This document shows, piece after piece, positions 1 through 64,000 of a DNA stretch of 64,000 bases. The notes beneath the pieces were generated by a model. It was not told the origin of the DNA. It saw nothing but the letters and a program-made list of their open reading frames with translations, and did not search any database. Origin of the DNA: a bacterium (GTDB taxonomy: Bacteria; Zixibacteria; MSB-5A5; GN15; FEB-12); contig JBDRNJ010000074.1 of assembly GCA_043811375.1 (NCBI GenBank), positions 58,880 to 122,879 on the forward strand. The letters run 5' to 3'. A program made the position numbers and the translations under genes. Numbering within the stretch: the first letter of the stretch is position 1; the number at the start of each line of letters is the position of its first letter.

Positions 1-449
1 ACATCGTAGTTGCCCTCGATCGCCACCCCTTCAATCGCCCTCTGAATATTATCCACCAACGGTTCGACCAGTTCGCCGTACTTGCGCTCGGCCAGCCCGT
101 TGGGGCCGAATACCTGGCGGGTGTAAGCATCCAGCGCGTCTCTCTTGGCATTAATTGCAGCCTGACGCTCCTTCTTCTTCTCCTCGGAGAGGATCAGCTT
201 CTGCTTATCGAACTCCTCCTGCAACTCGATGAGTTCATCCTGCTTGGTTATTGCTTCTTCGTCCCAAGCCGTCTTTTCCAGTTCCCATTGTTCCTGAGCT
301 TTTTGCCAGACAGTGTACTCGGCAATAATTACAGAATCCTTGACGAATCCAATCTTCAGCCCCTGGGCATCGACACTACCGACCGCAATCAGCACAACCA
401 CTGCACCCAGCACCGTCGCCAACAACCAATCCTTCTTCATTCTCTGCAT
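1..449 (-). CDS. skp: OmpH/Skp family periplasmic chaperone (3' end runs off the window)
   Basis: Not in the ORF track because it is truncated. My translation from ATG at 449 reads MQRMKKDWLLATVLGAVVVLIAVGSVDAQGLKIGFVKDSVIIAEY..., i.e. signal peptide, KIGFV motif, then a coiled coil. GGGAGAG RBS; directly downstream of bamA. Confidence 0.85.
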   Translation of the reverse strand, partial: MQRMKKDWLLATVLGAVVVLIAVGSVDAQGLKIGFVKDSVIIAEYTVWQKAQEQWELEKTAWDEEAITKQDELIELQEEFDKQKLILSEEKKKERQAAINAKRDALDAYTRQVFGPNGLAERKYGELVEPLVDNIQRAIEGVAIEGNYD

Positions 450-470
450 TTGTCTCTCCCTATGTTTTTA

Positions 471-2945
471 TTATCTGAATGTCGTGCCTACCTGAAAATG
501 TGGTTTCAGCGACCGCTTCTGACCGTCATCTACGTTTAGCGGATAACCGAAATCAAACCCCAGGGTACCTATCCCGGGAATAGCGATCCGGAAACCAAAC
601 CCTATCCCCTGGTACAAACCTGTAATCGGCTTGATATCCCGCCGGTGCAGCCAGGAGTTGCCGGCATCATAAAACAGCAGCCCGTAGATCTGTCGTGGGA
701 CCACCGGAATTTGCAGTTCGAGGTTTGTCACCAGCATATACTTGCCGCGCACCCGCGTGGAATAGCTATTGAAGGTGGTGTCATCAGGCGGATCGATACC
801 CACCACAGCATTGGAATCAATGTAGTAAAACGATGTGTCGTGAAGGACCGTCGAATCCGGCGTCAGGTTGCCGTCGTCATAGCCGCGCACGACGCCGTCA
901 TAGGCCGTCCCACCGGGAGTAAAGCGGTCGGTGATCAGAATACGATTGTCACCCTCCGGAGAGGTCACCACCCCGTACTCAACTTTGGCCGCCAGAGCAA
1001 TGCCCCAGATTATGGGGATAAACTTGGCCAGCGACAGGTTGTGCCTCTGATAATGCCAGAATCCCCCCAGCACTCCCCCCGTGTGTTCGAAGGTGTAAGA
1101 AAGCAACGCCCCGGAGGTAGCAAACTCCGCCAGATCGCGCGAATCTCTCACCACCGTCAGGGACAGGCGCGATGCGGTCAGCCAGCGATCGTCATACTCC
1201 AGGATCGACCCCTGATACGGTCCATGTACCTGACTGGCCAGCAATCGATCCTGAGTCAACGGGTAGCGCCACCCTCCGTAGCTGTACCAGTAGTGAGATC
1301 TATAGGAATTGGAGCTGATAAAAGATTGATCAAAGTCAAAGAAGCGAGTCCGGGACAATTCATAGGAACCGAAGACCTGAAAGTAATTGTCGGGCCAGCG
1401 CAGACGACGTCCCAGCCTCACCGACCCGCCCTGCCGACCTTCAGTATAATCGTCGAACCAACGACGATTGAGAGCAAAAGCGCTTACTCCCAGCAGCGTC
1501 GGCCGTCCCGCTAGCCACGGCTCGGTAAATGATACCGAAAACGAGTTGCGGCGACTGCCGAAATCAATACTGAATGACAGATTCTGGCCGTTGCCGCGGA
1601 AATTGGGGATGGCCATGCCCACCGTACCTACCACCTTGTCCTGGCTGTTATAGCCGGCTCCCGCCGATACCTGACCGGTGGGCTTCTCCTTCACTTGAAA
1701 CTCAATGTCGACATCCCCGCTGGGCAATCCTACCGGCACCGGATTGACTTCCTCAAAATAATTCAGCACCATTACATCCCGCAGTGATCGCATCAGTGAC
1801 GACCGGCTGAAAATCTCACCCGGCAGTGTCTTGATCTCCCGCCGGATGACTTTCTCTTTGGTCTTGTGGTTACCCACAATTTTAATCAGCCGAATGTGTG
1901 ACGGCAGCCCCTCGGTAATACTGTAAGTAATGTCTATGATCGAATCCGACCGGGTTGTGCGCTCATCCACAATACTCATGTGAAGATAGCCTACTTCGGA
2001 GTAGGCCATATACAGCTCGTCCAGTGATTTATCATATTTAGCGGCATCAAAAACTTCACCTTCCCGGTACTTCAGTTGCCGGCGAAGAAACTCTTCCGGC
2101 AGCTTCTGGTTGGAACGAAGCTCAGTTCGACCAAAGTAGTAACGGGGGCCTTCATACGCCTCGAGGTGGATTGTCATGCGGCTACGATTAGTATCGATAC
2201 TAATTGAATCCGAAATCAGGTAGGCATCTACAAACCCCCGGTGGTGGTACTCGGCGATGATCTTCTCAAGGTCCTCCTCGTACTTGTCCTGTGCGAAATC
2301 GGAACTCTTGAGAAAACCCCTCTTGCGGTTACGCATTTTCCCGATAAGGTCATCGGGTTTAACTCGCGAGTTGCCCGCAAGAATCACCTGGTCAACTTTT
2401 ACCTTCGATTTCTCGGAAATATCATACCTGAGAATCGCTTCCGTGGAGTCACTGTTGTATTCGAGAGCCGCGGTTACTTCCGCCTGAAAGTATCCCTCTT
2501 CAGCGTACATAGCCTGGATATCGTTGGCCTTCTGCTGCATCAGGTAAGGCGAGATATAACCACCCACACCCAGATTCAGCTTCTCCCTCAGCTTCTTGGA
2601 CTTGATCTTCCTGTTGCCCCCAAACTCCAGACCGCTTAACTTGGGCAATTCCTTAACAACGATGTAGACCTTCAGCCCTCCCCCGATTGTTTCCACTTCG
2701 ATCCACACATCCGAGAAAATGCCCAAACCATAGAGCCGACGAATAGTCTCTGCCACCATGGTGGGGCTCAGAACCGTGCCTTCTTCCAGTGATGACACGC
2801 TGGAAATCAGAGAATTACTGGCAACACGGTTGCCTTCAATCTCAACACCGACGACACGGAAACCTTCCTGAGCGGCACCGGATCCGGCCAGTCCCGCCGA
2901 GGCCAGTACCACCAGAAGAGCTATCCCTGCTCTCAGGCCTGACAT
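471..2945 (-). CDS. bamA: Outer membrane protein assembly factor BamA
   Basis: Signal peptide, POTRA-like repeats (IEGN, FGGN, LAGN, IVGN...KVIRRE), beta-barrel with VRGY motif, terminal Phe; adjacent to skp. Confidence 0.95.
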   Translation of the reverse strand: MSGLRAGIALLVVLASAGLAGSGAAQEGFRVVGVEIEGNRVASNSLISSVSSLEEGTVLSPTMVAETIRRLYGLGIFSDVWIEVETIGGGLKVYIVVKELPKLSGLEFGGNRKIKSKKLREKLNLGVGGYISPYLMQQKANDIQAMYAEEGYFQAEVTAALEYNSDSTEAILRYDISEKSKVKVDQVILAGNSRVKPDDLIGKMRNRKRGFLKSSDFAQDKYEEDLEKIIAEYHHRGFVDAYLISDSISIDTNRSRMTIHLEAYEGPRYYFGRTELRSNQKLPEEFLRRQLKYREGEVFDAAKYDKSLDELYMAYSEVGYLHMSIVDERTTRSDSIIDITYSITEGLPSHIRLIKIVGNHKTKEKVIRREIKTLPGEIFSRSSLMRSLRDVMVLNYFEEVNPVPVGLPSGDVDIEFQVKEKPTGQVSAGAGYNSQDKVVGTVGMAIPNFRGNGQNLSFSIDFGSRRNSFSVSFTEPWLAGRPTLLGVSAFALNRRWFDDYTEGRQGGSVRLGRRLRWPDNYFQVFGSYELSRTRFFDFDQSFISSNSYRSHYWYSYGGWRYPLTQDRLLASQVHGPYQGSILEYDDRWLTASRLSLTVVRDSRDLAEFATSGALLSYTFEHTGGVLGGFWHYQRHNLSLAKFIPIIWGIALAAKVEYGVVTSPEGDNRILITDRFTPGGTAYDGVVRGYDDGNLTPDSTVLHDTSFYYIDSNAVVGIDPPDDTTFNSYSTRVRGKYMLVTNLELQIPVVPRQIYGLLFYDAGNSWLHRRDIKPITGLYQGIGFGFRIAIPGIGTLGFDFGYPLNVDDGQKRSLKPHFQVGTTFR

Positions 2946-2959
2946 AACCTACGCCACAG

Positions 2960-3280
2960 CTACGACTGCGGGATCACGATCCTGTTGATTTTTATTTCAC
3001 TGTACTGCTGGCGGTGTCCCTGCCGGCGGCGGTACTTCGTCCGACGTTTATACTTGTATATCTCCACCTTGTCATCCTTGCCGTCGCCCAGCACCTCAGC
3101 TTCTATTTTAGCGCCGTCGACAAAGGGGTTGCCGATCAATGTGCTGTCGTCATCCTTTATCAACAGGATACTGTCGATGTCAATTTTGGAGCCCTTCTCG
3201 GCATCTCGATAAGGGATTTTAACACAGGCTCCTTCCTCGACACTGAACTGGTGCCCGGCAAGTTCAAAAACAGCGTACAT
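2960..3280 (-). CDS. rplU: 50S ribosomal protein L21
   Basis: MYAVFELAGHQFSV...YKYKRRTKYRRRQGHRQQYS signature; GGAGG RBS. Confidence 0.97.
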   Translation of the reverse strand: MYAVFELAGHQFSVEEGACVKIPYRDAEKGSKIDIDSILLIKDDDSTLIGNPFVDGAKIEAEVLGDGKDDKVEIYKYKRRTKYRRRQGHRQQYSEIKINRIVIPQS

Positions 3281-3334
3281 TTTATATCCTCCAGACGATA
3301 TCGAAGCTCTTTATCCACTTTAAGTTAACCACAC

Positions 3335-3362
3335 ATATTAGTCTATTTGCCGCTCAAGTCAA
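3335..3362 (-). promoter_or_regulatory. Putative sigma70 promoter for rplU-bamA-skp
   Basis: TTGACT-16nt-TAATAT on the minus strand. Confidence 0.5.
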
Positions 3363-3523
3363 GGCAATTCTCGCTGGTGCCACCACCCGGTTTATCATTA
3401 AACGGCAGGGGCTCCTGTTCGTTCCGAAAGTTCAATCCTACCGGATTCACCCGGCTCCAATTGAAACACCGGACCGTCATACTACGTACATTTACAATAT
3501 GTAACATTAACGTGTATTTGGCC

Positions 3524-3551
3524 TTGACAAAAAACGGTTTATTGTTATTTT
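3524..3551 (+). promoter_or_regulatory. Putative sigma70 promoter for the 3698 gene
   Basis: TTGACA-16nt-TATTTT with a TG extension. Confidence 0.5.
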
Positions 3552-3697
3552 GCTACTGGTACTACATGAGCTTAATGGAGACGCCTATGAGGTGACAGTT
3601 TACTGATCAATTTCGTTTCCCTTCAAGCCCTCACGAGCAAGTACAGCAAAGAAAAAATAAAACTGAACCAAATAACAGCGCAAAGGAGAAAAAGCAT

Positions 3698-6115
3698 ATG
3701 AATTCGCGCATGAGAATGGTTCTGATGGCAGGTGTCTGCCTGGTCGCCGTCTTCTCTCTGGTTTGGGCGACCGGACCGGACGAACAGGCAACGGCGCCAA
3801 CTGCCAACGGAAACCTGAAAGCCCTGTCTTTCAACAAGGTCACGCCGGCGCAGGTTTCCTCAAATAAAGCAGCCTTATCTATCCAGGGCGAACAAACTGC
3901 TTTCGGGGCAGCCTCAACGGAACCGGAACCCGATTACTACTTCAGTTCCGGACGCCAGGGAGGCGATGTATTTTCCTCGGCCTTACAGATTCCCGGATAC
4001 CCTTATCTGGACAGCGGTACCACGGTCGGCTACAACCATGACTACGCTGATACCTGCGGCTCCTACCCGGAATCTTCAGCACCGGATGTCGTCTATAAGT
4101 TCACTCCGGCGGAGAGTCTGTTTGTTACCGTCGCACTCTGCCAGTCATCGTACTACACCCGGCTGACGGTCTATGAAGATTCGACCGACATGATCGCCTG
4201 CAACCGCTACAACACCTACTGCGCCACCCCCCGGTCAGCCATCGAAAACATAGAGATGTACACCGGTGTCACATACTACATGGTGGTCAGCGGCGACCAT
4301 TCATCGTCGCCGAATCAGGGCGATTACGTGCTGGAGTTAACCGCCGAGCCGATGCCGGAGTACACTGACTCGGTCCGGCTGCACCCGACTCTGGCCGACA
4401 ACGGCAACGGCATACTCGGCATGGGCTATGACTTCAATAATGGCGTTGATTCCGCCCAGTTCTGGTTCGGTTCCGCCGATGACGGCGCCAGTTGGCCGGC
4501 TGGTGGTAGTTTTACTTTGGCTGGATGGACCAAGTATCCCAGCCTTGATTACCAGGGTTTTGACACCATGTTCTTCGGCACCTGTGTCCCCCATGCCGCT
4601 GAAGCCAATGGCGCCCGCACCTGCCGGCTCACAATGCCCAACCCGCCCGGAGGTAACTGGTCACTCAGCACCTGGGGCTGGGAAAGCTATGGCTGGCACG
4701 ATATGAAAATGGCCGATATCGCCTGTGACGACTCCAAAACATTCCCTCCCCCGCACGACGCTGAGTACTGCATGGGTATAATCTCAATGGTACACAGCAG
4801 TACTTATGAAGATGGGGGCCAGATAGTCGGTGATAACTCACCGCATATCTTCTACGAGGGCGATTCGTCATCGAGCGGCTGGATCGGCTGGCTCTGGGAA
4901 CTCGAAGGCTGCAACTCCACCACCATTGACATCGACAAGATCACCGGACTCTCGTACCAGGTGTTTGACTGGTGGAACCCTGACTCCAGTCGCTGGGAAC
5001 TGGTGATCTGGCGCAACTATTTCAGGGATATGAACAATGCCACCTGGGATGCCGCCCTGGTATACAACCTTGATTCTAACGAGTATGCTCAGAACCCGGC
5101 CGTTGCCGTCCACGACGGCAGCATTGTCATCGCCACTGAGCACACGGTTGGTACTGACACTTCTGACCACGATATCATCTGCTGGCACGACCCGGAAGAC
5201 ACCAGTGGTATGTCTGTACTCAGCATCAGCACGATTGTCGCCACTGCTGACGATGAACGTTACCCGCGGATGTCTCACGTTTCCGGCAGCACTTTCGTGT
5301 GCACCTATGTCGCCAACAACCAACTGTACATGGTCATCAGCGAGGACGGCGGTGTCAGTTGGGGTACCCCCACGGTAATGAGCGGCAGCGACCACGTGGT
5401 TTCAGAGTACCGTTCGCATGACATCGGCGAAAAAGGCGGGAAACTCATCTGGGAATATCAGCCCGGCCTGCCCGGTGACACCAGCATATTCGTGCATATT
5501 GACACCACCGGCCTGGTGATGGACTCCGACGGTGACGGCGTTAATGATGACGTCGACAATTGCCCGCTGGTCTTCAACCCCGGCCAGGAAGACGCTGACG
5601 GTGACACCATCGGTAATGCCTGTGACACATGCACCGATACCGACGGCGACGGCTACGGCAATCCCGGCTACGCCGCCAATACTTGCCCGGACGATAATTG
5701 CCCGACCATAGTCAACCCCGGCCAGGAGGACGCTGACGGGGACGGTATCGGCGACGTTTGTGACGACTGCACCGACACCGACGGCGACGGCTACGGCAAT
5801 CCCGGCTATGCCGCCAACACCTGTCCGGATGATAACTGCCCCGATACGGCCAATGTCGACCAGGCTGATACCGACAGCGACGGCGTCGGCGATGCCTGTT
5901 GCTGCACCGTTCCCGGCAATGCTGATGATGAGGGAACACTGGTCGAGGTAAGCGACCTTACATATGTCGTATCGTACCTGTTCCAGAGCGGGCCGGCACC
6001 ACCCTGCCCCTCCCAGGGCGATGCCGATGGTAGTGGCTTTGTAGACGTCGCCGACCTGACTTATTTAGTCACCTATTTGTTCCAGGGTGGACCGCCACCG
6101 CTACCATGCCCGTAA
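3698..6115 (+). CDS. Secreted protein with thrombospondin type-3 repeats and a C-terminal dockerin-like domain
   Basis: Signal peptide; Asp-box-like SxDGGxSW motifs; DxDGDG/DNCP repeats; C-terminal duplicated EF-hand-like ...DLTYVVSYLF / GDADGSGFVDVADLTYLVTYLFQGGPPP; AAGGAG RBS. Confidence 0.85.
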   Translation: MNSRMRMVLMAGVCLVAVFSLVWATGPDEQATAPTANGNLKALSFNKVTPAQVSSNKAALSIQGEQTAFGAASTEPEPDYYFSSGRQGGDVFSSALQIPGYPYLDSGTTVGYNHDYADTCGSYPESSAPDVVYKFTPAESLFVTVALCQSSYYTRLTVYEDSTDMIACNRYNTYCATPRSAIENIEMYTGVTYYMVVSGDHSSSPNQGDYVLELTAEPMPEYTDSVRLHPTLADNGNGILGMGYDFNNGVDSAQFWFGSADDGASWPAGGSFTLAGWTKYPSLDYQGFDTMFFGTCVPHAAEANGARTCRLTMPNPPGGNWSLSTWGWESYGWHDMKMADIACDDSKTFPPPHDAEYCMGIISMVHSSTYEDGGQIVGDNSPHIFYEGDSSSSGWIGWLWELEGCNSTTIDIDKITGLSYQVFDWWNPDSSRWELVIWRNYFRDMNNATWDAALVYNLDSNEYAQNPAVAVHDGSIVIATEHTVGTDTSDHDIICWHDPEDTSGMSVLSISTIVATADDERYPRMSHVSGSTFVCTYVANNQLYMVISEDGGVSWGTPTVMSGSDHVVSEYRSHDIGEKGGKLIWEYQPGLPGDTSIFVHIDTTGLVMDSDGDGVNDDVDNCPLVFNPGQEDADGDTIGNACDTCTDTDGDGYGNPGYAANTCPDDNCPTIVNPGQEDADGDGIGDVCDDCTDTDGDGYGNPGYAANTCPDDNCPDTANVDQADTDSDGVGDACCCTVPGNADDEGTLVEVSDLTYVVSYLFQSGPAPPCPSQGDADGSGFVDVADLTYLVTYLFQGGPPPLPCP
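5555..5900 (+). repeat. Intragenic 138-nt (46-aa) TSP3-type tandem repeat, about 2.5 copies
   Basis: DNCP codons start at 5555, 5693 and 5831; TDTDGDGYGNPGYAANTCPDDNCP is duplicated. Confidence 0.85.
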
Positions 6116-6140
6116 ACAAAGCTTCTGATCTGCTTTGATG

Positions 6141-6179
6141 AAAAAAACGGAGCCTCTCTAAAGAGAGGCTCCGTTTTTT
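6141..6179. terminator. Bidirectional intrinsic terminator
   Basis: AAAAAAACGGAGCCTCTC-taaa-GAGAGGCTCCGTTTTTT between convergent genes. Confidence 0.9.
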
Positions 6180-6275
6180 ACTAATTGTCTGATAGGCGGC
6201 GAACGGTCAGCACACCTTAGCCAGTACTACCAACCCGGCTCAGCCGGTCGGCTATAACAGTTCAGTGGTCAACGA

Positions 6276-6530
6276 CTAACCCAGCTTGCTGACGAATTGA
6301 GCCTGGCGAGCCTTATTACGGTCGGCGTTCCGGCGGTGGATCAGGTGGGCGGCGGCCGCCTTGTCCAACAGAGAGCTTACCACACGGTACTTGCGCTGTG
6401 CTTGATCTTTGTCTGTCTCGCTGCGCAACTCTTTCAATGCCACGCGCAGGCGTGAGCGCAGAGCTCTGTTTCGGAGGCGCTGCTCTGAGGAAGTCTTCAT
6501 CCTCTTGGAGCAAGATTTATGAGTTGGCAA
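6276..6530 (-). CDS. rpsT: 30S ribosomal protein S20 (TTG start)
   Basis: MPTHKSCSKRMKTSSEQRLRNRALRS...LDKAAAAHLIHRRNADRNKARQ signature. Confidence 0.95.
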   Translation of the reverse strand: MPTHKSCSKRMKTSSEQRLRNRALRSRLRVALKELRSETDKDQAQRKYRVVSSLLDKAAAAHLIHRRNADRNKARQAQFVSKLG

Positions 6531-6585
6531 AATCGAACCCTTTCCATATTATCATTTGCTGGTAAATATAATCGGCACTTTGAAT

Positions 6586-8166
6586 ATGTCAATAGACAAG
6601 GTTAAAACCAGTTCTTTAATCGGTTCGGCCGGTACCATGTCCGCCGCCACCGCCTTCTCCCGAATCCTGGGGTTGATTCGCGAACAGGTTATGGCCTACT
6701 TCTTCGGTGCCGGACTGGCTACCGACGCTTTTGTGACTGCCTTCCGAATTCCCAATCTACTGCGGGATATGTTCGCTGAGGGAGCTCTCTCATCTGCTTT
6801 TGTGCCGGTTTTCAAGGAGAAGATGGTCACCGAATCCAACCGGGAAGCCTTCCTGCTGGGCAACACCGTATTCACGGCTCTGCTGCTGGTGGTGGGACTG
6901 CTGGTACTGTTGGGGATCGTGGCCGCACCGGTTGTTATCTACTTGTTTGCTAACGGCTTTACAGCCGACCCCGCCAAGTTCGATCTGACCGTCAACATGA
7001 CCAGAATCATGTTCCCTTATCTGTTGCTGGTGTCGGTTTCCGCCCTGATTATGGGAATGCTCAATTCATTCGGACGTTTCGGCATACCGGCCATAGCCCC
7101 GGCCATGTTTAATGTTGGCACTGTCGCCACCGTGATATTGCTCTATAACCACTTTCAGCAACCGGCCTATACTCTGGCAATCGGCGTTATGCTGGGCGGC
7201 GCGGCCCAGGCAGCCGTCCAGTTACCGGCCCTGTGGCGCATCGGCTTTCGCTTCCGATTGCGGATAAACTTCCTTGACGAGAGCCTCAAAAAAGTGGGGC
7301 GGCTTCTGCTGCCTATGATAATCGGCATGTCTGCCGGACGGATCAACATCCTGATAACCACGCTGGTGGCTTCATTCCTGATGGAAGGTTCCATCTCGTA
7401 TCTCAACTACTCCTACCGTTTGATATTTTTCCCTATGGGCGTCTTTGCGGTAGCGCTGGGCACCGCCGCCCTGCCCCGAGTCTCGGAGATGGTAACCCGG
7501 CGGGACTGGGCGGGACTGCAAAGTACATACCTGGAAACAATCAACCTCAACATGTTCGTGGTCATCCCATCCGCCTTTTTCCTGGCCCTGTTGGGACCAC
7601 AGGTAGTCAACCTCATTTATGCCTGGGGCGCTTTCTCTCAGTTGGATGCGCTGCACACCGCCAAAGCCCTGCTGCATTATTCATACGGCCTGGTCGGCCT
7701 GGCGGCGGCCCGGGTGACGGTACCGTTTTTCTATGCCTCGGGCGACTCGAAACTGCCCATGCGGTTCACCATGATAGCGGTTGCGGTCAACATGGCGCTG
7801 TACTATCCCATGATCAAATTGCTGGATTTTGCCGGTCTGGCGGCGGCGACGTCAGTTAGCGGTATCGTCAATTTCATCCTCCTGATATATTACCTGCCCT
7901 CCAAGGGTATTATCCTGCCCTGGGGTCGGCTGGGACTCAACTTCCTCAGGATTGGCGTTTGCTCCGGGCTGGCCTTCCATGCCGCGCTGCTGCTGCCATA
8001 CCAGCCGGCGGCCGATTTGTCTCCGGTCATCCATCGCCTGCTTCAACTACTGGTGCCGGCTGCCACCGCGGCGGTGCTGTACCTGTTCTTATGTCTGGTG
8101 CTGCGTGTGCCCGAAGTCAGGCGCCTGACGGGCTGGCTGCGCAGAAAATCGCCGCCTGAGCCATGA
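6586..8166 (+). CDS. murJ: Lipid II flippase MurJ (MviN)
   Basis: SRILGLIRE, TDAFVTAFRIPNLLRDMFAEGALSSAFVP motifs; many TM segments; ATG at 6586 preferred over TTG at 6556. Confidence 0.95.
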   Translation: MSIDKVKTSSLIGSAGTMSAATAFSRILGLIREQVMAYFFGAGLATDAFVTAFRIPNLLRDMFAEGALSSAFVPVFKEKMVTESNREAFLLGNTVFTALLLVVGLLVLLGIVAAPVVIYLFANGFTADPAKFDLTVNMTRIMFPYLLLVSVSALIMGMLNSFGRFGIPAIAPAMFNVGTVATVILLYNHFQQPAYTLAIGVMLGGAAQAAVQLPALWRIGFRFRLRINFLDESLKKVGRLLLPMIIGMSAGRINILITTLVASFLMEGSISYLNYSYRLIFFPMGVFAVALGTAALPRVSEMVTRRDWAGLQSTYLETINLNMFVVIPSAFFLALLGPQVVNLIYAWGAFSQLDALHTAKALLHYSYGLVGLAAARVTVPFFYASGDSKLPMRFTMIAVAVNMALYYPMIKLLDFAGLAAATSVSGIVNFILLIYYLPSKGIILPWGRLGLNFLRIGVCSGLAFHAALLLPYQPAADLSPVIHRLLQLLVPAATAAVLYLFLCLVLRVPEVRRLTGWLRRKSPPEP

Positions 8167-10442
8167 TCCGCCGGTACCCCAGCCTGCTGCTGCTGGTTTT
8201 TGTTATAGCCGGCATTATTATCTCCGACCAGACGCGTTTACCGAGCTGGACCTTCCTGGCCGCCAGCCTGATCTGCTGTCTGGCCGGTCTACTGTCCCTG
8301 ACGAAGCCCAGTCAGCGCAGGTCGGTCATCCTGCTGGTCGCCAGTCTGATGTTTTTTGCCGCCTTCAATTTTGCCTCCCGTCTCTACGATGTCGGACCAT
8401 ACCACATTTCACGTTCATTCGAAGATGGCCGGCGCTACCACATCTATGGCCGGGTTTGTGACTGGCCGGACCTGAAGACCAACCGGACGGAAATTAAAAT
8501 CGCCCTGGATTCTCTGGGCGATGACGTCATCCGCCGGGCTGACGGCAAAATCATGCTGAAACTGAGCGACACTACCACTGCCCTGCAACGTGGAGACCGG
8601 ATCGAGCTCCAGGGTCGGATATATCGGCTCAAGGGCAGCAGTATGCCGGGCAAGTTCGACTACCGACGATATCTCAATCTGAGGGGTGTGTTCGGTATTG
8701 TCTACCTGCCGACCCTGTTGGATGTCCGCATTGATAAAGCCAATCGTTATGGGCTGTTTGGAGTAGTGGACAAGTTAAGAACAGCCATCCGCGACAGTTT
8801 CTATCGCAACCTGTCACCCACGGCGGCAGCCCTGGCCGCGGGCTTTCTGATCGGTGAAACACGGAACATACCTGCCACCATATATCGCCAGTTCCGCGAT
8901 ACCGGGACCATGCATCTGCTGGCCGTTTCCGGTTCCAACGTCGCTTTGGTGGTCCTGGCCTTTGTGTTCCTCCTGCGGCCGCTGCGCCTGTCACCCCGGC
9001 GCCGGGCGGTCGCCCTGTTGGTGGTCGTCTTTGTCTTCGCTCTCCTTTCTTACGGCGAACCTTCGGTCGTGCGGGCTTCCGTCATGGCAGCGCTGGTAAT
9101 CGGGGCACGTTTCCTTCAGAGACGTATCGACCTTAACAATACTATTGCCGCCACCGCCCTGATTATCCTGCTGCTGCAACCGGCACAACTGTTCGATGTC
9201 GGCTTTCAGCTTTCCTTCGTTACCGCCTGGGGTTTGATATTTCTGACTCCCAGATTAGCCGCACCGTTCAAACGTTATCATTCCCGCCGCTGGTATCGAT
9301 GGCTGGTCTTTCCTCTGCTGATTTCACTGGTAGCACAGGTTTGCTCCGCGCCCCTGATTGTACTCTACTTCCATCGCCTGCCAATCATCTCGGTGGTGGC
9401 CAACCTGATTATTGTACCACTGGTGTCGGTAGCCGTCATCGGAGTAATACTGCTGTTGGTAGCTCACCTGATATGGCCGTTGCTGGGACTGCTGGTCGGA
9501 TCAATACAAAATCAACTGCTGATGTTGATTGTGCTGCTCCTCTCGGGACTCGGTGCCGAACAGATACCTTTGCTCAAGATCAGTGATATTCCACCGGTAG
9601 CTGTAGTGCTGTTCTATGTTTTCCTCGTTCTGTCGGTAGTATCCCTGAGGTCGAAACCTGTACGACGAGTGCTGCTGCTGTCAATCATGGTTGTGATTAA
9701 TATGGCCCTGGTCACGAGCGTAGTGACTACCCGGCAACAACCACCCCGGACGGATATCCATGTCTTCGGGCTACCGGGAGGGACCGGCGCCGTAATCAGA
9801 CAGAACGGAAACGAGGCCGACCTGATCGTCACCGGCCTGGCAGGGCGGGATTACCCGGTCGATGAACAGATCCTGCTCCCCCTGTTGGAAGGACTCCAAA
9901 CAGATCGACTCCGTTTCCTGGTGACCGTTGCCGCAGATTACGACGCCGCCGATGACCTGATCCGCCTGGCACGAAAACTTCATGTCCAAACCATCTATGC
10001 CGCAGCCGACCTCGAGCAGGTATTCGCCGACATTGTTCATTTCGACCCCGACGGGCAATCCGTAGAGATCATCAGGTGGCGTACCAACCGGCTCACTGTC
10101 GACCGTCCCGGCTACCATTGTATTGATGAGGGTCTGCTGGCCAATTTCGGGACAACCGCAGTCCTGTTTGCCGACCGCCTGAACCCACAGCAGGTGACAA
10201 TGATTCCTCGCGCACCTGACCAGACTCTTCTCGTCTGTGCCCAATTCACCTCACCGAAAACCGATACTTCATCGTGGGCCGATCGGTTCGAGGCGGCGTC
10301 GACCGTACACCGGCTGCTGGCCGTAATCCCCCCCGGACAGGACACTCCGGGTCCTGTCTATGATTTGAACAGGGTCGGTGCCGTCCGGATAGACCTCTGG
10401 CCCGATGATCCGGCGGCCATGAAGGTAATCCCCCTGCCCTGA
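8163..10442 (+). CDS. comEC: ComEC/Rec2 DNA uptake channel with a degenerate C-terminal MBL-like domain
   Basis: PGKFDYRRYL, GTMHLLAVSGSNV, PSVVRASVM, GFQLSF motifs; ATGA overlap with the murJ stop. Confidence 0.92.
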   Translation: MIRRYPSLLLLVFVIAGIIISDQTRLPSWTFLAASLICCLAGLLSLTKPSQRRSVILLVASLMFFAAFNFASRLYDVGPYHISRSFEDGRRYHIYGRVCDWPDLKTNRTEIKIALDSLGDDVIRRADGKIMLKLSDTTTALQRGDRIELQGRIYRLKGSSMPGKFDYRRYLNLRGVFGIVYLPTLLDVRIDKANRYGLFGVVDKLRTAIRDSFYRNLSPTAAALAAGFLIGETRNIPATIYRQFRDTGTMHLLAVSGSNVALVVLAFVFLLRPLRLSPRRRAVALLVVVFVFALLSYGEPSVVRASVMAALVIGARFLQRRIDLNNTIAATALIILLLQPAQLFDVGFQLSFVTAWGLIFLTPRLAAPFKRYHSRRWYRWLVFPLLISLVAQVCSAPLIVLYFHRLPIISVVANLIIVPLVSVAVIGVILLLVAHLIWPLLGLLVGSIQNQLLMLIVLLLSGLGAEQIPLLKISDIPPVAVVLFYVFLVLSVVSLRSKPVRRVLLLSIMVVINMALVTSVVTTRQQPPRTDIHVFGLPGGTGAVIRQNGNEADLIVTGLAGRDYPVDEQILLPLLEGLQTDRLRFLVTVAADYDAADDLIRLARKLHVQTIYAAADLEQVFADIVHFDPDGQSVEIIRWRTNRLTVDRPGYHCIDEGLLANFGTTAVLFADRLNPQQVTMIPRAPDQTLLVCAQFTSPKTDTSSWADRFEAASTVHRLLAVIPPGQDTPGPVYDLNRVGAVRIDLWPDDPAAMKVIPLP

Positions 10443-10550
10443 TTTAGACGTCAAGTAAGACGTCCCCCCGCCCGATAATGAAAATGATAAGGAACAACCC
10501 CGCTCTGCGGGAATAACCACGAATCGTATTGCGTTTTCGAGAGGTCTGGT

Positions 10551-11750
10551 ATGAGTCTATCCGGTAACCTGAAAACGGTTTCCTTCCCCGATATCCTGCA
10601 ACTGTTGTCCACCGGCAAGAAAAGCGGTGTGCTGGAACTGAAGACAGCCACCCGCCAGAAAGAGGTAGCCTTCAAAGAGGGCAATATCGTCTATGCCTCC
10701 TCCATCAATTCCTCAGAGGATCTGCTGGGCAACATGCTGCTCAAACGGGGTCGCATTTCCAAAAGCGACCTGGAGCGGGCTATCACCCTCCACAAGCAAA
10801 CCGGTCGGCAGTTGGGCACCACCCTCATCGACATGAACCTGTTTGATAAAAGCGACATTACCGAATGCCTTAAGCTGCAGATAGAAGAAATCGTGTATAA
10901 CCTGTTTTCATGGAAGGAAGGCAACTTCGTCTTTCACGAGGGAACCTCTCCCAAAAACGTTCCCTTCCATGTGGAACTGATCACCATGAACGTCATCATG
11001 GAGGGAACCCGGCGCATCGACGAATGGCTCGAAATCCAAAAAATCCTTCCCCCGGATGACGTGTTGCTGGCTATTGTCAGATCACCCAAAATCAACCGTG
11101 AGGAAATCGTTTTCTCGCTCGACGAGTTCCGAATGCTGGCTCTGATCAATGGGGAACGCACCCTGCCTGATTTGATCAACCTGTCAACTATGGGCGAGTT
11201 CGTTACCAGTCGGGCAGTGTACCGTCTGATGCTCAACAAATTGGTGGAAGTCGCCGGCAAACAAGTCGAGGAAGTCCAGGAAGAAGATGAAGAGGAAATA
11301 ATTCTGCGCCTGGTTTTTGATCTGTACAATCACTGCTTCTACCAGATACAGTCCTTGTTCGAATTCAAGCTGGGAGGAGAAAACACCCGCTTTGCTTCCC
11401 TGGCTGCCCAATACCGTAGCGGACTGATGAACTACTTTCCGGGCACCGACCCCAAATCAGACATAAAACCCTCCTTCGACAAATTTCTCACCGCTGCCAA
11501 AGCAATCCCCTCTGCGATAAGGCTGCAGAAACTGATGTCCCAGCTGGAACAGGCTCTGGCCGAACAACTGGAATTTGTCTACCAACTGCTGGGAATAGGG
11601 ACCTTCCGAGAAGCTGTAACCGGTGTCAAGAAAGAGATATCAGAACCGCTCGCCAAACGGCGGGAACTGGTCAAACAATATGGAATCGAAGATACATTCT
11701 ACCGTACACTCAAACGTGCTGATAGAGCCGTTAAAATGGTGCGAGGGTAA
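10551..11750 (+). CDS. DUF4388 (PATAN-like) protein with an MshEN-like tandem helix motif
   Basis: LSGNLKTVSFPDILQLLSTGKKSGVL...LFSWKEGNFVF...MEGTRRIDEW. Confidence 0.8.
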   Translation: MSLSGNLKTVSFPDILQLLSTGKKSGVLELKTATRQKEVAFKEGNIVYASSINSSEDLLGNMLLKRGRISKSDLERAITLHKQTGRQLGTTLIDMNLFDKSDITECLKLQIEEIVYNLFSWKEGNFVFHEGTSPKNVPFHVELITMNVIMEGTRRIDEWLEIQKILPPDDVLLAIVRSPKINREEIVFSLDEFRMLALINGERTLPDLINLSTMGEFVTSRAVYRLMLNKLVEVAGKQVEEVQEEDEEEIILRLVFDLYNHCFYQIQSLFEFKLGGENTRFASLAAQYRSGLMNYFPGTDPKSDIKPSFDKFLTAAKAIPSAIRLQKLMSQLEQALAEQLEFVYQLLGIGTFREAVTGVKKEISEPLAKRRELVKQYGIEDTFYRTLKRADRAVKMVRG

Positions 11751-11754
11751 CGAC

Positions 11755-12117
11755 ATGAAACAAGGGATTGTTCTGGGAACCGTATTTGTAATCGCTGCCG
11801 CCACACCGGCACAGGCAGCCAATCTGGCCGTAATCACCAGTCCTCCGACACTGCTGAACTTGTTCATCCTGATCTTCGCGGTGGGCTGTCTGGCCTCATC
11901 CGCCAAGGTGATGTCTTTGGTCAGGGGTGGCCAACTCAGCCGAAGCTGGCAAATGTTCGCAGCCGGTTTTGCAGTGTTGACTATATGCCAATTAGCGATA
12001 CTAAGCAGCCATCTGGAACTGATCCTGCTGCCGTCGTTTGTCGTCCCGGGCGCACTGGTTGTCATGAGCGGGCTGTTTCTGTTCGGCATTATTGAAACCA
12101 AACGCGCACTGAGCTGA
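11755..12117 (+). CDS. Small membrane protein (signal/TM plus about 3 TM helices)
   Basis: ATG 4 nt after the DUF4388 stop; hydrophobic segments. Confidence 0.7.
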   Translation: MKQGIVLGTVFVIAAATPAQAANLAVITSPPTLLNLFILIFAVGCLASSAKVMSLVRGGQLSRSWQMFAAGFAVLTICQLAILSSHLELILLPSFVVPGALVVMSGLFLFGIIETKRALS

Positions 12118-12128
12118 CGAAGTAAAGG

Positions 12129-12157
12129 TTGACATAAGTCGCTGCGATATTTATAAT
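12129..12157 (+). promoter_or_regulatory. Perfect-consensus sigma70 promoter
   Basis: TTGACA(12129-12134)-17nt-TATAAT(12152-12157). Confidence 0.85.
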
Positions 12158-12222
12158 TATCTATTAATAAAAAGAGTGTTACCACTCAACCTATTGTCTT
12201 AAGAGTAATTACAGGGAAACCG

Positions 12223-13074
12223 ATGGCCCGCACTCACGAGTTGAAAGATAGAATTACTAAATGCGAGAAAATTCTGGAAACTGACCCCAGTTCTCAGATT
12301 TTTGCAGCTCTGGCCGACGCCCACCGCAAGAAGGGCGAGCTCGACCGAGCCTTTCGTATTTGTCAAAACGGCCTGAAAATCCATCCCTCTTACGGATCGG
12401 CGCACGTCGTCATGTCCAAAATCAATCTTGACCGGGGTCTGTATGATTGGGCTGAAACCGAGGCACAAAAGGCCGTCAAGATCGATGGAGCTACGCGCTC
12501 AATAGAATTGCTGCTGGCTGAGATCTACCTGTACAGGGGTGAGTTCAACTCCGCCCTCAAGCTGCTTAACCGACTTCACGAAGCTGATCCCGACAATGAT
12601 CAGATCAATAAAATGCTGGATCTGGCGCACCGAATACCCGAGGAGCAGACAGTTCTAATGGGCGATCACGAATCCGAGGACACCGGGAACACCATCGTTG
12701 AGTCAATCGATACCGGCACCCGCCGGCTCAACATGTCCGAAGTTATCAGCCAGAGCGTAACTGTGGAGGGAATCGATGGTGCCCTGTTTCTCAACGGGGA
12801 GGGGTTGGTCGTCGAAGCCGAGTGGCCGCTGAAGTGGGACCAGACTGTCTGCGCCGCCACTCTGGGAAACATTGGCTCTTTGCTCGACCGGGAACCGATT
12901 CAGAACACTTTCGGCACTGCCCACAACATTCTTATCGAAACCGACGACTCGATTTTCTACATCGCCCGGGTCGCCGATGGTGTATTCATCTTCGCGGCTG
13001 CCGGCTCGACCAACCTGGGAACGCTGCGCATGAAAATCGATAATATGCTGCTGGATTATCAGCAGTCATCATAG
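12223..13074 (+). CDS. TPR protein with a C-terminal roadblock/LC7-like domain
   Basis: TPR helices (FAALADAHRKKGELDRA...HPSYGSAHV); C-terminus GIDGALFLNGEGLVV...NLGTLRM. Confidence 0.8.
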   Translation: MARTHELKDRITKCEKILETDPSSQIFAALADAHRKKGELDRAFRICQNGLKIHPSYGSAHVVMSKINLDRGLYDWAETEAQKAVKIDGATRSIELLLAEIYLYRGEFNSALKLLNRLHEADPDNDQINKMLDLAHRIPEEQTVLMGDHESEDTGNTIVESIDTGTRRLNMSEVISQSVTVEGIDGALFLNGEGLVVEAEWPLKWDQTVCAATLGNIGSLLDREPIQNTFGTAHNILIETDDSIFYIARVADGVFIFAAAGSTNLGTLRMKIDNMLLDYQQSS

Positions 13075-13084
13075 AGGGACTATT

Positions 13085-14074
13085 ATGGAACTGACGGCAC
13101 GGATTGTACGTCAAACACTACTCATCTCACTGACGATTCTGATGGCACCGCTGTTGCTCTTCCCCGATCGGCTGGGGACGGGACTGGCCGGAGTGGCGCT
13201 AATGAACGGCGTGTTTGAGTTGACCTTCTACGCTGTGGTATCGTACCTGCTTTTTCGGCATGCCACGCTGGGCAAGATTGTTCAGATTTCACTGCTCTGC
13301 CTGGGTTTCCGATTGCTGCTGGGTGTCTTTTTCGGCATGTTCGTCGCGGCCATGTATTCGATGAACCTGGCCATATCGATAAAACTGGGCCTGGCGGCAT
13401 ATCTTCCAGCGGTCCTGCTTCACATAGCCGTCACTCCCCTGGTACTCAAACCGATCAGCAGGCAGTTGGTACCATCGGTAACCCGACGTCGGACGGCACC
13501 CGAGTCTCCGGCGCCGGCAGAAACGACGGACACTAACATGACTACGATGTCGGCAACCGGGAAAGGCGCACCTGTTCGGCTTGAGACGAACAACACACCT
13601 GCCGACGTTGTCCGAGCATCCGCAGAGACTCGGTCCGGTATTACCCCCGCAACCGAAAACACCGACGATGGTTTCGACCGTGCTGTCCGCTATATCGGTG
13701 AGGACGGTTCCGTCCGGCTGGCCGCCGTGGTCGACCAGGAGGGGTTGCTGCTGGGCTGTTTCGTCAGGGGTGACCTCCTGGCCGATGACTGGGCGCCACT
13801 GGCGCTAGTAATTAGCGAAGCCGGCCAAACCGCCCTCAAGCGAACCGGCCAGGATTCACTTGAGAGAATTGACATGCTGCTCAAGGAGGATCGGATTGTC
13901 GTTGCCCGTCAGCCATCATGGTCGCTGTTGGTAATTTCCCAGCGCCAGACTAATGACACCCTCAATATCAGAATCAATCAGGGACTCGAAATAATCAGGA
14001 AATACATGGCACAGCGGTACAGTCACGAACTGTCCGTAAGCCCGGAGAGAACCTATGTATCAAGTGCTCAGTGA
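13085..14074 (+). CDS. Membrane protein (about 4 TM) with a Pro/Thr linker and a C-terminal roadblock-like domain
   Basis: Hydrophobic N-terminus; VRLAAVVDQEGLLLG roadblock-type motif. Confidence 0.7.
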   Translation: MELTARIVRQTLLISLTILMAPLLLFPDRLGTGLAGVALMNGVFELTFYAVVSYLLFRHATLGKIVQISLLCLGFRLLLGVFFGMFVAAMYSMNLAISIKLGLAAYLPAVLLHIAVTPLVLKPISRQLVPSVTRRRTAPESPAPAETTDTNMTTMSATGKGAPVRLETNNTPADVVRASAETRSGITPATENTDDGFDRAVRYIGEDGSVRLAAVVDQEGLLLGCFVRGDLLADDWAPLALVISEAGQTALKRTGQDSLERIDMLLKEDRIVVARQPSWSLLVISQRQTNDTLNIRINQGLEIIRKYMAQRYSHELSVSPERTYVSSAQ

Positions 14075-14396
14075 ACTGAACAAGACCACCGGCGTCACCG
14101 GCTGTATGGTGGTGGGCAATGACGGCATGGTTATCGCCGCCGACCTTGCAACCGGCTTTGACGGTGATGCTGTCGGAGCGCTGGCAGCTTCCATTACGTC
14201 CAACATACAGAAATCACTGCAACGGCTGGAAACGCACCCGGCCAGACAGGTCACCATCGAAGCCGACAACGCCAAACTGTTTTTCACTCACGCTGAAAAG
14301 GGAATGCTGGTGGTCACCACCGAAAAGAACGTCAACATCGGACTGGTGCGCCTGGAGATGAAAAACGCCCTCAACAAACTAAAAGAAATACAATAA
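14055..14396 (+). CDS. Stand-alone roadblock/LC7 protein (MglB/MglC-like)
   Basis: GVTGCMVVGNDGMVIA...NIGLVRLEMK; overlaps the upstream gene by 20 nt. Confidence 0.85.
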   Translation: MYQVLSELNKTTGVTGCMVVGNDGMVIAADLATGFDGDAVGALAASITSNIQKSLQRLETHPARQVTIEADNAKLFFTHAEKGMLVVTTEKNVNIGLVRLEMKNALNKLKEIQ

Positions 14397-14427
14397 ACTG
14401 TACCGGAAAGTAGTGGGATAGTCAGGC

Positions 14428-15504
14428 ATGGTATCAATCAACTACTCATCGCGGGAAGTTTGCTGCAAAATTGTCTATTACGGCCCGGGGTTGTCCGGCA
14501 AAACCACAAATTTGCAGTACGTGCACTCCAAGGTGCCGTCGAACACCCGGGGTAAACTGATCTCGCTGGCGACGGAGGCCGACCGAACCCTGTACTTTGA
14601 CTTCCTGCCCATTAACATAGGCACCATCAACGGCTTTGCCGCCAAGTTCCAGTTGTACACGGTGCCGGGGCAGGTCTACTACAACGCCACTCGCAAGCTT
14701 GTATTGCGCGGGGTTGACGGTGTCGTTTTTGTGGCTGACAGCCAACCGGATAAGATGGATGAGAACATCGAGTCTCTAACCAATCTCGAAGAGAATCTGC
14801 GCGAGTATGGCTATAACATCAACGACATGCCAATGGTTATACAGTACAACAAGCGAGATTTGCCGGGAGTAATGACGGTCGACCAACTCAATGCCATACT
14901 TAACCCACAGGGTCGGTCGTGTTATGAAGCCTCGGCCACGATCGGTAACGGTGTTTTCGACACGCTCAAACTGATTATCAAACTGGTGCTGGAAAAGGCC
15001 AAATCGACCGGCCCGCCGCGGTCATCTCCCCCTGATCAGCCAACAGAGGTGACGGCTCCATCCGTGTTGGTCACCACCGCCACTACGGGCCGGCACGAAT
15101 CGATACCCCAGGCTGCTGGCGTCATGGCGGGACCGGAGTCGCCAACATCGGCTGCTTCTACCAGGACGGTCACAGTTGCTGCCCCGGTTGATACACCGAT
15201 GTCAGCTACAGAAGAAGCCGCACCGAAACCGACCTATACGTCCTTCCCGCAATCGGCGCGTCCCTTCCCCGGTAGCGAAGAATCGGCCGCGGCTCCCCGA
15301 AAAATCTCTCCAACCGGTTTTGCTCCGACACGGCAAGCACGACCGGAAGAAGCATCAATAGAGAAAAAAGCAATCGAACACGGTAGTGATGATCCGGACA
15401 CGCCCTCGGAATCGACGAGAACTCCCTTAATGGCGCCCGCTCTGCGACGACGAAGTTATAAGAAGAAACGAGGTTTCTTCAAGCGTTTGTTCGGACTCAA
15501 ATAG
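14428..15504 (+). CDS. mglA: MglA-family small GTPase with a long C-terminal extension
   Basis: KIVYYGPGLSGKTTN, DRTLYFDF, YTVPGQVYY, NKRD motifs as in Myxococcus MglA. Confidence 0.95.
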   Translation: MVSINYSSREVCCKIVYYGPGLSGKTTNLQYVHSKVPSNTRGKLISLATEADRTLYFDFLPINIGTINGFAAKFQLYTVPGQVYYNATRKLVLRGVDGVVFVADSQPDKMDENIESLTNLEENLREYGYNINDMPMVIQYNKRDLPGVMTVDQLNAILNPQGRSCYEASATIGNGVFDTLKLIIKLVLEKAKSTGPPRSSPPDQPTEVTAPSVLVTTATTGRHESIPQAAGVMAGPESPTSAASTRTVTVAAPVDTPMSATEEAAPKPTYTSFPQSARPFPGSEESAAAPRKISPTGFAPTRQARPEEASIEKKAIEHGSDDPDTPSESTRTPLMAPALRRRSYKKKRGFFKRLFGLK

Positions 15505-15521
15505 ACATCAAGGAGGCATAA

Positions 15522-16013
15522 ATGGCTGACGACAGCTTGATAATCTACGAAGAAGAGATTACCCAGATCGAAGCACTCATTTCCAAAATGCTGCAGAGTG
15601 CTGAGGCCAAGTGTGCTCTGCTGGTTGACAAGGACGGCCACCTGATCACACGACAGGGATTCACACATTCACTGGATACCACCGCTCTGGCGGCATTGCT
15701 GGCCGGCTCTTTTGCCTCCACCAGGGAAATCGCCCGATTGGTAGGTGAATCGGAATTCTCGGTCCTGTTCCATCAGGGCAAGAAAGACCACATCCACATG
15801 AGCCTTGTTGGTGAACGCTCAATCCTGGTAGTTATTTTCGATGACCGCACTACCATCGGCATGGTGCGACTGTGCGCCAAGGAAACGGCTGCCGAATTAA
15901 CCGAGGTTTTTATTCGCATTGAGAATGGTCCCCGAGATAAATCCGACTACGCCGTTTCCAGCGACTTCGCCAGCAGAGCGCAGGACAAATTGGACGACAT
16001 TTTCCAGGATTGA
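15522..16013 (+). CDS. mglB: MglB (roadblock-domain GAP of MglA)
   Basis: IYEEE...LVDKDGHLI...DTTALAALLAGS...FHQG...VIFDDRTTIGMVRL and acidic C-terminal helix LDDIF; AAGGAGG RBS. Confidence 0.9.
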   Translation: MADDSLIIYEEEITQIEALISKMLQSAEAKCALLVDKDGHLITRQGFTHSLDTTALAALLAGSFASTREIARLVGESEFSVLFHQGKKDHIHMSLVGERSILVVIFDDRTTIGMVRLCAKETAAELTEVFIRIENGPRDKSDYAVSSDFASRAQDKLDDIFQD

Positions 16014-16085
16014 CCTCCCCACCGGGAAAGAGAGGCAGGGGTATTGTAAAACCTGCCAACAACGCCGCACAACGGGAAACAGAGA

Positions 16086-17780
16086 ATGTCATCAGAACTC
16101 GGGGCAATACTGGTCGATGCCGGTAAGATCACTCAGGAACAAGCCGAAAATGCTGCGGCATACAGCAAAGACCACAAAGAGAAATTCGAGGCTGCGCTGG
16201 TCAAGACAGGAGCCGTAGCCTCCGAAGACGATATCGCCAAACTGATCGGCCAGCACCTCAAGATCGGCACTCTCCGTCTCAGCGATATCGAACTCAACCC
16301 CGAGATCGTCCAACTCATTCCATCCGATATCGCCCGCAAGTTCAAAGTCATCGCAGTCTCCAAAATCAACAGGACCCTGTTGGTGGCTATCGGCGACCCC
16401 AACAACATCTACGTTCTGGACGCCATCAAGTTTATCACCGGACTTGTCGTCCAACCTGTTATCTCTCCGGAAAACGCCATCGAAAAAGCAATCGACGTCT
16501 ACTACACCGACAGCGGCAACCTCTCCGAAATCGTCAAGGGCATGGAAGAAGATTCCTACCTGGAAGTGGTAGAAGCCGAAAAGGGGCCTACCGAGTCCGA
16601 CCTGCTTTCAGCCATCCAGGATAAACCGCTGGTCAAGCTGGTCGATTCGATCATCGGCGATGCCATCCGCATGGGCTCTTCCGATATCCATATGGAGATG
16701 TACGAAAAACGTATCCGCGTTCGCTATCGCATCGACGGCGATTTGCGTGAGATGGAACCGCTGCCGTTTAAGTATCGTTCCGCTATCGTCTCACGTGTCA
16801 AAATTATGGCCGACCTGGACATCTCCGAACGGCGACTGCCGCAGGATGGCCGCATTAAGATCAAGATCAGCGGACGTACGGTTGACCTGCGAGTCTCCGT
16901 CCTGCCGACCATCTTCGGCGAAAAGGTCGTCATGCGTATTCTGGATCCGATGGCGCTGATGGTCGATATGACCAAGCTTGGGTTCCGGAAGGAGGATTTG
17001 TCCAAATTCGATGATGCCATCCATCTTCCTTTCGGCATCATTCTGGTTACCGGTCCGACCGGTTCCGGAAAAACAACCACGCTGTACTCGGCACTCAAAC
17101 AACTCAACCAAATCGACGTGAACATTATGACGGCCGAGGACCCGGTGGAGTTCAATTTCGACGGTATCAACCAGGTAGCCGTCCGATCCGGCATCGGGTT
17201 GAGTTTTGCCGCTTCGTTACGGTCATTTCTGCGACAGGACCCGGATATTATCATGGTCGGAGAAATCCGTGACACCGAAACTGCCGAGATCGCCATCCGG
17301 GCAGCTCTGACCGGTCACCTTGTTTTCTCGACCCTGCACACCAACGATGCCCCCTCATCCATCAACCGACTGATTGACATGGGCATCCCCTACTACCTGG
17401 TCGCCTCGTCCACCAAATTGATCATGGCCCAGCGAATGACGCGCAAGATATGCCAGACGTGTAAGGAAGAAATCAACCTGACCCAGCAACAGATGGAAAG
17501 CCTGGCTCCGACAAAAGAACTGGCACGCAATATCCGGGCTTTCCGTGGCGTCGGCTGCCGCGAATGCAATGAAACCGGAAAAGCCGGGCGAACTGGCATT
17601 TACGAAGTCATGCCGATTAGCCCCAGCATCGAACAACTGATCCTTGACAAAGCCTCCGACACCGAAATCAAGAAAATCGCAATGGAGGAGGGAATGTTCA
17701 GCCTGCGTATGTGCGCCATCGAGAAAATGAAGCAGGGATTGATCGACATCGACGAAGTCTTCGCCGTATCTGCTGTCTAA
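16086..17780 (+). CDS. pilB: Type IV pilus extension ATPase PilB
   Basis: SDIH, RLPQDGR, GPTGSGKTT, LRQDPD, GHLVFSTLHTN; CxxC...CxxC zinc motif. Confidence 0.95.
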   Translation: MSSELGAILVDAGKITQEQAENAAAYSKDHKEKFEAALVKTGAVASEDDIAKLIGQHLKIGTLRLSDIELNPEIVQLIPSDIARKFKVIAVSKINRTLLVAIGDPNNIYVLDAIKFITGLVVQPVISPENAIEKAIDVYYTDSGNLSEIVKGMEEDSYLEVVEAEKGPTESDLLSAIQDKPLVKLVDSIIGDAIRMGSSDIHMEMYEKRIRVRYRIDGDLREMEPLPFKYRSAIVSRVKIMADLDISERRLPQDGRIKIKISGRTVDLRVSVLPTIFGEKVVMRILDPMALMVDMTKLGFRKEDLSKFDDAIHLPFGIILVTGPTGSGKTTTLYSALKQLNQIDVNIMTAEDPVEFNFDGINQVAVRSGIGLSFAASLRSFLRQDPDIIMVGEIRDTETAEIAIRAALTGHLVFSTLHTNDAPSSINRLIDMGIPYYLVASSTKLIMAQRMTRKICQTCKEEINLTQQQMESLAPTKELARNIRAFRGVGCRECNETGKAGRTGIYEVMPISPSIEQLILDKASDTEIKKIAMEEGMFSLRMCAIEKMKQGLIDIDEVFAVSAV

Positions 17781-17934
17781 GCCCTTACATCCTCACAGCC
17801 ACCCTATTGTCCGACAACGGCTTACTTTTGCCCAACCAGCCGCTTCCAGTCAAGATTTTGGTCCAATCAGCCGATACTACAACAAGATACATATAATAAG
17901 TACGGTCGAAAGCCACCACCAGCGGGAGCAACAT

Positions 17935-19011
17935 ATGGTAACTTTGAGAGAACTTCTGGAACACATGGTTAAAATGGGAGCCTCCGATTTGCATCTGACA
18001 GTTGGTGCGCCACCGGTCGTCAGAGTGGATGGTAAGCTGCAGCGTCTCAAATACGATTTGCTGACCGCTGAATTAATCAAGAAGCTCTCCTATTCGATGC
18101 TCAACGAAAAACAGAAGCTGAAATTCGAACAAAACTCGGAACTGGATTTCTCCTTTGGTATCGAACAGATGAGTCGCTTTCGATGTAATATGTTCGTTCA
18201 GCGCGGTAACGTCGCTGTAGCTCTGCGCCAGATTCCGTACAAGATCAGATCGTTCGATGAGCTTGGCATGCCCAAGGTCGTCGCCGATTTTTCCCGTCTG
18301 CCGCGTGGGCTGGTGCTGGTTACAGGTCCCACCGGATCAGGCAAGTCCACCACCCTAGCCTCGATAATCGACAAGATCAACAAAGAACGGCCCGTGCATA
18401 TCATCACCGTCGAAGATCCTATCGAGTATTTACACCGCCATCAAACCGCCCTTATCAACCAGCGTGAAGTATACTCGGATACCAGTTCCTTTGCCAGCGC
18501 TCTGAAGTACGCCCTGCGTGAGGACCCTGACGTAGTGCTCGTCGGCGAGATGCGCGACCTGGAAACGATGGAAGCGGCTCTCTCGATTGCTGAAACCGGC
18601 CATCTGGCCTTTGCCACCCTGCACACCAACTCGGCTGCCGAATCGATCAATCGTGTCGTCGATTCCTTCCCGACCAACCAGCAGGAACAGATTCGGATTT
18701 CGCTCTCGTTTTCACTGCAAGCCATCATTTCACAGACACTGATACCCAGGATTGGCGGCGGTCGGTTAGTGGCCATGGAAATTCTGATCTGTACCCCCGC
18801 CATACGCGCCCTCATCCGTGATGACAAGGTTCAGCAGATGTACTCGATGATACAGTCGGGACAAAAATACGGTATGAAAACCATGAATCAGTCGTTGGCC
18901 GAAATGCAGATTTCAGGCAAGATTTCTCTAAATGACGCCATGGCCTACAGCCACAATCCGCAGGAGTTGGGAGAAATGTTGTCGCGTCAGAAAACACCGG
19001 CCTTTTCATAA
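17935..19011 (+). CDS. pilT: Type IV pilus retraction ATPase PilT
   Basis: ASDLHL, GPTGSGKSTT, EDPIE, LREDPD, AETGHL, AIRALIR. Confidence 0.96.
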   Translation: MVTLRELLEHMVKMGASDLHLTVGAPPVVRVDGKLQRLKYDLLTAELIKKLSYSMLNEKQKLKFEQNSELDFSFGIEQMSRFRCNMFVQRGNVAVALRQIPYKIRSFDELGMPKVVADFSRLPRGLVLVTGPTGSGKSTTLASIIDKINKERPVHIITVEDPIEYLHRHQTALINQREVYSDTSSFASALKYALREDPDVVLVGEMRDLETMEAALSIAETGHLAFATLHTNSAAESINRVVDSFPTNQQEQIRISLSFSLQAIISQTLIPRIGGGRLVAMEILICTPAIRALIRDDKVQQMYSMIQSGQKYGMKTMNQSLAEMQISGKISLNDAMAYSHNPQELGEMLSRQKTPAFS

Positions 19012-19038
19012 CCTGAAGGATGAGGAAGGATCAAACTG

Positions 19039-20235
19039 ATGCCAGTTTTTGAATACAAAGGCAAAACCCTCGCGGGAGCTGTCGTACAGGGCCAACTGAA
19101 AGCCAAAGGACGAGAAGACATCGAGCGCGTCCTCAGACAGAACCGCATCATTGCCAAGTCGATCACCAAAAAGGCTCCCGATCTGCAAATCAAGATCGGA
19201 ACTGGAGTCAAAAAGATCGAAGTCTCGCGTTTCACCCGGCAGTTTGCCACCATGATCGGTGCCGGACTACCCATGGTGCAATGCCTGGAGATTCTGGCCA
19301 CACAGCAAGAGAACAAGGCACTAGCCAAAATCATATCCCAGGTAAAAGAAGCGGTGCAGGGAGGTTCCACTCTCTCGGAAGGCCTGGCGCGTCACCCCAA
19401 GATCTTCGATAAACTGTATACCAACATGGTGGAAGCCGGCGAAATCGGCGGTGCCCTGGACGCCATCCTGGTCCGTCTGGCAGTTTACCGCGAGAAGGCT
19501 GACAAACTTGTCCGCAAGGTCAAGGGCGCTATGGTTTATCCCTCAGTCATCATTTTCGTCGCCGCCGCCGTTACCATTGGTATGTTGGCCTTTATTGTAC
19601 CGGTCTTCGCCAAGATGTTCGGCGGACTCGGAGCAGAATTGCCCAAGCCGACTCAGGTGGTGCTGCAAATCTCTAATTTCCTGCAATCGAATTTCCTGTA
19701 TCTGTTCTTCGGAGCTCTCGGCCTGACAGGTGCCTTCCTGTGGTGGAAGAAAACACCTACCGGTGCCCTGATGACCGACCGCACCCTGCTGGTGATGCCG
19801 GTCCTGGGCAACCTGGTACGTAAGTCCTCGGTGGCCCGCTTCACCCGCACCCTGGGAACCCTGCTGTCATCCGGTGTTTCCATTCTCGATGCCCTGGATA
19901 TCACCGCCAAAACTGCCGGCAACCTGGTCATCGCCAACGCTATCAACAAATCGGTGCTGGCTATCGCCGAGGGTGACACGATTACCGGACCCCTGAGAGA
20001 TTCCGGTGTTTTCCCGCCAATGGTCACACAGATGATTGCAGTCGGTGAAAAAACCGGTGGCCTGGACGAGATGCTGTCCAAAATCGCCGACTTCTATGAT
20101 GAAGAAGTAGACGACGCCGTATCGGCCCTGACCTCAGTCATCGAACCGATCATTATCGTGTTTATGGGTGTCATAATCGGCGGTATCCTGGTAGCCATGT
20201 ACCTGCCGATGTTTGACATCATCGGTAAAATTTAG
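19039..20235 (+). CDS. pilC: Type IV pilus platform protein PilC (T2SS F family)
   Basis: FTRQFATMIGAGLP, AGEIGG, VGEKTGGLDEML, EPIIIV...MYLPMF. Confidence 0.96.
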   Translation: MPVFEYKGKTLAGAVVQGQLKAKGREDIERVLRQNRIIAKSITKKAPDLQIKIGTGVKKIEVSRFTRQFATMIGAGLPMVQCLEILATQQENKALAKIISQVKEAVQGGSTLSEGLARHPKIFDKLYTNMVEAGEIGGALDAILVRLAVYREKADKLVRKVKGAMVYPSVIIFVAAAVTIGMLAFIVPVFAKMFGGLGAELPKPTQVVLQISNFLQSNFLYLFFGALGLTGAFLWWKKTPTGALMTDRTLLVMPVLGNLVRKSSVARFTRTLGTLLSSGVSILDALDITAKTAGNLVIANAINKSVLAIAEGDTITGPLRDSGVFPPMVTQMIAVGEKTGGLDEMLSKIADFYDEEVDDAVSALTSVIEPIIIVFMGVIIGGILVAMYLPMFDIIGKI

Positions 20236-20325
20236 GACAGGTGCGGACCACCTTCACAACGAACGAACAAAATAAACATCGACCGGCGGCGCCCCCGGGG
20301 GCGTCGTTGGCGTTTTAGGGCCAAA

Positions 20326-22005
20326 ATGGAACGCCTCAAGCAACTGGGCTGGTTTATCCCGCTGCGGCTGGTTTCTTACATTCTCCTGCTGCTGGTAGTA
20401 GTGTTCTGGATGCAGTTCCCGGAATTCCTGAGACTGTGGTTTGTCGCCTATTCCGGTTTCACCCTGGCGCTGACCCTGTCGTTCGCCTGGAATCGTCACC
20501 GCAAGATGGACCACGTTACCGACACCATCACCGCCCTGCAATTCCTCTTTGAGATCATCCTCGAATCGGGCGTGCTCTACATCACCGGCAACGTCAACTC
20601 ACCCTTTTCAGCCCTGTTCATACTGACCATTGTCTCAGCGGCCCTGACATATCGTCTGGTCGGAACCCTGGTGGTAGCGTCGCTGGTGTCACTGGCTTAC
20701 ACTTTCATTATCTGGCTCGGCTTCGGCGGCAGTACCGACACCGGTCTCTCCCTGCAGGCGTTGAGAACCATATTCGTCAGTCACGACAGCACCTTCTATG
20801 CCATTTTCCTGCACCTGCTGATCTTTTACCTGATTGCCTTCGTCTCCGGCTACCTGGCCGAGCGACTCAAACAGCAGCATCGACAACTGGCCAACACCTC
20901 GCAAGCTCTTAAAAGAGCCCTTCTGGAAACCGACGATATCCTGCTTCGCCTCAGTTCCGGTTTGCTGACCATCGACGCTGAAGGTCGTGTGATTTTTTTC
21001 AACCCGGCTGCGGGTCTGATCCTCGGCTACCGGGAAGAGCAGGTCAGGGGAATGTATTGCGAAGAGGTGTTTGCCGAACGCATGCCCAGTCTGGCATGTC
21101 ACCTTATGGACGGCATCCGTCACGGTATCGCTCACCCCCGAGAGGAAATCGACATCCTGAACAACGACCTGGCGATAGTCCCCCTCGGTCTCTCCACTTC
21201 CATCCTGACTGAAGAAAACCATGAACTGCGGGGTGTTATTGCCATTTTCTCCGACCTGACCGAGGCCAAACAGATGGAGGCCAAGATCCGCGCCGCTGAC
21301 AGGCTGTCCGCCGTCGGCGAACTCTCGGCGTCAATCGCTCACGAAATCCGCAATCCGCTGGCATCAATCTCCGGTTCCGTCGAGGTACTCAGGAACGAAC
21401 TGGAAGTTTCAGCGGATAATGCCCGCCTGATGGATCTGATCGTCAAGGAGTCACACCGCCTCAGCCGCATCCTCAGCGAGTTTCTTCAGTACGCCCGGAT
21501 CGACCGGCCCACCTACAGCAAGGTCGAACTATGCCACATCATTAATGAGGTAATCCGGATCCTCCACCACCATGAATCGTTCACTCCCGATATTCGAGTA
21601 AACTTCGAAACCGAGGAATCTATCATTTACGTCGTGGGCGATGAAGACCTGATCAAACAACTACTGCTGAATTTGGCGGTTAACGCCTGCGAAGCCATTG
21701 CCGACCGGTCCGGCGAACTAACCTTCCGCCTGGCAGTCAACGCCACCCCCGACACAGTGGAGTTGTACGTTCGGGACAATGGCGCCGGAATGACCGAGAA
21801 CGTTCTCAAAAAGGTCTACCATCCCTTTTATTCCACCAAGAAAGAGGGGACCGGCCTGGGGTTGTCAGTGGTGCACCGCATCGGCTCAGCCCTCAAGCTC
21901 AACATCAATGTTGACTCTCAACCGGGTGAAGGCACCACCTTCCTGGTCGAGTTTCAACAGTACCGTCAGACGACATCGGAAGGCATCGCCGCCCTCACGG
22001 GATAA
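20326..22005 (+). CDS. pilS: PilS-like sensor histidine kinase (TM-PAS-HisKA-HATPase)
   Basis: TGNVNSPFSALF TM motif, PAS, AHEIRNPL H-box, N/G boxes; position after pilC. Confidence 0.85.
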   Translation: MERLKQLGWFIPLRLVSYILLLLVVVFWMQFPEFLRLWFVAYSGFTLALTLSFAWNRHRKMDHVTDTITALQFLFEIILESGVLYITGNVNSPFSALFILTIVSAALTYRLVGTLVVASLVSLAYTFIIWLGFGGSTDTGLSLQALRTIFVSHDSTFYAIFLHLLIFYLIAFVSGYLAERLKQQHRQLANTSQALKRALLETDDILLRLSSGLLTIDAEGRVIFFNPAAGLILGYREEQVRGMYCEEVFAERMPSLACHLMDGIRHGIAHPREEIDILNNDLAIVPLGLSTSILTEENHELRGVIAIFSDLTEAKQMEAKIRAADRLSAVGELSASIAHEIRNPLASISGSVEVLRNELEVSADNARLMDLIVKESHRLSRILSEFLQYARIDRPTYSKVELCHIINEVIRILHHHESFTPDIRVNFETEESIIYVVGDEDLIKQLLLNLAVNACEAIADRSGELTFRLAVNATPDTVELYVRDNGAGMTENVLKKVYHPFYSTKKEGTGLGLSVVHRIGSALKLNINVDSQPGEGTTFLVEFQQYRQTTSEGIAALTG

Positions 22006-22020
22006 ACCCCACCTGTGGGT

Positions 22021-23373
22021 CTATCGTCCAACCCGGTAGATGCTCACATGGGGGTCGATATAAGCTCTCTCACAGGGAAACCTGATTTGCGGGAAGTACT
22101 TCTTCTCCACCGGCCCATAGAAAATGTAATCGACCTGATTAAAACATTCTTGCCGGTCGAACACCTGAATGGCCGTGTCGCCCCGCGCTCGCCAGTTCAG
22201 CCCCAGGTGGGCCAGGTGCCCGGCATACCCTATGTAGACCGGCCGTCGATCCATGATCAGCGCCAGGTCGGCGCCATCGGGCATCAGCGCCAGGAAGCGG
22301 TCGGTTCTGTCGGTATGCAGTTCGATAAACGTGAAGGCGTCCCGTAACCGATCATCGTACCGTGGGAAATACATCCCCGTTGTCGGTGAATACTTGCCGT
22401 AGGAAACATACAGGAAGCTGATAAATATAACGGCCACAACTGCCGCGGTTATACGGCCGGTCGCAGTAATCCTTTCGCTACCGGATGCGACGATTAATGC
22501 TCCGGCAAAGTAGATCATGAATACGGGAAAGAACGGATTGTAGTGAATGAGCATCCCGAAACCAACCGCTATGGCCAGAAGTATCGTCATCCGTCGCTGC
22601 CGGAACAGGAACGAAAGAATGATAAACGGCGCCGCGTGCTTCAGCACCTCCCACGGATCAAAACCAAACCCTTCCGTAAACAGGAAGTAAATCGGCTTGT
22701 GCACCACCTCCGATGATATTACCAGCGATGCCACCGCCATCCCGACCAGCGACGACAGCAGCAGGTACATATCTTCCCGTTTTCTCTGAAACAGGAATAT
22801 CACGAACAGGAACGGCACCACCATCAGCATCATATAGCCGTTAATCAGCGCCGCCCCAAAAACACAGACCATCCGCAGCCACTGACGTTTACTGAACAGC
22901 GCTGCCGTCACCAGCAGAAAAAACGGCAGGTGCGTAAACCCGCGCGCTATGAAATCCACCCCCAGGGCGTTGATTTCTGCCGCCGGTGTCGATGAGGCAA
23001 ACATGATTACCAGCGCCGGACCGAATCTTTCAGGGAAAAATCTCCACAACATCAGTCCCATCAGCACCAGGTAGATAACATTGAGGATCCTGATAGCGTT
23101 GTACGGGTTCACCAGCGGCGTCAGCAGAGCCACCGGATAGAACTGAAGATACGGCTGGGTCAGTTTGGCTCCGGCAAAAGCCGGGTTCTCCGGTGGAAAA
23201 TGGTTCAGCAGTGAATTGGCAATAGCCGCGTAGTAAAGGAAATCAACATCGGCCGGGGCGTCATAGATGTAGCGATCATTGTCGGTATCATACGTCCCGA
23301 TCCACAGTTGCCCGGCGACATAAAGCAACACCAGGGCCACAAAAATCGCGAGATTGAACCATTTGCTTCGCAT
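22021..23373 (-). CDS. Polytopic membrane protein, possibly GT-C-fold glycosyltransferase-like
   Basis: TM1 followed by a loop with an acidic motif (DVDFLYY), many TMs, soluble C-terminal domain (RRPVYIGYAGH...VDYIFYGPVEK). Confidence 0.5.
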   Translation of the reverse strand: MRSKWFNLAIFVALVLLYVAGQLWIGTYDTDNDRYIYDAPADVDFLYYAAIANSLLNHFPPENPAFAGAKLTQPYLQFYPVALLTPLVNPYNAIRILNVIYLVLMGLMLWRFFPERFGPALVIMFASSTPAAEINALGVDFIARGFTHLPFFLLVTAALFSKRQWLRMVCVFGAALINGYMMLMVVPFLFVIFLFQRKREDMYLLLSSLVGMAVASLVISSEVVHKPIYFLFTEGFGFDPWEVLKHAAPFIILSFLFRQRRMTILLAIAVGFGMLIHYNPFFPVFMIYFAGALIVASGSERITATGRITAAVVAVIFISFLYVSYGKYSPTTGMYFPRYDDRLRDAFTFIELHTDRTDRFLALMPDGADLALIMDRRPVYIGYAGHLAHLGLNWRARGDTAIQVFDRQECFNQVDYIFYGPVEKKYFPQIRFPCERAYIDPHVSIYRVGR

Positions 23374-23388
23374 GGTAATCGAATACCG

Positions 23389-24690
23389 CTACCGCTTGTA
23401 CTCCCTTACAAACTCCATCCGCTTTTTGAGGGCCGGGTGGCCGTAGAACCAGAACTCAATCAGCCAGTGCGGATCGGGATCGGACAGATTATACACCGAC
23501 AGCTTGTCAAATGCAATCGCCGCCGACTCACCTGAGACCTGCGAGATATCCAACCCGTAGATATCGCACTGGTGCTCTATGTACCGGCTCCAGCCGTTGG
23601 TCACCGGCTGAAACACGAATGAAATGATCGTCACGAAAATCATTACCAGCGGCAGCGACGCCACGTCCGCCAACCGATCAATCCGGAAGCGTCCTCGGAA
23701 GCGTTTTATGACAGCGTGGATAGTCCGGTTCATCAACCACAACGCAAAGGCGATGAACACCACCGCCACCAGCAGCCCCCACCAGACATGGTTCATCACG
23801 TAATGTCCCATCTCGTGCCCCATGACGAACTTGATTTCATCGGTCTCGAAGTTGTCGATCATAGTATCGTACAGCACAATCCGCTTGGTTCCGAACAGGC
23901 CGGTGACGTAAGCATTGATCTTGGTCGACTGTTTGGAGGCGTTGACCTGAAATACGTCGGAACCTTCGATACCGGCTTGGGATGCCAGCGCCAGTATTTC
24001 GGACTCCAGTTGCTTGTCCTTCAGCGGCTCATACTTGTTAAACAACGGCGAAATCACCACCGGCGCAATGACGATAAAGAAAACCAGAAATGGTATCGCC
24101 CCGATTGAAAACCACAGCCACCACCTGCGGAACCTGGCCACCGCCCGGTAAAAGAACCAAACCGGGATGATTCCGATTACGGCCCCGATCAGCAGACCCA
24201 GCAGATCCTCTCCCCACCACTCGATAAACGTCTGGTTTATGAAACCGTAATCGCTCTCCACCATGAAACTACGGTATATGTGTAAAGGAAGATTGAGAAT
24301 GTAATCAGCCAGGAGAAACAATACCCAGAACAACCACAGTATCAGGAATTTGTGCCGGGCGACACCGGCCCAGTTGCGTATCTTGGCCGAGAAGCCGGTA
24401 AACAGCAAAAGGCAGAGCACACCGATAGAGACAAAAAAGCCGACAAACCGCCAGATGTTATTGAACTGCGAATAAGAGACAAGCCTCTCTTTGCGCTCAG
24501 CCGACATCGGGTACAACGGCTCTTCGACTGTCGTCCCGGCTTCCACCTGAGCGACAGTATCAACAGCCGCGGAGTCTAACGACGTAATCACACTGTCGAC
24601 GAAATCTGATACAGCCGCATCACCGAAGGCGCACGGTACCAGTATGAGCACAAGCAGCAGTGCTGTTGACGCAATCTTAAATCTTGTCAC
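23389..24690 (-). CDS. M48 (Ste24-like) membrane zinc metallopeptidase
   Basis: INAYVTGLFGTKRIVLYDT, HEMGH, EHQCD, HP motifs; GTG start with GGAG RBS. Confidence 0.92.
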   Translation of the reverse strand: MTRFKIASTALLLVLILVPCAFGDAAVSDFVDSVITSLDSAAVDTVAQVEAGTTVEEPLYPMSAERKERLVSYSQFNNIWRFVGFFVSIGVLCLLLFTGFSAKIRNWAGVARHKFLILWLFWVLFLLADYILNLPLHIYRSFMVESDYGFINQTFIEWWGEDLLGLLIGAVIGIIPVWFFYRAVARFRRWWLWFSIGAIPFLVFFIVIAPVVISPLFNKYEPLKDKQLESEILALASQAGIEGSDVFQVNASKQSTKINAYVTGLFGTKRIVLYDTMIDNFETDEIKFVMGHEMGHYVMNHVWWGLLVAVVFIAFALWLMNRTIHAVIKRFRGRFRIDRLADVASLPLVMIFVTIISFVFQPVTNGWSRYIEHQCDIYGLDISQVSGESAAIAFDKLSVYNLSDPDPHWLIEFWFYGHPALKKRMEFVREYKR

Positions 24691-24707
24691 GTATTTCTCC
24701 GTTTTCT

Positions 24708-24735
24708 TGTCGAAGGCACAGTGGATTTGACCTAC
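24708..24735 (-). repeat. GTAG-type REP-like imperfect palindrome
   Basis: Minus strand GTAG-GTCAAATCCAC-T-GTGCCTTCGAC-A; same 28-nt frame as the 27583-27610 copy. Confidence 0.4.
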
Positions 24736-25139
24736 AATCCTGATTGCCTTTCGAAGTCCCGAATTACCATCGCAAAGCCGGGTTTCAATCCCAGTGGCGA
24801 ATAGAAGGTCTCCAGTTCGCGATCAGTGAGCAGATCGATCATGTAAAGCCCGCGCAGCTTTTCCAACATCCGCCGCATCAATTCCTTGCCAATCCCCTGA
24901 CCCTGGTAATCCGGCAGCACTTCCAACAGCGGCATGTAGGCGCTCAGCACACCGTCGCTGATTGCCGTTATGAAACCGACCACCCGGTCGGACTTGTCAT
25001 CGATGGCCATTACTACATGGTCGGAGCCGGCTAGAATCCTCAGGTGAGTCTCAGCCGAGGGCGGATTGGGCCAGCCGACAAAAAAGCCCTGGAGCCGGTC
25101 GGCGGTTACACCGTCAATCGAATCGACATAGGCTGCCAA
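24732..25139 (-). CDS. GNAT family N-acetyltransferase
   Basis: LEVLPDYQGQGIG acetyl-CoA motif; FYSPLG. Confidence 0.92.
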   Translation of the reverse strand: MAAYVDSIDGVTADRLQGFFVGWPNPPSAETHLRILAGSDHVVMAIDDKSDRVVGFITAISDGVLSAYMPLLEVLPDYQGQGIGKELMRRMLEKLRGLYMIDLLTDRELETFYSPLGLKPGFAMVIRDFERQSGL

Positions 25140-25148
25140 AACATGCTC

Positions 25149-25517
25149 CTAATCCTCTTCCATCGACAGACACTCGTACACCTGTACACTGGAGCCGTCG
25201 TCGAACAGAATGGGTGCCTCCATAATAGCACGTATACTGTCGGGCGTGATGATATCGGGATCATAGGTAAAGATCACGCGACGATCGGCCGCGTAGGTCA
25301 CTATCCCATTGACTCCGGGAACGTTTTCATAGAGCGACGTCAAGAACCGGGCGGTTCCTTTGCACCTGACCCCGGCTACGGTACACTCGAGTTTTTTCCC
25401 TTCACCGGTTCCCTGCGTAACGACGGTCGACGGCTTAGTAAATGCCGTGCGCAGAAAGTACCCGCTGAACAGGGCGATAACAACCAACACCGGAACAATA
25501 AGTTTTGGAACGTTCAT
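25149..25517 (-). CDS. Membrane-anchored/exported HMA-like domain protein (CxxT)
   Basis: N-terminal TM; VAGVRCKGT...VPGV...YDPDIITPDSIRAI pattern. Confidence 0.6.
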   Translation of the reverse strand: MNVPKLIVPVLVVIALFSGYFLRTAFTKPSTVVTQGTGEGKKLECTVAGVRCKGTARFLTSLYENVPGVNGIVTYAADRRVIFTYDPDIITPDSIRAIMEAPILFDDGSSVQVYECLSMEED

Positions 25518-25526
25518 GATATTCCT

Positions 25527-26297
25527 CTACAAGTTCGCCTGAACGCTGAGAACCTCGTCCTCCGGACAAGCATCCACACACTCCAGACAGTTGGTACAAT
25601 CACGATGCCTCACCCGGCGCAGCTCCGGCACCGGAATATCGTACGGGCAGGCGGTTTGACATTCGCCACAGTCGGTGCAGCCTTCCTCATCTCTGGATAT
25701 TTTGACTAAACCCAGACGACTGAACGGGTCGAGCACGGCACCCATCGGGCACAAATAACGACAGAAAAACATCGGTATCACCAGGGCTCCCAGAGTGAGA
25801 ACGATAAGCACCACGTATGATACGATGCCGACTGTACCGTGGCCGAATCCCGAGAAGATAAGATAGTAAGGATCATAACCGCGCAGGATGAGTTCGCCCG
25901 CTCGATAAGTAAGAACGAGAAATAGGACCAGCACCACGTACCGAAGAATCTTCAGGACACCGTTGAGGCGGGCTCCGGGATGAAGCCTTCTTTTAACAAT
26001 CAATTCCCCCGCTCGACCACAGAGTTCACCCAGAAACCCAATCGGGCAGGCCCACCCGCAAAATGACTTTTTGGAGAGCAGGGCGAGCACAATCAGAGCC
26101 ACGAACATTGAAAGATTCAGGGGGCCCAGTGCGCAACTGAACTCGCCATCTGTAAACAACCCCCAGAGGCTCTCCGCTCCGCCAAACGGACAGTAGGCCT
26201 CGAATGTTCGGACCCCGAATCCGAGCGCCAGGTATACTACCATTCCCAGTATTACGGTCATTAGACTATAACGGATATATCTTACTTTCATCGACAA
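25527..26297 (-). CDS. NapH/MauN-like membrane 4Fe-4S protein
   Basis: CPFG, FCGWACPIG, FCRYLCPMG; two CxxCxxCxxxCP motifs. Confidence 0.9.
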   Translation of the reverse strand: MSMKVRYIRYSLMTVILGMVVYLALGFGVRTFEAYCPFGGAESLWGLFTDGEFSCALGPLNLSMFVALIVLALLSKKSFCGWACPIGFLGELCGRAGELIVKRRLHPGARLNGVLKILRYVVLVLFLVLTYRAGELILRGYDPYYLIFSGFGHGTVGIVSYVVLIVLTLGALVIPMFFCRYLCPMGAVLDPFSRLGLVKISRDEEGCTDCGECQTACPYDIPVPELRRVRHRDCTNCLECVDACPEDEVLSVQANL

Positions 26298-26346
26298 ACG
26301 TGATCCTCTTTTTCTTGTCCATTTCTCTTTCGGTCCTCACATAATA

Positions 26347-26438
26347 ACGTCAGGACACCCTCCCGTCAAGATCGGGAGCAGGACCTGACGTAATGTAAGC
26401 AGTCGTAGTTGGTAGGGCCCCAAGTGGGCTTGACCTAT
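26347..26438. repeat. Two REP-like hairpins
   Basis: ACGTCAGG..CTCCCG-loop-CGGGAG..CCTGACGT (26347-26391) and GTAGGGCCCCAAGTGGGCTTGACCTAT (26412-26438). Confidence 0.45.
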
Positions 26439-26469
26439 CCGAACTGAGGATCTCCCAGCTCGAATTAAC

Positions 26470-27513
26470 TTACAGGTCTTTTCTGCTGAAGCGGTCTATG
26501 GCTGCCCAAGCTAATTTCTCAAGGATGCCTCGCCAGGACCGACAAACAGAAGTTTCGTCCAAGATTGAATCTGTATGAATCGACAGGCGATAGCCATACT
26601 TAGCATGAACTATAGAGTTTCTGAACATGTACAGTGTTGTGGCAAGAATATCTGCGTCGTCTTTAGCGATAAGACTAGCCTCAAGCGCTCGGTTTAGCAA
26701 CACTCCATCTGCGAGCCCTTTGATCAATCGCTCTAATGGAATCCTTTCACTACTTGTTAGCATTGTGGCAGCTTTAGTGAGAAATTCACGATCACTCATA
26801 GATTTGTCACAGCGTAAATGTGAGAATTCTCTTTCTTGCTCAAAAAATGCGTAATATTCAAGCACCCGGTAGTATTGGATGCACGCCGAACAATCATCCA
26901 TATCACGGCTTGCATAGCAAAAAAGACGAAGAGGGATAAGCTCGTTCACTGCTGGAAGCAGGGAATCCCTTTCCTTAATTGTTGGTCTTTCTTCTTCAGG
27001 TTGAAGCTCGTCACACCAATCCTCAGGCACTTTGATCGAAAATACGTTTAACGTTATTTTGAATCTCTGAAAGTATCGAATCAAAAAGTTCAGTAGATAT
27101 GCCTCTACTAACTCAGGGGGAATTCCTAAAATACGCACACTAGCTACACAATCCCAATCCCCAAAATAGTTGTTATCAAAGTAACTATCGAAAAGGTAGA
27201 TTCCAAGGGGTGTAACTTCCCCTACTGACGCTCCTGCTCTTCCAAGTTTACACTCGTAGTACTTCGGGGGATTGGAGACAAAGAATTCGTGGAACTGCCC
27301 TAAAGAATAACCTTGCCGGCCATGTGGTTTGAAGCCGGGAGTTTTTTTCATAACCTCTTCAAGGTTAGGGTAGATTTCTTTTGATGAGAAGACACTTAGA
27401 CCAAGCAGAGGCCAGCAAATCTCACAGAGTGTTTCACCCTTTTTGAAATCAAGATGCTCATCGTACCAGCTAGGAGGCTCAAACTTAGTTGGTATAGTAG
27501 TCATGGTCAACAA
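26470..27513 (-). CDS. AT-rich hypothetical protein with a C-terminal HEPN-like domain
   Basis: YYRVLEYY...LYMFRNSIVHAK (RxxxxH); composition visibly more AT-rich than the flanks. Confidence 0.6.
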   Translation of the reverse strand: MLTMTTIPTKFEPPSWYDEHLDFKKGETLCEICWPLLGLSVFSSKEIYPNLEEVMKKTPGFKPHGRQGYSLGQFHEFFVSNPPKYYECKLGRAGASVGEVTPLGIYLFDSYFDNNYFGDWDCVASVRILGIPPELVEAYLLNFLIRYFQRFKITLNVFSIKVPEDWCDELQPEEERPTIKERDSLLPAVNELIPLRLFCYASRDMDDCSACIQYYRVLEYYAFFEQEREFSHLRCDKSMSDREFLTKAATMLTSSERIPLERLIKGLADGVLLNRALEASLIAKDDADILATTLYMFRNSIVHAKYGYRLSIHTDSILDETSVCRSWRGILEKLAWAAIDRFSRKDL

Positions 27514-27582
27514 TATGCTTTGGGTTTACATGATCGTGGCTGCGCCAGCAGATCAAACTTATGTGGGGCTTGACTTTCATTT

Positions 27583-27610
27583 TGTCATGCCGCGAGTCGG
27601 CGTGACCTAC
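27583..27610 (-). repeat. GTAG-type REP-like palindrome
   Basis: Minus strand GTAG-GTCACGCCG-ACTCG-CGGCATGAC-A. Confidence 0.55.
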
Positions 27611-27620
27611 TGTCTACCAT

Positions 27621-28670
27621 CTACGCCACCGTCACCTCTTTGCAGAGATACACATCCTGGATGGCGTTGAGCAGCTTGACGCCGTCTTTCATCGGTTTCT
27701 GGAAAGACTTGCGGCCGGAGATCATCCCCATACCGCCGGCGCGTTTGTTGATCACCGCCGTGCGAACAGCCGCCTCCAGATCACCGGTACCCTTCGAGGC
27801 TCCGCCGGAGTTAATCATACCGATCCGTCCCATGTAGCAGTTGGCAACTTGATAGCGGCAGAGGTCGATCGGATTGTCGGTGGTCAGCTTGTCGTAGACC
27901 AGGGGGTGCGTCTTACCGAACTTCAGCGCCGTGTAGCCGCCGTTGTTCTCGGCCTGCTTCTGTTTGACGATATCGGCCTCGATAGTCACCCCGATATGAT
28001 TGGCCTGTCCGGTCAGATCGGAGGCAACATGGTAGTCCTTGTCGGCTTTGAAAGCCGGGTTGCGCAAGTAACACCATAGAATGGTGAACATCCCCAGCTC
28101 ATGGGCGTGCGAGAAGGCCTCGGTTGTCTCCTGAAGCTGCCGCATCCCTTCTTCGGCGCCAAAATAGATCGTTGCCCCCACGCCAACCGCACCCATGTTG
28201 AAGGCGTTCTCAATGTTGGCAAACATCACCTGGTCCGGTCTGTTGGGATAAGTCAGCATCTGGTTGTGGTTCAGTTTGAGAATCAAGGGAATCTTGTGGG
28301 CGTACTTACGAGCTATCGACCCCAGCACGCCGAATGTCGAAGCGACACCATTGCAGCCGCCCTCGATAGCCAGCTCGACGATTTTAGCCGGGTCAAAATA
28401 GTCCGGGTTGGGTGCAAACGACGCCCCGCCGGAGTGCTCGATCCCCTGGTCGACCGGCAGAATCGAAACATACCCGGTCCCGGCCAGGCGACCGTTGTTG
28501 AACAACCAGTTCAACGAGCGCATAACTGCCGGTGTACGGTCGGTCTGGCTGAACACCCGGTCGATAAAATCCGGCCCCGGCAGGTGCAGTCGTGATTTGG
28601 TAATCCCCTCACACTTGTAGGTCAACAGTCCCTTGTCATCCCCCAGCGCCTTCTCGATTCTGTTTATCAT
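27621..28670 (-). CDS. fbaB: Class I fructose-bisphosphate aldolase (FbaB/DhnA type)
   Basis: [17 protein letters not shown] Schiff-base Lys, [18 protein letters not shown]. Confidence 0.95.
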
Positions 28671-28839
28671 TTAGGATTCTCCCATATCAGGACCTTTTGA
28701 TTTTCTGGTAATCATATTATCTGTTTTGGTGGGGAAAGTAAACAGAATTGAGTCAGCGTAGGCGTCTGATTCGGCGGTCCGAAAGAAGCCAGAGAGTACG
28801 GTGAGTAGTAATGCGAAGAACCAGCCTCAGATTCTCGCG

Positions 28840-29628
28840 TCAAACCAACTCACAACGCATCACGGTGATAGCCCGGCCGGAAAGTACCACCCTTTCCCCC
28901 TCCACGCGGACACCGACTTCGCCCCCACGCTGGGAGGCCTGGTATGCGGAAAACTCGCGCTTGCCCAGTTTGGCTGCCCAATAAGGACCAAGCATACAAT
29001 GAGCCGCGCCGGTAACCGGGTCTTCATTGATTCCCATCGCCGGCGCAAAAAAACGCGAAACAAAATCATAGCGACTCTCATCACCGCGACTGGTCAGGAT
29101 CAACCCTCGCAGGGATAATCGGAGAATCGCCCCGAAATCCGGCTGGCAGCCACGAACCGTTTTTTCTGAGGCAACTTCGACCAGGTAATCCAGATCGCTC
29201 CTGCCGACATATACCGGCTCCACACTCAGCGCTTCGGTAACTTCAGGCGGAGTTTCGCAGGGCCGGGTCAACCGAGCGGGGAAATTCAACTCGATGGCAT
29301 CACCCGCCCGCTTAGCCGTCAGCAGTCCGCTTTGCGTCTGGAATCGTGCCGATTGATCCGACGTAAGGTGACCTTCCTCCCACAGCACGTGCGCAGCGGC
29401 CAGCGTGGCGTGGCCGCACAACTCGACCTCGGCTGCCGGTGTAAACCACCGCAGATTGTACCCGTCATTCTGCGGGTACAGAAAGGCTGTCTCCGAAAGG
29501 TTCATCTCGGCCGCTACCTGCTGCATCCAGGTTTCCTCGGCAGGTCCGTCAAGGATACAAACCGCGGCCGGATTGCCGGCAAACGGTCGGTCGGCAAAAG
29601 AATCTACCTGTACAATTCGTTGACCCAT
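28840..29628 (-). CDS. PhzF family isomerase
   Basis: GNPAAV, EMNLSETAF, LCGHATLA, EDPVTG. Confidence 0.95.
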   Translation of the reverse strand: MGQRIVQVDSFADRPFAGNPAAVCILDGPAEETWMQQVAAEMNLSETAFLYPQNDGYNLRWFTPAAEVELCGHATLAAAHVLWEEGHLTSDQSARFQTQSGLLTAKRAGDAIELNFPARLTRPCETPPEVTEALSVEPVYVGRSDLDYLVEVASEKTVRGCQPDFGAILRLSLRGLILTSRGDESRYDFVSRFFAPAMGINEDPVTGAAHCMLGPYWAAKLGKREFSAYQASQRGGEVGVRVEGERVVLSGRAITVMRCELV

Positions 29629-29677
29629 AGACGTATCCTAACAGATGTCGTTATTGATGTCAAGCCACCAGCATCCG

Positions 29678-31942
29678 TCAGGTGCGCAGGAGATACTGAA
29701 ACTTGAAGAAGAATTGGCGCGCACTCTTTTCGGGACAGTGCGAATCCCACAATTCCCAGGCGTAGTTGTGCGTAGATCCGACGTAGAAAACAGTGTAGGG
29801 ATTCACGCGATAGGTAACCAACGGTTCAACACTGAGGTCATCGGCAAACTCATTATACTGCACTATGGTTCGTACAAAAAGCTCCCTTGTAATCTGGTAG
29901 TTGGTCCGCAGACGCAGAATGACGCCTTCATAGATCAACTCTCCGGTATCGCGGTTTCTCAGCTTCAGCAGGTCAACTGATGGCGACAGCGTCAACTGCT
30001 GCAGCGGCTTGACGTCTGCCCACAAACTGAAGTTGGTAACTCGACCCATAACCGGAGGGTCCACATTGCGGGCAATCGTATTACCGTAGCCGAACTGCAG
30101 GCCAAGTTGCACAGCTTCGAGTGTTTCGTTGCCAATGTTCACGCTGAACCGCCGGATATCGTCAAACCAGATGTCATGATAGTTCTCGCGACTCAGCAGC
30201 ATATTGACATTAAACCATGTTCGACCCCGGAAATTCATGCCCAGCTCCGGACGCACCCATTCATCTTTACGCGTGCCGTTGTAGTCCCACACCCGCCCAA
30301 AGTCGATAAACGGACTGACCCTGGTAACCACGCGGCCATTGGGCCGGAAAGTGAGCATTGTCCATCCCAAAGCCCAGCGGCGACTGTTACTCCAGATGGA
30401 TCCCAGGTCGGCGCGGAAAGTCGGGCTGGTTGCCATATAATCAAGATCGAAACTCCACAGCCTCCCGCTGCGCTTCAGGCTGGCATACCAGGCGTGGCCG
30501 TCGAATGACTCCCCGTCCAGCGCTACCGTGTGTCGACCGTCATCGAAATACTCCTGCCCGTAACCGCTCTCAACCGTAGTGTCGATAGCGTTGGGCGCGT
30601 CAGCTTCCTTGGTGTGACCACCCAGAGCCTGAAATTCAATACGGTAGTATTTCAGAAAACTAATCCGCGCATCGGCGCCGTAGACACTGTTAGCACCGCC
30701 TCCTTCGAGTCGTCGGTCGGTTACCAGGGCGCCGATATGAGAATCATCCAGGATAGTCCGCCGGACACGCGCGATACTGGAGGTGGAGTTTTCAAACGCC
30801 GCAAATGCGGAACGCTCCTCAAGCGGTAACACGTAAGGCGTGTTTTCATCATGGGCCAGCAGATAGAAAAAACTGGTGCGTTCCATGCGCCCCGTCAGTT
30901 TGAAAGCCACGTCCGGATCGTTTATCGAGCGTGTGTAGATGGCATCGATCCAGGTATCATAAAGATCGCTGCCTTCCTGGAAAAACGGTCGCCGCTCCGG
31001 GTACCAGAGAGCGAAAGTAGAATTGACGTCGATCTGAGCAGCATCGGATTCCACCTGGCTGAAATCGGGATTGACGGCGACCTCAGCCGTAAGATTCGCC
31101 GTCAATCGATAGCGGGCGTTCAGCGCCAGCTCGGCATCAGGATCGGCATTGCTGAAACCAGATTTAAGATCGTCGGGATCACTCAGCGCACTCGACTGGA
31201 AACCAACCAGTGACGGCAACAGGTCCAGTCGGCTGCCGGGCTTAACATTCCTGATACCGGCCAGGTATCCCATCTGACAGAAAAAACACGGCTCACCGAT
31301 CTTCAATGGCGCCCAGGAATACTTGTACATCTCATCACGCGGATGACTGCGCCAGAAAGTAGCCCGCCATTGCTGCTCTTCCCGGTTGGGGAAACGCAGC
31401 GAACTGAACGGGATCGCCATTTCCGCCTGCCAGCCGGTGGACGTTATCTTGCCTGCGGTTTCATAAACGATATCGAAGCGCCAATCCTCATCTCCACCAC
31501 CAATCCAGCGCAAATCCCCCTGCACACCCAGCGGGTTGACATAGAACTCGTACGACCAGGCTGCATCACCATAGGTATCCAGGATGATACCAATAAAATC
31601 ATCACCGAAAATCCGGTCGCGGTCAGTGAGAGTGGCACGGATGGTACTGGGATCGTCATGACAGATGAACGCCATGTACAGATAGCTGTCGTCATAAGCA
31701 ATCAGCACTTCTGTTTCTACCGGAGGTATAACATTGTCCACCGGCAGGAACTGCGTAAAATCCGTTACGCGGGCAGCCGACCGCCAGGCGGGATCATTCA
31801 GATCACCGTCAAGTTCTATCGATCCGAAGATTCGCGGAACATCGAGCCGGGGAGGTGTGGCTGGTTGTTCGGTCGTTTGAGCTGTTACAGATGCCGACAT
31901 CAATAGAAGCATTAGCCAACGCAGCATAAGTAAACCTTTCAA
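29678..31942 (-). CDS. CBM9-like/DUF5916 outer membrane protein
   Basis: Signal peptide; LDGDLNDPAW, GWQAEMAIPFSSLRF, VNPDFSQVESD, ERRPFFQEG; beta-barrel-like C-terminus. Confidence 0.85.
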   Translation of the reverse strand: MKGLLMLRWLMLLLMSASVTAQTTEQPATPPRLDVPRIFGSIELDGDLNDPAWRSAARVTDFTQFLPVDNVIPPVETEVLIAYDDSYLYMAFICHDDPSTIRATLTDRDRIFGDDFIGIILDTYGDAAWSYEFYVNPLGVQGDLRWIGGGDEDWRFDIVYETAGKITSTGWQAEMAIPFSSLRFPNREEQQWRATFWRSHPRDEMYKYSWAPLKIGEPCFFCQMGYLAGIRNVKPGSRLDLLPSLVGFQSSALSDPDDLKSGFSNADPDAELALNARYRLTANLTAEVAVNPDFSQVESDAAQIDVNSTFALWYPERRPFFQEGSDLYDTWIDAIYTRSINDPDVAFKLTGRMERTSFFYLLAHDENTPYVLPLEERSAFAAFENSTSSIARVRRTILDDSHIGALVTDRRLEGGGANSVYGADARISFLKYYRIEFQALGGHTKEADAPNAIDTTVESGYGQEYFDDGRHTVALDGESFDGHAWYASLKRSGRLWSFDLDYMATSPTFRADLGSIWSNSRRWALGWTMLTFRPNGRVVTRVSPFIDFGRVWDYNGTRKDEWVRPELGMNFRGRTWFNVNMLLSRENYHDIWFDDIRRFSVNIGNETLEAVQLGLQFGYGNTIARNVDPPVMGRVTNFSLWADVKPLQQLTLSPSVDLLKLRNRDTGELIYEGVILRLRTNYQITRELFVRTIVQYNEFADDLSVEPLVTYRVNPYTVFYVGSTHNYAWELWDSHCPEKSARQFFFKFQYLLRT

Positions 31943-32172
31943 AACGGCAAGTTAAGGTCCATTGATCCTATTTACGCCAGACATCAGGCAAAGGTTTCCC
32001 CTGCCGGCAGTACCCTGACTGGTCGTCAACCCGTCACGTTCTCCGAACCCGCCGACGTAAAGCAGCCTTTAGGCGCAGGACTCTTTATGCAGATTCCGGT
32101 GCCTGCTATACAGCTTCATCACATTCGACAGCTATTATGCGATATGAACTGACCGATCGGAGGAAAACCGTA

Positions 32173-33399
32173 TCAGATACTTCTGATAAGGGAAAGATAC
32201 TCTTTGGCCCATCGCTCACGGTGGTGATAGCGAAGGATATGCTCATGGTACTGCCGTCCCAACCGGCTACCGTCAATCTCCCCTGATTTCAGCCGCAGAA
32301 TGAGATCACTCAGCCGGGTCGGATCATCGGTAGGAAACCACAATGCTCCACCAGCCTGCTCCAACTCTCGCACCGCCTCACCCTCACGCGCGCCAAAGAC
32401 AATCGGACGTCCTGACGCCATGTACTCAAAAAGCTTGCAGGGGAAAGTCCCCTTAGCTATCGGTACTTCTCGCAAACTCTCAACCAGCACATCACTGGCC
32501 TGTAGAAAGTAGGGGATTGATTCCAGAGGTTGCAGTCCGATAAAGCTAACGTTCTTCAGACCGTAGTCGCGGACCATTCCCTCCAGGGCACCTCGTTTCT
32601 GACCATCGCCGGCGAATACGAAATAAATATCGGGATGGTCAACCAGTTGGCGGGCAGCCTCAATCACCGTTTCCAGACTATGAGCCCACCCCAGTGTACC
32701 GGAGTATAGAACGAGGAATTTTTCATCCCAACCGAATTTCTTACGAATACCGTTTGAGTCGGCATCGAGAAACTCATTGTCCACACCCGACTTGACAGTC
32801 ATTACGCGAGCAGTCGAATGACCGATAGTTATCATATAATCGGTGATGCCGTCAGTGGCCGACACGATATGATCCGCCTTGCGATAGAGCGCGTGCATGA
32901 ACTTCTTCAGCAACCGCGTAAACAACGACCGCTTAAGATTGCCGAACTCCTCACTCGACTCCGGCTGCAGGTCACGAATCTCAATAACAAACCTGGCCCG
33001 ATTCAATCTGGCCAGAATCCAGCCTATTACCGGTGATGTTACCGGAGGCGATGACGCCAGAACCAGGTCAAAACGATCCTTGATCCGAAACGAGTTGATC
33101 AGAGTGGTAACCAGGAAGATTATAAAGCCCACCATCCTCTTGCCGGGGTAACGGTTAGCTACCGGCAAAGCCCAGCTTCGGTAGACCTTGACACCATCCA
33201 TCTCCTCGGTATAAAAAAAATGTCCCCGGTACTTTTTGGGCACAATACCATCCGGATAGTTGGGAATAGCAGTCAATACCGAAACATTCTCCCCCTGTTT
33301 GACAAAAAAGCGGGCAAATTCAAAAAGGCGTCGAACGGCTCCTTTCTCCGGAGGAAAATGCTGCGTGACTATCAGAATATTCATATCTACCTGAGACAA
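32173..33399 (-). CDS. Family 4 glycosyltransferase (WbuB-like)
   Basis: HFPPEKGA, PNYPDG, YSGTLGWAH, PCKLFEYMASGRP. Confidence 0.92.
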   Translation of the reverse strand: MSQVDMNILIVTQHFPPEKGAVRRLFEFARFFVKQGENVSVLTAIPNYPDGIVPKKYRGHFFYTEEMDGVKVYRSWALPVANRYPGKRMVGFIIFLVTTLINSFRIKDRFDLVLASSPPVTSPVIGWILARLNRARFVIEIRDLQPESSEEFGNLKRSLFTRLLKKFMHALYRKADHIVSATDGITDYMITIGHSTARVMTVKSGVDNEFLDADSNGIRKKFGWDEKFLVLYSGTLGWAHSLETVIEAARQLVDHPDIYFVFAGDGQKRGALEGMVRDYGLKNVSFIGLQPLESIPYFLQASDVLVESLREVPIAKGTFPCKLFEYMASGRPIVFGAREGEAVRELEQAGGALWFPTDDPTRLSDLILRLKSGEIDGSRLGRQYHEHILRYHHRERWAKEYLSLIRSI

Positions 33400-33496
33400 T
33401 TCTACCAGTTTATTGTTTCCCGAGCAAGGTTTTTTTGCCTGCGGCAGTTAATAATTACCTTCCCCAACACGGTATCTGTTGCCAGTTCCGACTCGG

Positions 33497-34075
33497 TTAA
33501 CCGGAAGGCGGAAATTCCTCACCCGACAACGAGAATGTCCGGACGGAAACCCACTTATCACCCACCATGGGAGCGATCAAATCCAGCTTGCGGGCCACAA
33601 ACCTCTCGTTCGGCAAATATGAGACAATTCTATCCTTGACAAATACTACTCGGTGATGAGATATCTCGCGAGCCACCGTGACGTGTGGCTTAAGCTCCTC
33701 GTGAGGAGGCATCAACCCCAAACTGCTGTATAGACGAGAATACAGGTGGTTGAGATCGTCATTTCTTCTGACCTGCCAGTAAATAACCGGGTACCGGGGG
33801 TAGTAATCACCTATTGAATCCAGCTCTATCACAGCCGGCTTATGGAGATCGGATTCAGCCTTGATCAAACCGGCCAGTTCATCTATCGACTGGCCGGATG
33901 TAAACGGGAAAACCAGAGTTATATGGGCTGATACCAGATTGTACAGGGGGTCATACTTTTCCCGCATGGGCGCGACGATTTCATCCAGATGAGAGGGCAG
34001 GTATATCACCACCGCATAACGGTTTTGACGTCGGTCCTCCAGATTGCTGCGCAGGTAGTCATAATAAGTTGACAC
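33497..34075 (-). CDS. 2H phosphoesterase (2'-5' RNA ligase family, YjcG-like)
   Basis: Two HxT motifs: AHITL and PHVTV. Confidence 0.85.
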   Translation of the reverse strand: MSTYYDYLRSNLEDRRQNRYAVVIYLPSHLDEIVAPMREKYDPLYNLVSAHITLVFPFTSGQSIDELAGLIKAESDLHKPAVIELDSIGDYYPRYPVIYWQVRRNDDLNHLYSRLYSSLGLMPPHEELKPHVTVAREISHHRVVFVKDRIVSYLPNERFVARKLDLIAPMVGDKWVSVRTFSLSGEEFPPSG

Positions 34076-34089
34076 GTCAGGTTCTCCGC

Positions 34090-35586
34090 CTATCGAAAAA
34101 ACACAATCTCCACCCGCCGATTCTGAGATCGACCCCGGGCGGTGTCGTTGGGGGCAATGAAGTTGCTCTCGCCGCGACCGAAAACCTTTATCCGGTCCTC
34201 GGCCACCCCCATAACCACCAGGTAATCCCGAACTCTCCGGGCTCTTTTCTCCGACAGATCCTGGTTGGCGCGAGCTTGACCAATATTGTCGGTATAACCG
34301 GTAATTTCAAGCTTGATATCGGGCACGAAATTCAGCACCCTCGCCAATTCCTCCAGACGCTCCTGGTTGGCCGGGTCAACCTCAAACGAACCCGGCACAT
34401 AATCAATATGCAATATCATCGGCTCGTTGAGAAAGGGCAGGTCGATACAACCATGGCGGTCGACATCCGCACCCCACAGAGTATGGGGGCAGTCATCGAG
34501 TCCGTCCGGAACTCCGTCCAGGTCGGAATCTATCGGGCAGCCTCTGGCATCAACTATCGCACCGATGCGGTTGGCCGGGCATCCGTCCAGATAATCGGGG
34601 ATACCGTCAAAATCGGAATCCACCGGACATCCGAAGATGTCCACTCGTCCGGCTGCTCGAGGCTCCGTATTAGGACAGTCATCCCACTCGTCGTTGACGC
34701 CGTCACCGTCGGAGTCCATGGCACAGCCCCGTCGGTCGACCCGGGCGCCGGCCGGAGTACCGGGGCAATCGTCATTCTTATCGGGTACGCCGTCGCCATC
34801 GATGTCGGCTGTTGCCGTTGATTTCGGCTCATCCGGTGTTACCGTCTGCCAGGCCGTTTCGGATCGCCATTGATGACCACTGACGCGTCCCCCAAAGGAA
34901 AAACCAACTGCCAACAACGACCCCATCAGCCACCGCGGCCGACTCGAATTGACACCGACTCTGAACTCGGCGCCGGCGGTTGTCAAATGATCCACTTGCA
35001 GGCGCCACTTTAACGAAAATCTATCAGACAGCGATACTTCCATGCTGCCGCAACCGGTCACGAACAATTCCGAGGCCCGGTAACTGACTTCTTCATTGCG
35101 AGCTCCGCGAGCTGTCAGGATCGTATCAGCCGGCGGGTCCATGAACTTCCAGGTCATGAGACCGCCGCCCAGCCCGACCGCCACGCTGATCCGCCCGCCA
35201 CTCAGCAGCCGGCGTCCGGCCAGCAATCCGATCCGGGTTGCCCGCCATTTGAGTGTGGCGTCGGTGGCGTCCCCGCCAAACGACCAGCCCGATCCGGCTG
35301 TGGAATCATTGAAGAGTTGATAAGTGGTCAGGCTCAAACCCAACGTCCACCGCTCGTGAAAACAATAGGTCACACCGCCACCCCAGGCGCGGTCAACAGT
35401 GAACCTGGCCGAATCGGCGCTGCCGCCCCGTAACGTCGCCAGACCGCCCCTGACATCCACCGTAAAACGGTGATCGGGACACCCGGCCGACACCCCGGCC
35501 GACATGATAGCTGCGGTCATACCGACCACCGCCAAAAATCCGACGGTGCGCCCGACCATTGGCCATTTACCAGCATCAGGAGACAT
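34090..35586 (-). CDS. OmpA family protein (beta-barrel, TSP3 repeats, PG-binding domain)
   Basis: DxDGDGVPD..D.CP repeats; GYTDNIG..NQDLSEKRA..NRRVE. Confidence 0.92.
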   Translation of the reverse strand: MSPDAGKWPMVGRTVGFLAVVGMTAAIMSAGVSAGCPDHRFTVDVRGGLATLRGGSADSARFTVDRAWGGGVTYCFHERWTLGLSLTTYQLFNDSTAGSGWSFGGDATDATLKWRATRIGLLAGRRLLSGGRISVAVGLGGGLMTWKFMDPPADTILTARGARNEEVSYRASELFVTGCGSMEVSLSDRFSLKWRLQVDHLTTAGAEFRVGVNSSRPRWLMGSLLAVGFSFGGRVSGHQWRSETAWQTVTPDEPKSTATADIDGDGVPDKNDDCPGTPAGARVDRRGCAMDSDGDGVNDEWDDCPNTEPRAAGRVDIFGCPVDSDFDGIPDYLDGCPANRIGAIVDARGCPIDSDLDGVPDGLDDCPHTLWGADVDRHGCIDLPFLNEPMILHIDYVPGSFEVDPANQERLEELARVLNFVPDIKLEITGYTDNIGQARANQDLSEKRARRVRDYLVVMGVAEDRIKVFGRGESNFIAPNDTARGRSQNRRVEIVFFR

Positions 35587-36875
35587 CAGTACAGTTTCCT
35601 CAACTGGACACCGGTATAGTAGTGAGTCAGAATCCGATCAAACGACGACCCGGCCCGGGCCATACCGATGGCGCCACACTGACACATGCCGACACCGTGT
35701 CCGTAACCGCTGCCCGAGAAAGTTATCTTGCGAACGTTACCGGAGCCGTCACGATCGATCTTAACGTCAAAGCGGTCGGAAGGCAGAATCAGGTCCGGGT
35801 TGGAAGTACGGCCGACCATCCAGCGGATACGATCTTTGTGAAATCTGTAGACGTCGCTGTCGGTGCGTATCAGCAGACGTGCCACCCGGCCGCCGGGAGT
35901 ATGTTCGGCAATACGAACGTCCTGGATGCTACCTATACGCAGGTCTCGTCCCCGATCACCGGCCAGATACTGCTCCACCCGGCCCCTCAACTGCGACTCC
36001 GTAAACACTTCCTGCCATCGGTAGTATTTCGACCAGGAACAGGCGGTATCATCCGCCACCGCCTTCAGGTAGGGAATCTCCTTACGGTCCCAGACATGTG
36101 AGATGTTGTCGGTCATACCGCCGCAGGTCGAGTGATAGTAGGCGTTGATCAATTCATCATGGTAAGTAATAACTTTTCCGGCAGTAGCATCAATAGCCCG
36201 GTTGATCAATACGTTTTCGACGTCACCCCCTTCATATACCTGATCGATAATGCTGGACTTCATGTCGTACGGCTCCCCCTCGTACTGTTTCAGATGGGCC
36301 ATGGCATGGGTGCGGGCGGCTATCGCCTGGGCCTTGACGGCTTCTATTTCCTCATCGGACCTCCGGCCAATCTCGGGCGGCACCACTCCCCGCAAGTAGT
36401 CCTCCATGTAGACAATGTTTACCAGCCGGACATTGCGGCCATAAGGAAGTACTTTGATTATCCCCCGGTAACTTTTACGGTCGAGTTGTACTCGGTTGTC
36501 GGTTCCCCGCGGAATGATATTGACCTCGTCCACCAGTTCCTGAATCGAACCCCCACCGGGATTTTCGACGGTTAGTTTCAAACCCTCGTTTCTGACCGTA
36601 ACCGGACGCGATGAATAGTAAACTGTCTGTTCCCCACCGGCCAGGCATTCCACGGCAAACGACCGGGTCGTACTCAGGACCACCTCACTGGTGTTATCCT
36701 TCAGCAGAACCCGCACGAACGGAATCCTGATAAAGGAACCCGACCGCTCCTCCTTCAAACCCGGAACGGTGGCACAACTCCACACCAGAGCCATCAGGAA
36801 CAGGGCGGTACCGATTCGGGCCACCAGTCTGGCGGCCGAGTGCAGAAAGGACGTCGTTCTGGAATCGTTGCTCAT
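35586..36875 (-). CDS. SpoIID/LytB lytic transglycosylase lipoprotein
   Basis: Lipobox VWSC; EDYLRGVVPPEI, KAQAIAART, YHSTCGG, GHGVGMCQCGA. Confidence 0.92.
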   Translation of the reverse strand: MSNDSRTTSFLHSAARLVARIGTALFLMALVWSCATVPGLKEERSGSFIRIPFVRVLLKDNTSEVVLSTTRSFAVECLAGGEQTVYYSSRPVTVRNEGLKLTVENPGGGSIQELVDEVNIIPRGTDNRVQLDRKSYRGIIKVLPYGRNVRLVNIVYMEDYLRGVVPPEIGRRSDEEIEAVKAQAIAARTHAMAHLKQYEGEPYDMKSSIIDQVYEGGDVENVLINRAIDATAGKVITYHDELINAYYHSTCGGMTDNISHVWDRKEIPYLKAVADDTACSWSKYYRWQEVFTESQLRGRVEQYLAGDRGRDLRIGSIQDVRIAEHTPGGRVARLLIRTDSDVYRFHKDRIRWMVGRTSNPDLILPSDRFDVKIDRDGSGNVRKITFSGSGYGHGVGMCQCGAIGMARAGSSFDRILTHYYTGVQLRKLY

Positions 36876-38086
36876 TTTTTTTCTTTCACCGGGGGCTGCA
36901 CAATCCTGCCCAGTATCGGTTTGATCCCGGTGCGGTTATTCTTCCGATGCCGCATTAACGGCTCGGATCGTAAACAAGCTTCGCCCAGGACTGCAAATGA
37001 GGCCGCCTCCACCAGATCACCGTCCCAGCCAAGCTCGTCGACCGGTCGGACTTCAACCGCAGGTAACCGCTGCCGGAGTCGGTCTACCAGAAAGCTGTTC
37101 TTTCGACCTCCACCAGTCAAATACAATTTTGAGAGACTCCTGTTACGACGGATAAGCGGTTCAATTTTCATCGCAACAGTTGCCGCCGTCAGTTCAACCG
37201 CAGTTGCCAGCATATCCTCAGGCTGCAAACCGAATTTACGGCCGAAAACGAGAATCTCATCCACGACCGTCTGACCGAAGTCCTCGCGCCCGGTCGATAC
37301 CGCCCCACTCGAGAAAAAGGTGTTGGCCAACAGCAACGTCAGCAATCTCTGTGATGTCCGCCCCTGCGCGGCTCGTGCCCCACGTCCGTCAAACCTCTCT
37401 CCGAACAATTTTTGTGTAAGACTATCACTCAGGCAGTTTCCCGGCCCGCAATCGGCGGCATCAAGGCTCCGGGCGGCTGTTTTTCCGGGCAGGTAGAAAT
37501 AGTTTGCCATGCCGCCGATATTGACCAGCAGCCTGGTCTCTTCGGGCGTAGCGAACAGACGCTCAACAGCAACGGTCGTAATAGGAGCACCCTCGTTGCC
37601 AGCAGCCACATCGGCCTGTCGAAAATCGGCCACAACCGGCTTCCCTACGGCGGCTGCCACCTGCTCGGGTGATCCCAGTTGCAGCGTGCCGTGGACCATA
37701 AAATCACCTCGGCTTCTCTTCTGCGGCCGGTGGCGGACAGTCTGACCATGGGAGGCCAGCGCATCCACCCGGATTCCCCTCCTGCTCAAACTCCGGCAGT
37801 AGGTCGCGGCTGCTCGGCCAAAAAACTGACCCAATAAACTGTCCAGATCGATAATTTTGTCCAGTTCGACCGTCTGCGAGTCGATCACTTCCTGAACCAG
37901 TTGTCGGATTTCTCCCGGATAAGGCCGGGTGCGTCCGGCCAGATACTTGATCCGCATTCGTCTGCCGCCTCGAGAGATTCGCACGGCAACCATGTCCAGT
38001 CCGTCAACCGAGGTACCCGAGTTGAGCCCCAGCATGACCAGAGTCTTCCTGTTGAGTATTTCCAGCAATGTCACGACGGCAAACAA
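36872..38086 (-). CDS. anmK: Anhydro-N-acetylmuramic acid kinase (start may be GTG at 38074)
   Basis: GLNSGTSVDGLD, SHGQTVRH, DFRQAD..GNEGAP, NIGGMAN, DCGPGN, STGREDF. Confidence 0.93.
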   Translation of the reverse strand: MFAVVTLLEILNRKTLVMLGLNSGTSVDGLDMVAVRISRGGRRMRIKYLAGRTRPYPGEIRQLVQEVIDSQTVELDKIIDLDSLLGQFFGRAAATYCRSLSRRGIRVDALASHGQTVRHRPQKRSRGDFMVHGTLQLGSPEQVAAAVGKPVVADFRQADVAAGNEGAPITTVAVERLFATPEETRLLVNIGGMANYFYLPGKTAARSLDAADCGPGNCLSDSLTQKLFGERFDGRGARAAQGRTSQRLLTLLLANTFFSSGAVSTGREDFGQTVVDEILVFGRKFGLQPEDMLATAVELTAATVAMKIEPLIRRNRSLSKLYLTGGGRKNSFLVDRLRQRLPAVEVRPVDELGWDGDLVEAASFAVLGEACLRSEPLMRHRKNNRTGIKPILGRIVQPPVKEKK

Positions 38087-39118
38087 TCAGCGCAGCACCG
38101 GACTGTCCAGCTTGAACTTCATGCCGGATATGCGCCCCAGTGCCTGTCTGAGACGCACCGACATGATCTCCCGCTCGGCGACGGCTTCAACGAAGTAGTC
38201 ATACGCCCGCATGGTCTCTTCCAGATCCCGGCCAAACAGAAGCAGGTCGTGGCCGGAAGCTAAAGCATCTACCGCCCGCTCACCAACATGACCCAGTGTC
38301 CCGGCGCCTGTCATCAATAAATCATCGGTCACCACCGGTCCGTCAAAATCCAGTCGTTTGCGTATCATAGTATCGACGACCTTAGCCGAGCCGGTGGCCG
38401 ATGCGGCGTCTATTTTCGGCAGCATGAGATGGGTAGTCATAACCATGTCGGCACCCGCCTTGACACCAGCCAGAAACGGAATCATTTCCCGCTGCTCCCA
38501 GATCACGTCATCGTAGTCCGCCGTCGCCAATTGCCGGTGCGGATCGATGGCGGCCGCCCCCAAACCGGGGAAATGCTTGAGGCAACTGAGAAGCCCGGCC
38601 TTTCTCGATATCTGTACCGCCTGCCGTACAAACGGCACGATTTCATCAGGGGTGGCACCGAAACAACGGTCCTTAAGACAGTCGTTGGCTTCGTTGAGCC
38701 GGATGTCACAAACCGGGCCAAGATTCAGATTGATACCCAGTGAAGCCATAAACACAGCCGATCGGGTGTAATCTTCCCGGAAGCGTTCCAGTTGCCCGTC
38801 GCGACCGTATTCTTCAGCGGCGCGGTACTCAGCCGGAGCTCCGCGCAGACGACAGATCCGGCCCCCTTCCTGATCGATCGCAATCAAGGGTAATGTGCCG
38901 CGGCACCTGGCCCTGATAGTTTCAATGTTCTCTCGAGCGACTTCGTGCGTGGGGCAATTCTCCTCAAAAAGAATCACTCCCCCGATACGCTCCTCAGCAA
39001 TAAACTGGAGAAACTCCTCCGACGGCTCGGCTCCGGGAAAACCGATTATGAACAACTGGCCTATCTTATTGTCTGATGTATTCATGCTTTCACTCATACT
39101 TGTGGTTGTATATCGCAT
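38087..39118 (-). CDS. nagZ: Beta-N-acetylhexosaminidase NagZ (GH3)
   Basis: IDQEGG, KHFPGLGAAAIDPH, VTDDL. Confidence 0.92.
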   Translation of the reverse strand: MRYTTTSMSESMNTSDNKIGQLFIIGFPGAEPSEEFLQFIAEERIGGVILFEENCPTHEVARENIETIRARCRGTLPLIAIDQEGGRICRLRGAPAEYRAAEEYGRDGQLERFREDYTRSAVFMASLGINLNLGPVCDIRLNEANDCLKDRCFGATPDEIVPFVRQAVQISRKAGLLSCLKHFPGLGAAAIDPHRQLATADYDDVIWEQREMIPFLAGVKAGADMVMTTHLMLPKIDAASATGSAKVVDTMIRKRLDFDGPVVTDDLLMTGAGTLGHVGERAVDALASGHDLLLFGRDLEETMRAYDYFVEAVAEREIMSVRLRQALGRISGMKFKLDSPVLR

Positions 39119-39133
39119 TACCTTACCTTACCT

Positions 39134-40693
39134 CTAAATAACCCGCACCAGGTTGCGTCCCTCTCCCTTCGCTCGATACAGCGCCTGGTCTGCTACCGAA
39201 ACCAGTTCTTCCTCTGAACGACCGTTCTCCGGGAACGAACTGACCCCAACCGATACCGTTATCCTTAACCGGCCGACCTGTCCGGCATCCATAACGGCCG
39301 CCTCGACCCGCTCCCGTATGCGTTCCCCTAACACTGAGGCCTCGCGCAGTGGGGTCTGAGGCAGGATCACGGCGAATTCCTCTCCTCCATAGCGTACGAA
39401 AATATCAACATCCCTGATACAATCGCGAATAATAACCGACAGCTCCCTTAAAACGCTGTTGCCGCTCTCGTGTCCGTAGGTGTCATTGAGTTTCTTGAAA
39501 CGATCGATATCAATCATGATCAACGACAACGGCAGGTTGTAGCGCACCGCCCGTCGCTTCTCTTCCTGCAACTTCTGAAGAAAATAACGATAGTTGTATG
39601 TCTCTGTCAATTCATCAACGATAGTGAGCTCTTCCGTTCTCTTATGCAATTCGGCGTTCTCCAATGCCAGGGCTGCCGACCGCGTTACAATCGACAGTAA
39701 CTGTATGTCCCTCTCGGTGAAATGGCCGACACGATCCGATTCGGCCGCCAGGACTCCAGTTATTTGACCGCGAGAAGACATCGGCACCACCATAATCGAC
39801 CGCACTCCCTCCCCCAGCGGCTGGTAGTCATCGCGGCCGGCAATATCCCTTACTCGCACCGGCTCCCCCAATCGGCATATTTTGCGTACCAATTCCATCC
39901 GGTCCGATCCGATCGCCTTGGGGTGGAAGTTGCACCGGCCGGAGGTCAACCGTGCCCGGTAGTAAAGGCGTCCCGATTTGTCTTCCAGAATCATGAAAGC
40001 ATGGGGATACTGCAACACATTGCCCAGAATTCGCATCACTTCTTTCACCACGCCGTCGGTATCAAGAATCGACGCTGCGATGCGCGAGTTCTCGTAAATT
40101 ATTTCCAGTTGGGCATGCGAACGTTCCAACTCCGATGTGCGCCGATTGAGCGTGTCAAAAAGCCCCAGCAGTCGCTTCTCCGAACGTCGCAGGTGGTCGG
40201 AAGCATAAGACAGGGTAAGAAAAAAGACCAGCAGGAAGCCTATGTATATGGCGGCACCAAAAAGATTCTCCCCGCTAACCGTCTGGCTGATGGCGCCGAG
40301 GTAAGTCAAAGCCACTACCAGCGTCACGGACGAGGCCACCCAGAAGCGGAGGACATAGGCTGCTACTGCCGTGGTTAAAAAGAAAAGCAGGGAAAAAGGA
40401 GAATCAATTCCGCCGGTATGCAACACCACCGTCGGCACCAGGATTATATCGTAGATGATGGCCGACAGGTAGGCCAGTTTGATATCGAAACGGCCCCGAA
40501 TCGCCGCGAAGAAAACAGCCAGATGCAGCGAGAATGTCCCCAGAACAACCCAAAACAGGTATGGATCAAAAGCAGTCTGCTCCTCAAGCCAACCCCAGCA
40601 ACCAATCCCTGTCAGGGCCAGCACCCTGGTCAACAGATAAATCGAGTCAACTCGGGGCAGAAGAGTTTTATTTCGGTCCAGAAACAGCTTCAT
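39134..40693 (-). CDS. Diguanylate cyclase: PilS-like TM module, GAF, GGDEF
   Basis: DELTETYN, DIDRFKKLNDTYGH, RDVD I-site, RYGGEEF. Confidence 0.93.
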   Translation of the reverse strand: MKLFLDRNKTLLPRVDSIYLLTRVLALTGIGCWGWLEEQTAFDPYLFWVVLGTFSLHLAVFFAAIRGRFDIKLAYLSAIIYDIILVPTVVLHTGGIDSPFSLLFFLTTAVAAYVLRFWVASSVTLVVALTYLGAISQTVSGENLFGAAIYIGFLLVFFLTLSYASDHLRRSEKRLLGLFDTLNRRTSELERSHAQLEIIYENSRIAASILDTDGVVKEVMRILGNVLQYPHAFMILEDKSGRLYYRARLTSGRCNFHPKAIGSDRMELVRKICRLGEPVRVRDIAGRDDYQPLGEGVRSIMVVPMSSRGQITGVLAAESDRVGHFTERDIQLLSIVTRSAALALENAELHKRTEELTIVDELTETYNYRYFLQKLQEEKRRAVRYNLPLSLIMIDIDRFKKLNDTYGHESGNSVLRELSVIIRDCIRDVDIFVRYGGEEFAVILPQTPLREASVLGERIRERVEAAVMDAGQVGRLRITVSVGVSSFPENGRSEEELVSVADQALYRAKGEGRNLVRVI

Positions 40694-40986
40694 TCACACA
40701 ATCCCGTATATAGTCAGTATATCGGCTTAACTTGACGGTTGTTAATGATACTGAAAGACTTAGATAGAAATGACCGAACCCGGTCGGGATCGGATAATTG
40801 ATGAGAGCCTTACCAGAGACAGCCCCAGAACCCCTATGGCCGGCATGGCCGGCGCCGGGCGACCCTGTCGGGCAGGTGTCAGACGGCCGATGGTTTTTCA
40901 GTGGCTTTCGTGGGCTACACAGACTATATATGCAGCGTAACAAGCCCGGCCCGGTACCGTAGTAGAGAGTAATGGAGAGGAATACT

Positions 40987-42267
40987 ATGAGCCTGTTGTT
41001 GAGAATGTGTTATCGGTCGGTTCTGATCTTTATCTCAGTCCTTCTGGCCGCTTCTCTTCTACAGGCATCGGAATTCCAAACAGGCAAGAGCATCCACATT
41101 TCAAACCTGCACCATATCGAAGATGATCTGTATGCCTGGGCTGAGACAATCACAATAGATGGCACAATCCAGAATGACCTGGTGGCAGGAGCCTACACCG
41201 TCGATATAAATGGCCAGGTCAACGGCTCCGAGAATATCTTCGCCTACAAGTTTGACCACACCGGTATCGCCGGCAACTCTCTCAGGGCGTTTGCCAACAC
41301 TATTGACATAAACGGCCGGATCGCGGGCTCGGCGCTGTTGATGGGTAACAGTATCCATATTGGCAAGGGGGCCGAGATCAAGAGAGATCTCACTGTCACC
41401 GGCAACTTCATCCGAATTGACGGCCTGGTTGGCGGTGATGTCATCATTAATGGCAGCAAGACCATTATCTCGGGTGAGATCATCGGTAATGTCAGTGTCG
41501 AGGGTGATGAACTTCGCATCGTGCCACCGGCAGTTATCAGGGGAGATCTCCGCACCTGCTGTATTGAGGATATTCTCATCGACACGGCCAGCGGCGTAAC
41601 CATCATGGGAGAGATCGTCTGCGAGCAGGCAGCCGACAAAACCGAGAAAGAAGATGAGTCGAGCGGTGTGATCAGCACGGCCGCAATGAGCACTGCCAGG
41701 ATCCTGGCGGCCTTCCTGTTCGGCATTATCGCCCTCTTGTTGTTCCGACGGTGGACCACTGAATCACTGGACCAATTGCGCAGCCGCTTTTCCGTCTCCA
41801 TAGCCGCCGGATTCCTGCTGCTGCTGGTGGCAGGGACAGCCATCGTAGTTCTCGTAATCGCCCTTATCCTCCTGCTGGCCGGGCTGGTCATAGTTTCCGG
41901 CAACCTGGCGCCTCTGGGAACCCTGGTGCTGACGCTGTCGATCCTCATCGTGCCCATATCCAGTTTCGTGGCCGTTTCCAGCGGTGTAATTCTCTACTCC
42001 GGCAAGGTCATCTTCGCTTTCCTCGTCGGTCATCTCCTGGTTCGTCTGATCAATCCCAATGCTGCTGTGCTGGGAAAAGGCCAGTTACTGTTAGGGTTGA
42101 TCGTGCTGGCACTGCTTTTTGCCGCGCCGCTTATCGGCATATTGATTTATCTGCTGGTCAGCATCGCCGGAGCCGGAGCAATTGTGCTGGCGATCAGGAA
42201 AAGCCGCCGACAGAACAACCAGACCCCGAGGCAAAATGCGGCGCCATCAGGACAAGTCTCCAATTGA
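40987..42267 (+). CDS. Bactofilin/polymer-forming beta-helix repeat protein with C-terminal TM helices
   Basis: Signal peptide; repeated I.IDG.I.GD.. units; about 6 TM; GGAGAGG RBS favours ATG at 40987 over 40972. Confidence 0.75.
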   Translation: MSLLLRMCYRSVLIFISVLLAASLLQASEFQTGKSIHISNLHHIEDDLYAWAETITIDGTIQNDLVAGAYTVDINGQVNGSENIFAYKFDHTGIAGNSLRAFANTIDINGRIAGSALLMGNSIHIGKGAEIKRDLTVTGNFIRIDGLVGGDVIINGSKTIISGEIIGNVSVEGDELRIVPPAVIRGDLRTCCIEDILIDTASGVTIMGEIVCEQAADKTEKEDESSGVISTAAMSTARILAAFLFGIIALLLFRRWTTESLDQLRSRFSVSIAAGFLLLLVAGTAIVVLVIALILLLAGLVIVSGNLAPLGTLVLTLSILIVPISSFVAVSSGVILYSGKVIFAFLVGHLLVRLINPNAAVLGKGQLLLGLIVLALLFAAPLIGILIYLLVSIAGAGAIVLAIRKSRRQNNQTPRQNAAPSGQVSN

Positions 42268-42320
42268 ATCTGGATTGAACTGGAAGTAATCACGGATCCT
42301 GATACCCGCCCGGCGTGCTG

Positions 42321-44033
42321 TTACAGACCTCCGGCCACACCGCGCCCTCGTGGATCGGACGCTGCCGCCATCAGGCCGCTGTCATCGATAATGATCGCTT
42401 GCAGATCGCTGTAGGATTCGCACTCCCGAACAGCGTGACCATACCGAATCAACTCCTGCGTCGTATTGATATCAAATCCCCCCAGTTCGAGATCGATACG
42501 ATCCGGCAACCACTGGTGATGAAAACGCGGCTGGCTGACTACCGCTTGCAAACTGAAACCAAAGCGAGTCAGATTGAGTATCGCCTGCGCCACCACCGTG
42601 ATTATCCGTGAGCCCCCCGGCGCTCCTAAAATCATGAATGGCCGTCCCTTCTTCAATACCAGGGTCGGTGACATCGAGGACAGCATCCGCTTACCCGGTT
42701 CAATCTTGTTGGCCTCGCCGCCGACAAGACCGTACGTATTGGGATAACCCGGTTTGATGGAAAAATCATCCATCTCATTGTTCAACAGAAAACCCGCCCC
42801 CTCAACCAACAGTTTACAGCCATAACCCGTATTGAGGGTGTAGGTCACAGCCACCATATTGCCCGCCACATCACAGACCGAAAAGTGAGTCGTTTCTGAC
42901 GATTCAGTACCCCGGGGGTTTCCGGCGCTGACCAGTTCCGATGACCGGGCGTGCTCCTTTTTGATTAGACTGCGGCGGTCATGAATATAAACACTGTCCA
43001 GCAGACCTTCCGGCACGTCGTAGAAACCGGGATCACCCAGATGAACTGAGCGATCAGCGAAGGCCAGCCGGGCCGCCTCGCAGAAAAGATGGATGTATTC
43101 CGGCGATCCCGGTGTCAGAACAGAGAAGTCATGCGTCTCCAGCAACTTAAGTATCTGCCCCACCGCAATTCCTCCGGAACTGGGCGGCGGCATACTGTAG
43201 ATTTCAAGAGAGTCAAAACCGAATCGTATCGGCTGACGCCAGATCGGTCGGTACGATTTAAGATCCGATGCGGTTATCAAACCACCATGCGCCTCCATAC
43301 AGGCGACTATATTCCGTCCCACCGGCCCTTCATAAAATCCACGCGGACCTGCCGCAGCAATGGCATACAAAGTCGCCGCCAGATCTTTTTGCATCAACCG
43401 TTCGCCGGATTGCGGACACCGACCGTCAGGAAAGAAGACGCGGGCAGTCTCCTGGTAGATGCTCAGACGATCCTGATATCGGGCCAGCGAAGAAGCCAGG
43501 TAATCATCGATCAGGAATCCGGTGTCAGCCAGTGATGCCGCCGGTCCCAGCAATTGCTCCCAGGGCAGTGAACCATAAGCCTGCCACAACCCGTACAGGC
43601 CGGCTACCGTACCGGGGACACCGCAAGCTCCGGCTCCCAGCGTTGAAGCCTCTGAAATAACCTCACCCTGCTTGTCGAGATACATTGTCTCAGTAGCCTG
43701 ACCGGGTGCGGTTTCTCGGAAATCAAGAGCACGCACATCGCCTGATTCACCCGCTCGGACCAGTGCAAACCCGCCTCCGCCAATATTGCCAGCCTGCGGA
43801 TGCACGACCGCCAGGGCAAAACCGACAGCCACTGCCGCATCAAAAGCATTGCCCCCCTGCCGAAACACATTCTCGCCAACCGCGGTGGCAATCGGTGCCG
43901 CCGTCGCCAGTGCCCCTCTTTCGTAATAGCGGGATACCTCCAACCCAGCACATCCGGAAAGAACACCAACCACCGCCGGTAATACCCACAGCCGGCAATA
44001 CCACCACCCGCGACCGCGTAAGAACGCTATCAT
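42321..44033 (-). CDS. ggt: Gamma-glutamyltransferase (lipoprotein)
   Basis: Lipobox LSGC; GGNAFDAA, DFRETAP, ETTHFS (catalytic Thr), LNNEMDDF, SSMSPT, DPR. Confidence 0.95.
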   Translation of the reverse strand: MIAFLRGRGWWYCRLWVLPAVVGVLSGCAGLEVSRYYERGALATAAPIATAVGENVFRQGGNAFDAAVAVGFALAVVHPQAGNIGGGGFALVRAGESGDVRALDFRETAPGQATETMYLDKQGEVISEASTLGAGACGVPGTVAGLYGLWQAYGSLPWEQLLGPAASLADTGFLIDDYLASSLARYQDRLSIYQETARVFFPDGRCPQSGERLMQKDLAATLYAIAAAGPRGFYEGPVGRNIVACMEAHGGLITASDLKSYRPIWRQPIRFGFDSLEIYSMPPPSSGGIAVGQILKLLETHDFSVLTPGSPEYIHLFCEAARLAFADRSVHLGDPGFYDVPEGLLDSVYIHDRRSLIKKEHARSSELVSAGNPRGTESSETTHFSVCDVAGNMVAVTYTLNTGYGCKLLVEGAGFLLNNEMDDFSIKPGYPNTYGLVGGEANKIEPGKRMLSSMSPTLVLKKGRPFMILGAPGGSRIITVVAQAILNLTRFGFSLQAVVSQPRFHHQWLPDRIDLELGGFDINTTQELIRYGHAVRECESYSDLQAIIIDDSGLMAAASDPRGRGVAGGL

Positions 44034-44048
44034 GTCGCTCCGACCCGG

Positions 44049-46229
44049 TTAGCGACGCTCCACCAGGTAAGCGATACCATCAGGAACACCCACATCAATT
44101 ATGATGCCTTCCTGAAGCTCTTTGGCGGTTGTCTTTAAGGGTGGAGCTTCTTCGTCGTCAAACAGGTTGGTCAGTTTCAGACGAGGCGCCTTAAAACCGG
44201 CCTGGCGGAGATCAGCCTTGATGATGATTCTCCTTGATGATGCCTCATAACCATCATTGAGATCCCCCGGTGGCGGCACGACCAGGAGTAGCAGTCCCTT
44301 CTTCGCCCCCATCTTGAATGCAATATCTACCGACGGGTCGCTGCAGTAGAGATAGGAAGTTACTTTTTCTGCTACCAGGATCGACTCCACAAAACTCAGC
44401 TTCTTATGATTCCCGCAAGACGCCATGTCAAAAGTGAAAAAGTATAACCGCCCCTTGAATCGCGATGAGGCCACACCCACCAGTTTGGTGCCGCTCATAG
44501 CTATTTTCTTGGTCTTGGAATCATCGGTGGAACGAATGGATCCATAAACCTGGGTAGGGAAATCCAATTGTTTGTAGGTAACTGTGCCAATACGACTGTC
44601 AACCGTGGTCCTGATACGGAAATGGTTGGAGAGAATCCGGCACTCTTTGAAATTCTCATCATATCGAGGCATCAGACCACACATCACCACGTTCACGCCG
44701 GCCTTGACCAGTTCCACAATGGCTTCCTGGTCGTGCCTTGCCATGACTTCAGCAGACGCGAAAAACAGCAAACGATACTTCTTCAACGTTTCGAACTCAC
44801 GATTCTCCCTCAGGCCAAAACTCAATTTCAATCGCATCAAGTCCCGGCAAAACCCGGTGGTCGACCCGTCCAGCAGCGATGGCAGGTACGTGAATTCCTT
44901 CTTGCTGGATGTTAATCGCAACCATGAATACAGACGATTGCCAACCACCGCCACATCCGCCTTTAACTCCATCTCATCCAGACCCACCAATGAAATGGCA
45001 AGGTTGAATCTCTTGATCACGTCATAGCCGTCTGAGATTGTGCCGTCGTTATGAAGCGGGGCACCATGCCAGTGGTCCCGATCTACAAACATGTGGTGGT
45101 TCATTCCCATAAAACCCGCCGACAAACCCGCGGTCAGGTAAAAGCGCCGGGTTTGATTCTTAACAGGTGCTATCTGTTCTTCCCGCTCCGGGTTTTCCGC
45201 CGCCTTCCCGGAAGTAAAGGAGGACGCGAAAGCAAAGCCGTATTCAGCCTGCAGAAAACGCCCTTTGACGGCCAGGTCGAAATAGCTGCCGTCCGGGAAA
45301 ACATTGCTGCCCAGAAACGGAAACCGATCTTCGGGCACCAGATTAAACGCCGGCAGCAAGTCACCCGCCCGGAAAAATAAAGAGCGAAATATCAGCGGTT
45401 CCACCGTGTAGGATTGAAATATCTCCTCCAGCATTTCCAGGTAGGTATTGAGCATGAACTGGCGAAACTTAAACCAGTCTATCACCCGGGGATAGTCCTT
45501 AAACTCCAACTTGTTGAAACTACGGGGCGGCTCCACGTCGTCAAAGCTCTTGTACCTGGTTTGGTAGTGAGCGTTGAGCTTCTTGATGTCGGTGTACAGC
45601 CCCTCCAGGAAAGGGCAGTACTGCGCAGCCAGAACATCCGGATTATAATCGGCGCTGTCCGGATCCAGAAGACACCCGAATGATGTCTCGTAATCAAGCT
45701 CCACCATGAACACCGGACCCCGCGGATGAACATAATTCTTAGTCGTCTCGATCACGCTCTTGAAATAATTGCGCAAGTGGAATTGGTAATTCTGATGAAG
45801 ATAACTTGGCAGGTAACCGCCGCTGACACCATACTCATCCTTGAGCTTCAGTTCCCGTCCGGAGGCATCACGGGCAAAAACCTTCAAATCGCTGAACAAC
45901 ACTTTCGGCAGTCCCCCATTCTCAAGCTGGCTGGCTACCCAGGGACCGGGACGCAGAATCACTTTGAAACCGAATTCCCGGGCCAGCTCCAGAAAAACTA
46001 TCAGGTCCTTGCTCGGGTCTGTCATACCCGAGAAATCCATCATCCGATTCTCGTCCTGATGTACGTTCCACGGCACCGCTGTAGAAATTATCCTGAATCC
46101 GGCACGCTTGATTCTCTCAAAACAGATAGACCAGTACCGCTTATCAATCCTGAAATAGTGAAGTTCCGCCGAAAATGGGTAGTAAGTTTCCCTGCCGATA
46201 GAAAATTTGTTGCCGATCACACCAAGCAT
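44049..46229 (-). CDS. GH35/GH42-like beta-galactosidase-fold protein with altered active-site motifs
   Basis: SAELHYFR, VPWNVH, VILRPGPW, GGLP; no signal peptide. Confidence 0.75.
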   Translation of the reverse strand: MLGVIGNKFSIGRETYYPFSAELHYFRIDKRYWSICFERIKRAGFRIISTAVPWNVHQDENRMMDFSGMTDPSKDLIVFLELAREFGFKVILRPGPWVASQLENGGLPKVLFSDLKVFARDASGRELKLKDEYGVSGGYLPSYLHQNYQFHLRNYFKSVIETTKNYVHPRGPVFMVELDYETSFGCLLDPDSADYNPDVLAAQYCPFLEGLYTDIKKLNAHYQTRYKSFDDVEPPRSFNKLEFKDYPRVIDWFKFRQFMLNTYLEMLEEIFQSYTVEPLIFRSLFFRAGDLLPAFNLVPEDRFPFLGSNVFPDGSYFDLAVKGRFLQAEYGFAFASSFTSGKAAENPEREEQIAPVKNQTRRFYLTAGLSAGFMGMNHHMFVDRDHWHGAPLHNDGTISDGYDVIKRFNLAISLVGLDEMELKADVAVVGNRLYSWLRLTSSKKEFTYLPSLLDGSTTGFCRDLMRLKLSFGLRENREFETLKKYRLLFFASAEVMARHDQEAIVELVKAGVNVVMCGLMPRYDENFKECRILSNHFRIRTTVDSRIGTVTYKQLDFPTQVYGSIRSTDDSKTKKIAMSGTKLVGVASSRFKGRLYFFTFDMASCGNHKKLSFVESILVAEKVTSYLYCSDPSVDIAFKMGAKKGLLLLVVPPPGDLNDGYEASSRRIIIKADLRQAGFKAPRLKLTNLFDDEEAPPLKTTAKELQEGIIIDVGVPDGIAYLVERR

Positions 46230-46501
46230 ATAACACCCTATCTACCAATATGTTACAAGGACTCTTCGATTTCAGTAAGTATTATTAACATAAGCTTAAC
46301 CGGTCGAAAAGTCAACTATAAAGATATAATACATTACTACACAACATCTTAATGGGGGGCATGCAACTCCAGTCAGACTTGATACCCACAGCATCGCACA
46401 AAATCAGTGCAGACTGTCATTGTTTTTTCAGAAACCACCGCTTTGTACGCAAATCCTTGTGTCTGAACATCTTCACCAATTACACACTCACCAGAGAACC
46501 C

Positions 46502-46530
46502 AAAAAAAGACCCCCGCAGAGCGGGGGCCT
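46502..46530 (-). terminator. Intrinsic terminator after the T9SS-CTD gene
   Basis: GGCCCCCGC-tct-GCGGGGGTC-TTTTTTT on the minus strand. Confidence 0.85.
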
Positions 46531-46558
46531 GCAACTTACTTACATATTTCGAGCCAGT

Positions 46559-47449
46559 CTATTTCAGCAGCATCATCTTCTTGGTTGAAACGAAGTCATC
46601 AGCTTCGAGCTTATAGAAATAGACTCCGGAAGCTACTTCCTTGCCGTCACCGGCGGTTCCTTCCCATCTCACCGGATAGCGTCCGGCCTGCATGTCGGCG
46701 TCGATCAGCGTGATAACCTTCTGGCCGAGCACATTATACACGGTCAGAGTGACATGCGACCGATACGGCAGCTCAAACTTGATCTCGGTCGAGGGATTGA
46801 ACGGGTTGGGGTAGTTCTGGCTGAGAGCATACGTCTTGGGCAGTTCCTGCTCGTCGTAGGGTACGTCGGTGGGTATACCGACGTGGAAGCAGTCAGGACC
46901 ATACCAGGCCGGTATAGTAGGAGTGCCGCCACCCATCGGCGACCAGATCCATACCCCACCCGGCGGATAAAAACTGGAGTCAATACAAATAGAGTCCCCG
47001 GCGTTGTCACTTCCGGTTTCAATGTACCATACTGCAGAATCGTATCCGATTTCAATACCCGGAGCGACAGCATACCCTCCAAAGCCAATAGTATCCCGGC
47101 CGGTTCCCGATACGGAGAAATCGTTGAAAGAGAAAAAATTGTATCTTGAGCCCAGTCCACAGCCGGAGACAGTGTCAAACTCAATCATGTAAAAATTCGC
47201 GCCTCTTGTTGCCTCGTATACCTGGAAGCCATTGGAGGAGGCACCAATAACTTTGGTTCCGTCCTCATAGGTCCAGCGGTATGTGAACTTTATCGTATCC
47301 CCAACCGGAAACCAGCCGCCGGTGATCGCTGAGTCACCACCGTTGGAATTGGTTACCGCATCGAGCGTAATCTCATTTACACCGTGAGCCACTCCAAATG
47401 CCAGCAGCCACAACAACGTCACCGCCGTCAGAATTGAAATACGCTTCAT
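46559..47449 (-). CDS. Secreted protein with a T9SS type A/FlgD-Ig C-terminal domain and a beta-rich, possibly cohesin-like N-terminal domain
   Basis: Signal peptide; LPKTYALSQNYPNPFNPSTEIKF...YNVLGQKV...ASGVYFYKL...KKMMLLK; GAGGAG RBS. Confidence 0.85.
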   Translation of the reverse strand: MKRISILTAVTLLWLLAFGVAHGVNEITLDAVTNSNGGDSAITGGWFPVGDTIKFTYRWTYEDGTKVIGASSNGFQVYEATRGANFYMIEFDTVSGCGLGSRYNFFSFNDFSVSGTGRDTIGFGGYAVAPGIEIGYDSAVWYIETGSDNAGDSICIDSSFYPPGGVWIWSPMGGGTPTIPAWYGPDCFHVGIPTDVPYDEQELPKTYALSQNYPNPFNPSTEIKFELPYRSHVTLTVYNVLGQKVITLIDADMQAGRYPVRWEGTAGDGKEVASGVYFYKLEADDFVSTKKMMLLK

Positions 47450-47888
47450 AATAATCTCCTCTATCTTATCGTTTGTTCTCTCGTTCTACAGTTTGTAATA
47501 ATACTGTCATTCCCCCCTATCATCCCGCTTCATCCTGGCTTCCATATCTGCGGGTCTCGCTCACTAGCGTGACCCGGCACGGGATCAGAGAACGTTATCA
47601 AATTGTCGTATCGGCACCTCCCGGCAGACCAATCCTTCGGTCCACCCTGTACTCAATTATGCATTTCCATACTTTACCTGCCTAACAGTAACCACCTCAA
47701 AACGGGCAGTCAATAAAAAAAACGATCCATAACCCCAAAATGCTTAATCTAAAGTCCAATTCGCGCCGGCTATGGCGAATGCTATCCCGACACTCGGATT
47801 ACAGGAGGTCCACTCCGAAGAAAGGAAGTATATCCCCCAACGGGTTCGCAGGCAGGTTCTCTGGAGGCTGTGACAGAAGTCAATCGTT

Positions 47889-47932
47889 CGGTCAGGTCTT
47901 GCGTTTGGCTTGCCAAACATGTGACCTGACCG
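47889..47932. repeat. REP-like hairpin
   Basis: CGGTCAGGTC...GTTTGGC-tt-GCCAAAC...GACCTGACCG; outer arms resemble the 26347 hairpin. Confidence 0.45.
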
Positions 47933-47972
47933 GTAGCATCGCGAGACAACAGCCATTATCCTGATTGCAGAT

Positions 47973-48011
47973 AAAAAAAAAGACGGCCACCCCCGGTATC
48001 GGGGATGGCCG
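47973..48011 (-). terminator. Intrinsic terminator
   Basis: CGGCCATCCCCG-atac-CGGGGGTGGCCG followed by a long T run on the minus strand. Confidence 0.85.
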
Positions 48012-48044
48012 CGTATAGTCAGAGATCTCAGTTAGTTCTCTTAC

Positions 48045-51000
48045 TTAGGTGCATGGCGGAGGATTCGCACCACCCTGGAACAGATAAGCTACCAGGTAGG
48101 TCAGATCACCAACGTCAATACTGCCGGTTCCGTCAACATCGCCTTCGATATCGCACGGCGGCGGAGCACCACCCTGGAACAAATAAGCTACCAGGTAAGT
48201 CAGATCACCAACGTCAATACTGCCGGTTCCGTCAACATCACCTCTTACCTTACAGCAGGATGACGACACCGGTCTGATATAATCCTCGAAGAACTGCAAG
48301 CTCTGCTCGACCTCTTCAAGAAGGTCGGCCAGAGTACCGTTCCAGTGAGTGACAATTTCGACATAGTACACATAGGTGTCACCCGGCAACAGGGTCGCCA
48401 GCGTGTCGAACGTCATCACCGTGTGCAGGTCGGCGTTGCTGGAGTCGGAAATGGCATAGCCACTGTTGGCCATGTACTTAAACAGCGAATCCTGATGGAA
48501 GCCACCTTCCGGATAAACGTAGGTCGAGTTATCCTTGGTGTAGGCGCCGTGAGGAGTCGTCTTATACTCCACACCGTTCTTGTAACCGGCCAGGAAGTCG
48601 ATACCGCCCCAGCGGGTGTCGTTCGGCTGACAACCTTCGTCGTCCTCCTCCGAACCCTGCTGGTAGATCAGGTTGTGCGGGTAGTCGAAGCCGGAGTTGT
48701 TACGCGAACCGGTATCGGCCGGGATATCGAAGTCAATACCTTCGCCGATACGCACGCTGGTCGGCGGCGTCCGCAAGTCATCGTAGAGGTACACCCTGAT
48801 CTCCTGAATGACGAAGCTGCAGGTATCCGGATCAGTAATCGGAGCATACCAGATCTTCTCGATGGCGATCATTGAGTCACTGGTGACAATGACGCCGCTC
48901 TTAAAGATCCCGTAATAAGCAGTCGAGTCAGTAGACGTGGTATCGCCAACCGGACGGAGGGCGCTGGTGTCAACATAGGTCACGTCGAAGATGGAGAAAC
49001 TGACCAGGGTGTCATTGCCGCCCTTGACATAGCCGATAATGGGCGAGCCATCGTAGACATAAACCGTTGCAGTCGTGTCGCAGTCACCGGCATCGTAGTA
49101 GTCCATGTTGGTCTTCTCTTCGCCCTGATGACCGAAGTTACCGGAGTTGCTCACAACCAGGCTGAGACAGCTAGTGGAGATGGTGTCATAGACAGGCGCG
49201 ATCAGAGTGTCGACTACCCAGGCCTCGATCGGCAGAACCTTGCTCTCAGAAGGAGCCCAATTGTATGTGATCTCACCGGCCAGATACACGATCGTATTCG
49301 GAGTGTTGACCGTCCCGCCGTTATTGATATGCACCTGCATCGTGTGCTTGTTGGCGCAGCCGGACGGAATAGTAGTCGGGTCGTTGCTCTTGCCCAGCGA
49401 GCCGCCCGGCCCATCGGTCTGCGTCAGCGTTATGCTGGTGAAAACCAACGGGGCGTTACCGGTATTCTCGCAGATGACATCGACATCCTTCTGAATACCA
49501 TGTTTGGTCCAGGTCGGATACCCAATGATCGGCGGATCCAGCGACAGGCTCGGTGCCGAGATAAGCGGGCAGCAGGGCACGCGCATCCACCGGACGTCGG
49601 CGAGGGCCCACCAGCCCTGATCCTGAATAGCACCACCGGCACTCTTATCGTCAACATACATGATGTCGAGATAATATGTCCCCGGGTCGGTGCAGTCGTC
49701 GGGAACCACGATATTGGCGCCGCTGAAGTTGCCGCTGTAGTTGGTGCCGTACCTGGCCATCGAGGAATAGGTTTCGTCGGCACAGTCCAGAGAACAGGCC
49801 GGTGTGTAAGACTTGGTCAGGTTACGAGCCTTATCCCAGGTAACACCGTTGTCACCGGAAACGCACAGCCATAGATCACCATTGGCGGCACCGGCCGGGA
49901 AACCGGGGTTGCTTTCTACGGCGCAGTCATCATCGACGCCACCCGGAATGTCGTTGTACTGCGCAAACAGGGTGTACAGTTTGCCGTCACAGTACGAAAT
50001 ACTCGGCTTGTCAGCGTTCAGACACCACGAGTTCGGCGAGCAATTCTCCTGATCCCGGTTGGCATCATGAACCGTACGCACGCCGCACTCCGTGGGACAA
50101 TAGTGGAATACACGACCACGATAGAGACCGGCATCGCCGCCACAGTTGGCGTCAGTGGGCCAGTATCGGGCACCCCAGACAATGTGAATATCGTTGCTGG
50201 GGTCGAGCAGCACGTTAAGGGAGGTGTAAGGACGATACGGATACGGATCATTACCGCCATTGCACTCGTCTTCGTGCTTGGTCACGTTTTCCCGGGGCAG
50301 CCAGTTGGCACCGCCATCGGTCGAGACCTGGTAGTATATGTCATTGTCCCACTGAACATAATCATGTTCTGAGTAGCCGTCCTGCCCGGAGCAGGAACAG
50401 GTATCACAACCCGAGGGATCATCGTTACAGGGACGGTTGGCGACCCAGGTGATAACCACCATTCCGGCGTCGTTGCAATCGATATCTTCAGAGATATCGT
50501 AAATAGTGTCCACGCAACGAACTTCCCAGACACCGCCGTTTTCCGGATTAACGTTCCGGAAATAGGCAACTACCTGCGGATCAGCCGCTGCGGGAGCCGT
50601 TTCAGCCGCTAATACGTGCAGGATGGTGTCGGTACCTTCCTGCAGGGCAATTGCCGGCCAGATGTAGCCGTCATTGCCCAAACCGGTGCGACCATCCCAC
50701 TGGCAGCTCTCACCAGTGTCAACCGGGATACTATAGCCGGTGAAGAAACAGCCGCCGGGTTCAAAGTCAAAGTACGGTCTGGTCTTATACGGGTCTATAC
50801 CGGCTTCGGGCGAGTAGTGACCGCCCGGAATACCACGGTTATCGTTGGTTACGTCGACTACCACGTAACCGCCTTTTTCGTTGGTGCTCCCTGTCGATTG
50901 CACCCGACCCTTACAGGCCTCGGCGCCCACAGCCGCGTTCCAACTATAATAGTAGTAACAGCGGTCCGGAGCGGCAGCCGTCGCATCCGGCGACATCATG

Positions 51001-51347
51001 TAGTTCATGTGAACCAGCATCGTATCCGGAGTACCATGGGTACCCCAGGTGATCATCCGCCGCATGGAACCGTTGCGCTGGAACTCATACCAGGTATCAC
51101 CAATCTTGGCACCCGGTGAGAGCGACGCCGAGGCGTCACCCAGCGACATACGAGGGGCCTCTTGGGACTGATCGACCTGTGAATAATCCATATAGCCGGC
51201 GTCCCCAAAAGAATACACTTCCGACTTGATTAAGCGCGGATCAACTTGCCGCGCCTCCTCAGCGGTTCTGGCGCCGAAGGCCGTCACAGCCAACATGCAC
51301 GCCAGTAGTAAGGAGAGAATCATCAATGAGAAAATCCTCTTTGTCAT
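48045..51347 (-). CDS. Large Cys-rich secreted protein with a C-terminal dockerin-like domain (paralog 1)
   Basis: Signal peptide; Asp-box motifs STDGGANW and SGDNGVTW; C-terminal CCKVR-(GDVDGTGSIDVGDLTYLVAYLFQGG)x2. Confidence 0.85.
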   Translation of the reverse strand: MTKRIFSLMILSLLLACMLAVTAFGARTAEEARQVDPRLIKSEVYSFGDAGYMDYSQVDQSQEAPRMSLGDASASLSPGAKIGDTWYEFQRNGSMRRMITWGTHGTPDTMLVHMNYMMSPDATAAAPDRCYYYYSWNAAVGAEACKGRVQSTGSTNEKGGYVVVDVTNDNRGIPGGHYSPEAGIDPYKTRPYFDFEPGGCFFTGYSIPVDTGESCQWDGRTGLGNDGYIWPAIALQEGTDTILHVLAAETAPAAADPQVVAYFRNVNPENGGVWEVRCVDTIYDISEDIDCNDAGMVVITWVANRPCNDDPSGCDTCSCSGQDGYSEHDYVQWDNDIYYQVSTDGGANWLPRENVTKHEDECNGGNDPYPYRPYTSLNVLLDPSNDIHIVWGARYWPTDANCGGDAGLYRGRVFHYCPTECGVRTVHDANRDQENCSPNSWCLNADKPSISYCDGKLYTLFAQYNDIPGGVDDDCAVESNPGFPAGAANGDLWLCVSGDNGVTWDKARNLTKSYTPACSLDCADETYSSMARYGTNYSGNFSGANIVVPDDCTDPGTYYLDIMYVDDKSAGGAIQDQGWWALADVRWMRVPCCPLISAPSLSLDPPIIGYPTWTKHGIQKDVDVICENTGNAPLVFTSITLTQTDGPGGSLGKSNDPTTIPSGCANKHTMQVHINNGGTVNTPNTIVYLAGEITYNWAPSESKVLPIEAWVVDTLIAPVYDTISTSCLSLVVSNSGNFGHQGEEKTNMDYYDAGDCDTTATVYVYDGSPIIGYVKGGNDTLVSFSIFDVTYVDTSALRPVGDTTSTDSTAYYGIFKSGVIVTSDSMIAIEKIWYAPITDPDTCSFVIQEIRVYLYDDLRTPPTSVRIGEGIDFDIPADTGSRNNSGFDYPHNLIYQQGSEEDDEGCQPNDTRWGGIDFLAGYKNGVEYKTTPHGAYTKDNSTYVYPEGGFHQDSLFKYMANSGYAISDSSNADLHTVMTFDTLATLLPGDTYVYYVEIVTHWNGTLADLLEEVEQSLQFFEDYIRPVSSSCCKVRGDVDGTGSIDVGDLTYLVAYLFQGGAPPPCDIEGDVDGTGSIDVGDLTYLVAYLFQGGANPPPCT

Positions 51348-51841
51348 TCGTAACTCCTTTCGAGAGTCATAGAAGTTCCCGTCTTGTTTCTCAGCAAATC
51401 GGAAACAAGCCTTTCAGCTTCCTGCACCGGAAAGTGTTCAGCTGATTGCTTGCCTGTTGCACGAAAAACAATTCACCGTAGATTACAGATGCTCCTGTCT
51501 CTGGAAACACCTCCTTCCGCAGCCTATAAACAGGCTGCCGCAACAAGAATTACCGTCCTTTCAGTAGAACCTATTTGGTTACAAACTTGAATTGATGTTT
51601 GTGAATGCGTTCAACAGCCTCTCTTGCCTTCACAGGTACTTCGTCCACTCCAGAGTTCCCAGCCCTCCCACAAACGAACTCGATTGCATTCGCCAATAGC
51701 GAATATTCTCAATAGCCCGCATGTAGCGCCGGAAACTTCGCCTTGCCGCAGGGCAAGACAGGCCAGCCGCCTTGCCTGGCTCGCGGAGCCAGTGTCACAC
51801 CACTTACAATACGGCGGCCATGTGTAGACCAACGTCAATCA

Positions 51842-51870
51842 AATATAACAATTTCGGGGTCAATATGCAA
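51842..51870 (-). promoter_or_regulatory. Putative promoter for paralog 1 (implies a leader of about 490 nt)
   Basis: TTGCAT-17nt-TATATT with a TG extension. Confidence 0.5.
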
Positions 51871-51922
51871 AGAAAAAAAAGAGCAAATTTTGCGCTTTTC
51901 CCTTCCGGTCAGCCCCCCCTAT

Positions 51923-51960
51923 AAAAAAACTCGGTCGCCCCGTGGCTGGGGCGACCGAGT
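51923..51960 (-). terminator. Intrinsic terminator
   Basis: ACTCGGTCGCCCC-agccac-GGGGCGACCGAGT-TTTTTT on the minus strand. Confidence 0.9.
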
Positions 51961-51990
51961 ATCGCAAGGAATTTCAGCGAATTCTCTTAC

Positions 51991-54900
51991 TTAGGTGCAT
52001 GGCGGAGGATTCGCACCACCCTGGAACAGATAAGCTACCAGGTAGGTCAGATCACCAACGTCAATACTGCCGGTTCCGTCAACATCGCCTTCGATATCGC
52101 ACGGCGGCGCAGCACCACCCTGGAAGAGATAAGCAACCAGGTAGGTCAGATCACCAACGTCAATACTGCCGGTTCCGTCAACATCACCTCTTACCTTACA
52201 GCAGGATGATGACACCGGTCTGATGTAATCGTTGAAGAACTTCTTGCTCTGCTCGACCTCTTCAAGGAAGTCGGCCAGAGTGCCGTTCATGTGAGTGACT
52301 ATCTCGATATAGAACACATAGGTGTCACCCGGCAACAGGGTTGCCAGCGTGTCGAACGTCATAATCATATTCAGGTCGACATTATCGGAGTCGGATATCC
52401 CAAACCCGCTGGTGGACATGTACTTATACAGCGAGTCCTCAGCGTAGCCATCGTAGGGATAGATCTGGGTGGCGTTGTCAAGGGTCACAGCGCCGTGTGC
52501 AATACTGTCGTACGGAACTCCGTTCTTGTAGGCCATCAGGAAGTCCATGCCGCCGTAGCGGTTATCGTTCGGCTGACAACCTTCGCCATCCTCTTCAGAA
52601 CCTTGCTGGTAGATCAACTGGTGTGGGTAATCGAAGCCGGAGTGGTTGCGAGCACCGGTATCGGCCGGACAATCCATATCAATCGCCTCACCAATATAGA
52701 TACTGGTCGGTGGCGTTTTGAGTGTGTCGTAAAGGTAAACCTTGATACACTGAATCACGAAGCTGCAAGTATCCGGATGCGTCTTCGGGGCATACCAGAT
52801 CTTCTCGATGGCAATCAGTGAGTCATGAGTGATAATCACGCCGGTCTCAAAGACCTCGTATTCACCCATATCCGTAGTCGGGGTATGATCGCCTATCGGC
52901 ACCAAACCGCTGGTATCAACATAACCGACCGAGAAGGCCGAGAAGTTGACCATGGTGTCGGTGCCACCGTTGGTGCAAAAACCAATAACCGGCGAGCCGT
53001 CGTAGATATAGTCAACAGCGTTGCTGTCGCAGTCGCCACCGAGCGCCACGTAATCCATGGTGTATTTATCAAGACCCTGGCGGCCGAAGTTACCCGAGCT
53101 GCCTACCACCAGCCGAGTACAACTGGTGCGAATGGTATCCCAGAACGGCTGGATCAGCGTATCGGTAACCCAGGCCTCAATCGGCAGTGTGTGCGGAGAG
53201 TCAGGATCGGTGGAATTGAATGTGAGATAACCGGCCAGATACACAATCGAACCAGGGTTATTCACTGCTCCACCGACATTCACCTGGACTTGCATCGTGT
53301 CTCTGTTTAAACACCCGGATGCGATCACGGTCGGATCGCTTGCCTTACCCAGCGAGCCGCCGGGACCATCCGTTTGCGTCAATGTTACGCTGTTGACAGT
53401 CAGCGTAGCGTTACCGGAGTTCTCGCAGATCACCTGAACATCCTTCTGAATACCATGCTTGGTCCAGGTCGGGAAGCCGATTTCGGGCGGATCCAGGATA
53501 AGATTCGGGTTCGAAATCGGGGGACAACAGGGCACGCGCATCCAGCGGACGTCGGCATTGACCCACCAGCCCTCGGTCTGGATGGCGCCACCCGAACTGT
53601 AATCGTCGACATACATGATATCGAGATAATAAGTCATCGGGTCGGTACAATCCTCCGGAACCACGATATTAGCGCCACTGAAGTCACCGCTGTAGTTGGT
53701 TCCGAACTTGGCCATCGAAGACCAGCTCTCGTCATTACAATCAAGAGAGCAGGCCGGAGTATAAGTGTTGGTCAGATTACGAGCCGCATCCCAGGTCACG
53801 CCCCAGTCCGCGGAAACAGTCAGCCACAGATCAGCGTTGGCCTGACCGCCGGGAGCGCCGGGGTTGCTCGCCACGGCGCAGTCATCTTCAACTCCGCCGG
53901 GAATATCGTTGAACTGCGCGAACAGGGTGTACAGTTTGCCGTCGCACTCGGAGATGCTCATCTTGCAGGCATTAAGATCCCAGGCATTGGGCGAGCACTC
54001 GGTCTGATCCCAGTTGGCATCATGGACCGTACGGACACCGCACAGTGATGGACAGTAGTGGAAGATGCGGCCGGCATACCGACCGGCTTCGCCACCGCAA
54101 TTGGCATCTGACGGCCACTGCATAGCGGCCCAGGCCAGGTGTATCTCGCCATCCGATGTGATCAGTACTGATACGTCGGTATACGGACGGTACGGATACG
54201 GGTCACTGTTGCCCGCCACACACTCGTCCTCATGCTTGGTGACGTTGACCCGGTTCTGCCAGCTGGCACCGCCATCAGTTGACGCCTGGTAGTACAGGTC
54301 GTTATCCCACTGAGAGTAACCACGGCAATCATGACCGGAACAGGTGTCACCACCATTACAGGGATCACCTTCACAGTTCAGACCGGCCGTCCAGCCAATC
54401 ACAACCATGCCGGCATCGTTACAGTCGATATCCTGGGCGAGGGTATTGACAGTATCCACACAGCGAGGCATCCAGACACCGCCGTTCTCAGGGTTCACAT
54501 TCCGGAAGTAGGCCAGTCCCTGAGTACCGCCTGCAGACTCCTGAGCAAAGACGTGCAGGATGGTGTCGGTGCCTTCCTGGTAAGCAATAGCCGGCCAGAT
54601 AAAGGCATCATCGGCACCGGTGGCATCCTCTGCCTGACAGTCAAAGCCGGTGTCAAGCGGGATAGGATACATAGTCCAAAAGCAGCCACCGGGCTCAAAG
54701 TCGAAGTACGGATTCGTCGAATAGGGATCCACTCCGGCCTCGGTCGAATAGTGACCGCCCGGAATACCGCGGTTATCACCGGTCACGGCGACTACCGTGT
54801 AGCCGGCCTTCTCTTCGGTCGTGATCGACTGTACCCGCCCCTTACAGGCCTCAGCGCCCACAGCCGCGTTCCAACTATAATAGTAGTAACAGCGGTCGGG

Positions 54901-55278
54901 AGCGGCAGCCGTATTATCCGGCGATTGCATGAAGTTTACGTGTATCAGCAGCGTATCCGGAGTACCATGGGTACCCCAGGCGATCATACGCCGCATGGAA
55001 CCGTTACGCTGGTACTCGTACCAGGTATCACCAATCTTGGCGCCCGGCGACATCGAGGTCTGAGCCGAGCCAAGCGACACAAGTGGTGTTTCCTGAACCG
55101 GGCTCGACTGGGAATAGTCGTAATCACCCTGATCCGGGAAGGAATATTCCTGCATCTTATAGATGCGCGGATCGATTTTTCGTGCCTCTTCAGCTGATCG
55201 GGCACCGAAAACCGACATCGCCAGCAAACATACCAGCAATAAGGAAAGAATTGTTAGGGAGCAAATCCTCTTTGGCAT
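51991..55278 (-). CDS. Large Cys-rich secreted protein with a C-terminal dockerin-like domain (paralog 2)
   Basis: Collinear with 48045..51347 over its whole length; same dockerin-like tail. Confidence 0.85.
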   Translation of the reverse strand: MPKRICSLTILSLLLVCLLAMSVFGARSAEEARKIDPRIYKMQEYSFPDQGDYDYSQSSPVQETPLVSLGSAQTSMSPGAKIGDTWYEYQRNGSMRRMIAWGTHGTPDTLLIHVNFMQSPDNTAAAPDRCYYYYSWNAAVGAEACKGRVQSITTEEKAGYTVVAVTGDNRGIPGGHYSTEAGVDPYSTNPYFDFEPGGCFWTMYPIPLDTGFDCQAEDATGADDAFIWPAIAYQEGTDTILHVFAQESAGGTQGLAYFRNVNPENGGVWMPRCVDTVNTLAQDIDCNDAGMVVIGWTAGLNCEGDPCNGGDTCSGHDCRGYSQWDNDLYYQASTDGGASWQNRVNVTKHEDECVAGNSDPYPYRPYTDVSVLITSDGEIHLAWAAMQWPSDANCGGEAGRYAGRIFHYCPSLCGVRTVHDANWDQTECSPNAWDLNACKMSISECDGKLYTLFAQFNDIPGGVEDDCAVASNPGAPGGQANADLWLTVSADWGVTWDAARNLTNTYTPACSLDCNDESWSSMAKFGTNYSGDFSGANIVVPEDCTDPMTYYLDIMYVDDYSSGGAIQTEGWWVNADVRWMRVPCCPPISNPNLILDPPEIGFPTWTKHGIQKDVQVICENSGNATLTVNSVTLTQTDGPGGSLGKASDPTVIASGCLNRDTMQVQVNVGGAVNNPGSIVYLAGYLTFNSTDPDSPHTLPIEAWVTDTLIQPFWDTIRTSCTRLVVGSSGNFGRQGLDKYTMDYVALGGDCDSNAVDYIYDGSPVIGFCTNGGTDTMVNFSAFSVGYVDTSGLVPIGDHTPTTDMGEYEVFETGVIITHDSLIAIEKIWYAPKTHPDTCSFVIQCIKVYLYDTLKTPPTSIYIGEAIDMDCPADTGARNHSGFDYPHQLIYQQGSEEDGEGCQPNDNRYGGMDFLMAYKNGVPYDSIAHGAVTLDNATQIYPYDGYAEDSLYKYMSTSGFGISDSDNVDLNMIMTFDTLATLLPGDTYVFYIEIVTHMNGTLADFLEEVEQSKKFFNDYIRPVSSSCCKVRGDVDGTGSIDVGDLTYLVAYLFQGGAAPPCDIEGDVDGTGSIDVGDLTYLVAYLFQGGANPPPCT

Positions 55279-55696
55279 TCGCTACTCCTTTCGAGAGTTC
55301 TGAGGTTCCCACCTTCACTCACAGCAAATCTTATTTTCAGCTTCTCAACATCAGCCACCCCAATAAGGGTCGGCCGTAGGTTTCTCTGCTGCGAATACAC
55401 TTCAAAGCAACGGAATAACGTAACTCTTGTCTCTGAGTTCACCTCCCTTCCGTGGCCCTATCACGTCTAACAGCAATAAGGGTTATCGTCCGTTTGGTAT
55501 GATGTTTACTCACAACTGGATTTGACAATCCTGTGCATACGTTCAATACACTTTTCCTGCTTACAAGGTTCTACGCCATCCCAATTCCACCGAATTGTAA
55601 CGACCAGGTTGACGGTAGAATGGTCGTTTATCTCATCGGTAAGAAAACGCAAGACCATACATTTCGCCTTTCGTAACATTCGGCGAATGTCATATA

Positions 55697-55725
55697 AAAA
55701 TAGCTCCTAAGTTCAATTTTGTCAA
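55697..55725 (-). promoter_or_regulatory. Putative promoter for paralog 2 (implies a leader of about 410 nt)
   Basis: TTGACA-17nt-TATTTT. Confidence 0.55.
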
Positions 55726-55772
55726 GCGTTTTTGGCGACCCAACCGCCAAAAAAAATACTGGCTGGTCCAAT

Positions 55773-55801
55773 ATAAAAAGCCGCCCGAAGGCGGCTTTAT
55801 T
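55773..55801. terminator. Intrinsic terminator after the giant repeat gene
   Basis: AAAAAGCCGCC-cgaa-GGCGGCTTT. Confidence 0.85.
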
Positions 55802-55828
55802 AAGGCTTAACTGAATTTACCGGCGCAA

Positions 55829-58800
55829 TTATTGCGGCGGCCGCGGGCCGGAGTTGTATAGGAAATTGACCATATAGGCAATATCCGAAACGTTAATGGA
55901 GCCACTGAGATCAGCATCGCCGGCCTCCGACGGCAATGGTATATTACCCTCCCTGAACAGGTAGTTGGTCAGAACAACAATATCATTAAAGGTGTACTTG
56001 TCGTTATCGTCAGTATCACCACGCATGAAATTGTTTACGCGATAATGAGTTACAATCGTATCGGCGGCACCGGCCGGGTAATCTTCAGCTATAAAAAGTA
56101 CCTGGAATACCGACCCGATAACCCCCACGTCTGGGGAGTAGTAAAATGTGCCGGTCCCGTCACCGTTATCGGTGAAACCGGCACCTTCTGCAATGGAGTA
56201 GATCGCCGTCAGGACAATACTATCCAGGTCGAGATCTGTGGCCACGAGATCAGTATCGTGTGAAATACCGGTAAAGACCTCAATCGTATCAGGCAGAACC
56301 GTGGAGAAGACCGGCGCCTGGTTGCCGACGTCAATTACATTTATTTCAATGACTTGCGTGTCCGCCTTGAATTGGTTGTCGTAGACGATGAACTGCGGCA
56401 GGTATTGGCCGGCCTGGGTGAAATCAGGAGAGAAACTGAAAAAGCCCAGGTTGTTTAGCATCAGGTTCCAGGTGGCATTGGTCGGGACATTGTTTACAAG
56501 CAGCGTCGGATCGGGACTATCCTGGTCAGTACCGAGCACAGAGAATGTCAGGTTGTCTCCCTCATTGATGGTGAACGGACCAGTCCCCAACGAAAACTCC
56601 ATTTCAGGAGGCTGGTTGGTGGGGTAGACCCGGAATGTCACCGGCCACGGGTCCCTATGGATCGAAGTGTCGGCGGAGTCACTGGCTACAAAATCCACGT
56701 AATAGAAGGTCGGGTTGTCATCGCCCTGATCGTAGTTGGGGGTGAAGGTAAGAACGCCGGAGCCATTCGCCGAATCGTAAAAAGTCATATTCGGAGCCAG
56801 AGCGGTGTCTCCCGACAGGGTTGCGGTCAGAACCGGGTTGGGACCGTCATCATCCCAGGCTGTAACCCGGTAGTACAGGGTATTGCCTTCCGCTAACGTA
56901 TCAATCTGGGATGGAACCCAGATCCACGGTGCCCGGTTGCTGTCAGCCACAGTGATAGTTATCAGTTGTGAGTCAATAATAGCCGGGTCAAGGCTGTCCT
57001 CAAGATAGAAAGTGACCTGATAGGTTCCGGAATCATCCCACGACGGAGTCCAGCTAAACGCCGCCGAGCCATAGGCGGTATCCGGGAAACTGGCCCCAGC
57101 CGGCACACCACTGCCATATATCATAGGCAGCGTGCTGTCCGGGTCGGTGGCGTTGATCGTGAAACTCAGATTGTGCGTCTCGACAACGCTCTGGTCACCG
57201 ATGATTCCCCATTCCGGAGTCTGGTTACCAGCCTCGATGACATCGATAACAACCGTCGTCGTCTCGGCCAACTCACCGTCGCTGACGATGGCGTCAACAT
57301 AATAGGTCCCGGCTTGGGTATAGTCCGGGCTAAACTGGAACACCGCCGTGCCGCCGCCGGTATCGGAGTAGAGGAAATTGACCGGCATGGTAGTGCTGTC
57401 AAACGTAATCGTCACCGGATCGAGATCGGGGTCGGAGGCCGTGACAACATCATTCAGCGTGTATCCTTCGGTCACTGATGGACTGGGCACGGAGTCAAAC
57501 TCAGGCCTCTGGTTGCCCGCTTCGGTCACCTCTATCATCACGATCTCTTTGGTGACGTCGATGCCGTCGTAGGCCTTAAATGTCACATGATACAGTCCGG
57601 CCTGAACAAAACTGGGAGCAAGTAAGTATAATCCCGTACCGTCGCCATAGTCGACGAAGGTTGAGTTCTCGGGTGCGTTGGCCGTGTCCAGAGAAGGTGG
57701 CGGGCCATCGGGGTCGGTTGCCGACAGGTTGATAGTCAGGATCTCACCTTCGGCAATGATCTGAGGACCAATCGCATTCAGTACCGGGGCGAAGTTGGTC
57801 GCTACTACCGTAATCTCCACCAGCAAATTGCCGGAAAGAGCAGGAGTACCCTGATCAGTGGCGAGGAAAGTTACCGTGTCGATGCCTACCTGAGTCGTAT
57901 CGGGTCTAAACGTGAATGTCCCAGTATTGTCGCCATGGTCAATAAATTGCGAGTTGGCAGGCGGTGCGACTACCGAAAGGAAAAGTCTGGCTCCCAGCGT
58001 GTCCGAAGAATCAACAGCCGTCACTGTAAACACAAGCGTGTCAAGCATTTCCACCCCGAAAGGTCCAGCCGGATCGAACTCCGGCGGCTGATTGACATTG
58101 ACTGTAGTTATAACCATCACTTCCGAGCCGGTGGCCTGTGGACTGCCGTCGTCGGTCGCGAATAAACGTACCGTATCCACACCGGCGTCATGGTAGTCCG
58201 GTTGATAAGTTAAAGCACCGGTGCCATCACCGTTATCGACAAAACTGTAGTTGTTAAGTGTCGTGCTGACTGTAAACACAATCCCTTGACCCTCCGGATC
58301 GGTAGCCGAGACAGCCACCACCAGCGTGGCGCCTTCACTGATGACAGTATCGTTCACGGCAGCCAGGACCGGTGCCTGATTGCCGGCCTCACCCACCACA
58401 ATCATCACTTCCTCGCTGTCCACCGCCGCCGTGTAAGCCGAGTCGGTGGCGTAGAACGTCACGTAGTAAACACCCTGATCGGTAAACACGGTCGCCCAGT
58501 CGAAGGCGCCGGTGCCGTCGCCGTTGTCGGTAAATATGGCTGTCCCCGGTAACGTCGAAGTCGTCATTACCGGCGTATCTCCATCAGGATCGGAAGCCGA
58601 AACGACAAAATATAGTGTCCCGCCTTCCACCACCGAGCGGGCACCAATCGGATTGAGGATAGGCTCCTGATTGATGTTGGTCACGGTAATCGTTACTGCC
58701 TCTGAATCCATCGATGTCGGGTAGGCACTGTCAATGGCATAGAACGTTACCAGGTGGACGCCGGAGTCCGCGTATGTTGGCGTCCAATCAAATGTACCGG

Positions 58801-61800
58801 TTCCATCACCATTATCAATGTAGGAAGCCGAACCTGGTAAAGCAGAACTGGTCATCAGCGGCGTGTCACCATCAGCATCATTAGCTACAGCCGTGAAGTT
58901 CAGGTTAGAATCCTCCGAGATCGTCTGGGGACCAATCGGATTCAACACCGGGTCCTGATTGAAATCACCGATATCTATCTGAACGATCTCAGAGTCGACA
59001 GCCGACGAATCATCGGTAGCGTAGAAAGTCACATAATATGTCCCGGCATCGGTAAGGCTCGGCGTCCAGTTGAAGGCTCCGGTGCCGTCACCATTGTCGG
59101 TGAAACCGGCCGTGCCCGGCAGAGTCGAGGTCGTCAAGGCAGGTGTGCTCTCAGCATCGGTAGCCGACACGCCAAACGTCAATAGCACGTCCTCACTACC
59201 CGACTGAGTGCCGATTGCAGCCAGCACCGGGGCCTGGTTACCGGCCTCGGCGATATCGATTTGTACGATTTCACTGTCGACCGCGGCCAAATCGTCAGTG
59301 GCGTAGAAAGTCACAAAATATGTGCCGGCATCGGTGAACGAAGGTGTCCAGTTAAAGTCACCGGTACCGTCACCATTGTCTGTAAACCCGGCCGTGCCCG
59401 GCAGAGTCGAGGTCGTCAAGGCAGGTGTGCTCTCGGCATCGGTAGCCGACACGCCAAATGTCAGCAAGACGTTCTCATTACCTGTCTGAGTACCTATTGC
59501 AGCCAGCACCGGCAACTGATTACCAGCCTCGGTGATATTAATCTGAACGATTTCACTGTCGACCGCGGCCAAATCATCAGTGGCGTAGAAAATCACAAAA
59601 TATGTCCCGGCATCGGTGAACGAAGGCGTCCAGTTAAAGTCACCGGTACCGTCGCCATTGTCCGTGAAACCAGCTGTACCCGGTAGAGTCGAAGTCGTCA
59701 GTACCGGCGTGCTCTCGGCATCGGTAGCCGATACGCCAAACGTCAACTGCACGTCCTCAGTACCCGACTGAGTGCCTATCGTCGCCAGCACCGGCAACTG
59801 ATTACCGGCCTCGGCAATATCAATCTGAACGATCTCACTGTCGACCGCCGCCATATCATCGGTCGCGTAGAACGTCACAAAATATGTGCCGGCATCGGTG
59901 AACGAAGGCGTCCAGTTAAAGTCACCGGTGCCGTCGCCATTGTCCGTAAAACCAGAAGTTCCCGGCAGAGTCGAAGTCGTCAGTACCGGCGTGCTCTCGG
60001 CATCGGTAGCCGACACGCCAAATGTCAGCAAGACGTTCTCATTACCTGTCTGAGTACCTATCGACACCAGCACCGGCAACTGATTACCAGTCTCGGTGAT
60101 ATCAATCTGAACTATTTCACTGTCGACCGCGGCCAAATCATCAGTGGCGTAGAAAGTCACAAAATATGTGCCGGCATCGGTGAAACCAGGAGTCCAGTTA
60201 AAGTCACCGGTACCGTCGCCAATGTCCGTGAAAACGGCTGTTCCCGGTAGAGTCGAAGTCGTCAGTACCGGCGTGCTCTCGGCATCGGTAGCCGATACGC
60301 CAAACGTCAACAGCACGTCCTCAGTACCCGACTGAGTGCCTATTGCAGCCAGCACCGGCAACTGATTACCAGCCTCGGTGATATCAATCTGTACGATCTC
60401 AGAGTCGACCGCCGCCGAATCATCGGTAGCGTAAAACGTCACATAATACGTCCCGGCATCGGTGAAACCAGGCGTCCAGTTAAAGTCACCGGTACCGTCG
60501 CCATTGTCCGTGAAACCAGCTGTACCCGGCAGAGTCGAAGTCGTCAGTACCGGCGTGCTCTCGGCATCGGTAGCCGATACGCCAAACGTCAATAAGATGT
60601 TCTCGATGCCCGACTGAGTGCCTATTGCAGCCAACACCGGCAACTGATTACCGGCCTCGGTGATATCGATCTGAACGATCTCAGAGTCGACCGCGGCCAA
60701 ATCGTCAGTGGCGTAGAAAGTCACAAAATATGTCCCGGCATCGGTGAACGAAGGCATCCAGCTAAAGTCACCGGTGCCGTCACCATTGTCCGTAAAACCA
60801 GAAGTTCCCGGCAGAGTCGAAGTCGTCAAGGCAGGTGTGCTCTCGGCATCACTGGCCGACACGCCAAACGTCAATAAGATGTTCTCGGTGCCCGACTGCG
60901 TTCCTATCGATGCCAGCACCGGGGCCTGGTTGCCGGTCTCAGTGATATCGACCTGAACTATCTCGGAGTCAACCGCCGCCGAATCATCGGTAGCGTAAAA
61001 AGTCACATAATATGTCCCGGCATCAGTGAACGAAGGCGTCCAGTTAAAATCACCGGTACCATCACCATTATCCGTGAACCCGGCCGTGCCCGGTAGAGTC
61101 GAAGTCGTCAAGGCAGGCGTACTCTCGGCATCGGTAGCAGATACGCCAAACGTCAACAAGATGTTCTCGGTGCCCGACTGCGTACCTGTCGACACCAGCA
61201 CCGGAGCCTGGTTACCGGCATCAGTGATATCGATCTGTACGATCTCACTGTCGACCGCCGCCATATCATCAGTCGCGTAAAAAGTCACATAATATGTCCC
61301 GGCATCGAAAAAGCCCGGTGTCCAGTTGAAGGCACCGGTGCCGTCACCATTGTCGGTGAACCCGGCTGTGCCCGGCAGAGTCGAGGTAGTCAATGTTGGC
61401 GTTGTTCCGTCAGGATCACTCGCCGATACGCCAAACGTCAGCAAGATGTTCTCATTACCTGACTGAGTGCCTATTGATGCCAGCACCGGGTTGTGGTTAG
61501 CGGTATAGGTGTACCCGCCGACAAGAGTGTTTGAGGCCATCGCCGAGGCCGTGTTGGTCACCTGGACATCCACCGGTCCCTGTGTACCGGCCTGTGTAGT
61601 ACCAGTGATAAGGTAGGGCGAAACAACGACGATCCCTGTGAGTGAAGAAGTACCCACTACTGCATCGGTACCGGCCATGTCAAATCCGGACCCGTTGATA
61701 CTCACGAAGGTACCGCCGGAAGACCGGCCGCTATCCGGATCGATGCTGTTAACAACCGGAGCGCTCACCGAGGATGAGTTGGCAGTAACAACAGCCGAAT

Positions 61801-62497
61801 GCCGGGAGTAATTGCCGGAGGCATCTTCGGCAATGATGAGATAATCATAGGAGCTCACGCCGTCGACAGTGGTGTCGACAAAAAAGCTGTCGGACACTCC
61901 CGGATCAGTGAGTAAACCGGAAGTGTTGTCAAGGCGGAAGAATGAACCGTTGGAGACAGCGTCACGGCGGTAAACATGATACGTCAGTCCTGAGACACCA
62001 TTCCACGCCACCAGCAGGCGCGTACTCGATATGGCCATAGTCGTAAGACCGGTTGGCTGCGAGGGCCACGACACTGACGACAGGAGAATATCTTCCTGCT
62101 GAAAGGAGTTACTGGGGATGAGTTTTGCCAGATGATACCTTTCGCTGTTAATGGTATTGTAGAAGTGGTAGTCATAGGGATTCCCCGGTGATTCAGTGAG
62201 GTAGTTCTGAAAATCGTCGAACCAGTTGCCGTTGTCGTAGCCGGCGCCGGTGCTCGTCTCTATCCTGATCTCCTCGTCGGTATCATCCAGATACCCGAAG
62301 AAACTGATCTCCCCGTTGGCCGGTGTGGAAAGATCGGAGTTCTGCACCGCACCATATATTGACCCCTGGGCAAATGCTGACGCCGGCAACCCCGCTACTA
62401 TCAATGCTATCAAGGCATATAGGTACAGGTACCTGATGCCTGTGTTCCTGGATTTCATTACTAAATCTCCGTTTATTGTAACGTCACTTTTTCCCAT
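55829..62497 (-). CDS. Giant surface protein: FN3-like, IPT/TIG, about 19 cadherin/Ig-like repeats, C-terminal dockerin-like domain (start may be ATG at 62458)
   Basis: Signal peptide; APVVNSIDPDSG..GGTFVSING (IPT); NQxPVL...DNGDGTG.F.WTP repeats; C-terminal RGDTDDN...YLF...AGDADLSGSINVSDIAYMVNFLY. Confidence 0.88.
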   Translation of the reverse strand: MGKSDVTINGDLVMKSRNTGIRYLYLYALIALIVAGLPASAFAQGSIYGAVQNSDLSTPANGEISFFGYLDDTDEEIRIETSTGAGYDNGNWFDDFQNYLTESPGNPYDYHFYNTINSERYHLAKLIPSNSFQQEDILLSSVSWPSQPTGLTTMAISSTRLLVAWNGVSGLTYHVYRRDAVSNGSFFRLDNTSGLLTDPGVSDSFFVDTTVDGVSSYDYLIIAEDASGNYSRHSAVVTANSSSVSAPVVNSIDPDSGRSSGGTFVSINGSGFDMAGTDAVVGTSSLTGIVVVSPYLITGTTQAGTQGPVDVQVTNTASAMASNTLVGGYTYTANHNPVLASIGTQSGNENILLTFGVSASDPDGTTPTLTTSTLPGTAGFTDNGDGTGAFNWTPGFFDAGTYYVTFYATDDMAAVDSEIVQIDITDAGNQAPVLVSTGTQSGTENILLTFGVSATDAESTPALTTSTLPGTAGFTDNGDGTGDFNWTPSFTDAGTYYVTFYATDDSAAVDSEIVQVDITETGNQAPVLASIGTQSGTENILLTFGVSASDAESTPALTTSTLPGTSGFTDNGDGTGDFSWMPSFTDAGTYFVTFYATDDLAAVDSEIVQIDITEAGNQLPVLAAIGTQSGIENILLTFGVSATDAESTPVLTTSTLPGTAGFTDNGDGTGDFNWTPGFTDAGTYYVTFYATDDSAAVDSEIVQIDITEAGNQLPVLAAIGTQSGTEDVLLTFGVSATDAESTPVLTTSTLPGTAVFTDIGDGTGDFNWTPGFTDAGTYFVTFYATDDLAAVDSEIVQIDITETGNQLPVLVSIGTQTGNENVLLTFGVSATDAESTPVLTTSTLPGTSGFTDNGDGTGDFNWTPSFTDAGTYFVTFYATDDMAAVDSEIVQIDIAEAGNQLPVLATIGTQSGTEDVQLTFGVSATDAESTPVLTTSTLPGTAGFTDNGDGTGDFNWTPSFTDAGTYFVIFYATDDLAAVDSEIVQINITEAGNQLPVLAAIGTQTGNENVLLTFGVSATDAESTPALTTSTLPGTAGFTDNGDGTGDFNWTPSFTDAGTYFVTFYATDDLAAVDSEIVQIDIAEAGNQAPVLAAIGTQSGSEDVLLTFGVSATDAESTPALTTSTLPGTAGFTDNGDGTGAFNWTPSLTDAGTYYVTFYATDDSSAVDSEIVQIDIGDFNQDPVLNPIGPQTISEDSNLNFTAVANDADGDTPLMTSSALPGSASYIDNGDGTGTFDWTPTYADSGVHLVTFYAIDSAYPTSMDSEAVTITVTNINQEPILNPIGARSVVEGGTLYFVVSASDPDGDTPVMTTSTLPGTAIFTDNGDGTGAFDWATVFTDQGVYYVTFYATDSAYTAAVDSEEVMIVVGEAGNQAPVLAAVNDTVISEGATLVVAVSATDPEGQGIVFTVSTTLNNYSFVDNGDGTGALTYQPDYHDAGVDTVRLFATDDGSPQATGSEVMVITTVNVNQPPEFDPAGPFGVEMLDTLVFTVTAVDSSDTLGARLFLSVVAPPANSQFIDHGDNTGTFTFRPDTTQVGIDTVTFLATDQGTPALSGNLLVEITVVATNFAPVLNAIGPQIIAEGEILTINLSATDPDGPPPSLDTANAPENSTFVDYGDGTGLYLLAPSFVQAGLYHVTFKAYDGIDVTKEIVMIEVTEAGNQRPEFDSVPSPSVTEGYTLNDVVTASDPDLDPVTITFDSTTMPVNFLYSDTGGGTAVFQFSPDYTQAGTYYVDAIVSDGELAETTTVVIDVIEAGNQTPEWGIIGDQSVVETHNLSFTINATDPDSTLPMIYGSGVPAGASFPDTAYGSAAFSWTPSWDDSGTYQVTFYLEDSLDPAIIDSQLITITVADSNRAPWIWVPSQIDTLAEGNTLYYRVTAWDDDGPNPVLTATLSGDTALAPNMTFYDSANGSGVLTFTPNYDQGDDNPTFYYVDFVASDSADTSIHRDPWPVTFRVYPTNQPPEMEFSLGTGPFTINEGDNLTFSVLGTDQDSPDPTLLVNNVPTNATWNLMLNNLGFFSFSPDFTQAGQYLPQFIVYDNQFKADTQVIEINVIDVGNQAPVFSTVLPDTIEVFTGISHDTDLVATDLDLDSIVLTAIYSIAEGAGFTDNGDGTGTFYYSPDVGVIGSVFQVLFIAEDYPAGAADTIVTHYRVNNFMRGDTDDNDKYTFNDIVVLTNYLFREGNIPLPSEAGDADLSGSINVSDIAYMVNFLYNSGPRPPQ
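58961..61498 (-). repeat. Nine near-identical 282-nt (94-aa) tandem repeats
   Basis: CACCGGCAACTGATTA recurs at 59507, 59789, 60071 etc. (period 282); span 2538 = 9 x 282. Confidence 0.92.
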
Positions 62498-62508
62498 CTC
62501 ATAAACCT

Positions 62509-64000
62509 CTACGGTCCCGGAAAGGTGCCACTCGTGGCGGCGTTACCCTGGTATGGCCTGCCTGCCCGGACCGGGAAGTTGGGTCCGAACCCAGCCGCGA
62601 ACCGTGATTCGTAGTTTTGTGAACCGACAATGAAGTTGTTCAGGGTGTTCAGCACTCCGGGAATGTAATCAAGAATATCCTGGGCAACCGTAAAGTTGTT
62701 TTCATGCTCGAAAGGTACCATCAGGAAATTATAGTTCGTCGTCGATGTCGTGATAATAGAATAAGAGACAGCTCCGCTATCAGGGACCGCTCCCGCCAGA
62801 CTGAATATCGTGCCGGCGGCAGTATTAACCTGGTAGACGCCTCCAGTGACAACGGTAAAATTCGTCCCAAAACCAGCCGCAAAGCGTGCTTCATAGCTCT
62901 GCGATGCGGCGTCAAAGTTGTTGACGGTCGATACATTAACGGAGCCGATAGCGTCAATGAGTCCGTCCGCATCGGTGATACCGGAATTCTCAAACGGGAT
63001 TCCGACCAGGTTGTAGTTGGTGGTCGACGTAGTCACCAGCTGGTAATCATACTCTCCAACCCGGTTGGAAACCGCCGAACGGTTTCCGTATATGTCTACT
63101 GCCTCTACCACGTAGAAATACTGTATGGAGGTATCCCCTACCACATTGGCACCGTTTATGTCCATATCGTCAAATGTAGTTGTGAATTCATCCGTGACGC
63201 CGATTGAGTCTGCCGGCCCGGGTGCGAAATAGGCCCGGGTGCCGCGCGACACCACATAGCGATCAATAGTTGTGGCAAAACCGGCCGTATCCGTTGAGAT
63301 TGGCGACCAGCTCAATTGTATCGCATCGCCGATTATTTGTATATCCAGATCCGACACTGTCACCGGAGGAGCGGTATTGACAACATCGATCGATACCGTA
63401 TCCGGCGTCGAACTGGTTTGGGCATCGTCGACTGTCAACTCGAATATGTAAGTGTCAGCCACAACAGGTATAAACGTTGGCGTTGAATCGGCCGGGTCTG
63501 ACAATGATACTGTTTGACCGCCAATCTGTATCCAACCGTAGCCGAGAGAATCACCGTCAGGATCATACGACGCCGCACCATCCAGTGTCACCTGATTGCC
63601 GAGCGAAACACCGCTCTGATCCGGACCGGCATCAGCCACCGGAGTGCGATTATCATCTGACACATTGATCTGAACTATCTCACTGTCAACCGCCACCGAA
63701 TCATCGGTAGCATAAAACGTCACATAATATGTCCCGGCATCAAAAAAGTCCGGCGTCCAGTTAAAGGTTCCGGTACCGTCACCGTTGTCGGTGAACCCGG
63801 CTGTGCCCGGCAGAGTCGAAGTCGTCAAGGCAGGCGTGCTCTCGGCATCACTGGCCGAAACCCCAAACGTCAGCAGCACGTCCTCACTGCCCGACTGAGT
63901 CCCTATTGTCGCCAGCACCGGCAACTGGTTACCGGCATCGGCGATATCAATCTGAACTATCTCACTGTCAACTGCCGCCGAATCATCGGTAGCGTAGAAA
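62509..64000 (-). CDS. C-terminal part of a second Ig-repeat surface protein (5' end outside the window)
   Basis: Frame open to the window edge; same 94-aa repeat, then PKD-like PVADAGPDQ, FN3-like, and a duplicated TTSTTNYN...RFAAGFG module. Confidence 0.88.
   Translation of the reverse strand, partial: FYATDDSAAVDSEIVQIDIADAGNQLPVLATIGTQSGSEDVLLTFGVSASDAESTPALTTSTLPGTAGFTDNGDGTGTFNWTPDFFDAGTYYVTFYATDDSVAVDSEIVQINVSDDNRTPVADAGPDQSGVSLGNQVTLDGAASYDPDGDSLGYGWIQIGGQTVSLSDPADSTPTFIPVVADTYIFELTVDDAQTSSTPDTVSIDVVNTAPPVTVSDLDIQIIGDAIQLSWSPISTDTAGFATTIDRYVVSRGTRAYFAPGPADSIGVTDEFTTTFDDMDINGANVVGDTSIQYFYVVEAVDIYGNRSAVSNRVGEYDYQLVTTSTTNYNLVGIPFENSGITDADGLIDAIGSVNVSTVNNFDAASQSYEARFAAGFGTNFTVVTGGVYQVNTAAGTIFSLAGAVPDSGAVSYSIITTSTTNYNFLMVPFEHENNFTVAQDILDYIPGVLNTLNNFIVGSQNYESRFAAGFGPNFPVRAGRPYQGNAATSGTFPGP

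Follow-up and report, generated by a model that had tools for sequence, protein, structure and literature searches.

A conserved MglA/MglB and roadblock gene unit beside the type IVa pilus motor genes of Zixibacteria, a variant of a known GTPase system

Pili are under MglA control in Myxococcus, Bdellovibrio and Thermus. The route from this small GTPase to the motor is still indirect in Myxococcus, since no direct interaction of M. xanthus MglA with PilB, PilT or PilM was detected. The role of MglA in the many phyla without RomR is a standing question, which is addressed here by a locus from a Zixibacteria genome (95% complete) where mglA and mglB directly precede the pilus motor genes. How might the GTPase be localised in such an organism, and through which protein could it act on the motor? 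The locus lies in a window of 64,000 nucleotides (the whole stretch of DNA that was analysed) and is a new variant of the already known MglA/MglB system. The seven genes running from the PATAN gene through mglB are conserved together as a unit, which likely determines the place or the time at which PilB, encoded next to it, builds type IVa pili. The explanation that we favour, and hold to be probable, is an MglA/MglB switch tethered to the membrane and regulating PilB, presumably by way of the PATAN protein. All evidence is genomic and comes from metagenome-assembled genomes. No paper on this locus or on an amphipathic MglA tail was found among the matches listed in a search of the openly accessible literature.

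Table 1. Features of the locus, numbered from the first letter of the window
Feature	Position	Strand	Basis
comEC, DNA-uptake channel; upstream neighbour, outside the seven-gene unit	8163-10442	+	Pfam Competence and DUF4131
PATAN (DUF4388) protein, 399 aa, candidate PilB adaptor	10551-11750	+	PF14332, 118.8 bits
Small membrane protein, 120 aa	11755-12117	+	Four hydrophobic segments (hydropathy), the first maybe a signal peptide
Sigma70-type promoter match, TTGACA-17-TATAAT	12129-12157	+	12/12; ahead of the TPR-roadblock gene
TPR (~1-135) and roadblock (~170-283) fusion	12223-13074	+	Robl_LC7, 23.0 bits (cut-off 23)
Four-helix membrane domain (~5-128), disordered linker, roadblock (~193-316)	13085-14074	+	Hydropathy, profiles, model
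Free roadblock, 113 aa	14055-14396	+	Robl_LC7, 56.7 bits; 20-nt overlap with the preceding gene
Group 1 MglA GTPase, G domain ~1-195, low-complexity tail of 162 aa	14428-15504	+	Motifs, structure matches
MglA C-terminal basic-aromatic motif KKKRGFFKRLFGLK, predicted membrane-targeting helix	15460-15501	+	Likeness to the MinD tag
Canonical MglB, predicted GAP, acidic C-terminal helix	15522-16013	+	Robl_LC7, 56.2 bits
pilB, type IVa pilus extension ATPase	16086-17780	+	TIGR02538, 683.5 bits (cut-off 675.65)
pilT, retraction ATPase	17935-19011	+	TIGR01420, 496 bits (cut-off 319)
pilC, platform protein	19039-20235	+	PF00482; best NCBIfam match Myxococcus-type PilC, sub-cut-off
PilS-like sensor kinase	20326-22005	+	6TM_PilS, PAS, HisKA and HATPase domains

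The co-directional run of 11 genes behind comEC is as the original prediction described it, with every reading frame on the + strand (Table 1). That prediction was to fall if relatives did not share the gene order. The full order is kept in 57 of 60 Zixibacteria loci from 18 families and is thus no chance arrangement; these loci were chosen for having mglA and are mutually related, and hence are not independent. Order is intact through pilB in 59/60 loci and pilB follows mglB in all 60. Even in the family f11 (two loci), where pilT, pilC and pilS are located elsewhere, the seven-gene unit stays with pilB. The housekeeping genes murJ and rpsT are likewise conserved neighbours, murJ being seen in 41/60 loci, a count partly limited by the span fetched. 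Across the phylum, mglA is present in 119 of 121 genomes. It is without a match in the three genomes of family f17 (96%, 88% and 52% complete). In the two of them read at the locus, G105 and G137, comEC abuts pilB and the seven regulatory genes are missing together from between them; in the genome of G105, neither a roadblock match nor a PATAN orthologue turned up. Since the motor genes persist there, the unit is not essential for them. Another genome, G004 (96% complete), is devoid of mglA, roadblocks and type IVa pilB and keeps pilM; it was left out of the losses because an assembly gap could explain the absence. Ahead of the TPR-roadblock gene, 23 of 59 loci show a promoter match of at least 10/12, compared with 0-2 for each of the ten remaining junctions. 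Counted from the listing, the match is found in 21/27 loci of the order to which the window belongs and in 2/32 elsewhere. Because of this internal match, the 11 genes are probably not all transcribed together in that order.

The GTPase itself is canonical. The window's MglA matches M. xanthus MglA structures at E 1e-77 (aligned to PDB 5YMX/6IZW) and the catalytic motifs are intact across the loci: the G1 pattern in 59/60, the arginine finger and TVPGQ (G3) each in 60/60, and the exact NKRD in 53/60. MglA would be expected to cycle between GTP and GDP states. Its unusual part is a tail of 118-315 aa, carried in all 60 loci and missed by the original prediction. Because of this tail, the proteins measure 314-511 aa in 60/60 loci and lie outside the 150-240 aa size range for single-domain MglAs, in an analysis that left out sequences longer than 240 aa (PMC4316618). 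Long MglAs whose C-terminal part lacks an assigned function were already noted (PMC3000849). The tail is of low complexity, gives no Robl_LC7 hit and, in the window's MglA, ends in GFFKRLFG, identical at 7 of 8 residues to the core of the Escherichia coli MinD tag, GFLKRLFG (printed in PMC5471200). An earlier hydrophobic-moment rule, passed by 27/60 tails and 24/2,427 background C-termini, gave way to a pattern rule devised post hoc, after the tails had been seen. This rule is passed by 55/60 tails, and among the controls by 14/2,426 genome C-termini, 0/60 linker segments and 0/44 Gemmatimonadota-like MglAs. From its sequence, the end of the tail is predicted to be a MinD-type membrane-targeting motif and constitutes a candidate membrane anchor. 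MglA could then hold itself at the inner membrane by an amphipathic helix that ends a long, flexible tether, an alternative way of localising the GTPase that would replace the RomR-type polar recruitment of Myxococcus. No protein of RomR-like composition (receiver, Pro-rich linker, Glu-rich end) was found among 48 receiver-domain proteins retrieved with one query from this 95% complete genome.

The cognate MglB aligns over its full length with M. xanthus MglB (profile E 2e-45). D36 is found in 50/51 sequences, G39 in 51/51, and R116 is conserved, as is the C-terminal helix across loci, judged by a published helix criterion (PMC6785124). The match to the Thermus-type family NF052242 (91.9) is under its cut-off of 200. 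MglB would act as the GAP of MglA, and perhaps also as its exchange factor through the acidic C-terminal helix.

The four roadblock domains that had been proposed are all upheld by profile, PDB or structure evidence. The C-termini of the fusions starting at 12223 and 13085, whose fold was to decide the matter, do adopt a roadblock fold according to a profile match and a structure model, respectively. That of the TPR fusion matches the free-roadblock profile at 99%. The membrane fusion scores just 15.7 bits with Pfam Robl_LC7 (cut-off 23), and 28 of its 60 orthologues match this family; profile-profile comparison with the free roadblock gives a probability of 96%, and its model aligns with roadblock structures at Z 18.5 and rmsd 1.6 over 117 residues. 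The best 120 of 746 matches to the TPR-roadblock protein carry the names of Zixibacteria (including GN15) and of one unclassified 'bacterium'. For 10 distant roadblocks submitted to a cluster look-up, the sole named source was one Armatimonadota protein. The free roadblock displays D23 and G24 in 54/54 sequences and I25 in 53/54, recalling the signature of MglC (MglB_orphan1 clade), an Asp directly before the invariant Gly (D26-G27) plus I28 (PMC4719450). The D-G pair is common in other roadblocks and is thus weak evidence for the MglC type. In a sequence search with the free roadblock, no chain named MglC stood among the matches at E<=0.1, and the roadblock tree contained no MglC sequence. 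In the favoured mechanism, this protein would be MglC-like and dock onto MglB, and the TPR and membrane roadblocks may position the resulting complex.

These extra roadblocks lend themselves to a further reading, compatible with the favoured one and differing in the source of the anchor. The TPR, membrane and free roadblocks would form a heteromeric platform like Ragulator, anchored by the four-helix domain and recruiting MglA/MglB; this is possible, and we advance it tentatively. The Ragulator analogy was already drawn for Myxococcus MglB/MglC, where stacking of roadblock on roadblock was shown (PMC10329633). The Ragulator-Rag system of eukaryotes likewise combines several roadblock domains, a small GTPase and a membrane link. 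In a quick tree, the four roadblocks separate into one group each over 18 families (SH-aLRT 91-97). The genes stand close together, the median gap ahead of the free roadblock being -20 nt across loci. The supposed anchor is however absent from 6/60 loci (those of families f9 and f14), which leave no space for it as a separate gene, and MglA has a candidate anchor of its own. No four-helix protein was found in 21 related cores from Gemmatimonadota-like contigs. Unlike Rag GTPases, MglA carries no C-terminal roadblock domain; a p18-like scaffold was not identified, and the roadblocks are no more similar to LAMTOR2 than to other roadblocks. A bolder version, which we regard as somewhat doubtful, joins both anchors: a K-Ras-like MglA (G domain, hypervariable tether and basic anchor, independently acquired) on a Ragulator-like heteromeric platform with an integral-membrane subunit, polarising PilB via a PATAN adaptor without RomR or dedicated chemosensory input. 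The locus also offers a bacterial parallel to eukaryotic membrane-anchored small GTPases and multi-roadblock platforms.

Returning to the membrane-tethered switch, its output would reach PilB via the PATAN protein and possibly also via the TPR domain as an effector of MglA-GTP. The locus thereby names two soluble candidate links to the motor, the PATAN protein and the TPR-roadblock protein. The first had been listed as a DUF4388 protein and its identity missed, DUF4388 being the PATAN domain. It matches NF053729 (45.4 bits, cut-off 38), as do 57/57 orthologues at E<=0.001. The model and fold searches place an MshEN-like helical insert at ~56-112 within the PATAN domain, and in the model a winged-helix-like part (~170-240) precedes a helical C-terminal domain (245-399). 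When searched as part of a larger model, this last domain had no fold match at Foldseek E<=0.001 (best Z 7.6). The MshEN receptor of c-di-GMP possesses a tandem helical motif with an Arg before Leu-Gly. At the Arg position of the insert, repeat 1 shows Leu in 40/57 orthologues and Arg in 5/57, and repeat 2 shows Arg in 15/57; the window's protein has L58 and Q87. A canonical c-di-GMP site was considered and not accepted. In Synechocystis, two-hybrid assays found PATAN domains binding the N-terminal region of PilB1 as well as PilC's N-terminal domain (10.1101/2021.06.11.447907). PixE, PixG and LsiR, PatA-type (PATAN-REC) regulators of pili in cyanobacteria, have in common with our protein the PATAN domain and a helical insert akin to the N-terminus of PilB. 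In contrast, the protein here gives no Response_reg hit and, in the model, has an all-helical C-terminal domain instead of a receiver; its gene sits with the GTPase module, those of the PatA type with a chemosensory operon. The small membrane protein encoded next is present in 59/60 loci. No Pfam family is common to more than one of its 42 orthologues, and a comparison with the four-helix domain of the membrane roadblock revealed no kinship.

The pilB of the locus encodes the single type IVa extension ATPase of the genome, as the other close paralogue belongs to a further secretin locus, interpreted as type II secretion. PilB, PilT, PilC and PilM make up a full type IVa set along with the secretins and pilins in this genome, and pilM is present in 120/121 genomes. 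No response regulator gene stands beside the PilS-like kinase gene at the locus; a PilR-like regulator, named by reading, adjoins two pilin genes on contig C39. The nearness of comEC raises the alternative, unlikely in our view, that the switch gates competence pili, on or off for DNA uptake, and sets no motility polarity axis. comEC lies directly upstream in 56/60 loci, dprA occurs in 61/61 genomes, and CheW was not found in 40/121 genomes, including the single-contig G070 with its full locus. Flagellin genes are also present in the genome under study. Yet comEC adjoins pilB without the unit in f17 and, in three f16 loci, is missing although the unit is intact, so the linkage of comEC does not depend on the unit; 10/14 control genomes have dprA as well, and the MglA systems known so far affect the position or the formation of pili.

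Among the closest known counterparts is the polarity module of Myxococcus xanthus (MglA, MglB, MglC, RomR/RomX and RomY, with the effector SgmX). Shared are the Group 1 MglA carrying the arginine finger and TVPGQ, an MglB coupled to it that has a C-terminal helix, a further roadblock bearing the D-G pair of the MglC type, the involvement of TPRs and the pilB-pilT-pilC-pilS neighbours. The differences lie in MglA, of 358 aa with a predicted membrane anchor here against 195 aa in Myxococcus, and in the four roadblocks, one TPR-fused and one membrane-fused. All genes here immediately precede pilB, with mglA ahead of mglB. The mglA-mglB order is also listed for Fibrobacter succinogenes. The claim that the Myxococcus mgl genes are not adjacent to the pil motor genes holds for mglB (MXAN_1926), but the tags of mglC (MXAN_5770) and sgmX (MXAN_5766) are close to that of pilB (MXAN_5788). 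The main pil cluster presumably fills the gap between the sgmX/mglC and pilB tags. As to the proposed polarity switch in a non-myxobacterial lineage, the conserved MglA/MglB module and the extra roadblocks beside the pilus motor are borne out, and the polarity itself is borrowed from homologues. SgmX is a TPR-repeat protein of ~1,060 aa with 14 repeats (PMC7668184). Orthology of the TPR fusion to SgmX was not accepted, the fusion having 283 aa and a roadblock end; no TPR protein of SgmX size lies in the locus.

A tail-less cognate core resides inside chemosensory (che) operons of Gemmatimonadota-like metagenome contigs. It shares PATAN, TPR:roadblock, free roadblock, MglB and MglA genes in nearly the same order, the two groups of TPR-roadblocks being putative orthologues at most in the quick roadblock tree. 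It differs by an MglA of 198-211 aa, the order mglB-mglA, che instead of pil flanks, an added TPR protein of ~900 aa and a double DnaA-like ATPase; the membrane roadblock and the small membrane protein are missing. Neither pilB nor pilC occurs in 21/21 loci spanning it, so the core can be kept apart from motor genes. The unit might then control another target, such as the division site, the pole of growth or a different machine for secretion or motility, its adjacency to pilB being historical. The MinD-like tail of MglA is in line with this, as are the Gemmatimonadota-like core and the equally conserved murJ and rpsT. Such a target is nonetheless quite improbable: the murJ count stands against pilB after mglB in every locus, including f11 with its broken pil operon, and a link of PATAN domains to PilB has been reported. 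The favoured switch has its own points against it, namely the dispensability of the unit in f17, the location of this core away from pil genes, the missing MglA-PilB contact in M. xanthus and the promoter match between the PATAN gene and mglA in the window's order. If the K-Ras-like and Ragulator-like reading were true, the Gemmatimonadota version would make of it a single core module that one phylum couples to sensory input and another to the motor.

Related neighbourhoods were catalogued by Wuichet and Sogaard-Andersen (2014). Their MglA-MglB-MglB-PATAN sets, e.g. in Chloroflexus, share with the present unit a Group 1 MglA coupled with a second roadblock and PATAN genes. In the parts of the catalogue consulted, there are no Zixibacteria rows, no tail motif and no membrane-fused roadblock, and the neighbourhood table of PMC4316618 lists no pil motor genes (no PilT, GSPII or T2SE terms). 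Fibrobacter appears in the catalogue with mglA before mglB and an MglA of 313 aa. Cultured Gemmatimonas and Fibrobacter strains carry MglA/MglB pairs and may serve as proxies.

All eleven co-directional ORFs of the original prediction, from the DUF4388 gene to pilS, are present as described, with comEC upstream. Profile searches recovered the claimed DUF4388, TPR repeats, Robl_LC7, Ras/Arf-like GTPase, PilT, PilC and PilS-type kinase domains, and PilB scored above its equivalog cut-off. The locus is real and is a variant of the known MglA/MglB system. Pfam detects three roadblocks in the genome, every one of them inside this locus. The roadblock of the membrane protein (ORF 13085) was the sole weak Pfam call (15.7 bits); the C-terminus nevertheless proves to be a roadblock, because Robl_LC7 is matched in 28 of 60 orthologues, the profile match with the free roadblock reaches 96% and the structural model (four N-terminal helices, a disordered linker, a roadblock) gives Z 16-18 against solved roadblocks. 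In families f9 and f14 (6/60 loci) this roadblock occurs without the membrane domain. In a quick tree, the four roadblocks formed four separate groups across 18 families. MglB is full-length like that of Myxococcus xanthus, including the C-terminal helix tied to nucleotide exchange (PMC6785124). Within the KRK surface by which M. xanthus MglB binds MglC (PMC10329633), R115 is retained (R116, 51/51), K14 is variable and a glutamate stands at K120 beside a basic residue. The free roadblock carries in 54/54 sequences the Asp-Gly pair that marks the MglC-type clade (PMC4719450); by that pair it is at most a candidate MglC orthologue.

Of the 121 phylum genomes, 119 gave an MglA match, almost always a single one. 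Synteny was sampled over 19 kb surrounding mglA in 60 genomes of 18 families, picked for mglA and long contigs. The gene order is conserved among these relatives, in full in 57/60 loci and through pilB in 59/60. The three remaining loci comprise one contig end and two members of family f11, in which the unit is kept with pilB and pilT-pilC-pilS lie elsewhere; 4 of the 57 full-order loci also appear to have split pil genes. With comEC found in 56/60 loci and dprA in 61/61 genomes, gating of competence by the unit was considered as well, and is judged unlikely. No mglA was found in the three genomes of family f17, and in two of them (G105 and G137) comEC directly precedes pilB. G105 (96% complete) yielded neither a roadblock match nor a PATAN orthologue and retains pilB, pilT, pilC, pilS and pilM. 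The motor genes can therefore be kept without the unit, a pattern that fits a regulator role; that the unit's target is unrelated to pili seems quite improbable.

The MglA G domain is canonical Group 1. It is followed in 60/60 loci by a tail of 118-315 low-complexity residues, which the original prediction overlooked. The tails end basic and aromatic (median net charge +8, at least two Phe/Trp within the last 22 residues), and the end of the window's MglA, GFFKRLFG, shares 7/8 residues with the membrane tag that PMC5471200 prints for Escherichia coli MinD. Only 27/60 tails passed an initial rule that used the hydrophobic moment. A pattern rule composed later, with the tails already in view, was passed by 55/60, and by 78/80 among the closest loci, which partly overlap the 60; among the controls, 14 of 2,426 other C-termini in the genome satisfied it, as did 0/60 linker segments and 0/44 tail-less relatives. 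From its sequence, the tail end is predicted to bind the membrane. Long MglAs whose C-terminal part lacks an explanation are on record (PMC3000849), and sequences above 240 aa were left out of one analysis (PMC4316618). We consider it fairly probable that the unit works on PilB as a membrane-tethered MglA/MglB switch. The tail would keep MglA-GTP at the membrane and MglB would confine it, the other roadblocks would position MglB, and the output would be routed via the PATAN or the TPR protein, the interactions being drawn from homologues (PMC7668184, PMC7519303, PMC3983030, PMC12024867, PMC11580455, PMC9481161, PMC3441718). That the main anchor is instead a scaffold of roadblocks is a less probable reading, partly compatible with the membrane-tethered switch.

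DUF4388 is the PATAN domain, and the PATAN protein contains an MshEN-like helical insert; structure searches assigned no fold to its C-terminal domain. The MshEN c-di-GMP-binding motif includes an arginine that is mostly missing from this insert, and c-di-GMP sensing by the protein is therefore doubtful. In two-hybrid assays, PATAN domains of Synechocystis bound PilB1 and PilC through the N-terminal regions of these two proteins, and PATAN genes often adjoin mglA/mglB according to the same authors (10.1101/2021.06.11.447907).

Gemmatimonadota clusters also carry TPR-roadblock fusions; the membrane-roadblock matches listed in the feature search were all from Zixibacteria. A set of 80 metagenome loci was retrieved via a distant roadblock family, three members of which carry Gemmatimonadota names. 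The 21 core-spanning loci all encode PATAN, TPR:roadblock, roadblock, mglB and mglA, and membrane genes, pilB and pilC are absent from all 21. Of the 12 loci with sufficient reach, 11 have cheA upstream and all 12 have cheR, cheD and cheB downstream. Thus the same core is flanked by sensory genes there, in contrast with the motor genes of Zixibacteria. MglA measures 198-211 aa in 43/43 complete metagenome copies; in Fibrobacter succinogenes it is catalogued at 313 aa, with mglA preceding mglB (PMC4316618). Many proteins of 450-1,190 aa (P0138, P0141, P0143, P0149 and others) have at their C-terminal end one or two roadblock matches with kinship to the free roadblock.

A perfect (12/12) sigma70-type match precedes the TPR-roadblock gene, the single one of this quality among 13 promoter-like sites in the region (11 expected in shuffles). 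It recurs in 21/27 loci of the window's order and 2/32 others; a split of the unit into comEC-PATAN-small protein and TPR-roadblock onwards is therefore probable in that order.

The component parts are already known, and the combination of MglA, a second roadblock and a PATAN gene is already catalogued. The Ragulator analogy has been published for MglB/MglC (PMC10329633), and in M. xanthus the locus tags of mglC and sgmX lie close to that of pilB (PMC9765702). Among the papers listed in searches of the openly readable literature, none describes the Zixibacteria locus, a roadblock fused to a membrane domain or the motif of the MglA tail.

The genome also has pilM, two secretins, 11 pilin-type motifs, flagellin, CheW and GGDEF proteins; no RomR-like protein was found among the 48 receiver proteins listed. 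PilM was detected in 120/121 phylum genomes and CheW in 81/121; the unit therefore persists without chemosensory genes. A second pilM-like gene exists in families f9, f12 and f14, and in f9 and f14 it often shares a contig with mglA at a distance of ~26-28 kb. Unlabelled ORFs of ~590-620, 205-210 and 340-350 aa repeatedly follow pilS in many same-order relatives (L033, L034, L036-L041, L043-L050, L165-L169); in the window, unrelated minus-strand genes lie downstream of pilS.

Coordinates of the locus and of further features in the window, relatives (G, genome; C, contig; L, locus) and metagenomes
Feature	Location	Strand	Remarks
DUF4388 gene to pilS	window 10551-22005	+	
ORF	window 26470-27513		347 aa, no Pfam match at E<=1e-6
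SpoIID-like, AnmK, glycoside hydrolase family 3 genes	window 35586-40693	-	peptidoglycan-recycling-like set, preceded by a GAF-GGDEF diguanylate cyclase gene
ORF	window 40972-42267		431 aa, no Pfam match at E<=1e-6
Two tandem ORFs	window 48045-51347, 51991-55278	-	~1,100 aa each, no Pfam match at E<=1e-6
Protein with Ig-like repeats	window 55829-62497		2,222 aa, adjoins the tandem ORFs
Two more DUF4388 proteins	G000 C9:69779-72981, C14:56917-57807		one of 706 aa, MshEN-like start, directly after a PilT/PilU paralogue
Second pilM-like gene (examples)	G097 C1:275773, G101 C1:699126		
ComEC of unit-less family (G105)	L251:8033-10720		895 aa vs ~720-790 aa in most others
Core within che operon	L245:2271-18281 and 11 similar loci among L171-L250		cheW, cheA, cheC ... 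cheR, cheD, cheB, two cheW enclose TPR-PATAN-roadblock-MglB-MglA plus a protein of 642 aa that has two DnaA-like ATPase domains

What the first reader, a model, noticed from the sequence alone, without database searches (positions are those of the whole stretch)
15004..15504. MglA carries a ~165-aa disordered tail ending in a MinD-type membrane-targeting helix
Seen: after the G domain comes a Pro/Ala/Ser/Thr-rich linker ending RRRSYKKKRGFFKRLFGLK. Known: the E. coli MinD amphipathic membrane-targeting sequence is KKGFLKRLFGG, and canonical MglA is about 195 aa with no such tail. Inference: this is a bacterial Ras-like GTPase with its own flexible linker and polybasic/amphipathic membrane anchor, like the Ras hypervariable region. 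It could allow Min-like membrane association or oscillation without RomR/RomX.
Basis: partly seen in the sequence, partly recalled or inferred. Interest (0 to 1): 0.8.

Follow-up and report, generated by a model that had tools for sequence, protein, structure and literature searches.

The report
MglA GTPase with membrane-anchor tail
This Ras-like bacterial switch protein (MglA), which is short and tail-less in the well-studied species, carries a long, poorly conserved tail ending in a basic, aromatic peptide nearly identical to the membrane anchor of the cell-division protein MinD; the design is kept across Zixibacteria and likely tethers the switch to the inner membrane, where it is predicted to steer the type IV pilus motor encoded next door.

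Summary
Real and conserved; a new variant of a known system. Window 14428-15504 (+) encodes a 358-aa group-1 MglA: G domain (1-193), a 57% Pro/Ala/Ser/Thr linker, then a polybasic stretch and RGFFKRLFGL, 7/10 identical to the E. coli MinD anchor. Homologues place it in Zixibacteria. All 89 complete orthologues examined (18 families) have a 106-456-aa tail. 86/89 end basic and aromatic, against 145/2845 of this genome's other proteins and 0/54 short MglAs (thresholds set after viewing). The terminal letters change between families but the chemistry holds. In Planctomycetota, 7/7 complete MglAs, mostly in the same gene cassette, end in a transmembrane helix instead. Membrane tethering is therefore likely but untested. 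Min-like oscillation is not supported: no MinE in 101 genomes, no MinD here, and the anchor lies about 150 residues from the G domain. A RomR C-terminal profile gave one weak hit in 121 genomes, but tail-less MglAs occur in the same cassette (6 Gemmatimonadota loci). No describing paper was found in four targeted searches. This scan had already reported the same feature on other Zixibacteria genomes, and the transmembrane form in Planctomycetota.

The parts
14428..15504 (+). mglA, 358 aa: group-1 MglA GTPase with 165-aa C-terminal tail; the only MglA found in the genome
14428..15006 (+). G domain (aa 1-193) with G1 GPGLSGKT, intrinsic Arg53/Thr54, G3 TVPGQ (Gln82), G4 NKRD
15007..15429 (+). 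Pro/Ala/Ser/Thr-rich, poorly conserved linker (aa 194-334), predicted disordered; tolerates in-frame insertions
15259..15273 (+). Internal conserved motif RP[FY]PG (aa 278-282), in 40/40 orthologues of families f1, f3, f4 and 0/49 of the other families; partner unknown
15430..15471 (+). MAP motif and polybasic stretch (aa 335-348)
15469..15501 (+). MinD-type terminal peptide RGFFKRLFGLK (aa 348-358); F350, F351, L354, F355, L357 on one helical face; predicted membrane anchor
10551..11750 (+). DUF4388 protein with an MshE-related c-di-GMP motif hit over cut-off
11755..12117 (+). 120-aa hydrophobic, probably membrane, protein conserved in the cassette
12223..13074 (+). TPR-roadblock protein
13085..14074 (+). 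329-aa protein with hydrophobic N-terminal region and, by inspection, a roadblock-like C-terminus; no Pfam hit
14055..14396 (+). 113-aa stand-alone roadblock protein
15522..16013 (+). mglB, roadblock-domain GAP candidate (NF052242, E 4e-26, below its cut-off)
16086..17780 (+). pilB (TIGR02538 over cut-off)
17935..19011 (+). pilT (TIGR01420 over cut-off)
19039..20235 (+). pilC (T2SSF)

Best explanation
This is a group-1 MglA GTPase with intact catalytic motifs, whose conserved basic-plus-aromatic C-terminal peptide likely anchors it to the cytoplasmic face of the inner membrane on a predicted disordered leash of about 150 residues, where the adjacent MglB would switch it off and its GTP form would likely control the type IV pilus motor encoded next to it. 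Shown: the architecture, its conservation, the gene order. Inferred step 1: the Lys/Arg cluster binds anionic lipids and the FFxxLF face inserts, as in MinD. Because the peptide is preceded by basic rather than acidic residues, one copy probably suffices, so binding would be largely nucleotide-independent (RIT1-like, B. subtilis MinD-like) rather than dimer-gated. Inferred step 2: the anchor confines the switch to two dimensions; where it is active would be set by the roadblock, TPR and DUF4388 partners of the cassette, not by RomR. Inferred step 3: the RP[FY]PG motif is a lineage-specific docking site for one of those partners.
For: 7/10 identity to the E. coli MinD anchor, which is used as a transplantable membrane tag (PMC5471200 passage); hydrophobic moment 0.61 versus 0.55 for that anchor. 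Tail in 89/89 complete orthologues; basic+aromatic end in 86/89 versus 145/2845 own-genome ORFs, 2/623 linker windows and 0/54 short MglAs. The letters differ between families (FFKRLFG, FFLFRWF, FWDRLFGWL, FLWRWI, LFGWLK) while the chemistry is kept, the pattern expected of lipid binding rather than a fixed protein pocket. The same position holds a true transmembrane helix in 7/7 complete Planctomycetota MglAs, most in the same DUF4388-roadblock-mglA-mglB cassette, and in 19/150 cluster representatives. The cassette plus pilB is intact in 20/20 8-kb loci. In one family-f17 genome with no MglA hit, pilB follows the comEC-like gene directly, so the cassette appears lost as a unit. In M. xanthus MglA-GTP recruits PilB through the TPR protein SgmX (PMC11580455 passages).
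Against: No experiment; the organism is known here only from assemblies. The hydrophobic moment alone is unremarkable, and my first combined filter (moment >=0.6) passed only 23/89 orthologues and failed the query; the filter that separates well was chosen afterwards. Within this order the terminal peptide is almost invariant (0.89), which also fits a protein-binding motif. The anchor is not obligatory for the cassette: six Gemmatimonadota cassette MglAs are 203-209 aa with no such end, and 2 of 5 complete Fibrobacterota MglAs lack it. 46/150 long representatives end in a beta-rich element and 37/150 in something else, so long tails need not be anchors. The link to pili rests on gene order only.
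Confidence: 0.66

Rival explanations
1. The terminal peptide and RP[FY]PG are protein-docking motifs: they bind a cassette partner (TPR-roadblock, roadblock, DUF4388, MglB) or fold back on the G domain as a cis regulator, and lipid binding is incidental.
For: Near-invariance of RGFFKRLFG[IL]K, MAP and RP[FY]PG within the order; family-specific internal motifs; a TPR protein lies in the cassette, and TPR domains often bind peptides (established knowledge).
Against: Across families the terminal letters turn over while charge and aromatic content persist; a transmembrane helix occupies the same position in Planctomycetota.
Confidence: 0.16
2. One reading: membrane binding is gated by nucleotide (through GTP-dependent oligomerisation or partner binding that multiplies anchors), and MglB-driven release gives Min-like pole-to-pole oscillation without RomR/RomX.
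For: The anchor is nearly the E. coli MinD one, which needs dimerisation for stable binding (PMC13537761 passages citing Szeto 2003). RomR C-terminal profile: 1 weak hit in 121 genomes versus 4/5 control genomes.
Against: No MinE in 0/101 genomes and no MinD over cut-off here. The anchor is about 150 low-complexity residues from the G domain. The tail has net +10, whereas acidic residues precede the E. coli anchor. T. thermophilus MglA-GTP is described as monomeric (PMC4316618 passage). Relatives with a permanent transmembrane anchor cannot cycle off the membrane.
Confidence: 0.12
3. The basic tail binds another polyanion (nucleic acid, polyphosphate) or is a turnover signal, and the MinD likeness is convergence without membrane function.
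For: Extreme positive charge; short motif, so convergence is easy.
Against: Conserved one-sided aromatic face; transmembrane replacement in relatives.
Confidence: 0.06

Closest known systems
Group-1 MglA with MglB (Myxococcus xanthus, PDB 5ymx/6h35; Thermus thermophilus, PDB 3t12; Wuichet and Sogaard-Andersen, PMC4316618)
   Same: G domain match E 1e-77; intrinsic Arg finger and TVPGQ; adjacent MglB; DUF4388 neighbour.
   Different: 165-aa tail with basic/aromatic end; mglA lies before mglB; three further roadblock-type genes; direct linkage to pilB-pilT-pilC; RomR C-terminal domain not found. That survey excluded sequences over 240 aa from further analysis, although its Table S2 lists long group-1 members, such as Fibrobacter succinogenes (313 aa) and Anaeromyxobacter (335-356 aa).
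MinD membrane-targeting sequence (E. coli; B. subtilis)
   Same: 7/10 identical C-terminal peptide with the same helical face.
   Different: Sits on a Ras-type GTPase, not a ParA/MinD ATPase; separated by a long linker; polybasic rather than acidic flank; no MinE in the phylum sample. No homology beyond 10 residues was shown (a PDB search with the last 27 residues found nothing), so convergence is as likely as transfer.
RIT1/RIT2 and the K-Ras4B hypervariable region
   Same: Ras-superfamily G domain with a C-terminal basic extension; RIT1/2 lack CAAX and bind anionic lipids through it (PMC13565119 passages).
   Different: The RIT extension is about 35 aa and described as unstructured polybasic; here about 165 aa with a predicted amphipathic helix. 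Functional analogy only, no orthology.
M. xanthus MglA-SgmX-PilB pathway (PMC11580455)
   Same: MglA, a TPR protein and PilB are all present.
   Different: Here co-encoded in one cluster; the TPR protein is short and fused to a roadblock domain; SgmX orthology not tested.

Membership tests
Group-1 MglA | G domain homologous to M. xanthus / T. thermophilus MglA | tested here: met
Group-1 MglA | Intrinsic Arg next to the G2 Thr, and TVPGQ G3 motif | tested here: met
   R53/T54 and T78-Q82 in the query; DRTL and G1 in 89/89 orthologues (TVPGQ was used to pick them, so that count is circular); criteria from PMC4316618
Group-1 MglA | Encoded near an MglB roadblock protein | tested here: met
   MglB hit in 88/90 loci
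Group-1 MglA | Small size, 150-240 aa (the survey's working cut-off) | tested here: not met
   358 aa. This is a filter, not a clade property; longer group-1 members are in that paper's Table S2
Group-1 MglA | GTP hydrolysis stimulated by MglB | not testable with these tools
   needs biochemistry
MinD-type membrane-targeting sequence | Short C-terminal peptide with bulky hydrophobics on one helical face and basic residues | tested here: met
   the moment alone does not separate it from background
MinD-type membrane-targeting sequence | Binds lipid bilayers and is transplantable | not testable with these tools
   needs GFP fusion or liposome assay
Min oscillator (MinD/MinE) | MinD ATPase and MinE present | tested here: not met
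   MinD best 71 bits versus cut-off 213 in own genome; MinE 0/101 genomes, 4/14 controls positive
Myxococcus polarity module | RomR present | tested here: not met
   two-sequence C-terminal profile: 1/121, weak, in a 1309-aa frame not examined further; 4/5 control genomes hit; divergent forms could be missed
Myxococcus polarity module | RomX, RomY, MglC and SgmX orthologues | not tested
   no query sequences were obtained

The most novel reading that the evidence does not exclude
Tailed MglAs are a large, overlooked branch of bacterial Ras-like GTPases that evolved membrane anchors in two interchangeable forms: a MinD-like amphipathic peptide in Zixibacteria and many Fibrobacterota, a transmembrane tail in Planctomycetota. 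With the membrane and roadblock proteins of their cassette they form a self-contained membrane-resident polarity switch, built like eukaryotic Ras/Rho signalling, that positions pili without RomR.
Probability: 0.3. Interest if true: 0.75.

Novelty: new variant of a known kind. Interest (0 to 1): 0.55.

Why it matters
In M. xanthus, MglA is brought to the pole by proteins (RomR/RomX), whereas eukaryotic Ras-family switches carry their own membrane anchors. A phylum-wide bacterial form with a built-in anchor would show that this design arose in bacteria without prenylation. It would change how the switch can pattern (slow two-dimensional diffusion), and it gives a small system that can be reconstituted on bilayers. 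The first test, a GFP-tail fusion, is cheap. The value is tempered because each element is known separately and function is unmeasured.

Tried and rejected
Complex prediction of the tail (aa 265-358) with the G domain, two MglB copies and the TPR-roadblock protein: no answer, score 0.00 in two runs, controls not folded; no evidence either way. Hydrophobic moment as a discriminator: weak; the first filter with moment >=0.6 failed the query and passed 23/89 orthologues versus 30/2846 background. PDB search with the last 27 residues: no hit. AlphaFold model: too low in confidence to show tail contacts; no fold search was run. Expression: one RNA run held only 90-95%-identical pieces of the G domain and the start of the tail, which is not proof of transcription; sequencing-run shares were all at or below 0.23, so no habitat claim is made. 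Possible tail-less Zixibacteria: short open frames in G239 and G142 reach their contig ends, G133 is open-ended, and G160 and G177 lie at contig starts. Frameshift or read-through artefact: rejected. Trees of G domains (quick method): Zixibacteria and Planctomycetota clades are each well supported, but their grouping with Fibrobacterota has only 80% SH-aLRT, so no order of events is claimed. The original MinD anchor paper was not available. One literature search was swamped by unrelated papers and one returned none. The tail-type regexes have errors (P0243 wrongly called MTS-like; P0254 probably a missed transmembrane tail).

Full report
OBSERVATION. Residues 3-195 match M. xanthus MglA at E 1e-77. 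It is the only MglA hit in the 95%-complete genome. Named homologues are Zixibacteria (3 of the 120 listed carry an organism name: two Zixibacteria, one FCB group). Residues 194-333 are 57% Pro/Ala/Ser/Thr, net charge -5. The AlphaFold model has low confidence over the linker and a helix at 350-355, but it is also poor in the switch regions. Contigs from three other studies show two 15-nt in-frame insertions in the linker, and one spans the whole tail, so the frame is real.

CONSERVATION. A G-domain search hit 243 of 251 genomes of the phylum, 195 of 198 high-quality ones. I read 90 loci: the 30 best, and 60 picked by hand to spread over families. 89 are complete and one runs off its contig. 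All 89 have a tail, 106-456 aa, median 179. Among 88 close homologues, chosen by similarity to the full-length query and so biased, mean identity is 0.88 for the G domain, 0.17 and 0.28 for the two linker parts, 0.85 for RP[FY]PG, 0.97 for MAP and 0.89 for the last 11 residues. RP[FY]PG is in 40/40 orthologues of three families and 0/49 of the rest. In distant families the terminal letters change but stay basic and rich in Phe/Trp.

IS THE END SPECIAL? Residues 348-357 are 7/10 identical to the E. coli MinD anchor as printed in PMC5471200. F350, F351, L354, F355 and L357 fall on one face; the moment is 0.61 versus 0.55 for MinD. The moment alone does not stand out: 685/2846 and 399/2845 of the genome's mechanically called ORFs match or exceed it, and a first filter that required a moment of 0.6 passed 23/89 and failed the query. 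Charge plus aromatics separates well. With net charge >=3 and >=2 Phe/Trp in the last 20 residues: 86/89 orthologues, 145/2845 background ORFs, 2/623 linker windows, 0/54 short MglAs. With >=5 and >=3: 74/89 versus 6/2845. These thresholds were set after seeing the data, and orthologues are kin.

BEYOND THE PHYLUM. The 150 best cluster representatives (of 2375 at E <=1e-30) are all 255-668 aa; short forms collapse into few clusters, so this is not a frequency. By rough rules, 48 end in an MTS-like peptide, 19 in a transmembrane helix, 46 in a beta-rich element and 37 otherwise, and the types cluster on a G-domain tree. One MTS-like non-Zixibacteria member is named Chitinivibrionales. A named sample of 80 genome loci (best of at least 598) gave 78 parsed and 75 complete MglAs: 54 of 240 aa or less and 21 longer. 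All 7 complete Planctomycetota proteins end in a transmembrane helix. 3 of 5 complete Fibrobacterota proteins end MTS-like; the Fibrobacter sp. one does not. Of 8 Planctomycetota loci, 5 show the DUF4388 gene, 7 the small roadblock and 7 MglB. Six Gemmatimonadota MglAs in a similar cassette are only 203-209 aa: a counterexample to any claim that the cassette needs the anchor. Four loci labelled with other taxa or none (L103, L113, L122, L152) fall inside the Zixibacteria clade.

CONTEXT. The gene lies in a co-directional run: DUF4388 protein, small hydrophobic protein, TPR-roadblock, membrane protein with roadblock-like end, 113-aa roadblock, mglA, mglB, pilB, pilT, pilC and a PilS-like kinase. 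All eight genes tested were present in 20/20 8-kb loci from this order. In genome G105 (family f17, no MglA hit in 2/2 genomes), pilB directly follows a gene that looks like comEC by inspection, so the motor can persist without the cassette. MinD is not over cut-off in this genome and MinE was found in 0/101 genomes. A two-sequence profile of the C-terminal region of RomR-like proteins (the RomR label rests on a recalled motif plus receiver-linker-helix architecture) hit 4/5 control genomes but only 1/121 Zixibacteria, weakly. RomX was not tested.

MECHANISM. Most likely (0.66) the tail is a membrane tether: basic residues bind anionic lipid, the aromatic face inserts, and the linker lets the G domain reach membrane-proximal partners. 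The strongest arguments are chemistry conserved under sequence turnover, and a transmembrane helix at the same position in related cassettes. The E. coli MinD anchor needs two copies and the B. subtilis one does not (PMC13537761 passages). With net +10 and an extra Phe, I infer that one copy here suffices and that binding is not nucleotide-gated, as in RIT1/2. Control of pili is inferred from gene order and from the M. xanthus MglA-SgmX-PilB pathway. Rivals: protein-docking motif (0.16), Min-like gated cycling (0.12), other polyanion binding or turnover (0.06).

LITERATURE. Searches for MglA with amphipathic helix and C-terminal extension (3 unrelated listings), Zixibacteria and MglA (none), MglA with membrane targeting sequence and MinD (7 listings, none on this by title or abstract start) and MglA with Planctomycetota, Fibrobacter, membrane-anchored or disordered tail (none) found no description. 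Most subscription journals are not in the library. What I saw of each paper: PMC4316618, passages plus part 1 of 8 of supplement 3 and a term search (supplement file 1 could not be searched); PMC5471200, bioRxiv 10.64898/2026.10.05.756812, PMC13565119, PMC13408092, PMC13537761 and PMC11580455, passages only; Szeto 2003 only as cited there. The 2014 survey set aside sequences over 240 aa but tabulated some long group-1 members; in the passages I saw it does not discuss their tails.

EARLIER SCAN NOTES. Notes on other Zixibacteria genomes reach the same reading, and others describe the Planctomycetota transmembrane form, which I had already found. They are not counted as evidence.

VERDICT. Observation confirmed; interpretation partly supported; new variant of a known kind; interest 0.55.

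Noticed in passing
L099:2742-3632 and L127:6500-7633: MTS-like basic/aromatic peptides also occur on cassette partners: at the C-terminus of a Chitinivibrionales MglB and at the N-terminus of a Planctomycetota TPR-roadblock candidate.
   Followed up: no
P0158, P0163, P0192, P0229 and about 40 other representatives; L146: A third class of long MglA ends in a conserved beta-hairpin-like element of alternating hydrophobic residues; P0229 has both this and an MTS-like end.
   Followed up: partly
L205:1495-4670 (G105, family f17): The whole seven-gene Mgl cassette is missing between the comEC-like gene and pilB, a natural loss that keeps the pilus motor.
   Followed up: partly
window 10551-11750: The DUF4388 protein scores over cut-off for the MshE-related c-di-GMP motif (NF053729); PilB has a below-cut-off hit, so c-di-GMP may feed into the module.
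   Followed up: no
L109:8001-8951; P0147, P0220, P0148, P0183, P0228: Fibrobacterota-related long MglAs without an MTS-like end carry short [RK]P[YF] motifs resembling RP[FY]PG; may be homologous or chance in Pro-rich linkers.
   Followed up: partly
L103, L113, L122, L152, L100: Public records whose organism labels (Ignavibacteria, Terriglobales, Bifidobacteriales, unnamed) disagree with their MglA and cassette, which are of Zixibacteria or Fibrobacterota type.
   Followed up: partly
window 48045-51347 and 51991-55278 (-): Tandem paralogous 1100-aa Cys-rich secreted-looking proteins, each ending in two dockerin-like repeats by inspection.
   Followed up: no
window 55829-62497 and 62509-63924 (-): Large proteins of repeated cadherin/Ig-like units by inspection; the repeats continue across the two ORFs.
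   Followed up: no
window 34090-39118 (-): Run of peptidoglycan-related genes by inspection (OmpA-type with Asp-rich repeats, SpoIID-like, AnmK-like, NagZ-like); the AnmK-like ORF holds the genome's only other RP[FY]PG match, probably chance.
   Followed up: no
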